NCBI RefSeq assembly: GCF_000015945.1
Contig: NC_009033.1
Location: 1,020,001-1,052,000, forward strand
From: Staphylothermus marinus F1
GTDB taxonomy: Archaea > Thermoproteota > Thermoprotei_A > Sulfolobales > Desulfurococcaceae
DNA length: 32,000 nt
Direction of reading: 5' to 3'
Shown here: positions 1-32,000 of the stretch, piece after piece
Layout: each line of letters opens with the position of its first letter
How positions within the stretch are numbered: position 1 is the stretch's first letter
The notes under the pieces: model-generated
Seen by the model: only the letters and a program-made list of their open reading frames with translations
Database searches by the model: none
What the model was told of the DNA's origin: nothing
Program-made: the position numbers and the translations under genes

Positions 1-295
1 AGAAATAGTGAGTGAAGGCTTCGATCTCGAGAACCTATTGTATCGATGGCTTGAAGATTTACTGACACTATATTATAGTGAAAACCTTATTTGTAGCCAA
101 ATACAAGTACTATCTCTAAACATTATGAAAAGAGAAGATGAAATACAATACGTTATTAAGGGAAAATGCAGTGGAGACTACTTTGACCCAAACAAACATG
201 TTTCAAAAGTAGAGATAAAAGCTGTAACGTATCACTTAATGAGAATAATTAAAGATGAAGAGAAATGGAAGGCATACTTTGTTCTAGACATTTAG
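1..295 (+). CDS. archease, C-terminal part (5' end lies upstream of the window)
   Basis: The frame of ORF 8..295 is open to the window edge. The C-terminal KVEIKAVTYHLMRI...KAYFVLDI fits the conserved archease C-terminal pattern (EIKAVTYH...V.DI). Confidence 0.75.
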   Translation, partial: EIVSEGFDLENLLYRWLEDLLTLYYSENLICSQIQVLSLNIMKREDEIQYVIKGKCSGDYFDPNKHVSKVEIKAVTYHLMRIIKDEEKWKAYFVLDI

Positions 296-844
296 TTTTC
301 TCAAAGTATTAGAGCATGTTTCACAGAAAAACCTAGTCTTGGCATCAACTTCATATACAGAATTACTAAAGCTCATAACACATGTTCTTCTCTTACAATG
401 GCTTAAACCCAATAAATGTCCTAGTTCATGCACTATTTCCTTAGCTACTCTCTCCAAATAGAGGTTATAATTTGGTTCTTCACCATAAAACCTTGGATCA
501 AGTCTGCGTGTAAAAACAACTGCTATCCTATTTATAGGAGAAGCCTCCCCGAAGACAAAGTTTAATCCATAATCATATCCATCAATATAACCAATACCAA
601 CAATAAAATACTCGTTTAAGTAATCATAAAACATATTTCCCATATTCTCAATAATACATGGAGCAAGATACTGTTTTCGAGCCCAGTTAAAACATTTCAT
701 AGAAGGCTTAATAGTAGAGGGCCAAATCAGTATTTCAGAACTCAATCCGGCTCTGCTTAGTGAGTCTGCAACTATATTTTTCCAGTCATCAATATAGTCG
801 AAAACATAGTTTCGATTCAACGGGACAAACAAAACTTTCAACAT
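284..844 (-). CDS. amzA: archaemetzincin-type zinc metalloprotease
   Basis: HELGHLLGLSHC followed by CVMSFS...CETC matches the HExxHxxGxxHC...CxM...CxxC archaemetzincin signature. Its 3' end overlaps the archease 3' end convergently by 12 nt. Confidence 0.9.
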   Translation of the reverse strand: MLKVLFVPLNRNYVFDYIDDWKNIVADSLSRAGLSSEILIWPSTIKPSMKCFNWARKQYLAPCIIENMGNMFYDYLNEYFIVGIGYIDGYDYGLNFVFGEASPINRIAVVFTRRLDPRFYGEEPNYNLYLERVAKEIVHELGHLLGLSHCKRRTCVMSFSNSVYEVDAKTRFFCETCSNTLRKLNV

Positions 845-941
845 ATATATTTCACCAAGAAATACGTAGTTAGAAGTAAAATATTAGTTTTAGGTAGTAA
901 AGAATAATAATGTATTCTAGGCTCCCAGCTACTGTTTTAAA

Positions 942-952
942 TGAAGAAAAAG
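942..952 (-). terminator. T-rich tract directly after the tRNA-Phe 3' end
   Basis: The minus strand reads TCTTTTTCTTCAT immediately downstream of the tRNA discriminator base. Oligo-T tracts are the usual archaeal termination signal. Confidence 0.35.
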
Positions 953-953
953 A

Positions 954-1027
954 TGCCGCCGCGGGGATTTGAACCCCGGACAACCCGGTCTTCAGCCGGG
1001 CGCTCTCCCAGGCTGAGCTACGGCGGC
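954..1027 (-). tRNA. tRNA-Phe (anticodon GAA)
   Basis: The reverse complement folds as GCCGCCG-TA-GCTC...GAGC-G-CCCGG-CTGAAGA-CCGGG-TTGTC-CGGGG-TTCAAAT-CCCCG-CGGCGGC-A. This is a 74-nt cloverleaf with a canonical CU-GAA-GA anticodon loop. Confidence 0.93.
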
Positions 1028-1077
1028 GTTTTCAATATATATCGTTTAGCATTTGGGTTTATTAGTTTTATTAGAAA

Positions 1078-1085
1078 TTTAAATA
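1078..1085 (+). promoter_or_regulatory. TATA box (TTTAAATA) for the nucleotidyltransferase gene
   Basis: TTTAAATA lies about 47-54 nt upstream of the ATG at 1132. AGGAGG at 1116-1121 gives a Shine-Dalgarno with 10-nt spacing. Confidence 0.4.
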
Positions 1086-1131
1086 TATCTAGAAATATTC
1101 AGCATCAGGTGTTCTAGGAGGCGAAAAAGAT

Positions 1132-1833
1132 ATGATGGCTGTAATTCTTGCAGGAGGTTTCGGTAAGAGATTACGTCCATATACAGAGGAAATACCTAAG
1201 CCCCTAGTTAGCGTTGCTGAAAAACCAATTCTTGAATGGCAAATTGAATGGTTGAAACAGTATGGTTTCAATGAGTTCGTATTACTTGTAGGATATAGGA
1301 AAGAGAAAATAATAGAACATATTGGGAGTGGTGGAAAACTGGGTGTTAAAGTAACATATGTTGTTGAAGACGAACCATTAGGAACAGGTGGCGCAATCAA
1401 GAACGCTGAACATATTCTTTCTAAAGAGGAGAAATTCTTAGTATTAAACGGAGATATATTAACAAATCTTAATCCAATGAAACTATTCGAAAAACTAGAT
1501 GAGCACCCAGAATTCGTAGCTGTAATAGCTAGTATACCATTACCTAGCCCTTACGGTGTACTGGAGATAAAGGATTCCAAAGTAACAGGTTTCGTTGAAA
1601 AACCAAAACTACAAGATTACTGGATAAACGCCGGCATATATGCAATGAAGCCTTCGGCTCTAAAATACTTCCCAGAGAGAGGGGATCTGGAGAGAACAGC
1701 GTTTCCGGCAATGGCTAAAGATGGAGTTCTAGGAGCCGTTAAGTATACAGGTGTATTCTGGAAATCTGTAGATACATATAAGGATCTAGAAGAAGCAACT
1801 AAAGCAATAATAAAGCTTGGAGGCAAATTATAA
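1132..1833 (+). CDS. sugar-phosphate nucleotidyltransferase (NDP-sugar pyrophosphorylase family)
   Basis: N-terminal AVILAGGFGKRLRPYTEEIPKPLV is the G-x-G-x-R-L nucleotidyltransferase signature. Length and the LGTGGA motif fit mannose-1-P/glucose-1-P nucleotidyltransferases. Sugar specificity cannot be determined. Confidence 0.85.
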   Translation: MMAVILAGGFGKRLRPYTEEIPKPLVSVAEKPILEWQIEWLKQYGFNEFVLLVGYRKEKIIEHIGSGGKLGVKVTYVVEDEPLGTGGAIKNAEHILSKEEKFLVLNGDILTNLNPMKLFEKLDEHPEFVAVIASIPLPSPYGVLEIKDSKVTGFVEKPKLQDYWINAGIYAMKPSALKYFPERGDLERTAFPAMAKDGVLGAVKYTGVFWKSVDTYKDLEEATKAIIKLGGKL

Positions 1834-1900
1834 TCAGATTTTCCGGCTCTCATCACAGCCTTTTTCATAGGGCTCATGAGACCCTCTTATCATCACTTAA
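1831..1900 (-). ncRNA. candidate C/D-box sRNA (2'-O-methylation guide)
   Basis: The minus strand reads TTAA-GTGATGA(C, 1896..1890)-12 nt-ATGA(D', 1877..1874)-17 nt-GTGATGA(C', 1856..1850)-12 nt-CTGA(D, 1837..1834)-TTAT. Both guides are exactly 12 nt and a 3-bp terminal stem (TAA/TTA) is present. It lies in non-coding DNA right after the 1132..1833 stop codon. Confidence 0.45.
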
Positions 1901-2055
1901 CCACAATAATAACAATAAGTATATGGGGCTAATAATAGTTAAATAAAATTTAGTTAGTTCAAAAATATTTATTTTTACCCATAAATCCTCTAGGCTAGTA
2001 GAAACAAAGTTTTAAACCTTGAATAAATAAACCATTTATAGACTCGATGCTAGAT

Positions 2056-2131
2056 GCGGCGGTCGTCTAGCCTGGACTAGGACGCCGGCCCTCCAAGCCG
2101 GAGATCCCGGGTTCAAATCCCGGCCGCCGCA
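2056..2131 (+). tRNA. tRNA-Gly (anticodon UCC) with unusual C at position 33
   Basis: Folds as GCGGCGG-TC-GTCT...GGAC-G-CCGGC-CCTCCAA-GCCGG-AGATC-CCGGG-TTCAAAT-CCCGG-CCGCCGC-A, a 76-nt cloverleaf. The central triplet of the 7-nt loop is TCC. TTTATAGA at 2035-2042 is a plausible TATA box. Confidence 0.85.
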
Positions 2132-2245
2132 TTACCTTAATTAGGCTGAATATTTTTATCTCTATACTTTATCTGTTAAGTATATATGTAATGTCTCTAA
2201 TCATATAGTATAGTTATACATTAGCCCACAGTTTTTACCATAACA

Positions 2246-2253
2246 TTTTATAG
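2246..2253 (+). promoter_or_regulatory. TATA box (TTTTATAG) positioned for a leaderless transcript starting at ATG 2279
   Basis: The box centre lies about 27-29 nt upstream of ATG 2279 and no good SD precedes that ATG. This pattern is typical for first genes of crenarchaeal operons. Confidence 0.4.
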
Positions 2254-2278
2254 TTTGCTTGGTTATACGGGGTATTGG

Positions 2279-3385
2279 ATGCTAAAAACTATTATATTAA
2301 GTATGCGGGGGTTGTCATTTTTGAGATTTACATGGATGTGTAAAAATCCACCATCAATTACTGCAGGGCGTTCAAGAATCAAAATATCTATAATAGGTGC
2401 TGGTCCTGGAGGGCTTGCCGCAGCAGGCTATTTCGCTTGTCTAGGCTACTCCGTAACAGTATATGATAAACAACCATTACCTGGAGGAATGATGGTTTTC
2501 GCCATTCCTAAAGTTAGGATACGTGATGAAACAGTATTGGAAGGCATATATGAGCTTAGAGATAAGTTCGGTGTTGTCTTTAAGAATAATATTAAGATAT
2601 TCGGTAATCATGAACCACCAAAAGAGGAAGGCGATCACTTCGTGAAGGAACTGATTAATCTAAAAGATATTGTTGATGAAAGTGATGCGGTCCTAATTAC
2701 GACTGGTACATGGCAAAGTAGAAAACTAAGAATACCTGGAGAGGAAGGTCCTAGAGTTATGAGCGCAGTAGAGTATCTCTACGACATACGTGTTTGGGAG
2801 AAAGGGTTGGTTGATCATAAACCGAGTGTTGGGAGAAAAGTAGTAATAATAGGTGCTGGTTTAAGCGCGGTGGATGCAGCTCTGGAGGCACTTGAACAAG
2901 GTGTTGAAGAAGTTATGATTGCTTATAGGAGAACAAAGAAACAAGCTCCTGCAGGTGTCTATGAGATAAACAAACTTATAAAAAGAGGTGTTAAATGGAT
3001 TGAGCTCGTTAGCCCAGTAGAGATAATCAGAGAGAATGGAGGAGTGAAAGCGATTCGCCTACAAAGAATGAGGCTTGGAGAACCTGATGAAAGCGGTAGA
3101 CCAAGACCAATACCTATTCCTGGAAGCGAATTCGACTTAGAAGCAGATACAATAATTGAGGCAATAGGAGAAATACCTACTCCGCCTCTTGTCAACGGAT
3201 ACCTAGGAATAAAGCTAGATAAAAGAAACAAAATAATTGTAGATGAAAAATTTAGAACAAGTAATCCAAAAGTATGGGCCGCTGGAGACGTTGTAACAGG
3301 CCCTAGCTTCATAGGTAATGCAATAAAAACTTCTCTCTACGCATCTAAATCTATACATACATATTTAAGTGGCAAGATTTTATGA
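2279..3385 (+). CDS. FAD/NAD(P)H-binding oxidoreductase, GltD/SudA-like (glutamate synthase small-subunit family) lacking the N-terminal Fe-S domain
   Basis: Two Rossmann motifs are present, ISIIGAGPGGLAAAG (FAD) and VVIIGAGLSAVDAALE (NAD(P)H), plus the C-terminal VWAAGDVVTGPS FAD motif. The start is uncertain: the track ORF starts at TTG 2255, with in-frame ATGs at 2279, 2303 and 2336. I chose 2279 from the TATA spacing. Confidence 0.85.
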   Translation: MLKTIILSMRGLSFLRFTWMCKNPPSITAGRSRIKISIIGAGPGGLAAAGYFACLGYSVTVYDKQPLPGGMMVFAIPKVRIRDETVLEGIYELRDKFGVVFKNNIKIFGNHEPPKEEGDHFVKELINLKDIVDESDAVLITTGTWQSRKLRIPGEEGPRVMSAVEYLYDIRVWEKGLVDHKPSVGRKVVIIGAGLSAVDAALEALEQGVEEVMIAYRRTKKQAPAGVYEINKLIKRGVKWIELVSPVEIIRENGGVKAIRLQRMRLGEPDESGRPRPIPIPGSEFDLEADTIIEAIGEIPTPPLVNGYLGIKLDKRNKIIVDEKFRTSNPKVWAAGDVVTGPSFIGNAIKTSLYASKSIHTYLSGKIL

Positions 3386-3405
3386 GCTAGCCTCACATAT
3401 ATGAG

Positions 3406-3942
3406 GTGTCCAATATAGCCACATCTACTTCTAAAAATGAAAAAGAACTCGTATATATGAGATACATAGATCTAGATAAGTGTATAGGCTGTTATACGTG
3501 TGAGGCAGTATGCGACTTCCTACACAACGGTAAACCATTCATTAAAATCTATGAAACAAGCATTGGACTAAGAACACCTATTTCGTGTCTACACTGTAGT
3601 CGTGCACCATGCATCGAGGTATGTCCCACAGGAGCTATGACAAGGGATGAAAGTGGCGCAGTTTATGTTGAGTACATGAAATGTATAGGTTGTATGGCGT
3701 GTCTATATGCATGTCCATTTGGTATACCAGAGCTTGATCCCAAGGTGGGTGTGTCGACAAAGTGTGATTTATGTAGACCATTACGTGCCCAAGGCTTGGA
3801 TCCAGCCTGCTATGCGATGTGTCCAGCAGAAGCGATTATGTATGGTAAACCTAAAGATATAAGCGAACAAATTAGAAAGAGGAAAGCGGAGTTAATGATC
3901 AAAGCAAAGATGTCCGGGCCCAGCACAGAATCGATAAGTTAA
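3406..3942 (+). CDS. hycB: HycB/HyfA-like 4x[4Fe-4S] ferredoxin-type electron-transfer subunit
   Basis: Four cluster motifs are present: CIGCYTCEAVC, CLHCSRAPCIEVCP, CIGCMACLYACP and CDLC...CYAMCP. It sits immediately upstream of the HycC-like gene, as in hycBCDEFG. The start may be ATG 3457 (MRYIDLDKCIGC), which aligns better with the HycB N-terminus. Confidence 0.85.
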   Translation: MSNIATSTSKNEKELVYMRYIDLDKCIGCYTCEAVCDFLHNGKPFIKIYETSIGLRTPISCLHCSRAPCIEVCPTGAMTRDESGAVYVEYMKCIGCMACLYACPFGIPELDPKVGVSTKCDLCRPLRAQGLDPACYAMCPAEAIMYGKPKDISEQIRKRKAELMIKAKMSGPSTESIS

Positions 3943-4015
3943 TATTGAAAATATAAATATTCATAGTTTTATTTATTAATTGACTTAATATAACCACCTT
4001 TGCAAGGGAAAACAC

Positions 4016-5491
4016 ATGATAATCACAATGATGATTATCTATGTAATTTTCATGATTTTATCAATATCTGTAATTTATCTACCTGTGCGGAAAAGGAGCC
4101 TATTAGTATTCTTAAGAGTAATTGCATATGTATTACCTGCTATTTTGTCTTTATTAGGATTATTCGACCCCATTTCATTCGTATTTATAGCAGTGGCCAT
4201 ACCTGTAGGGTTGCTCGTTAGCTTATATAACTTATGGTATGCTGGATCAAAATATGATAGAAGTTGGGATCTAGTTCGTTTACTGGACTTATTCAACATA
4301 ACCATTATATATACATTTCTAGCTCCTAATTTATTGCTATTTATATCTATATGGACAATCACTGAAATCATTGGTTTTCTACTTGTCAGTTTCGAGGGTG
4401 GAGACGAAGCTTTTCGTGCAGGATATAGGTTCTTTTTCCTGAAGAGCTTGGCATTTGAGTTATCTGCACTTTCCATATTAGCTATTTTGTCTCAGAATAT
4501 TAGCATAATTGATTCTTTAATATTGCCATTCAATGAGTTACCTAAGACATACTTAGATCTTATACAAGCATTGCTTGTTACACTAGGATTCATTACTACA
4601 TCAGCAATAGTGCCTCTTCATTTTTGGCTACCAAATGCTCACAGTATCGCTCCAAGTAGTGCATCAAGCGTATTGAGTGGATTAACGGTAAAGATGGGAT
4701 TCTATGGATTGATAAGAATAACTAGTTTTCTTAGATTACCGATTAGCTATTGGTGGATATTGCTTAGCCTAAGTATTCTTACATCAATTTATGGGTTTAC
4801 AGTTTTACTTGTTCAAAAAGATATTAAGAGACTACTTGCATACAGTACCATTGGCAATACAGGTTTCATAGCGGCTCTCTTATCAATATATGCAATATCA
4901 CATAATAACCTTCTATATACTGCCACGATGCTTAACATATATGCTCATGCAATATATAAGGCTGCATTATTCATTAATACTGGGACAATAGTTATGTTAG
5001 CACATACTCGAAACATAGAGCGTCTAAGCGGGTTGGTTGCTTTTACTCCTTATTCTAGTATGGGTGTTCTATTTAACATCTTGAGTGTTATAGGAGTACC
5101 TCCAACAATAGGTTTTATAGGTAAGTTAGTTGCTGTTGTTGCGTTATTAATAGTTAATGATTTAGCTTTGAAGATGCTGGGGTTACTAACTATTGTTTAT
5201 GCAATACTTATAAGTATTATCTATGGTTATAGAATATTATCTATACACTGGCGCGTTACATCAATTGAATTCTCGGCTTCTTATATACCTTTATATCCGC
5301 AGATAATCGAGCTGATAATGGGTAGTTTGGGCATAATTTATGGGTTAATTATTTTTCTCTTGTTCAATGTTGGAATGTTGCTTATTCTTTCCATTGTAAA
5401 TGTCTTTGCACTTCTACTAGTTGCTGTATTGATCGCAGTCTTCTACTACAATATTAGAGCACGTATAATGAGGGAGGTGAGTACGAGTTGA
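4016..5491 (+). CDS. hycC: antiporter-like membrane subunit 1 (HycC/HyfB - NuoL/M/N - MrpD family)
   Basis: A polytopic membrane protein carrying the family motif LHFWLPNAHSIAPSSASSVLSGLTVKMGFYGLIR. Confidence 0.85.
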   Translation: MIITMMIIYVIFMILSISVIYLPVRKRSLLVFLRVIAYVLPAILSLLGLFDPISFVFIAVAIPVGLLVSLYNLWYAGSKYDRSWDLVRLLDLFNITIIYTFLAPNLLLFISIWTITEIIGFLLVSFEGGDEAFRAGYRFFFLKSLAFELSALSILAILSQNISIIDSLILPFNELPKTYLDLIQALLVTLGFITTSAIVPLHFWLPNAHSIAPSSASSVLSGLTVKMGFYGLIRITSFLRLPISYWWILLSLSILTSIYGFTVLLVQKDIKRLLAYSTIGNTGFIAALLSIYAISHNNLLYTATMLNIYAHAIYKAALFINTGTIVMLAHTRNIERLSGLVAFTPYSSMGVLFNILSVIGVPPTIGFIGKLVAVVALLIVNDLALKMLGLLTIVYAILISIIYGYRILSIHWRVTSIEFSASYIPLYPQIIELIMGSLGIIYGLIIFLLFNVGMLLILSIVNVFALLLVAVLIAVFYYNIRARIMREVSTS

Positions 5492-7035
5492 TGCTTATGA
5501 ATAGTGTTGACGCTAGTATTCTAGTTACCAAATACCTTATCTTAGCAACTTTATCATCATTAATACTTATCGGTGGAAGCATTGTTGATAAAAGAAGAAT
5601 TTTGGGTAGGATTCTCCGTGTAATAGGATATATTGGAATTATCTTGTTTGTTGTGATTGATGCATTGTATATGCATATTTTAAATAGTATATCTTATCCA
5701 TTTCTGTTATTGCTTAGCCTTATCTGTGTTTCTATAACCATTTATACAGAGGGATACTCTAGAGTCTTATTTGGTATGGCGAGAGTTTTACAAGTACCGG
5801 TAGAGATACTATCAGTTTCTATGTTGATGTTGTTTTCTTCAACACTATTGATAGAATTTGTAATGTTTTGGATTATAACTGAGCTCATAGGTTTTATGAT
5901 AATATTATTTAATGGAACACATGAATCGTGGAGAGCTGCCATAACTTATCTAGTAGTTGGTGCATTAACAGCTGATATAAGCTTATTCACAGTGCTTGCA
6001 GTTCTTGCTCAAAATATCGGGTTAGAAAATATATTTTCGCTCTCAATTAAGAATATAATGCTTTTACAAAGTAGTGTTAATCCACTATTATCTATATTGA
6101 TTCTTTTAGGCTTTATAGCGAAAGCAGCTCTTGTCCCATTTCATTTCTGGTTGCCAGACGCTTATACAGTGGCACCTACTCCAGCATCGGCTCTCTTTAG
6201 TGGAGTTATGGAGAAAATGAGTGTCTTTAGTATACTAATTATATTCTACATGATTAATGTTGATTATATCCTTACTGGTACGATATTGATTATACTGGGT
6301 CTACTAACATCTATCTATGCTGGTTTACAAGCTATTCTACAATCTGATGCTAAGAGGTTGTTATCATATAGTACTATGGGTTATAGTGGTTGTATAATGG
6401 GCTTTGTAGGACTTTATGCCCTTACTGGTTTTGAAGAAATAGTATTATATGCTTTTCTGCTCCTAATCTTTGCTCATGGTCTCTCTAAGTCACTACTTTT
6501 TATGAATGCTGGTACCATGGAGATTCTTGCAAATACAAGGGAAATATACGATCTAGGATATCTAGCTAGGATAGATAGAAGAGGTGCATTCACAATTGTA
6601 TTTGGTGGATTAAGTCTTTTAGGGGCTCCTCCAACTATTGGTTTTATAGCAAAGTTCTTAGGGTTTGCAGCTGCATTGTTTGCTGTTATAAGATATGGAG
6701 TAATAGGTGTCCCATTGCTTGTCTCGCTAGCATTCATGTCTGCAGCTGGGATCGTATATGTGCTGAAATACTTGGGGAGCTATTATGGGGGATACAAGCC
6801 TTTTATCGGCAGGGTCATTAAGTACTATCTCTTAGATTGGGGCGAAATTCTTAGTGTTATTCTAATAATTGTTCTAGGAATAGTTGGATCATATATGGTA
6901 TATGTTCTGCTTTCATCGATTTATGTGTTAATACTAGATATTATTTTACTCTTGGCGTTGTTGATTACGCAACTAAATATTAAGAGGATAAAAATACGTG
7001 AAGAAGAACCCTGGATTGGAGGTGCTTATCCATGA
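5491..7035 (+). CDS. antiporter-like membrane subunit 2 (HycC/HyfB - NuoL/M/N - MrpD family)
   Basis: Carries FHFWLPDAYTVAPTPASALFSGVMEKM. The ATG at 5491 overlaps the upstream TGA (TGATG) and GGAGGTGA lies at 5473-5480. The track lists TTG 5488 as the start. Confidence 0.85.
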   Translation: MLMNSVDASILVTKYLILATLSSLILIGGSIVDKRRILGRILRVIGYIGIILFVVIDALYMHILNSISYPFLLLLSLICVSITIYTEGYSRVLFGMARVLQVPVEILSVSMLMLFSSTLLIEFVMFWIITELIGFMIILFNGTHESWRAAITYLVVGALTADISLFTVLAVLAQNIGLENIFSLSIKNIMLLQSSVNPLLSILILLGFIAKAALVPFHFWLPDAYTVAPTPASALFSGVMEKMSVFSILIIFYMINVDYILTGTILIILGLLTSIYAGLQAILQSDAKRLLSYSTMGYSGCIMGFVGLYALTGFEEIVLYAFLLLIFAHGLSKSLLFMNAGTMEILANTREIYDLGYLARIDRRGAFTIVFGGLSLLGAPPTIGFIAKFLGFAAALFAVIRYGVIGVPLLVSLAFMSAAGIVYVLKYLGSYYGGYKPFIGRVIKYYLLDWGEILSVILIIVLGIVGSYMVYVLLSSIYVLILDIILLLALLITQLNIKRIKIREEEPWIGGAYP

Positions 7036-7337
7036 GTCTAGCAAAAGCATCAATTATTTACGAATTGGAAAAAATTCTGAGAAAAGTCAGGAGAGGGATA
7101 ACTAATATTAGGGAACCATTAAGCCGTATCGGCGCTGAAATAATTGTTTCTCCCAGTATTGTGGGAGCCAAGATCGAGGAAGCGATTTTGCGATCAGCTG
7201 ATAGGTTTGCAGAGAAAATTAATAGTGTTCAGAAAAGTATTGAGGAAAGTCTTGTAATGAGCAGTTTGTATATAGGCTTCCTTATGACTATGACAATAAT
7301 AGTTGCAACGGTGATACTGTATGTTATTGGATATTAG
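7032..7337 (+). CDS. small operon-internal protein: charged helical N-part plus one C-terminal TM helix; function unknown
   Basis: An ATGA start/stop overlap links it to the upstream gene and a 17-nt overlap links it to the downstream gene. The only hydrophobic segment is the C-terminal LYIGFLMTMTIIVATVILYVIGY. I recognise no family motif. Confidence 0.6.
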   Translation: MSLAKASIIYELEKILRKVRRGITNIREPLSRIGAEIIVSPSIVGAKIEEAILRSADRFAEKINSVQKSIEESLVMSSLYIGFLMTMTIIVATVILYVIGY

Positions 7338-8226
7338 CATTTATGTTATTTCTTTTATAGTATTCCTATTTATTCCACCACTCCTTGATGGTTTAGAGAG
7401 AAAGATTAGAGCTAGACTGCATAGCAGAGTAGGACCTCCTACAATTTTTCAGACATGGTACGATATAAGGAAATTACTAGCTAAAGAACAAGTTGCAACA
7501 GATACGTTCGTTAACACTTTTTTCATCGTGTCTATACTATTTACCACATCTATGTTAACGATCCCACTTATGCCGTTTGGATCTATAGGTATATTCTCTA
7601 ATAGCCGGAACAGCTTAATATTATTCATAATACTTTTGGCTTCTTCTCAGCTATTATGGGTAGCTTTAAGCTTATCTCCTGGAAATCCTTTTTCAACTAT
7701 AGGTGTTTATAGAGAAGCTTTATTGGAAATGGTTAATGAGTTATTCTTAATTCTTACTGGTTTTGGCTTAATGGTGTATATAGGTGGTACAAGCTTCCGC
7801 GATTTAACGAACATAAACTATTCCGCAATATATATTCTTTTCATTGTTTTATTAATTGTTATATCGTATGTGTCTTCTGGAAGAGTGCCATTCGATCTAG
7901 CTGAAGCAGAACCCGAACTTGCTAGTGGAGTGCTTATTGAGTTTAGTGGTCCAATACTAGGTATTGTTCTCTATACAAACTTTCTCAAACGGGCTATACT
8001 TTGTGGGTTTATTGCCAATTTAATACTATTGCCGCTGAAAAGCTTGGTTAATGATATTGTACTGGCTGCTTTATTTTATTTGCTATTATTTTTTATTTGG
8101 CTTATCTACGCTATAGTCAGTATATTGTTGGCTAGATCGAGAATAGATTTAGCTCCTAGAACGATGTTTGTTGTTTATTTACTCTTTTATTCAATAATTG
8201 TTGTTTTATGGTTAATAGGGATATAA
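7321..8226 (+). CDS. hycD: HycD/NuoH-like membrane subunit
   Basis: N-terminal LDGLERKIRARLHSRVGPPTIFQTWYDIRKLLAKE matches the NuoH/HycD signature (xDRKxxARxQxRxGPP). The protein is polytopic. Confidence 0.88.
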   Translation: MLLDISIYVISFIVFLFIPPLLDGLERKIRARLHSRVGPPTIFQTWYDIRKLLAKEQVATDTFVNTFFIVSILFTTSMLTIPLMPFGSIGIFSNSRNSLILFIILLASSQLLWVALSLSPGNPFSTIGVYREALLEMVNELFLILTGFGLMVYIGGTSFRDLTNINYSAIYILFIVLLIVISYVSSGRVPFDLAEAEPELASGVLIEFSGPILGIVLYTNFLKRAILCGFIANLILLPLKSLVNDIVLAALFYLLLFFIWLIYAIVSILLARSRIDLAPRTMFVVYLLFYSIIVVLWLIGI

Positions 8227-8255
8227 AATATATAATAAAAATGAGGGTATGAAAC

Positions 8256-9902
8256 ATGATAAATAGAATTGATAGTGTCAGGCAGCATATCATAGAGAAA
8301 CTAGGAGATATTGTAAAGGAAACTAAGTATATCGGTGACCAAGCTTTAATGTTGCGTATAGATAGAAATTATTTAAGAAAAGCTGTAGACATAATTCATA
8401 ATGATCTGAATGCGTATTTTAGAACTATGGTAGCGGTTGATGAAAGATCGTTGAATGGCACTTTTGCGTCTTATTATATTTTTGGACTTGACGCAGCTCA
8501 TTTAAATATAATTGTTAAGACACATACTAGCGCTGATGAACCTGTTTTACCGTCAATAATTGATATTGTCCCGGCTGCTGATTGGTATGAGTTGGAAGCT
8601 TGGGATCTATTAGGGATCAAGTTTGAAAATAGAAAGGTTCACAGGTTTGTTCTACCTGATGAGTGGCCTGAAGGAATATATCCTCTGAGAAAAGATGTTG
8701 AATATACCTATAGGCCTAAACCTAGGAAAGTTCCCAGACAACCACCCACGGGTCAACGAATACCTATCGGACCATATCATCCCGCACTACACGAGCCTGA
8801 ATATTTTGAACTATACGTAGAAGGAGAGAAAGTAGTTGATGTAGAATATAATGGCTTTCATGTTCATAGAGGTATAGAAAAACTCGCTGAGGCACCTCGA
8901 TTTAATTATCAAAAAATACCTTTCTTAGCTGAGAGAATATGTGGCATATGTGGATTCGTTCATAGCGTATCATACACTATGAGCGTTGAAAGAGCAGCAA
9001 AAATAGATGTTCCGGAGAGAGCAGAGTATATTCGAAGCATTATTTTAGAGATTGAACGCTTACATAGCCACTTATTATGGATAGGGGTAGTATGTCATCT
9101 TCTCGGCTATGATGCAGGGTTTATGCATACTTGGAGGATTAGAGAAAAAGTGATGGTACTTGCAGAGCTCTTAACGGGAAGTCGTAAAACATATGGTATA
9201 AATCTCGTTGGAGGAGTGAGAAAAGATATAAACATGGACAAAATTGAGGCTGTAAAGAACACTATAGAATATATTCGATCAGAGTTTAAACATCTTTCAG
9301 ATCTAATTACAAGTATTTCGCAAATAGTTAAAAGAGCTAGTGGCACAGGCATTTTGTCAAGAGATGATGCAAGAAAGCTCTCGGTAGTAGGACCTGTTGC
9401 TAGGGGTTCGGGTCTCGACAGGGATGTTCGTAGGGATTATCCATATGCTGCATATAGAGATGTTTATTTTAAAGTACCAGTCTATAATGAGGGAGATAAT
9501 CTAGCCAGGCTTCTCGTTAGAATAGATGAAGTATTTGAATCTATATATATTCTAGAACAACTAATTGATAAATTGCCCGGAGGACCCATAATGGCTGAAA
9601 AGCTAGAAGTTCCTGAGGGAGTAATAGGTATAGGAAACGTTGAGGCACCACGAGGCGAGGTAATACATGTAACTATAACGGGTCATGGAAGACCTTATCG
9701 TTGGAGAGTTCGTGCGCCTACTTATCAGAATATTCCAGCATTGAAAATTATGCTTCGCGATGCACCATTAGCTGATGCACCATTAACTATAGCTAGCATT
9801 GATCCGTGTTTCTCATGTACGGATCGAATAGTAATAGTGGATCTAAGATCAAATAGGAGATTTAAAGCTTCTATGGAGCAAATAATTAAGGCGGGAAGGT
9901 GA
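8256..9902 (+). CDS. hycE: [NiFe]-hydrogenase large subunit, HycE-type NuoC-NuoD fusion (group 4)
   Basis: The N-terminal NuoC-like domain carries ADWYELEAWDLLGIKF. Both Ni-Fe ligand pairs are retained, RICGICGFVHS and DPCFSCTDR, followed by a 24-aa C-terminal tail. Confidence 0.92.
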   Translation: MINRIDSVRQHIIEKLGDIVKETKYIGDQALMLRIDRNYLRKAVDIIHNDLNAYFRTMVAVDERSLNGTFASYYIFGLDAAHLNIIVKTHTSADEPVLPSIIDIVPAADWYELEAWDLLGIKFENRKVHRFVLPDEWPEGIYPLRKDVEYTYRPKPRKVPRQPPTGQRIPIGPYHPALHEPEYFELYVEGEKVVDVEYNGFHVHRGIEKLAEAPRFNYQKIPFLAERICGICGFVHSVSYTMSVERAAKIDVPERAEYIRSIILEIERLHSHLLWIGVVCHLLGYDAGFMHTWRIREKVMVLAELLTGSRKTYGINLVGGVRKDINMDKIEAVKNTIEYIRSEFKHLSDLITSISQIVKRASGTGILSRDDARKLSVVGPVARGSGLDRDVRRDYPYAAYRDVYFKVPVYNEGDNLARLLVRIDEVFESIYILEQLIDKLPGGPIMAEKLEVPEGVIGIGNVEAPRGEVIHVTITGHGRPYRWRVRAPTYQNIPALKIMLRDAPLADAPLTIASIDPCFSCTDRIVIVDLRSNRRFKASMEQIIKAGR

Positions 9903-9909
9903 TCATGTT

Positions 9910-10437
9910 ATGTTAGTTAGAAAACTCCTAAAACCATTAAAACTGATCTCTGTCGCAAAGAAGGCAGGAGTAGTAACTGTATTATATCCGTATCAAAAAC
10001 CACTTATTACCAGTGAATTCCGCGGAAAAATATCTATAGATCCTTCGAAGTGTATAGCTTGTGGAGCATGTGTAAATGTTTGCCCTCCCAATGCATTGAC
10101 TTTATCTAAGCAAGAAAACATAATAATGATTAATTATTTTATAGGCAGGTGTATATTTTGTGGTAGGTGCGCCGAAGTCTGCCCAGTAGGTGCAATAACG
10201 GTCACCAACGAATTCGAACTTGCATCTACACGAATAGATGATTTAAGCTCTACATTAATACATAAGATATATGAATGTTCTAATTGCGGATCAGCTTATA
10301 TAACCAGAAAAATGAAGCAGTTTATTATAAATAGAGTTCCAGTCTCCGAAAACTATATAGATCTATGCCCAGATTGTAGAAAGAAGAAATTCTATTCGTC
10401 AATTGCTTTAAGAAGAGGGGTTAGAGTTGAAGAGTAA
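9910..10437 (+). CDS. hycF: HycF/NuoI-like 2x[4Fe-4S] subunit with C-terminal CxxC...CxxC tail
   Basis: Carries CIACGACVNVCP and CIFCGRCAEVCP, plus CSNCG...CPDC. E. coli HycF has the same arrangement, from memory. Confidence 0.88.
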   Translation: MLVRKLLKPLKLISVAKKAGVVTVLYPYQKPLITSEFRGKISIDPSKCIACGACVNVCPPNALTLSKQENIIMINYFIGRCIFCGRCAEVCPVGAITVTNEFELASTRIDDLSSTLIHKIYECSNCGSAYITRKMKQFIINRVPVSENYIDLCPDCRKKKFYSSIALRRGVRVEE

Positions 10438-10906
10438 AGATAATATTTTGAAGAAAAGTATATGGGTGTTTCATCTCAACACGGGGAGTTGTAATGCCTG
10501 CGACATCGAGATACTAGACGCTCTAACCCCATATTTCGACGTTGAAAGATTTGGTATTAAGCTTGTAGCATCACCTAGACACGCAGACCTAGTACTCTTA
10601 ACGGGTCCTATAACTCTGAAGACATTACCTAAAGTTATCAATGCGCTTAGAGCAGTTCCTAGACCTAGATACGTGATGGCAATAGGTGCTTGTGCTGTGG
10701 GGGGAGGCATATGGTATGATTCATACTCCGTAATAGGAGGAGTTGATGAATTAAAGAAGATTCTTGAAGAATACGGTATAGAAATAGATAAAATAGTATA
10801 TGTTCCAGGATGCCCTGCCAGGCCAGAAGCGATCATATATGGCGTAGCATTACTTCTAGGGTTAGTTAAACAAAAAGTTGCTAAGGAGGTGAAAATTATT
10901 GAATAA
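10427..10906 (+). CDS. hycG: [NiFe]-hydrogenase small subunit, HycG/NuoB-like
   Basis: GSCNACDIEIL, GACAVGGG and PGCPARPE are the NuoB/HycG proximal-cluster ligand motifs. The TTG start overlaps hycF by 11 nt. Confidence 0.9.
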   Translation: MKSKDNILKKSIWVFHLNTGSCNACDIEILDALTPYFDVERFGIKLVASPRHADLVLLTGPITLKTLPKVINALRAVPRPRYVMAIGACAVGGGIWYDSYSVIGGVDELKKILEEYGIEIDKIVYVPGCPARPEAIIYGVALLLGLVKQKVAKEVKIIE

Positions 10907-11162
10907 ACCAATTATGCAATTGAAAATTTATATTTGCAAATATGTCGAGAAAGAAAAAACTCTAGCTTCTAGACATATGATTGCCTCTATTGGAATTTGT
11001 AAATTGCTAGGTGAGAAAGAACTTGATTTAGAAAATTTACCCGAAGAAAATAGAAAAGCGTTACGTTTAAGAGGTGAAACTAACTTGTTTGATCCTATAT
11101 TAATTAAGAAATTGTTTGATCTCAATATTTCCCCTGAATACTATATTAAATTAAAGATATAG
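10899..11162 (+). CDS. small soluble hypothetical protein between the hydrogenase and Mrp modules
   Basis: TTG 10899 lies 6 nt after a strong AGGAGGTGA (10884-10892) and overlaps the hycG stop by 8 nt. The product is hydrophilic and K/E-rich with no TM segment. I recognise no family. Confidence 0.55.
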   Translation: MNKPIMQLKIYICKYVEKEKTLASRHMIASIGICKLLGEKELDLENLPEENRKALRLRGETNLFDPILIKKLFDLNISPEYYIKLKI

Positions 11163-11171
11163 GGGATAATA

Positions 11172-11456
11172 TTGAGCTTAGAACATCAAGTAACCTTGTT
11201 TATATTGTTCGTCTTTCCATTCTATTTATTGGCTTTTACATTATATATTATCAGGGCTATTCGCGGACCTAGTATTCCCGATACAGTACTAGCTATTGAC
11301 GCATTATCTTTTGATATTGCAGCTTTCCTCGCTTTATTATCTATAATATATCGTTCACCAATATTGATAGCTTGCACAATAGTTCTTGCATTATGGGTTT
11401 ACGCCTTAGATATATATGTTTCAAAATACTTTACACATAAGGAAATGGGTGAATAG
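11172..11456 (+). CDS. mnhF: Mrp/Mnh antiporter subunit F-like
   Basis: About 90 aa with 3 TM helices. The motif IRAIRGPSIPDTVLAIDAL matches MnhF/PhaF (R..GP...DR..A.D). Confidence 0.8.
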   Translation: MSLEHQVTLFILFVFPFYLLAFTLYIIRAIRGPSIPDTVLAIDALSFDIAAFLALLSIIYRSPILIACTIVLALWVYALDIYVSKYFTHKEMGE

Positions 11457-11458
11457 AT

Positions 11459-11845
11459 GTGTTTGAAGAGTTATTGGTATATTTTGGAGAAATACTCGTA
11501 GTTATAGGTGTATTCTGTGATTTAGCAGCATCTATAGGCATGATTAGATTTCCAAACTTTTATACACGTATGCATGCAGCTACAGTTGGTACAATTGGTG
11601 GAGCAGTTGTTCCGTTGATCGGCGTAGCATTCATTGCATTGGGATCTACATGGCTGGGCGTATATAGGTTTTTCTTGTCCGGTGCAAGTTTCGTAGCGGC
11701 ACTACTAATAATGATATTAGCTCCCGTTGGTACGCATGTCCTTGCTCAAGCTGCTCATCATGCGGGATTAGCTCCTAAACAGCCAATAAATTTTGATCAT
11801 TTAGAAGAAGATCTAAAATATGAATTGGAGGATAAGAAAGAATGA
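11459..11845 (+). CDS. mnhG: Mrp/Mnh antiporter subunit G-like
   Basis: IGMIRFPNFYTRMHAATVGTIGGA matches the MnhG signature (lR.PD.y.R.HA..k..tlG). GTG start. Confidence 0.82.
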   Translation: MFEELLVYFGEILVVIGVFCDLAASIGMIRFPNFYTRMHAATVGTIGGAVVPLIGVAFIALGSTWLGVYRFFLSGASFVAALLIMILAPVGTHVLAQAAHHAGLAPKQPINFDHLEEDLKYELEDKKE

Positions 11846-12099
11846 TTAAAGAATTTACTCTAGCTTTCCTAATGCTGGTAAGTATTGCTAGTGTAATAGC
11901 TGCTTATCTAGCTATTAAAGAAAGAGATATGGTTAGAGCAATTGTTTACTCCGCGATTCAAAGTGCGATGTATGCATTAATATTTTATATTCTAATGGCT
12001 CCAGACATTGTATTAGTCTATGTTCCGGTCTCAGTCGGTCTAACACCTGCTATCTTATTGTTTGTTACGAAGAAAACTGAGAGATATGATGGTGACTGA
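11842..12099 (+). CDS. MbhD-like / MrpB N-terminal-type small membrane subunit
   Basis: 85 aa with 3 TM helices and the motif RDMVRAIVYSAIQSAMYALIFYILMAPDIVL. An ATGA overlap links it to mnhG. Confidence 0.7.
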   Translation: MIKEFTLAFLMLVSIASVIAAYLAIKERDMVRAIVYSAIQSAMYALIFYILMAPDIVLVYVPVSVGLTPAILLFVTKKTERYDGD

Positions 12100-12102
12100 G
12101 AA

Positions 12103-12897
12103 ATGAAAACATCAGATATTTTCGTGATTATTTCTATTATTGTATTCATATTCAGCTTAGCATACATAACTAGTCTTGGTGGTTTAGGAGAGCTGCCACC
12201 AATAAATATAAGGCAGCTTGCAAAAGTGTACTTATCCTCAACATATAATCCCTATAATATTACTAATACTAGCAGTGGTTATGAAAGTGTAACTGCTATA
12301 GTATGGGATTTCCGTGGTTTAGACACTTTCTTCGAAACAGCGGTATTCTATGGCGCCGTAATAGCATCTATAGCGATCTATAGGGGAGTTAAAATAGAGG
12401 GTGCTGGTAAAGCTTATGGTATGAGCCCAATAGCCAAAACAGTTACTAGAATAAGCCTAGTATTGATCCCTACTGTTGCTTCTTCTATAGCGTTACACGG
12501 ACATTTAACGCCGGGTGGAGGTTTTCAGGCTGGAAGTGTAGCTACAGTGATAGTTATTCTCGTAATCATGGTGTTTGGTTATAGGGCATTAACGAGTAAG
12601 GGGTTAACTAAGTCTAGAGTTTTATTGTTAAGAAGCGTTGGATTATTAGGTATAGGTATAACGACCATTGCATTATTATTAGTAGCAATGATCCTTGGCT
12701 TAAATGCATATATTTTCCAAAACCAGCCTAAGCTGGACACTCCATTAGCGTATCCTATGTGGATAGATAACATGTTGGTTGGAGGCAGTCTATTATTATT
12801 TAATATTTTTGAATATATTGCTGTCACAGCTGGTTTCACATTAGTGCTCCTACTTCTAAGTGTTGAAGAAGAAAAGGTTTTAGAGGTGTTGAAATAG
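12103..12897 (+). CDS. mnhB: Mrp/Mnh antiporter subunit B-like
   Basis: VTAIVWDFRGLDTFFETAVF and HGHLTPGGGFQAG are characteristic MnhB-domain motifs. Confidence 0.82.
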   Translation: MKTSDIFVIISIIVFIFSLAYITSLGGLGELPPINIRQLAKVYLSSTYNPYNITNTSSGYESVTAIVWDFRGLDTFFETAVFYGAVIASIAIYRGVKIEGAGKAYGMSPIAKTVTRISLVLIPTVASSIALHGHLTPGGGFQAGSVATVIVILVIMVFGYRALTSKGLTKSRVLLLRSVGLLGIGITTIALLLVAMILGLNAYIFQNQPKLDTPLAYPMWIDNMLVGGSLLLFNIFEYIAVTAGFTLVLLLLSVEEEKVLEVLK

Positions 12898-13295
12898 TGG
12901 AGACAACATTGTTTATTTCAAGTGTTATTGTTATTTGTCTCTATGTAAACTTAGGTATTGCTTTATATGGGATATTTGCAAGGCCAAGCTTAGTGAAGAA
13001 ATTACTAGCCATAACGATATTGTCAGACACAGCTAATGCTTTTGCAATACTAGTTGGTTATAGATGGCCTAAGAATGGAACACCTCAACCCCCTGTTCTC
13101 ATGAATAAAACACCATATAATGAATCTATTAAATATTATATTGAGCACTCTGTTGATCCATTACCTCAAGCATTAGTCTTAACCGCGATTGTTATAGGAT
13201 TAGCAGTTACTCTGTTCATAGCATTCATAATCATACAATATTATAGGCTTCATGGTACAGTCGATGTTAGAAAAGCTAAGGGGCTGAGAAGGTGA
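12897..13295 (+). CDS. mnhC: Mrp/Mnh antiporter subunit C-like (NuoK-like)
   Basis: Size, 3-TM topology and position after MnhB fit. The GTG start overlaps the upstream TAG by 1 nt. Confidence 0.72.
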   Translation: METTLFISSVIVICLYVNLGIALYGIFARPSLVKKLLAITILSDTANAFAILVGYRWPKNGTPQPPVLMNKTPYNESIKYYIEHSVDPLPQALVLTAIVIGLAVTLFIAFIIIQYYRLHGTVDVRKAKGLRR

Positions 13296-13301
13296 GGTTT
13301 A

Positions 13302-13808
13302 ATGTATGAATTAAAAAGATCTATCCCAGCTATCATTGTTTCCTTCATTATCTATATAATTTTTACTGGAAGCATAAGCTTATATGATGTTTTGACGGGA
13401 ATAATGGTTGCTGTAATAATAGGTTTACTTACTGGTGTATTTATTGTTGAAAACCCAGGTAAAGCATTAAGCATTAGAAGAGCATTATATATGTTAAAAT
13501 ATATTATTTGGTATTTCCTAGTCGCCGAGACTAAAGCACATTTAGATGTAATTAAAAGAGCCCTCAGCCCTAAACCATACCTAAACCCCGGAATAATTAG
13601 AATACCATATAATGTTTCAACAGATTATGCTATGACACTCATTGCAAACTCTATAACTAATACCCCGGGTACAGTGGTTGTCGATATAAACCAAGATAAG
13701 AAACTGTTCTATGTACACTGGATAGATACGAAGACTCGTGATCCCATTAAGGCATGGAAAATAATTAGTTCTAAGTTTGAGAGCTATGCGCAGAAAATAT
13801 TTGATTAA
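13302..13808 (+). CDS. mnhE: Mrp/Mnh antiporter subunit E-like
   Basis: 168 aa with two N-terminal TM helices followed by a soluble domain, and located inside the Mrp gene set. The assignment rests mainly on size, topology and context. Confidence 0.65.
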   Translation: MYELKRSIPAIIVSFIIYIIFTGSISLYDVLTGIMVAVIIGLLTGVFIVENPGKALSIRRALYMLKYIIWYFLVAETKAHLDVIKRALSPKPYLNPGIIRIPYNVSTDYAMTLIANSITNTPGTVVVDINQDKKLFYVHWIDTKTRDPIKAWKIISSKFESYAQKIFD

Positions 13809-13820
13809 CAATGTGTATGG

Positions 13821-15482
13821 GTGGTATGTATGACTGCTATGCCTGAGACAAGCCTTGGAATAATCCCTCTTTTGTTGACAATATCAGCCTTTGTTATACC
13901 CTTGCTTACACTAATAATTAAGAAGAGAATATTTTATCACATCTATGCGTTTATATTCGGGTTTCTGGCTTTGATCTATACTATTCTTAATTTTAATCTT
14001 GTAAACATTGTGTATAGAAAACCAATAGCATATAATTTCGGTGGATGGATCGCACCTATAGGAATAATATACATTGTAGATGGACTCGGCAGTTTGCTTG
14101 GCTTATTAGTCGCTATTGATATGCTAATAGTTATCATCTATAGCTGGTGGTATATGCGGAGTGAAGAGGGCGTAGAATGGTACTATACATTGCTTCTCCT
14201 ATTGGAAGCTGCTATGATAGGAATAGTTTATACGGGTGATATATTCAATTTATTCGTAATGATTGAATTATTAGCTATTAGTGCTTATGGACTCGTGGCC
14301 TTTCATAGAGATCGTAGAGAAGCCATTGAAGCAGCCGTTAAGTATAGTTTAATAGGTGCTACAGCCACAACAATGTTTTTCCTAGCAATAGTGTTCATTT
14401 ATGGCACATATGGAACTGTTAACATGGCTGATCTTGCGGTAAAATCTAGATCTGCATGGATATGTGCTGAAGCAGAAAATGTATGTAAATTCTTCAGCAT
14501 AATGAGTGGAAATAGTTACGGCAATCCAATACTGGCTACTGCTATTGCCATAGCATTTGCGTTATGGGCTTTCACTTTTAAAGCAGCGATCTTTCCTAAT
14601 CATTTCTGGTTACCAGATGCTCATCCCGAGGCACCTACGCCTGTGTCGGCGGCGCTTTCAGGACTTGTTGTTAAAATGGGTGCATATGCTACTGTGAGGA
14701 TAATGTATACGGTTTTCGGGATTAATTCATTAATAGATGTGCCTTCTCCTTCTGGCGTAAGTTTGAGGGATACACTAATGTTTATAATAATGTTGCTTGG
14801 AGCGATCTCAGCGATCATTGGTAGTCTGGTTATGGTAATACAGAACGATGTTAAAAGAATACTTGCGTACTCTACAATAGCTCACTTAGGAATGATATTT
14901 ATGGGTATAGGTGCAGGTTTAAGAGGCTTAAATACTACTGTTCTCTCGCTTGTTATCGTTGCCGTAACTCTACACATAATTAATCATAGCTTCGGAAAAA
15001 CATTGGCTTTTCTATCAAGCGGTATATTCATAAAGGCCACTGGAACACGTAATATTCTTCAAATGCGTGGAGTAGGAAGATTAACACCTATAACATCGAC
15101 AGCATTGATTATATCATTACTTCACTTATTAGGTGTACCGCCTTTCGGAGGTTTCTTTAGTAAACTGTTATTATTTAATGCTTTAATGATGTCTGGACAA
15201 CTGGTGTTTGCATTAATACTAATATTATCAACAGCTATAAGCATGTTGGGATACATGAGAATAATAGTCAATTTAATAATACCGCCGCGTCCTTCAAGGC
15301 TTATAGGAAAAGTTAAGGAAAACCCTATATCATCATTTACGCTTATAGTACTGGTTTTAATAATATTAGGATTAGGAGTATGGTGCTTGCTGGGGGGAAT
15401 AGATTATATTGAAGAAATTGTTGGTTCAACAAGTACAGTTAAGGGGATCTTAGAATATATTACTTCTCCTCTGTTGAGGTAG
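13821..15482 (+). CDS. mnhD: Mrp/Mnh antiporter subunit D-like (NuoM/N-type antiporter-like subunit 3)
   Basis: Carries NHFWLPDAHPEAPTPVSAALSGLVVKMGAY and is polytopic. The start could be GTG 13821 or ATG 13830. Confidence 0.88.
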   Translation: MVCMTAMPETSLGIIPLLLTISAFVIPLLTLIIKKRIFYHIYAFIFGFLALIYTILNFNLVNIVYRKPIAYNFGGWIAPIGIIYIVDGLGSLLGLLVAIDMLIVIIYSWWYMRSEEGVEWYYTLLLLLEAAMIGIVYTGDIFNLFVMIELLAISAYGLVAFHRDRREAIEAAVKYSLIGATATTMFFLAIVFIYGTYGTVNMADLAVKSRSAWICAEAENVCKFFSIMSGNSYGNPILATAIAIAFALWAFTFKAAIFPNHFWLPDAHPEAPTPVSAALSGLVVKMGAYATVRIMYTVFGINSLIDVPSPSGVSLRDTLMFIIMLLGAISAIIGSLVMVIQNDVKRILAYSTIAHLGMIFMGIGAGLRGLNTTVLSLVIVAVTLHIINHSFGKTLAFLSSGIFIKATGTRNILQMRGVGRLTPITSTALIISLLHLLGVPPFGGFFSKLLLFNALMMSGQLVFALILILSTAISMLGYMRIIVNLIIPPRPSRLIGKVKENPISSFTLIVLVLIILGLGVWCLLGGIDYIEEIVGSTSTVKGILEYITSPLLR

Positions 15483-15505
15483 TTAAAAATAGTTGTGTTT
15501 CTTCG

Positions 15506-16510
15506 TTATTTTATCTTCAAAACAGCTTGGCCCTTGATCTTTCCATGTTTAAGGTCTTGTAACGCCTTGTTGGCTTCTTCCAATTTATAAATCGTTATAT
15601 CAGGATATATTCTGTACTTTGACGCTATATCTAGAAATTCCCGGACATCTCTACGTGTAACGTTAGCTGTTGTTTTTACTTCTCTCTCTAACCATAATAG
15701 TTTATAATCAAGTTTCTCAATTGGCGACATATAGATTTCTCCTAAAACAACTCTTCCGCCCTTATCTAGTTTTTTCAATGCTTCGATAAAGACCCATGAT
15801 ACGGGTGCGAACACTATTGCTGCATCCAATTTGTTAGGTGGTGTTTCTTTTGTATCTCCAGCCCAATCTGCTCCGAGCTTATATGCGTACTCTATCTTCC
15901 ATGGACTATGTGTGAATACATAAACAGTTAAACCAAGTGCTTTTGCAGCTTGGAGAATTAGATGTGCTGACGCACCAAACCCGAATAAGCCTAGTATACC
16001 ATCTCTCTTATCTACTAGCCCAGTTAAGCGTAGAGCTCTATACCCAACAGCACCAGCGCATAGTAGAGGAGCGGCTTTACAATCGTCATGAGTATTTGGA
16101 AGTGGATGTACAAAGTCTTTCTTAGCGATCATGTATTCAGCGTATCCTCCATCAACGCTGTATCCAGTAAATAATGCATGATCACATAGGTTTTCTAACC
16201 CTCTCCTACAATACTTGCATTTCCCACATGCCCAGTAAAGCCATGGAACTCCTACTCTCATACCTTTACTTACATTATCAACATTTTCCCCAACCTCTTT
16301 TACCCGAGCCACTACTTGATGACCAGGTATGAGAGGTAATTTAATGGGCTTGAGTTCCCCCTCAACAATATGTAGATCAGTCCTACAAACTCCACAACAT
16401 GATATCTCTAATAATACTTCGTCTCCACGCGGATCCCTTATATCAACATCACTAAGCTTTAATGGATTCTTCTCTACAGGTTTAGGCTCGTAGAGAACCA
16501 TGGCTTTCAA
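15506..16510 (-). CDS. adh: zinc-dependent alcohol dehydrogenase (medium-chain dehydrogenase/reductase)
   Basis: Carries CGVCRTDLH (catalytic Zn), CGKCKYCRRGLENLC (structural Zn) and GLFGFGASAH (Rossmann). A GHQ variant replaces the GHE motif. Confidence 0.9.
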   Translation of the reverse strand: MKAMVLYEPKPVEKNPLKLSDVDIRDPRGDEVLLEISCCGVCRTDLHIVEGELKPIKLPLIPGHQVVARVKEVGENVDNVSKGMRVGVPWLYWACGKCKYCRRGLENLCDHALFTGYSVDGGYAEYMIAKKDFVHPLPNTHDDCKAAPLLCAGAVGYRALRLTGLVDKRDGILGLFGFGASAHLILQAAKALGLTVYVFTHSPWKIEYAYKLGADWAGDTKETPPNKLDAAIVFAPVSWVFIEALKKLDKGGRVVLGEIYMSPIEKLDYKLLWLEREVKTTANVTRRDVREFLDIASKYRIYPDITIYKLEEANKALQDLKHGKIKGQAVLKIK

Positions 16511-16606
16511 GGTTATTCACCATTAGAATAATTAATTATTTAACCTTAATACATATATCCAAGCATTGAAAATGTTTGGATAAAAAGTTTAAGAAGGATA
16601 GAGAGA

Positions 16607-16987
16607 ATGAATCCATATCCCCTGTACATATTATCAACGAGAATAATTAATCCGTTATATGGTTATGAGAAAGTTTTGTGTATTTTACTTCTTATAATTT
16701 TAGTTATTATATCTATATTTGAAATGAAAAGAACAACTAAAATTGTAGTATCTATAATCTCAGCTGTAACAATAATTTTTCATTATTACCTGTTTTACCT
16801 ATTAAGTAAATTTGAAACAATAAATATTCAATTATTCCTAGTGCGAGAAATAACAAGTAATGGAACAGCGATAACAATAGATTTTGGACAAATAATAATC
16901 ATTTTAATCATATACTTGTGGAGAAGAGAAATTTTTAGGATTGCTAAACATGTTATAAATACACTAGTAAAGCTTATAGTTAAATGA
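16607..16987 (+). CDS. hypothetical small membrane protein (about 3 TM helices)
   Basis: An ORF with three long hydrophobic stretches and no recognisable motif. Extremely AT-rich, so coding status is less certain. Confidence 0.45.
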   Translation: MNPYPLYILSTRIINPLYGYEKVLCILLLIILVIISIFEMKRTTKIVVSIISAVTIIFHYYLFYLLSKFETINIQLFLVREITSNGTAITIDFGQIIIILIIYLWRREIFRIAKHVINTLVKLIVK

Positions 16988-17026
16988 GCACAATTTCCTA
17001 TTTGAACAAAGCATTCTCGGTTTGAG

Positions 17027-17356
17027 GTGATTCATTTCTTGTTATCGAAGAATCCATTGGATATAATACCTAAGAATACTAAATTCACTCGCGAACAAGT
17101 AGCACAAGCAATAAGATATGCAATAATTGCTGAACTAGACGCTATTAATTTATATCTACAACTAGCTGAGAAAATAGAAGACGAAAATATTAGAAAAGTA
17201 TTCATTGATATTGCTCGAGAAGAAAAGACTCATCTAGGCGAGTTTCTCACACTTCTAAAAGCTCTGGATCCGGAGCAAGTAAAAGAATTACGTGCAGGAC
17301 GCGAAGAAGTAGTTGAGTTAACTGGGATGGAAATACCTAATAACAATTATGATTAA
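17027..17356 (+). CDS. small ferritin-like / rubrerythrin-fold protein (half-ferritin, EncFtn-like pattern)
   Basis: AIIAELDAINLYLQLA ... IAREEKTHLGEFLTLL gives a two-helix E...Y / ExxH metal-site pattern like encapsulated-ferritin-type proteins. GTG start. Confidence 0.7.
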   Translation: MIHFLLSKNPLDIIPKNTKFTREQVAQAIRYAIIAELDAINLYLQLAEKIEDENIRKVFIDIAREEKTHLGEFLTLLKALDPEQVKELRAGREEVVELTGMEIPNNNYD

Positions 17357-17378
17357 AAATTAGATATGGTGAATAAAT

Positions 17379-17855
17379 ATGAAGATTGAGGAGATACGTG
17401 AAAAAGCTCGGGAAATGAGTGAGCTAGAAAGGAAATATGCTGAAGAACTAAGAGAATTAGCAAGCAAGTTTAAACACCCAGTTCTCCAAGCATTAATTCT
17501 AGGCATAGCTCAAGACAGTGATAAACACAGCATATTCTATAAATCCCTATATGAACTCTTGTCTCGTGCACAGCCGTTGCTAACTGAGGAAGAGCTCGCA
17601 ATTATTAAGGAAGGCATTAGGAAACATATAGAGACAGAAGCTGAAATGGTTAGATTAACCGAAAAACTTGCTCAAGAATCCGAGGATCCGAGAATGAAGT
17701 TAATATTTGAAGCAATACATGAAGACGAAGTTAAACACCATAAGTTACTAATACTAATCCAGGAAAAGATTGCTGAGAGAGAGACTTTTACCGAAGAAGA
17801 CCTATGGGACGCTATATGGAAGGATAGTCCCTGGCACGGCTCACCTGGTGGTTAG
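17379..17855 (+). CDS. ferritin-like four-helix-bundle protein (rubrerythrin-like, partly degenerate diiron motifs)
   Basis: Predicted all-helical with paired motifs AQDSDKH and HEDEVKHH (ExxH in the second half). An SD-like GGTGA precedes the ATG. Confidence 0.65.
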   Translation: MKIEEIREKAREMSELERKYAEELRELASKFKHPVLQALILGIAQDSDKHSIFYKSLYELLSRAQPLLTEEELAIIKEGIRKHIETEAEMVRLTEKLAQESEDPRMKLIFEAIHEDEVKHHKLLILIQEKIAERETFTEEDLWDAIWKDSPWHGSPGG

Positions 17856-17921
17856 AACACAAATTTTTTCTTCAATTAAAACACTTATTGCTTTTCTTAC
17901 CATATATTAGACGGTGTTATA

Positions 17922-18626
17922 ATGATTATTTTTAACGATTTAGATCATATCCCTTGTCAGATATTAAGGCGAATTAATAGGTTTGTAGTTGAAGTCAATA
18001 TTAATAATAGAATTGAGAAAGTACATATTAATAATACTGGTAGACTGAGAGAGTTCCTTGTAAATGGTCAGGTAGGGTATTGTCGAAGAATAAAGGGTAA
18101 AAAGCTAAAGTATAGATTATTCGCAGTAAAAAATAAAGAATATGCTTCACTAATAGATACTAATCTCCAAGAAAAAAGCTTTATCAAACTACTTAACGAC
18201 AATCATATTCCATGGCTTAAAAACTGTGTATTAGTAGCTCGAAACGTTCACTTAAATAACTCTCTAATAGATTTCCTTGTAAAATGTAATAATCAATACG
18301 TATATACAGAGCTGAAGAGCGCTGTTCTTAGATATCAGCAAATATATGCTGCATATCCAGATTGTCCAACTATTAGGGGTAGAAAACAAATTAGAGAATT
18401 AATAAAACATGTTGAAGAGGGTGGTAAATCATTAATAGTTTTTATGGCAGCTCTACCCCATGTTAAAGGGTTCAAACCATATAAACATGGTGACCAAGTT
18501 ATTGCCGAATTACTGCGTGAGGCTAGAGAGAAAGGAGTATTAATTAAAGCTATAAACATATATTATGACCCAATTAATAGAAGCATTGTCCTCGCAAACC
18601 CTGATCTCCCAGTAATACTAGACTGA
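17922..18626 (+). CDS. sfsA: SfsA-family nuclease-fold protein (sugar fermentation stimulation protein homolog)
   Basis: RRINRFVVEV...NTGRL at the N-terminus, IDFLV...YTELKSAVL...AAYPDCPTIRGRKQIRELI in the core, and the length all match SfsA family architecture. Confidence 0.82.
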   Translation: MIIFNDLDHIPCQILRRINRFVVEVNINNRIEKVHINNTGRLREFLVNGQVGYCRRIKGKKLKYRLFAVKNKEYASLIDTNLQEKSFIKLLNDNHIPWLKNCVLVARNVHLNNSLIDFLVKCNNQYVYTELKSAVLRYQQIYAAYPDCPTIRGRKQIRELIKHVEEGGKSLIVFMAALPHVKGFKPYKHGDQVIAELLREAREKGVLIKAINIYYDPINRSIVLANPDLPVILD

Positions 18627-18693
18627 AACAAAATATATAGAATATAGAACGTAAAATTAATTAGCACCACATAGGACACAGAAATACCTAGAA

Positions 18694-18805
18694 GCCGCCG
18701 TAGTATAGCCCGGCCAAGTATGCGGGCCTCTCGAGCCCGTGTCCACAGGGCCAATACAAGAAGGCCCGTGCGCGGGAGACCCGGGTTCAAATCCCGGCGG
18801 CGGCA
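18694..18805 (+). tRNA. tRNA-Glu (anticodon CUC) interrupted by a 36-37-nt intron 3' of the anticodon stem
   Basis: Reads GCCGCCG-TA-GTAT..GTAT-G-CGGGC-CTCTCGA-GCCCG-TG[insert]AC-CCGGG-TTCAAAT-CCCGG-CGGCGGC-A. It totals 112 nt and about 75 nt without the insert. The exon sequence closely resembles crenarchaeal tRNA-Glu. Confidence 0.85.
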
Positions 18806-18813
18806 TATAAAAA

Positions 18814-20145
18814 TCATTCAATCATTTCTTTTCTTGCCAGTTCTTTACCTGTTAGAACACCTAGTGCTCCAATGAAATGTATTGTTGCGAAGAATATGAA
18901 TATTGATTGCCAAGATCCTAGGAAGGGAACTATATATGGGCCAAGTATTCCGCCTAGTCTACCAATAGTTGATGCCCAACCGGTTCCTAATACTCTAATA
19001 CTGGTTGGATACTGTTCAGGTGTATACGTATATAATGCCGCCCAAGCCCCTAGATCAAAGAAGCTTAATGCTATTCCCGCCGTTAAGAACTGGTCTATGG
19101 TTCTAGCATACGCTAGTATAAATGCTGATAAACCTGTTAGTACGAGATATGTTCCAAGAAGTTTTTTACGGCCTATACGATCAACTAATAGTACAGCACT
19201 ATAGTATCCAGGTATTTGTGCAAGTGTTATGATCAATAAGTATTCTAGTCTTTTAGTCTTTAAGTAGTTAGCTAATGCTTCAAAGCCGATCTCGGCTCCA
19301 TGTGTTGATAGGAGTCTTGGATACCATATGAATAATCCATAATATCCCATTGTAATTGTAAACCATATAATCCATAAACCTATAGTGGTTTTCCAAAGAT
19401 CCTTGCTGAATAACAACTTAACTCCGGCTATGAGGTTTGTTTTCATACCAATGTGCTTCGATAGTTTAATATTATATTTTTCAATTAATCTTTGGGCTTC
19501 ATCTTTTCTCCCTATTGATAGAAGGTATCGTGGGCTTTCTTCTAAGAATAAGACTGAAAGTGAAAGAATTAATGCAATTATGCTGGTAATTAATCCATAA
19601 ACCCGCCACCCCATAATGCCTAGGTAAAGATATGCTATGGTGATGGGTATGAGCCATCCTAAAGCCCAGCTACTCTCGAGTAGGCTTACTCTTTTACCTC
19701 TACTGCTCGGTAAACTATATTCTGATACAAGACTAGCTAATACAGGCAGTATTCCGCCTAATCCTATGCCGGCTAGAATACGCCATGTTATAAACCATAA
19801 TGGATTAATAACTAAAACAGCTATAACACCTGATATTCCATGTAGTACTGCGAAAATTATAGCTGTCTTCTTTCTCCCTATATTATCACCGAGGAATCCG
19901 CTGATAAATGCTCCTATAAGCATCCCAAATAAACTACTAGAGCCGAGAAGACCCTTCAATCCTGGATCAGTGATTTGTAACTCGTTTATTAAACCATTAA
20001 TTATGAATCCTACATTACCTAGGTTAGCAGCAACACTCATCCATGCTAGCATAGATAAAGCTAGTATTTTATCAAATGTTTTATTCATTATGTTCAGCAT
20101 CACCTCTATATTCAGGATTTGAACATCTAGGAATGATCCAACCAT
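18814..20145 (-). CDS. MFS (major facilitator superfamily) transporter
   Basis: About 12 TM helices, with the MFS loop 2-3 motif GDNIGRKKTAIIF and a second-half equivalent, VDRIGRKKLLG. Substrate is unknown. Confidence 0.85.
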   Translation of the reverse strand: MVGSFLDVQILNIEVMLNIMNKTFDKILALSMLAWMSVAANLGNVGFIINGLINELQITDPGLKGLLGSSSLFGMLIGAFISGFLGDNIGRKKTAIIFAVLHGISGVIAVLVINPLWFITWRILAGIGLGGILPVLASLVSEYSLPSSRGKRVSLLESSWALGWLIPITIAYLYLGIMGWRVYGLITSIIALILSLSVLFLEESPRYLLSIGRKDEAQRLIEKYNIKLSKHIGMKTNLIAGVKLLFSKDLWKTTIGLWIIWFTITMGYYGLFIWYPRLLSTHGAEIGFEALANYLKTKRLEYLLIITLAQIPGYYSAVLLVDRIGRKKLLGTYLVLTGLSAFILAYARTIDQFLTAGIALSFFDLGAWAALYTYTPEQYPTSIRVLGTGWASTIGRLGGILGPYIVPFLGSWQSIFIFFATIHFIGALGVLTGKELARKEMIE

Positions 20146-20164
20146 TATCTAATAAATAAACTAA

Positions 20165-20172
20165 CTATAAAA
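20165..20172 (-). promoter_or_regulatory. TATA box (TTTTATAG on minus strand) positioned for a leaderless MFS transcript
   Basis: The box starts 27 nt upstream of ATG 20145 and there is no SD. Confidence 0.35.
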
Positions 20173-20190
20173 TATTATTTTTGCTGAAGA

Positions 20191-20721
20191 TTAGTCGGGT
20201 TTCGGAGGAGTAACACCTCTCTGCTTTTGGTATTTTCCGCTATATGGTCTATATACTGGACTACTTGTTCTAGCAAAAATTACGTGAAGGAATCTCTGTT
20301 TTGGATATACTTTTACAGGTATACTTCCACCTATTAATTCAATGGTGATATTTCCTTTAAATCCAGCATCAATTATGGTAGGCGGTATATATAGTGAGTA
20401 TCTGGCAAATGTACTTCTTAAATTAACGAAGCCAATTAGATCATTAGGCATTTCAACCCATTCAAGAGTAGTAGCTAATACGTGTTCTAAAGGATTTATT
20501 ATTATGCCATTATTTTCATCTGTTTCTTCACAAACCAATGTTTTATCTACAGGATCTCTTGCTGTATCTACTATTATGTTTTGGTCTTTCTTAAACCTAC
20601 AAAATTGATATCCGAACCTTAGATCAACACCGTTTTCACGTATAGTATCGGGAAATAATGGATTAATTACTAATAGTTTCTTTTCAAGATAAACTCGTAT
20701 ATCCCAATCACTAAGTATCAA
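20191..20721 (-). CDS. dcd: dCTP deaminase (Dcd/dUTPase-fold family; possibly bifunctional)
   Basis: N-terminal MILSDWDIRVYLEKK, the 176-aa length and the beta-rich dUTPase-like sequence are typical of Dcd. Confidence 0.88.
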   Translation of the reverse strand: MILSDWDIRVYLEKKLLVINPLFPDTIRENGVDLRFGYQFCRFKKDQNIIVDTARDPVDKTLVCEETDENNGIIINPLEHVLATTLEWVEMPNDLIGFVNLRSTFARYSLYIPPTIIDAGFKGNITIELIGGSIPVKVYPKQRFLHVIFARTSSPVYRPYSGKYQKQRGVTPPKPD

Positions 20722-21694
20722 TTATTTCATCACCCATACTATTCCATAAATCTTTAGATGCATAATTAATGCATTTTCTTATACCTTCTCTAGGTACTAG
20801 TTCTGGGCATCTAGTTATGATGAATTCACATTTCCCATTAATATATTCGTCTAGTTTGCAGGGTTGTTGTCTAACTCTGTTTTCCATATATACGCATCGG
20901 GGGCCAGCATAACTGAATATTTCGGGATGTATTTTTACAAGTTGTCTCCATAACTGCCAAGCTATGTATCTAATCTCCCACTGAGCATGACTACACATTC
21001 TCAGAGGCAAAAAGCTTTCTAGGAGTTCTCTTGCATTCATAGATACAAGTATACGTGTCTTAACTGCTTGGGGAAGTATGAAGCGAGCGTCTTCATAAGA
21101 TATGCCATTATTTATTAATGAATAATATGTCTTAACGCTTCTTAGCAGTTGTTTGAGAAATTCTCTATTATTCGATTTCACTATCTTCGGCGGTACAATG
21201 AAGGCTTCACCAATAATTTCTAACATGTCCCAAAAGCTTAGACTCGAATCTATGGTCTCCTCTAATATCTTCATGTATTCGCCTATATTGTTTTTCTCTA
21301 TATTTTCATAGCCAAGCTTAGTTGCTGCAAGCATGATCATGTTTCTCAAATATTTATCATTATATCTCTGGCTTAACTGTGTATAGCTGGCTATTCGGTG
21401 TCTCACGAGTTGATGACTAGCTACACGACTACATGTTATTTCGAATATGTAAATACTATGTTCAAGCGGTGAACCATGTCCTCTTCTTATTAGTTCAGTG
21501 ATCCACTTCATTGTCTTATCTTTATTCATTTTCCCATATATTTCGCTGAATTCCTTCGGTGATAATGTTTGTTTACCTGCTGAAGCGATTATTCTAGGGG
21601 CATCCCCTATATAATTAAATAATTTAACACTAGGCTTAATCTTTGATAAAATTCTATGGTTTGCTAATGTTTCTTCAAGCATTTCTTCACCCAA
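20711..21694 (-). CDS. thyX: FAD-dependent thymidylate synthase ThyX, enlarged (327 aa)
   Basis: The ThyX signature RHRIASYTQLSQRY (RHRxxSxxxxSxR) is present, along with GHGSPLEH and SHAQWEIR. It overlaps dcd by 11 nt and nrdG by 8 nt. Confidence 0.92.
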   Translation of the reverse strand: MGEEMLEETLANHRILSKIKPSVKLFNYIGDAPRIIASAGKQTLSPKEFSEIYGKMNKDKTMKWITELIRRGHGSPLEHSIYIFEITCSRVASHQLVRHRIASYTQLSQRYNDKYLRNMIMLAATKLGYENIEKNNIGEYMKILEETIDSSLSFWDMLEIIGEAFIVPPKIVKSNNREFLKQLLRSVKTYYSLINNGISYEDARFILPQAVKTRILVSMNARELLESFLPLRMCSHAQWEIRYIAWQLWRQLVKIHPEIFSYAGPRCVYMENRVRQQPCKLDEYINGKCEFIITRCPELVPREGIRKCINYASKDLWNSMGDEIIDT

Positions 21695-22502
21695 AACTTA
21701 ATGTTTCACGTACGATAAGTCTTTGTATACCCATATTTTCTAGTTCGTTCTTAATAAGATAAAGTGTATGCTTATCTGGATCACAGTATTTTCTGCACCA
21801 TTCCGGATTTCTAGGATTTGTTATGGGTGGACCCAGTAATGGCTGAATAATAACATAGTAGTTATTGTGTTTATCGAGTTTATCGAGAGCTTCAGCTAGG
21901 TATTTTCTGAATATTTTAATATTAATGTTTTTCATAACAGGTATTCTAAGTTCTAGTGGAACATTATATTCAGATACAAGTGCTAATGATTTAATGAATA
22001 GTTTCCACAGGGTATCAGCTACTTCTTTACTATGTCCATAGAGAAGATCATATGGTATCTTTAGATCAGTTGCTAAATGATCAACTATGCCTGAATCTAT
22101 CAAGTGTTTTAATGGTTTATATAATGTGAAATTCGTGTTTATACTAATATTGACTCCGATATTATTCTTTGCCAGCGATAATATCTTTTCTAATTCACGG
22201 TACTGTATAAGCGGTTCTCCCCCAGTTACATGTAGGTAATCTATTAATATTCTAGCAGACTCTAGTTCTTCGATTAGCTTATTAATATCTAGGTAACGAC
22301 ATGTACTTGGATGATTTATGGCTAGCATCCAGTTATGGCAGAAAGGACATTTTAGATTACAGCCACACAGCCATAATGTGAATGTTACAGAGTTGTATAC
22401 GTCTATCATGCTAATAGGTTTCCAACCACTACCGATCAAATAGATATTTCTATGTTTAATCTCTGAGAACTGTTCAGTAGTTATAGACAATTCCTTCACC
22501 AT
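21687..22502 (-). CDS. nrdG: anaerobic ribonucleotide reductase activating enzyme (radical SAM)
   Basis: Carries the radical-SAM CxxxCxxC motif within CGCNLKCPFCHN and the SAM-binding GGEP motif (VTGGEPL). It lies directly downstream of nrdD. Confidence 0.85.
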   Translation of the reverse strand: MVKELSITTEQFSEIKHRNIYLIGSGWKPISMIDVYNSVTFTLWLCGCNLKCPFCHNWMLAINHPSTCRYLDINKLIEELESARILIDYLHVTGGEPLIQYRELEKILSLAKNNIGVNISINTNFTLYKPLKHLIDSGIVDHLATDLKIPYDLLYGHSKEVADTLWKLFIKSLALVSEYNVPLELRIPVMKNINIKIFRKYLAEALDKLDKHNNYYVIIQPLLGPPITNPRNPEWCRKYCDPDKHTLYLIKNELENMGIQRLIVRETLSFG

Positions 22503-22551
22503 TAATTAATTGTTGAGTGATAAGCAATAAAAGTAGGTTGATAAAAGTTTA

Positions 22552-24453
22552 TTATTTCTGCTTATAATGTTTACGAGTCCAAAATTCTCTTCTACGGAAT
22601 GGATTCCAGTTCTTTAGTGGACGATAATATCCTATAATTCTACTCCACACCTCTACGTCTTCGCTTCCACAAACTGGGCATCTACGATATAATCCTGTAA
22701 ATGTTCTACCACACTTGTTACAATGTGTTATTGCAGGTGTATAGCTCCAATAGACTAGATCGGTTTGCATCAGTCTCTTCGTCAATTTAGCGAGAGCTTC
22801 GGGATCAGGTTCTTCGCCTAGGAATATGTGCATCATTACTCCTCCAGTAAATATTTTCTGAACTTTTGATTCAATCTCTATTCTCTCAGGTAGATCTATT
22901 TCTCCATAGTATGGTGCTATACTTGTTGAATAGATAGGATTATCTGGATCACTTAGATATTCTAGTACTTCCGGATACTTCTTTACATCCTTGATAGCTA
23001 GTTTAGCAGCTGCTGATTCACCAGGTACTTCTTCAACATTCCACGGCGTACCTGTTTCTTTCATCCATTTCCTAGCATGACTAACTGCGTATTCAACCAT
23101 TTTCTTCATAATATCCGTTGCTTTTAGCCAATCCCTCCTTGACCCCTCCATCCAGAGCCTAGGTTCTTGTAAATAGATTGCAGCCGCCTCTGGTAATCCA
23201 AGAATACCGATGGTGTTGAAATGAGATGATGGGAATTCTTTCAAGTATTCTTTTATCATAGAGTACATTCCAGTATATTTAGCCATGAGGTCTAGGTAGC
23301 GTCTTCTAAACCATTCTTCACTAATCCTAACAATTTCTAGTACCTCGCTATAGAGTTCCCAGAATCTTGTATCATCGCCTCTAGCTTCTAGAGCTATACG
23401 TGGCAGATTTACTGTTGTAACATTTACAGAGCCTGTAATATCTGGGAGTGCCCATAATCCGCCGAATCTTTGTTGTTCTATCTTCTTCATTGTTTCCTCT
23501 TTTTGTTGTTCTAGATCCTTCTTCAGGCTAAAGTTTAATCCTAATCCTTTAGGTTTTGTCCCATATGCGTAGAGGAGTTCGTTTTTATCTATATTTATGC
23601 GGCAACACATAGCATAGCTTGCATCGGGGTCGACCACTCTAGTATTTAACCAGTAAAAGCTTCCACGATGTGCTGCTGTTTTAAATACTGCTTCGAAAAC
23701 CTCTGGTTCATCCCAGATCATATTCGCGGTTGTCATAATTGTTGGTATTGGGAACGTGAATGGTTGTCCATACATGTCTCCATGGTATAGAATATCTGTT
23801 AGAGCTAAGAAGAATGTTTTTGCTTCCTTATAGTATTCTCCTAGCGGCTCAATTTTCTGTCCATCATATACTGCATAGTCTCCTGTAAGCATTTTCTTCG
23901 GAGCATCAAGTGTTACTGTGAAGTTAGTGAATGGTGTCTGCATACCGACACGTGTTGGATAATTTAAGTTGAATATGAGTCTTTGAATCTGTTGTTTTAC
24001 AGTTCTATAATCTAGTCCATCTTTCCTTATGAATGGCCCAGCATACCATTCAACACTTGAGAATGCTTGAGCTCCTGTAAAGTAATGCTGTAATGTTATT
24101 AGATAATTAGCTATGTGATCAACATATGTGTCAAAATGTCTTGCAGGCCTTGATATGATTGTAGGTGTTTTTAAGCCCTTCTCTAATAGGCGTGAAACAC
24201 TGTGTCCTGTACAGTATGGAATATATATGCTATAAGGTAATTTGTGAACATATATGTATCCATCAATATGTGCTCTTAGTACAGGCGATGGCAGTAGATC
24301 AAGTAGTGTTTTCATCATGTATTCTTCGAGTAGATAGCTAAAGAAGCCTGTTGGGCCCATGTATCTATTTGCATTCTCGTTCACGTCGAGACTGTTCCAT
24401 TTAGCATATTCTATTATAGGGTCTTTTTTCTGCATATCTAGTAGCTTCTCCAA
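22552..24453 (-). CDS. nrdD: anaerobic (class III) ribonucleoside-triphosphate reductase
   Basis: The C-terminal CNKCG...CPVCGS zinc site is followed by the glycyl-radical segment SRIIGYYRPLKNWN. A TTG start lies 8 nt after AGGAGGG, with an alternative ATG 18 nt downstream. Confidence 0.9.
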   Translation of the reverse strand: MEKLLDMQKKDPIIEYAKWNSLDVNENANRYMGPTGFFSYLLEEYMMKTLLDLLPSPVLRAHIDGYIYVHKLPYSIYIPYCTGHSVSRLLEKGLKTPTIISRPARHFDTYVDHIANYLITLQHYFTGAQAFSSVEWYAGPFIRKDGLDYRTVKQQIQRLIFNLNYPTRVGMQTPFTNFTVTLDAPKKMLTGDYAVYDGQKIEPLGEYYKEAKTFFLALTDILYHGDMYGQPFTFPIPTIMTTANMIWDEPEVFEAVFKTAAHRGSFYWLNTRVVDPDASYAMCCRINIDKNELLYAYGTKPKGLGLNFSLKKDLEQQKEETMKKIEQQRFGGLWALPDITGSVNVTTVNLPRIALEARGDDTRFWELYSEVLEIVRISEEWFRRRYLDLMAKYTGMYSMIKEYLKEFPSSHFNTIGILGLPEAAAIYLQEPRLWMEGSRRDWLKATDIMKKMVEYAVSHARKWMKETGTPWNVEEVPGESAAAKLAIKDVKKYPEVLEYLSDPDNPIYSTSIAPYYGEIDLPERIEIESKVQKIFTGGVMMHIFLGEEPDPEALAKLTKRLMQTDLVYWSYTPAITHCNKCGRTFTGLYRRCPVCGSEDVEVWSRIIGYYRPLKNWNPFRRREFWTRKHYKQK

Positions 24454-24610
24454 AATATTTCCCTCCTAAAACAGTATAGGTGCTTTTAAAACGAAACTTT
24501 TTTGCAAATAGTCTATGTCTTGGTAATACCTTATAATAATGACGGTTATTCCGCTATTGTTAGGTTTTTTATGGAAGAATAATAGCATTAAATATTGTTT
24601 AATCAGTTGA

Positions 24611-25303
24611 TTATATGATATTGTATAGGTGTTCGGCTCCTACTATTACTCGAGATATAGTGATCCATGTGGTTAATGGCTTATTATATATGGAGAATTC
24701 AGCCTTACTAATACTAATAATTTCTTGGCTATAGTCTCCGTGAGGAAATCCCCCGATGCCAATTGCATAATTGTTTTCAACAGCATATTTTACAATATTT
24801 TCAGGTTTTTCCTTTTCTCCATGTTCTCTCAACAATATGATTCCATTTTTATTTATTTTTTCGAGAAGATCACTTATTGTCATAGTTTTCACATATAATA
24901 ATGGGTCGTCGCTGTCGGGGGGTACTTTGCCATGTATTAGTAGTTGTTCCATTAAACCGACAAATCTATTATAATTTCTTGGAATCCTAGTTTCTGGTTT
25001 CACAAATATTATGTGTCCGGGATAAGTATGTATATATATTCGTAGATATCCTTCTTTGTTTAATGGGCTTTCAAGAGCGTTTAATAAGGATATATGAACA
25101 ATATCTGGTCTTCCTCGTTTCTCTTTGTCCTTCAGTTTCTTCATTGCATGATAATGAAGTGAAACATCAAGCAAGGTCTCGCCAGGTTTTTTCCCTCTTC
25201 TCCTCGCATTCTTTACCACGGCTGGGTGCTTCCATAACTCCTTAGGAACTAGTTCTAGAGCTGATTCTAACAATATTATGCTTATCGGTTCTTTCATGTT
25301 CAT
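24611..25303 (-). CDS. nep1: Nep1/Emg1-type SSU rRNA pseudouridine N1-methyltransferase (SPOUT fold)
   Basis: N-terminal IILLESALELVPKEL, RGRPDIVHISLL and the approximately 225-aa length are characteristic of archaeal Nep1. Confidence 0.85.
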   Translation of the reverse strand: MNMKEPISIILLESALELVPKELWKHPAVVKNARRRGKKPGETLLDVSLHYHAMKKLKDKEKRGRPDIVHISLLNALESPLNKEGYLRIYIHTYPGHIIFVKPETRIPRNYNRFVGLMEQLLIHGKVPPDSDDPLLYVKTMTISDLLEKINKNGIILLREHGEKEKPENIVKYAVENNYAIGIGGFPHGDYSQEIISISKAEFSIYNKPLTTWITISRVIVGAEHLYNII

Positions 25304-25477
25304 ATTACTACACCATTATACCAATATTTCATGAATACCGTGATAATTGGTAAATACATGTTGATGGCTTAATATATTATAGCATCAACCATAATTAAAC
25401 AATACAGAATCCAGGATTTGAATTTGTAATACTCTATAGTTGGTGATTGGGGCCTAGGTGAGAGGGGATATTATAGT

Positions 25478-25825
25478 TTGAGAAAAAACGTTTTGAAAGA
25501 TCTAGCCATTCAGAGAATAAGGTATTTGTATAAATTAGCGCTTGACAGGACTCGTAGTGGTGATTATGATTTAGCCCGCAGATATATAGAGTTAATCATT
25601 AAATATGCTCACAAAGCAAGAGTAAAACCCCCAAAATATATTAGGAGGGGTTATTGTAGAAAATGTAGGATACCATTAATACCTGGCTTAACAGCTAGGG
25701 TTAGAATTCAGAGTGAAGGTAAGGGTTCAAGGGTTGTTGTAACATGTCTCCTCTGCGGCTGGAGAAGAAGATATATGATAAAGACATCTGGAGAAAAATC
25801 AAGGATAGAAAAGCTGGAAAAGTAG
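25478..25825 (+). CDS. rnp4: RNase P protein component 4 (Rpp21/Rpr2 family)
   Basis: Helical N-part QRIRYLYKLA...ARRYIELIIKYAHKARVK, then the zinc ribbon CRKCRIPLIPG...[12 protein letters not shown] start. Confidence 0.88.
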   Translation: MRKNVLKDLAIQRIRYLYKLALDRTRSGDYDLARRYIELIIKYAHKARVKPPKYIRRGYCRKCRIPLIPGLTARVRIQSEGKGSRVVVTCLLCGWRRRYMIKTSGEKSRIEKLEK

Positions 25826-26112
25826 ATGTACAACTAGGTAAGAAAGGATTGACACAAGGTTTTATAAACGAAGTTAAAGCAAGGCTTGAAAAACACGGCG
25901 TAGTTAAGATAAGGATGTTAAAATCATATGTTAAATCAACAAATACTGATAGAAGAGAAACAGCTAAGATAATAGCTAAGGTCTTAGGGGCAAAACTTAT
26001 AGAAGTTCGAGGATATACCTTCATAATCGCTAGAAATAAAGATAAATATAGGAGTTTAAAGATTGTAGGAGAGAAAGAGAATAGTAGGGATAGAAAATGG
26101 TTACAGCATTAG
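25744..26112 (+). CDS. YhbY-like CRM-domain RNA-binding protein
   Basis: [33 protein letters not shown]...RGYTFIIAR parallels E. coli YhbY (VVLLGSNGLTEGVLAEIEQALEHHELIKVKI...). The only canonical start gives an 82-nt overlap with rnp4. Confidence 0.8.
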
Positions 26113-26594
26113 AGGTGCCAGCTGACAAATTAATCGCGAGATTAGCCACGTATTTAAAGGAAAATGTGCCAGAAGTTAAACCACTTCCATGGGCATATTT
26201 CGTTAAAACAGGTGCACATAAAGAGAGGCCACCCCAGGATCCAGACTGGTGGTATTATAGAGCAGCTAGTATTCTGAGAAAACTATACAAATCCGGTGAA
26301 CCAATCGGTATTGAAACTTTTAGAACAATTTATGGTGGAAGGAAAAACTATGGATCAGCCCCTGAGCACTTTGTAAAAAGTGGTGGAAGCATTATTAGGA
26401 GGATTCTTCAACAACTAGAGCAAGCTAGACTTGTTAGAAAAATAAGGGGCAGAGGCCGCATATTAACTCCTCAAGGACGAGCCCTACTTGATCGATTGGC
26501 ATATGAGGTAATGCTTGATCTAGTAAGAGAGCAACCTGAGCTGGCAAAGTATTTGCCTCCGAGTGTTAGGTCTAAAATATACTTTAAGAAATAA
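26097..26594 (+). CDS. rps19e: 30S ribosomal protein S19e (eS19)
   Basis: [16 protein letters not shown]...[29 protein letters not shown] is the eS19 signature. Confidence 0.92.
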
Positions 26595-26599
26595 TATTT

Positions 26600-26938
26600 T
26601 TGGTGATAAAAGTGAGTGAATCCTACGATGCTGAACTGGAGGAAATTAAAAAACGTAAACTACTAGAATTGCAGAGAAAGATGGAGGAAGAGAAACAGAG
26701 GAGAATGCAAATAGAAGCTATACTTAGAAGAATTCTCACACCAGAAGCTAGAAGTAGGCTTGCTAATCTAAGACTTGTCAAACCAGAATTAGCAAATATT
26801 GTGGAACAACAACTTATCACACTTGCGCAGTCAGGAAGAGTTCCTGTCCCGATCACAGATAATTTTCTGAAGAAACTCCTTGCACAAATATATGAGCAAA
26901 CACATCGTGAAACACATATACGTATTTTGAGGAAATAA
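26600..26938 (+). CDS. PDCD5/TFAR19-like double-stranded DNA-binding protein
   Basis: [36 protein letters not shown] matches the conserved archaeal PDCD5-homolog core. GTG start. Confidence 0.85.
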
Positions 26939-26955
26939 ATTGGAGGGTTTTAATT

Positions 26956-27111
26956 ATGGCTAGAAATAAACCACTAGCTAGAAAGCTTAGATTAGCAGCA
27001 GCTTATAAAGAGAATAGGCCTGTGCCTATCTGGGTATCTGTAAAAACTAGGTTAAAGGTTAGAAGAGGCTTTAGACTTAGACATTGGCGCAGAACAAAAC
27101 TTAAGGTATAA
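26956..27111 (+). CDS. rpl39e: 50S ribosomal protein L39e (eL39)
   Basis: Not in the ORF track because it is only 51 aa. Translating by hand gives [51 protein letters not shown], ending at TAA 27109-27111. GGAGGG lies at 26942-26947. Confidence 0.9.
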
Positions 27112-27152
27112 TAAAATTAATGATTTACCGAGTTAAGAAGAGGTTGATTTAA

Positions 27153-27461
27153 ATGAGTGAGGAAGGAAAAATAACTAGGTCAATACATGTTATTCCTTTA
27201 AAAAGAGTATACTGGGGTAGAAGAACCAATAGAGCAGATAGAGCTGTTCGATTGATAAGAAAATATGTTAGAAGACACTTCAAAGAAGCTGAAAAAATAA
27301 TCATTGATCCGGCTGTCAATGAATATGTATGGAGTAGGAGCAGGGAGAAACCCCCTCGAAGAGTAATTGTTGAGATCAGATTTGATAAGGAAGAAAAAAC
27401 CGCTAAGGTTTTATTAATAAGGTCTTCTAAAGCCAAGATAATGTCAGCAAACAGTAAATAA
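27153..27461 (+). CDS. rpl31e: 50S ribosomal protein L31e (eL31)
   Basis: IPLKRVYWGRRTNRADRAVRLIRKYVRRH...DPAVNEYVWSRSREKPPRRVIV is the eL31 pattern. Confidence 0.92.
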   Translation: MSEEGKITRSIHVIPLKRVYWGRRTNRADRAVRLIRKYVRRHFKEAEKIIIDPAVNEYVWSRSREKPPRRVIVEIRFDKEEKTAKVLLIRSSKAKIMSANSK

Positions 27462-27548
27462 GGCTAATTATATATTTTGCCTTCTAAAAAGAACTAATTA
27501 TTATAGGTATTCAAAATATTTTTACATAGTTATACGGGATGATCATCC

Positions 27549-28232
27549 ATGGAAATTGTTAGACTAAGCTTATTCGGAAATCCAAACATCGGTGTATACG
27601 TGTTCGCAAACAATTCCATTGCTTTAGTTCCTCCAAGCCTATCTAGTGGAGAGAAAAAAGTAATTGCGGAAACACTCGACGTAGAACTTGTAGAGACAAA
27701 AATTGCAAACACAATTCTAAATGGAGTATTAGTTGTCGGAAATGATAACGGTATTATTCTTCCGAGAATAATATTAGATGAGGAACTTGATATTCTAAAT
27801 AACAATTTAAAGAAACATGATCTAAACATATATGTTTCAAGATCTAAAAATACAGCTCTTGGAAACATACTTTTATGCAATAATAAAGCATGTATTGCTG
27901 GCTCCGAGCTTGAACGACAAGAACTGAATAAGATTTCGGAAGCTCTCGGCGTCGAAGCACTATATAAGGATATAATGAATTTAACAATTCCCGGTAGTTT
28001 AGCTGTTGTAACCGATAAGGGAGGAGTAATACATCCAGATATTTCCGATGATGAAAATAGAGAATTAAAAGAAATATTTAAAGTAGCCTTCGAACGTGCT
28101 ACTGTTAATTCGGGGATACCCTTTATTAAGAGTGGTTTAATAGCTAATAATAAAGGCATAATTGTAGGTGAATATACGACAGGCCCCGAAATACTCCGAA
28201 TAAGAAGGGGATTAAGTGGAGGTGCTATATAG
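27549..28232 (+). CDS. eif6: translation initiation factor 6 (aIF6/eIF6)
   Basis: Carries FGNPNIGVYVFANNSIALVP and repeated pentein-fold segments, at 227 aa. Confidence 0.92.
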   Translation: MEIVRLSLFGNPNIGVYVFANNSIALVPPSLSSGEKKVIAETLDVELVETKIANTILNGVLVVGNDNGIILPRIILDEELDILNNNLKKHDLNIYVSRSKNTALGNILLCNNKACIAGSELERQELNKISEALGVEALYKDIMNLTIPGSLAVVTDKGGVIHPDISDDENRELKEIFKVAFERATVNSGIPFIKSGLIANNKGIIVGEYTTGPEILRIRRGLSGGAI

Positions 28233-28234
28233 GA

Positions 28235-28498
28235 ATGAGCGAAATAAAGATCTATAGAGTAGAAGGTGTAATGTTACTTAGCCATGATAGGTTCCCAGTA
28301 TGGCAGAAGTTTACTAAGGAAGTGCGGGCACTAAATAAAGAACAAGCTATTGAATATGTCTACTCGGTTCTAGGAAGTAATCATAAGCTTAGAAGAAAAC
28401 ATATTAGGATAACAAAAATTGAAGAGATAACATTGAGTGAAGTAAGGGATCGTAGAATAGTTGCCTTAGCAAGACTCGAGAGGTTTGTTAAGTTATGA
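28235..28498 (+). CDS. rplX: 50S ribosomal protein LX (L18Ae/eL20 family)
   Basis: IYRVEGVML...FTKEVRALNKEQAIEYVYSVLGSNHKLRRKHIRI, its size, and the conserved position between aIF6 and prefoldin alpha. Confidence 0.85.
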   Translation: MSEIKIYRVEGVMLLSHDRFPVWQKFTKEVRALNKEQAIEYVYSVLGSNHKLRRKHIRITKIEEITLSEVRDRRIVALARLERFVKL

Positions 28499-28974
28499 GC
28501 AAAAATATACGTGAAAAAAGAACTGCTGTGACACTTACAGAATTAATAGCCAGAGCAAATGAGCTCCGAGAATACTTAAATATTTTACAGGCACAAATAG
28601 AGACATATACTTCGCAATTATCAGAGTTGCAACTAGTCAAGAATACACTTGAAGAACTACCTATTAATACATTTGATGGCTTAGTAGTTCTTGACAGATT
28701 AAACACAGCATTTATACCTATAAGAATCAGTGAAAATTGGCATAACAATGTAATTGTAAATATTGGACGCAACTATTATGTGAAGACAAATAAGGAAAAA
28801 GCTTCAAAGATAGTTATTGATAGAATATCCGTTATCAGAAGAATACTCAATGATCTTAGGAAGCAATACCAAGCTGCACTAATGGAGTATAATACTATAC
28901 AGCAAATACTTGCAAAAATATATGTTCAATCACAACAATCACAACAAGCACCGCAACAAACAGGCGCTAGCTGA
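28495..28974 (+). CDS. pfdA: prefoldin alpha subunit
   Basis: Coiled coil, beta-hairpin region and coiled coil layout (LVVLDRLNTAFIPI...NVIVNIGRNYYV), plus the conserved aIF6-LX-pfdA-ftsY synteny. Confidence 0.85.
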   Translation: MSKNIREKRTAVTLTELIARANELREYLNILQAQIETYTSQLSELQLVKNTLEELPINTFDGLVVLDRLNTAFIPIRISENWHNNVIVNIGRNYYVKTNKEKASKIVIDRISVIRRILNDLRKQYQAALMEYNTIQQILAKIYVQSQQSQQAPQQTGAS

Positions 28975-29015
28975 TATCATAATTATTCTAGGTGTTTAAA
29001 CCATAACAAGAAACG

Positions 29016-29912
29016 GTGATATTTTTGTTTCGCAGAATTAAAAGAGTATTTTCAAAATTCATCGATAAAGCATCAGCTCTACTATTTTCTAAAGAACAAC
29101 TAATGGATTTAATAGATGAGTTTAAATTCGAGCTAATATCAAATGATGTAGCATACGATGTAGCAGAGGAAATCACAACTAAACTTGTTGAAGCAGTTGA
29201 GAATAAAATAGTTAGAGATAAAGAATCTTTGATAGAGTTTTTAAAGAAAACTATTAGGTCATATTTTGACTCTGTGGAATTAATCGATATTTTTCATGAA
29301 GCATCTAAGACTAAACCTTACATAATAGTTTTTCTAGGAGTTAATGGTGTTGGTAAAACAACAACGATAGCTAAAACAGCAGTATTGTTTAGAGATAAAG
29401 GATTTAAACCATTAATGGTTGCTGCTGATACTTTTCGAGCAGGAGCGCAGGAACAATTAAGGATTCATGGAGAGAGAACTGGTATACCAGTATTTATGGG
29501 TAAATATGGAGCCGATCCAGCTTCTATAGCGTTCGACGCCATTAGACATGCAGAAACTCGCGGTTATGATGTAGTATTAATTGATACTGCTGGTAGAATG
29601 CATACAGACTCTAACTTAGTTGATGAACTTAGAAAAATTATTAGGGTTGCAAAGCCTCATAGAAAAATCCTTGTAGTCGATGCTCTCACAGGTAATGATG
29701 CTATTGAGCAAGCTGTATTTTTTGATAAAGCAGTAGGTGTTGATGCTGTAATAGTGACTAAAGTTGATGCATATGAGCAGGGAGGGGTTCCTCTAAGCAT
29801 AGTATATAGTATTAGGAAACCCATAATCATGATTGGGGTTGGCCAGGGATATAAAGATTTAAAACCCTTTAATATCGATGAATTCCTAGATAAAATATTA
29901 TCCGTTAAATAA
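29016..29912 (+). CDS. ftsY: signal recognition particle receptor FtsY
   Basis: SRP-GTPase NG domain motifs are present: GVNGVGKTTTIAKTA, DTAGR and TKVDA. GTG start. Confidence 0.93.
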   Translation: MIFLFRRIKRVFSKFIDKASALLFSKEQLMDLIDEFKFELISNDVAYDVAEEITTKLVEAVENKIVRDKESLIEFLKKTIRSYFDSVELIDIFHEASKTKPYIIVFLGVNGVGKTTTIAKTAVLFRDKGFKPLMVAADTFRAGAQEQLRIHGERTGIPVFMGKYGADPASIAFDAIRHAETRGYDVVLIDTAGRMHTDSNLVDELRKIIRVAKPHRKILVVDALTGNDAIEQAVFFDKAVGVDAVIVTKVDAYEQGGVPLSIVYSIRKPIIMIGVGQGYKDLKPFNIDEFLDKILSVK

Positions 29913-29932
29913 GGTTTTGGAGCGGATCATTA

Positions 29933-30121
29933 ATGGGTTTTAGAGAGTTAATAGATTCGTGGCGAAGAATAATACGGTTGGCAACTAAGCCTAATAAAAT
30001 AGAGTATATGACTAGTTTAAAAATAAGCTTGTTAGGATTAACTCTCGTAGGCTCAATAGCTTTCATAGTTAGATTTATATTTATATCATTTATATTTCCA
30101 CAGCAACTATATGGAGGCTAA
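29933..30121 (+). CDS. secE: protein translocase subunit SecE / Sec61-gamma
   Basis: 62 aa with the amphipathic RRIIRLATKPNKIEY followed by a single TM helix. It sits in the conserved position before spt5. Confidence 0.85.
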   Translation: MGFRELIDSWRRIIRLATKPNKIEYMTSLKISLLGLTLVGSIAFIVRFIFISFIFPQQLYGG

Positions 30122-30605
30122 ATCTTTGAGTATTAGGAGAAAGACAAGTTTTTATGCAATAAGAACGACTATGGGACGGGAAATAGACGTTGCTTTAGTT
30201 ATAGAATCTAGAATAATGGATCTAGTAAAGCAGAACAGAGATCCAGGCGTAAAAGCAGTATTTGTTCCTCCAGGTGTTAGAGGATATGTTTTTCTCGAAA
30301 CATCAAGATTAGCATCGATTTATAGGTTGATAAGTGAATTAAAATATGTTAAATCAGGTCAACCAATCAAAGTTTCTCTAGACGAAGTAGGAAGACTTGT
30401 TAAGCCTAAACCTGTTATCGAAATGATTAAAGAGGGAGACATAGTAGAAATTGTGAGAGGCCCGTTTAGAGGAATGAAAGCACAAGTTATTAGTATAGAT
30501 AGGAATAAAAACATGGTTGTCCTGAGTATATTAGAGGCTGCTTTCAATGTCCCTATAACTGTTCCAGGTGATTATGTAAAACCCAGTAGGAAGAGCGGTG
30601 TCTAG
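30111..30605 (+). CDS. spt5: transcription elongation factor Spt5 (NusG)
   Basis: NGN domain [15 protein letters not shown] and KOW motif [22 protein letters not shown]. Confidence 0.92.
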
Positions 30606-30607
30606 AT

Positions 30608-31138
30608 ATGGGTAAGAAAGTAATAAAAGTAATGGTTGAAGGTGGAAAAGCTAATCCAGGCCCACCTCTAGGCCCTACACTTTCACCGTTAAGAGTTAAT
30701 GTTATGGAAGTAGTTAAAGCAATTAATGAAGCAACTAAGGATTTTGAAGGATTAACTGTTCCAGTTGAGATCATAGTTGATACATCTACTAGAAAATTCG
30801 AAGTAAAAGTTGGTATTCCAACAACAACAGCCTTGCTCCTTAAAGAAGTTGGTGTGAAACAACCACCTGGCGATCCTGCTCATCAGAAAATAGGGGATCT
30901 ACCTATTGATAAAATCATAAAAATAGCTATATTAAAGAAAGAACAATTAACGGCTAAAACGTTAAAAGCAGCGGTAAAGACTATTTTAGGTACTGCTAGA
31001 AGTATAGGAATAACAGTAGACGGGAAAGATCCTAAGATTGTCCAGAAAGAAATAGATGAAGGATTATATGATGCTACGATAGCTAAATATGAACCTGAAT
31101 GGGAGAAAGAGGAGGAACAAGAGACTGGCGAGGTGTGA
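30608..31138 (+). CDS. rpl11: 50S ribosomal protein L11 (uL11)
   Basis: Carries [35 protein letters not shown]. It ends in an acidic tail. Confidence 0.93.
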
Positions 31139-31145
31139 ATAGGAG

Positions 31146-31793
31146 ATGCCTCTTCCAAGTAAGGAAGAATTAAAGGAAGCTATAGTTAAAGCAGTACAGT
31201 ACAGTCCGAAGAGAAACTTTAAACAAAGTGTAGAATTAATTGTTGTTCTAAAAGATGTTGATCCCCGTAGTCCGGAGGGAAGAATTAGAGAGACGATATT
31301 TTTGCCGAAAGGACTTGGTAAAGATAAAATAATATGTGTTGTTGCCGATGGTGAAATGGCTGAAAAAGCTAGAGCAGGTGGTGCACACAGAGTTATAACA
31401 AGAGACGAGTTGCTCGCATTAAGCAAGAAAGACGCTAAAAAAGTAGCTCAAGAATGTGATTGGGTTCTTGTAAGGACGGATCTAATGGCTAATGCCGGCA
31501 GAATACTGGGACCAGCTCTCGGTCCTCGAGGAAAAATACCTGTCCCAGTTCCTCCCGCCGCAGATATAGTATCGGTAATGAATAGATATAAATCTGCAAT
31601 TTTGCTGAGAAATAAGGATCAGCCACAACTAATGACTAGAATAGGAACAGAGGATATGAATCCCGAGGATTTAGTTATAAACGCACAGACAATATTATCA
31701 CGTCTAGAAACAAAGCTGCCGAATGGAGCACATAATATTGCAAAAATAGTTGTTAAAACCACAATGGGTCCGCCAATAGAGGTTATGGGGTGA
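31146..31793 (+). CDS. rpl1: 50S ribosomal protein L1 (uL1)
   Basis: Carries KRNFKQSVELIVVLKDVDPR...LGPALGPRGKIP. Confidence 0.93.
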   Translation: MPLPSKEELKEAIVKAVQYSPKRNFKQSVELIVVLKDVDPRSPEGRIRETIFLPKGLGKDKIICVVADGEMAEKARAGGAHRVITRDELLALSKKDAKKVAQECDWVLVRTDLMANAGRILGPALGPRGKIPVPVPPAADIVSVMNRYKSAILLRNKDQPQLMTRIGTEDMNPEDLVINAQTILSRLETKLPNGAHNIAKIVVKTTMGPPIEVMG

Positions 31794-31800
31794 TTAAAAC

Positions 31801-32000
31801 ATGTCTGCAACAGCAGTTCCCAAAGCTAAGAGAATTCCTCAGTGGAAAATAGAAGAAGTAGAATATTTAACAACATTGTTTAAATCATACCCAGTATTCG
31901 CAATAGCTGATCTAACAGGTTTTCCGACAAACCAGCTTCAAAAACTAAGGAAGAAATTATCGAAGAAAGTATTATTCAGAGTTTCTAAGAACAAATTAAT
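31801..32000 (+). CDS. rpl10: 50S ribosomal protein L10 / acidic stalk protein P0 (uL10), N-terminal part; continues past the window end
   Basis: IPQWKIEEVEYLTTLFKSYPVFAIADLTGFPTNQLQKLRKKL is a typical archaeal P0 N-terminus. It follows L11-L1 as in the conserved operon. Confidence 0.88.
   Translation, partial: MSATAVPKAKRIPQWKIEEVEYLTTLFKSYPVFAIADLTGFPTNQLQKLRKKLSKKVLFRVSKNKL

Follow-up and report, generated by a model that had tools for sequence, protein, structure and literature searches.

A short GltD-type flavoprotein and a HycB-like ferredoxin as a candidate NADP(H) module of the formate hydrogenlyase-type [NiFe]-hydrogenase of Staphylothermus marinus

In formate hydrogenlyase (FHL), the HycB-type ferredoxin is the known docking subunit, through which formate dehydrogenase (FdhF/FdhA) is bound, and in CODH-linked hydrogenases (Coo and Codh-Mch), CooS and CooF are encoded beside the hydrogenase. 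A further cluster has been described from genomes of Desulfurococcaceae as the 'dehydrogenase-linked MBX complex', in which the S. marinus operon was grouped with Tagg_0050–0059 of T. aggregans and with its counterpart in D. kamchatkensis (Anderson et al., 2009, PMC2678158; Spring et al., 2010, PMC3035292); this is the same locus as Smar_1055–1071 analyzed here. The adjacency of the flavoprotein to the hydrogenase cluster was remarked on by Anderson et al. (2009), who suggested that the cluster generates NAD(P)H from ferredoxin. Spring et al. (2010) noted a sudA homologue in place of fdhA and proposed that NADPH is oxidized with protons or sulfur. The NADPH-linked reading of this operon is therefore not new, and a literature search by locus tag found the Smar genes treated in these two genome papers only; a paper on formate in D. 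amylolyticus does not deal with the complex. What is added here is a count of the linkage across uncultured relatives and a connection of the flavoprotein to the characterized protein Fdh3B; in addition, whereas the genome papers named the complex MBX-related, the large subunit is, as read from its sequence, an intact HycE-type [NiFe]-hydrogenase.

The relevant biochemistry comes from Fdh3 of T. onnurineus, a purified NADP-dependent formate dehydrogenase with a strong preference for NADP+ (Yang et al., 2022, PMC8965080). One of its subunits, Fdh3B, is short, GltD-like and NADP-binding; together with HycB-like Fe-S subunits, Fdh3B couples the catalytic subunit to NADP(H), and the Arg204-Arg205 pair has been assigned to the 2′-phosphate (Yang et al., 2022). 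Among Fdh3B-type short flavoproteins, FAD content and NADP(H) activity are known from T. onnurineus Fdh3 only. A recent in silico study describes NADPH-linked group 4b hydrogenases with SHI-gamma/beta homologues in bacterial lineages (PMC13582414, 2026). Like the S. marinus complex, these are group-4 hydrogenases with predicted NADP(H) exchange, but their NADPH module differs, consisting of SHI gamma/beta and a degenerate Fdh-like protein, and is bacterial.

In the window (the whole 32,000-nucleotide stretch of S. marinus F1 DNA that was analyzed), the genes Smar_1055 and Smar_1056 stand immediately before those of an FHL-type [NiFe]-hydrogenase that includes an Mrp module (Smar_1057–1071). 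The features, in positions of the window, are as follows.

2321..3385, + strand: Smar_1055, short GltD/NfnB-type FAD/NADP(H) flavoprotein (NF009409, NfnB alignment, AF2 and Foldseek, identity to an Fdh3B orthologue)
3406..3942, + strand: Smar_1056, HycB-like ferredoxin with 16 Cys and four predicted [4Fe-4S] clusters (Fer4_11, PDB matches, Cys count)
3943..4015, no strand: AT-rich gap of 73 nt, separating the ferredoxin gene from that of the first membrane subunit (sequence)
4016..5491, + strand: HycC/NuoL-like antiporter-type membrane subunit 1 (Proton_antipo_M; best NCBIfam match hydrogenase 4 subunit B)
5488..7035, + strand: HycC/NuoL-like antiporter-type membrane subunit 2 (Proton_antipo_M)
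7032..7337, + strand: conserved 101-aa protein with a C-terminal hydrophobic segment (no Pfam match; many related loci have a homologue in this place)
7321..8226, + strand: HycD/NuoH-like membrane subunit (PF00146)
8256..9902, + strand: HycE-type [NiFe]-hydrogenase large subunit, fused NuoC-NuoD (7z0s_E match, NiFe motifs)
9910..10437, + strand: HycF-like two-cluster Fe-S subunit (best NCBIfam match NF009053, the formate hydrogenlyase Fe-S subunit family; 139 bits, cut-off 204)
10427..10906, + strand: HycG/NuoB-like small subunit (PF01058; NF005012, 118 bits)
10899..11162, + strand: conserved 87-aa protein in the hycH position (no Pfam match; genes of 88–89 aa at the same position in loci L023, L025 and L110)
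11172..15482, + strand: Mrp-type module of MrpF, MrpG, MbhD-like, MnhB, MnhC, MnhE and MnhD (Pfam matches)

Smar_1055 (ABN70153) has the FAD and NAD(P)H Rossmann domains expected of NfnB, SudA and GltD. Its ORF (2279/2321..3385) matches Pyr_redox_2 (E 3e-35), and both GxGxxG motifs are invariant across its family, in keeping with the intact motifs described in the earlier note. It scores 515 bits against the short 'putative glutamate synthase subunit beta' family NF009409/PRK12770 (cut-off 343) and, with a length of about 350 aa and an invariant YRR motif (Y216-R217-R218), has the features of an Fdh3B-type short flavoprotein. The AF2 model (pLDDT 89) has NfnI-L as its best structural match in Foldseek (5jca_L; TM 0.78 on the query, 0.62 on the longer target), and the two-Rossmann FAD/NADPH fold is shared with NfnI, SudA and GltD (5jca, 4ylf, 6s6s) at TM 0.75–0.80 and 34–38% identity. 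Smar_1055 aligns with residues 135–462 of T. maritima NfnB and 152–472 of P. furiosus NfnI-L; because these alignments begin at 135 and 152, respectively, it lacks the N-terminal domain of about 120–130 aa that carries two [4Fe-4S] clusters in those enzymes. The roughly 25 aa ahead of the first GxGxxG contain a single Cys. Nor is Smar_1055 accompanied by a small NfnA/SudB or GltB partner, and SudB is absent from the genome (published genome analysis). The GltD/SudA-like fold and the missing Fe-S domain proposed in the earlier note thus both hold, but the nearest functional relative is Fdh3B rather than SudA: Smar_1055 is 49% identical to the Fdh3B orthologue of T. cleftensis, encoded in an fdh3-type cluster, with the YRR motif kept. 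The Arg-Arg pair is common to Fdh3 and S. marinus, and the YRR motif together with the Fdh3 biochemistry indicates that the nucleotide would be NADPH rather than NADH. A single-protein search of genome contigs with the flavoprotein returned distant bacterial GltD-like matches only.

The annotated alternative start of Smar_1055 at 2279 gives a protein of 368 aa, and about 30–40 aa had been counted ahead of the first GxGxxG from it. The true start is instead probably the TTG at 2321, which yields 354 aa, as in WP_244372344, and about 25 aa before that motif, because the N-terminus of the family is MKFxFMCK and because, in the 368-aa form, residues 1–13 are modeled with pLDDT below 50 and differ from the S. 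hellenicus sequence. Upstream of the flavoprotein, a tRNA-Gly ends at 2132.

Smar_1056 begins 20 nt downstream of Smar_1055, and its 16 Cys, arranged in four cluster motifs, bear out the four-cluster HycB-like ferredoxin recognized earlier. Smar_1056 matches Fer4_11, and among solved structures its best relatives are HDCR HycB3, AorA, the WOR5 Fe-S subunit and E. coli HycB. Smar_1056 is the equivalent of Fdh3G2, the four-cluster subunit that follows Fdh3B in Fdh3 in the same order as Smar_1055–1056. The catalytic partner of this pair in Fdh3 is a soluble tungsten FdhA, whereas in S. marinus it would be a membrane [NiFe]-hydrogenase. The AT-rich gap of 73 nt pointed out in the earlier note is present downstream of the ferredoxin and contains the TATA-like AAAATATAAATA at 3948–3959; the gap is a possible internal promoter or terminator and the largest of the family, with the ferredoxin-to-HycC gap of relatives ranging from −17 to 69 nt. 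A scan of 1800–4300 for sigma-70 promoters and terminators, which applies a bacterial model to an archaeal host, gave counts equal to the shuffled expectation.

The FHL-type subunits HycB, C, D, E (fused NuoC-D), F and G are all matched in order by Pfam and NCBIfam, with the HycF-like match below its cut-off, and the E. coli hyc gene order reported in the earlier note is therefore confirmed. The same set and order, including the fused NuoC-NuoD, occur in E. coli Hyd-3/FHL (7z0s) and in the Thermococcales Fdh-Mfh-Mnh clusters, and the latter also share the Mrp module with S. marinus. The large subunit contains the motifs RICGICGF and DPCFSCTDR, all four NiFe Cys and a C-terminal tail, and aligns over its full length with its best PDB match, E. 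coli HycE (7z0s_E, 448 bits; MbhL, 259; MBS 6u8y_L, 184). The loss of NiFe ligands in the NuoD-like subunit that marks MBX and MBS is not seen in it. Nor does the locus have the Mrp-Mbh (group 4d) organization of separate MbhK (NuoC) and MbhL (NuoD) with Mrp-like genes first, because here NuoC is fused to NuoD and the Mrp genes stand at the end, in contrast to the T. cleftensis Mbh in locus L108. A convergent Zn-alcohol dehydrogenase gene (15506–16510) was considered as a member of the system and rejected, as it is not conserved beside hydrogenase-linked loci.

Compared with formate hydrogenlyase, S. marinus has no formate dehydrogenase, a flavoprotein beside HycB and two HycC-like subunits. 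As had been claimed from the sequence, domain searches across all ORFs of the window turned up no molybdopterin and no CODH domain, and neither an FdhF/FdhA bound through HycB nor a CooS with CooF beside the hydrogenase occurs in it; COG0243 enzymes are absent from the entire genome (published genome analysis). The earlier note held that its reading would fall if orthologous clusters always carried fdhA or cooS; when large unassigned ORFs were clustered and scanned, neither gene was found adjacent to the crenarchaeal hydrogenase-linked loci. The search for a hidden molybdopterin gene near orthologous clusters brought up only two cases: an FdhA upstream in a Thermococcus locus (L103), which belongs to the known fdh3 cluster, and, in four Ignisphaera-like loci, an Fwd-like molybdopterin/amidohydrolase pair at a distance of about 2 kb, which the related locus L025 lacks.

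A synteny survey covered 80 metagenomic loci retrieved with a flavoprotein profile. In 50 of the 80, the flavoprotein is unfused and a HycB-like ferredoxin gene comes next; the median flavoprotein-to-ferredoxin gap is about 3 nt. A HycE-like large subunit was seen in 36 of these 50 loci, and 6 more are truncated but run into HycC-like genes, so that of about 47 informative loci, 42 have the pair next to a HycE-like hydrogenase; 5 loci with the unfused pair have no hydrogenase within the available sequence. Three gene orders occur, in which the pair precedes the hyc-like genes, follows them, or stands between them and the Mrp genes, and the sources include an Ignisphaera MAG, a Thermogladius isolate, a Thermosphaera MAG and a 'Sulfolobales' MAG. 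The N-terminal NiFe motif is kept in all 38 large subunits of relatives and DPCxxCxx[RH] in all 37 complete ones, of which 36 have a tail of 17–30 aa and one a tail of 4 aa; exactly 16 Cys are present in 44 of 53 ferredoxins. The arrangement is thus widespread and conserved in hot-spring and vent Thermoproteota, and is not a quirk of three isolates. Fused flavoprotein–ferredoxin forms adjoin AOR-family genes, with no hydrogenase nearby. That the same module serves soluble enzymes elsewhere is an observation that speaks against a link between NADP(H) and the hydrogenase. In Thermococcus, about 200 nt separate the fdh3 pair from the mbh operon downstream of it, and Fdh3 adjoins Mbh with no known membership in it.

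The best-supported reading is that the Smar_1055–1056 pair replaces FdhA or CooS as the electron input/output module linking NAD(P)(H) to H+/H2. This coupling had been suggested in the earlier note, and it is supported by the linkage, the intact NiFe subunits, the homology to Fdh3 and the lack of an adjacent fdhA or cooS in the crenarchaeal hydrogenase-linked loci. The two proteins would form an NADP(H) adaptor, the counterpart of Thermococcus Fdh3B and Fdh3G2, in physical association with the hydrogenase. FAD of the flavoprotein would exchange hydride with NADP(H) and release electrons one at a time to the HycB-like ferredoxin with its four [4Fe-4S] clusters, and this ferredoxin would dock on the HycF-like subunit as HycB does in E. 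coli FHL; electrons would continue through HycF and HycG to the NiFe site of the HycE-like subunit. The redox reaction may be coupled to ion translocation via three antiporter-like subunits and the Mrp module. The electron transfer from NADPH to H2 is uphill under standard conditions, a point against this reading, and it would be aided by low H2 pressure or an ion gradient; with H2 present, the complex could run in reverse, conserving energy. We consider it rather probable that the whole complex is a reversible, ion-coupled NADP(H):H+/H2 oxidoreductase built on this two-protein adaptor.

Ferredoxin could still be a substrate, entering through the HycF-like subunit, and this would count against the NADP(H) reading; the HycF-like subunit of Mbh can take electrons from ferredoxin directly. 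A three-way junction, in which reduced ferredoxin feeds the hydrogenase at this subunit while the flavoprotein branch exchanges with NADP(H), is unlikely. In that case the complex would be a ferredoxin:NADP+ oxidoreductase or have NADPH and ferredoxin combined to yield H2, a reading near to the 2009 proposal of NAD(P)H formation from ferredoxin (Anderson et al., 2009, PMC2678158). The homologous FAD in NfnB/NfnI is a bifurcating flavin, the closest solved folds are the bifurcating Nfn enzymes, and Fdh3 works with both NADP and ferredoxin (PMC8965080), all of which suit such confurcation. However, the two N-terminal clusters and the NfnA/SudB partner behind the two electron paths of Nfn are lacking in Smar_1055, a single ferredoxin gene accompanies it, and the intact NiFe site and maturation tail argue that H2 is a substrate or product and the site not a relic.

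It is also improbable that the genes are adjacent without association of their products, in which case Smar_1055/1056 would act on their own in soluble form, as an NADPH:ferredoxin-type oxidoreductase or an NAD(P)H polysulfide reductase, beside a ferredoxin-dependent hydrogenase. The TATA-like element in the 73-nt gap, the membership of the Thermococcus pair in soluble Fdh3 despite its proximity to mbh, and the fused forms away from hydrogenases are compatible with separation. Against this, the HycE-like linkage holds over three gene orders with genes overlapping or nearly touching, and the accompanying HycB-type ferredoxin is the docking subunit of FHL. The polysulfide reductase role suggested by Anderson et al. 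(2009, PMC2678158) could appeal to two Cys that are invariant in the flavoprotein family, but these, 33 residues apart, do not make up the CxxxxC redox motif known from disulfide reductases. NADPH-dependent reduction of S0 or polysulfide by the complex itself, in place of protons, would explain the obligate S0 requirement of S. marinus: sulfur was named as an alternative acceptor and the S. marinus Mrp genes were tied to sulfur dependence (Spring et al., 2010, PMC3035292), and other known sulfur reductases are lacking (published genome analysis). This is very improbable, as the large subunit is far nearer HycE than sulfane-reducing MBS, keeps the four NiFe Cys and a cleavable tail, and belongs to a cluster type that also occurs in sulfur-inhibited Thermosphaera.

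Under the NADP(H)-linked hydrogenase reading, the complex would probably serve to re-oxidize NADPH to H2 in a peptide fermenter without NSR, sulfhydrogenase or SudB. The NADP(H) module of the 2009–2010 proposal now has a biochemically characterized homologue in Fdh3B. Whether the pair is more generally a portable NADP(H) adaptor is, in our judgment, an evenly balanced proposition: the adaptor would serve FdhA in Thermococcus Fdh3 and, as a fusion, AOR-family tungstoenzymes, and on a complex-I-like FHL hydrogenase would yield a distinct functional group-4 class, widespread in Thermoproteota, an ion-motive-force-coupled NADPH:H+ oxidoreductase. This class could use reverse ion flow to make H2 from NADPH, or conserve energy when NADP+ is reduced with H2. 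Should the S. marinus complex function as proposed, it would be the first group-4 (complex-I-like) hydrogenase for which direct use of a pyridine nucleotide has been shown, would close a functional gap between energy-converting hydrogenases and NADH:quinone oxidoreductase, and would explain how peptide fermenters that depend on sulfur and have no NSR, soluble hydrogenases or Nfn re-oxidize NADPH.

The cluster is most aptly called an FHL-type hydrogenase with an Fdh3B-type NADP(H) flavoprotein in place of FdhA. Its flavoprotein, ferredoxin and large subunit match ABN70153, ABN70154 and ABN70159 of Staphylothermus marinus F1 (Smar_1055, Smar_1056 and Smar_1061) exactly. The features discussed, in window coordinates, are as follows.

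284-844 (-), Peptidase_M54 (archaemetzincin) gene
954-1027 (-), tRNA-Phe(GAA)
2055-2132 (+), tRNA-Gly(TCC)
2321-3385 (+), flavoprotein Smar_1055 (annotated start, 2279)
3406-3942 (+), HycB-like ferredoxin Smar_1056
7032-7337, 101-aa ORF
10899-11162, 87-aa ORF
15506-16510 (-), Zn-dependent alcohol dehydrogenase
17027-17855 (+), two small rubrerythrin/ferritin-like proteins

Smar_1055 has a Pyr_redox_2 domain and scores 515 bits (cut-off, 343) against NF009409/PRK12770, a family of 'glutamate synthase beta-like' proteins of roughly 350 aa. It aligns with T. maritima NfnB from residue 135 to 462 and with P. furiosus NfnI-L from 152 to 472, which indicates that the FAD and NADPH domains are present and that the N-terminal two-cluster domain is absent, as the earlier note had proposed. 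An AlphaFold2 model based on 29 homologues (pLDDT 89, pTM 0.86) agrees, with NfnI-L, Nfn-ABC, NfnB and GltD as best fold matches (TM-score ~0.78 on the query, ~0.6 on the longer targets). The reading frame and end assigned in the earlier note hold, but the start is probably TTG at 2321, because the short-flavoprotein family begins with MKFxFMCK, the 14 residues ahead of this motif are poorly conserved even in comparison with S. hellenicus, and residues 1-13 of the 368-aa form have pLDDT <50. The two tRNA genes lie on either side of a nucleotidyl-transferase gene, and 188 nt separate tRNA-Gly from the probable start, so that any cluster promoter would have to lie within 2133-2320. Cys21 (2339-2341) and Cys54 (2438-2440; 368-aa numbering) are invariant in 29/29 aligned members, including an AOR-linked fusion; Cys21 lies within the MKFxFMCK peptide, and Cys54 lies where the first Rossmann helix ends, a position held by Lys in NfnB. 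These residues could form a structural disulfide, a ferredoxin interface or a cluster ligand.

Smar_1056 (178 aa) begins 20 nt downstream, has 16 Cys in four cluster motifs, and has HDCR HycB3, AorA, the WOR5 Fe-S subunit and E. coli HycB as its closest solved relatives. It is followed by two HycC-like genes, the 101-aa ORF, HycD/NuoH, a fused NuoC-NuoD large subunit, HycF-like and HycG/NuoB-like genes, the 87-aa ORF and seven Mrp-type genes, in keeping with the hyc order described in the earlier note. E. coli HycE (448 bits) is a better match to the large subunit than P. furiosus MbhL (259) or MBS (184), and the subunit contains RICGICGF and DPCFSCTDR motifs followed by a C-terminal tail similar to that cleaved off E. 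coli HycE. A domain scan of all parts of the window finds no molybdopterin or CODH domain, again as first noted. Lacking FdhA, the system is not a formate hydrogenlyase, and Smar_1055, lacking the Fe-S domain and small subunit, is not an Nfn or Sud enzyme; the hydrogenase is of HycE type, and the flavoprotein belongs to the PRK12770/Fdh3B family.

The 101-aa ORF (between HycC and HycD) and the 87-aa ORF (after HycG, in the hycH position) have no Pfam match, but keep these positions in many related clusters; they probably encode subunits or maturation factors not yet characterised. Peptidase_M54 homologues also lie just 5′ of Mrp-flavoprotein-hydrogenase clusters in loci L109, L051, L054 and L057, probably reflecting a conserved neighbourhood rather than function. 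The alcohol dehydrogenase gene is convergent with the last gene of the Mrp module; the only loci found with a homologue are two AOR-linked ones (L026, L099), and none lies beside another hydrogenase-linked cluster. Rubrerythrin-like genes, found here 3′ of the cluster, also follow the mbh operon of T. cleftensis (L108). Elsewhere, the window carries genes for NrdD/NrdG, ThyX, dCTP deaminase, a transporter, FtsY and ribosomal proteins.

A flavoprotein-family profile retrieves 80 metagenomic loci (44-78% identity), whose ORFs were called and scored against the window proteins. An unfused flavoprotein directly followed by a HycB-like ferredoxin occurs in 50 of the 80; a HycE-like large subunit is also visible in 36 of these, and 6 more are truncated contigs running on into HycC-like genes, whereas about 5 with sufficient flank have no hydrogenase. 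The pair may precede the hyc-like genes, as in S. marinus, lie between an upstream Mrp module and these genes, or follow both Mrp and hyc; a fourth type of locus lacks Mrp. Carriers include an Ignisphaera MAG, a Thermogladius isolate, a Thermosphaera MAG and a 'Sulfolobales' MAG. Spacing is operon-like, with a median flavoprotein-ferredoxin gap of ~3 nt and ferredoxin-HycC gaps of -17 to 69 nt in the relatives, the 73 nt of S. marinus being the largest of the set. The N-terminal motif is kept in 38/38 large subunits and DPCxxCxx[RH] in 37/37 complete ones, with tails of 17-30 aa in 36 and 4 aa in one; exactly 16 Cys are present in 44 of 53 ferredoxins. Among the best 120 large-subunit homologues (at least 58% identity), every one with a source name belongs to a Thermoproteota lineage in which the flavoprotein occurs too.

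For the earlier note, an fdhA or cooS always present just upstream in orthologous clusters would have counted against the coupling. When large unassigned ORFs of the hydrogenase-linked loci were clustered and scanned for donor enzymes, no FdhA or CODH was found adjacent to the crenarchaeal clusters; the single FdhA is on a Thermococcus contig (L103). The Ignisphaera-like locus L032 (13535-16998; also L033, L034 and L040) has, ~2 kb downstream of the pair, a protein with Molydop_binding before Molybdopterin; an Amidohydro_3 protein comes next, a pairing reminiscent of FwdD/B plus FwdA that is absent from the related L025.

In 20 of the 80 loci, flavoprotein and ferredoxin form, in that order, a single protein of ~530 aa (L026, 10001-11596; L027, L055, L067, L074, L076-L082, L085-L089, L091, L094, L099 and L105), and this natural fusion argues that the two act together. 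No group-4 hydrogenase lies near the fusion genes in these loci; about 17 adjoin, mostly divergently, a gene for an AOR-family tungstoenzyme and, in many cases, a ThiS-like gene of 90-99 aa. The fused forms are one clade nested among hydrogenase-linked forms in a neighbour-joining tree, which fits re-use of the flavoprotein-ferredoxin adaptor with different catalytic partners. The AOR-adjacent fusions suggest that Thermoproteota have an aldehyde oxidoreductase linked to NADP, with a logic like that of bacterial AorABC.

The biochemical anchor is Fdh3. L103 and the T. cleftensis genome encode FdhA, two Fe-S proteins, a formate transporter, a short flavoprotein and a 150-aa HycB-like protein, and this set is the fdh3 cluster. 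Purified T. onnurineus Fdh3 consists of Fdh3A (tungsten FdhA), Fdh3B (the short flavoprotein, which binds NAD(P)) and a pair of Fe-S subunits; it strongly prefers NADP+, shows measurable NADPH-dependent CO2 reduction, and has Arg204-Arg205 assigned to the 2′-phosphate (Yang et al., 2022, PMC8965080). Since Smar_1055 and the T. cleftensis orthologue share 49% identity along the whole protein, and the Tyr-Arg-Arg motif is invariant across the short-flavoprotein family, the pair at 2321-3942 is, judged by homology, the counterpart of Fdh3B plus Fdh3G2, a module known to use [4Fe-4S] clusters for electron transfer between a catalytic subunit and NADP(H). The whole fdh3-type cluster lies ~200 nt upstream of a canonical mbh operon on the same strand (L108, 6058-19968; L103, 7041-20103), and in T. 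cleftensis a frhAGB-like hydrogenase also precedes it.

In E. coli FHL, HycB carries electrons to HycF (PDB 7z0s). In S. marinus, NADP(H) would exchange hydride with the FAD of Smar_1055; as this protein itself lacks clusters, the closest Smar_1056 cluster would have to occupy the place of the NfnB N-terminal clusters. Electrons would then pass through the four Smar_1056 clusters to the HycF-like subunit, the HycG cluster and the NiFe site. From the standard potentials of NADPH (about -320 mV) and H2 (about -414 mV), H2 formation costs ~18 kJ/mol at 1 bar H2, and would be feasible at low H2 pressure or with inward ion flow via the antiporter-like and Mrp subunits. The group-4 enzymes Eha, Ehb and Ech run such uphill reactions. 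Run in reverse, the complex could pump ions as H2 reduces NADP+.

A three-way ferredoxin/NADPH/H2 junction or confurcating enzyme remains an alternative, as the homologous flavin bifurcates in Nfn, but the short flavoprotein has no second electron path. That the pair forms a soluble enzyme merely adjacent to the hydrogenase would accord with the 73-nt gap and the precedent of soluble Fdh3, but is unlikely given the linkage conserved in relatives. Against NADPH-dependent sulfur reduction, which has been proposed for the complex, stand the intact hydrogenase site and the occurrence of the cluster in sulfur-inhibited Thermosphaera. Coupling of NAD(P)H to H2 is supported by the conserved linkage, the lack of a hidden donor and the homology to Fdh3B.

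This coupling had already been proposed in the literature. The genome analysis of S. marinus described Smar_1055 as SudA-like but 120 aa shorter and without SudB, found no identifiable formate dehydrogenase or COG0243 enzyme, noted that Smar_1055 adjoins Smar_1057-1071 (the 'Smar3' cluster), and suggested a polysulfide reductase supplied by a ferredoxin-oxidising membrane complex (Anderson et al., 2009, PMC2678158). In the Thermosphaera aggregans genome paper, an NADPH dehydrogenase was concluded to be linked to the complex, which might oxidise NADPH with protons or sulfur; antiporter genes were found only in the S. marinus version (Spring et al., 2010, PMC3035292). The proposal of the earlier note is thus a rediscovery; searches of the open-access literature by locus tag and topic find no later experimental work on the complex. 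A putative NADPH-linked hydrogenase of FHL type would not surprise a specialist, but the hypothesis is well defined and its comparative support is now stronger than when first proposed. As S. marinus lacks NSR, sulfhydrogenase and SudB (Anderson et al., 2009, PMC2678158) and makes H2 as well as H2S (a finding credited to Hao and Ma, 2003), disposal of NADPH as H2 would fill a real gap in this organism, should the complex run in that direction in vivo.
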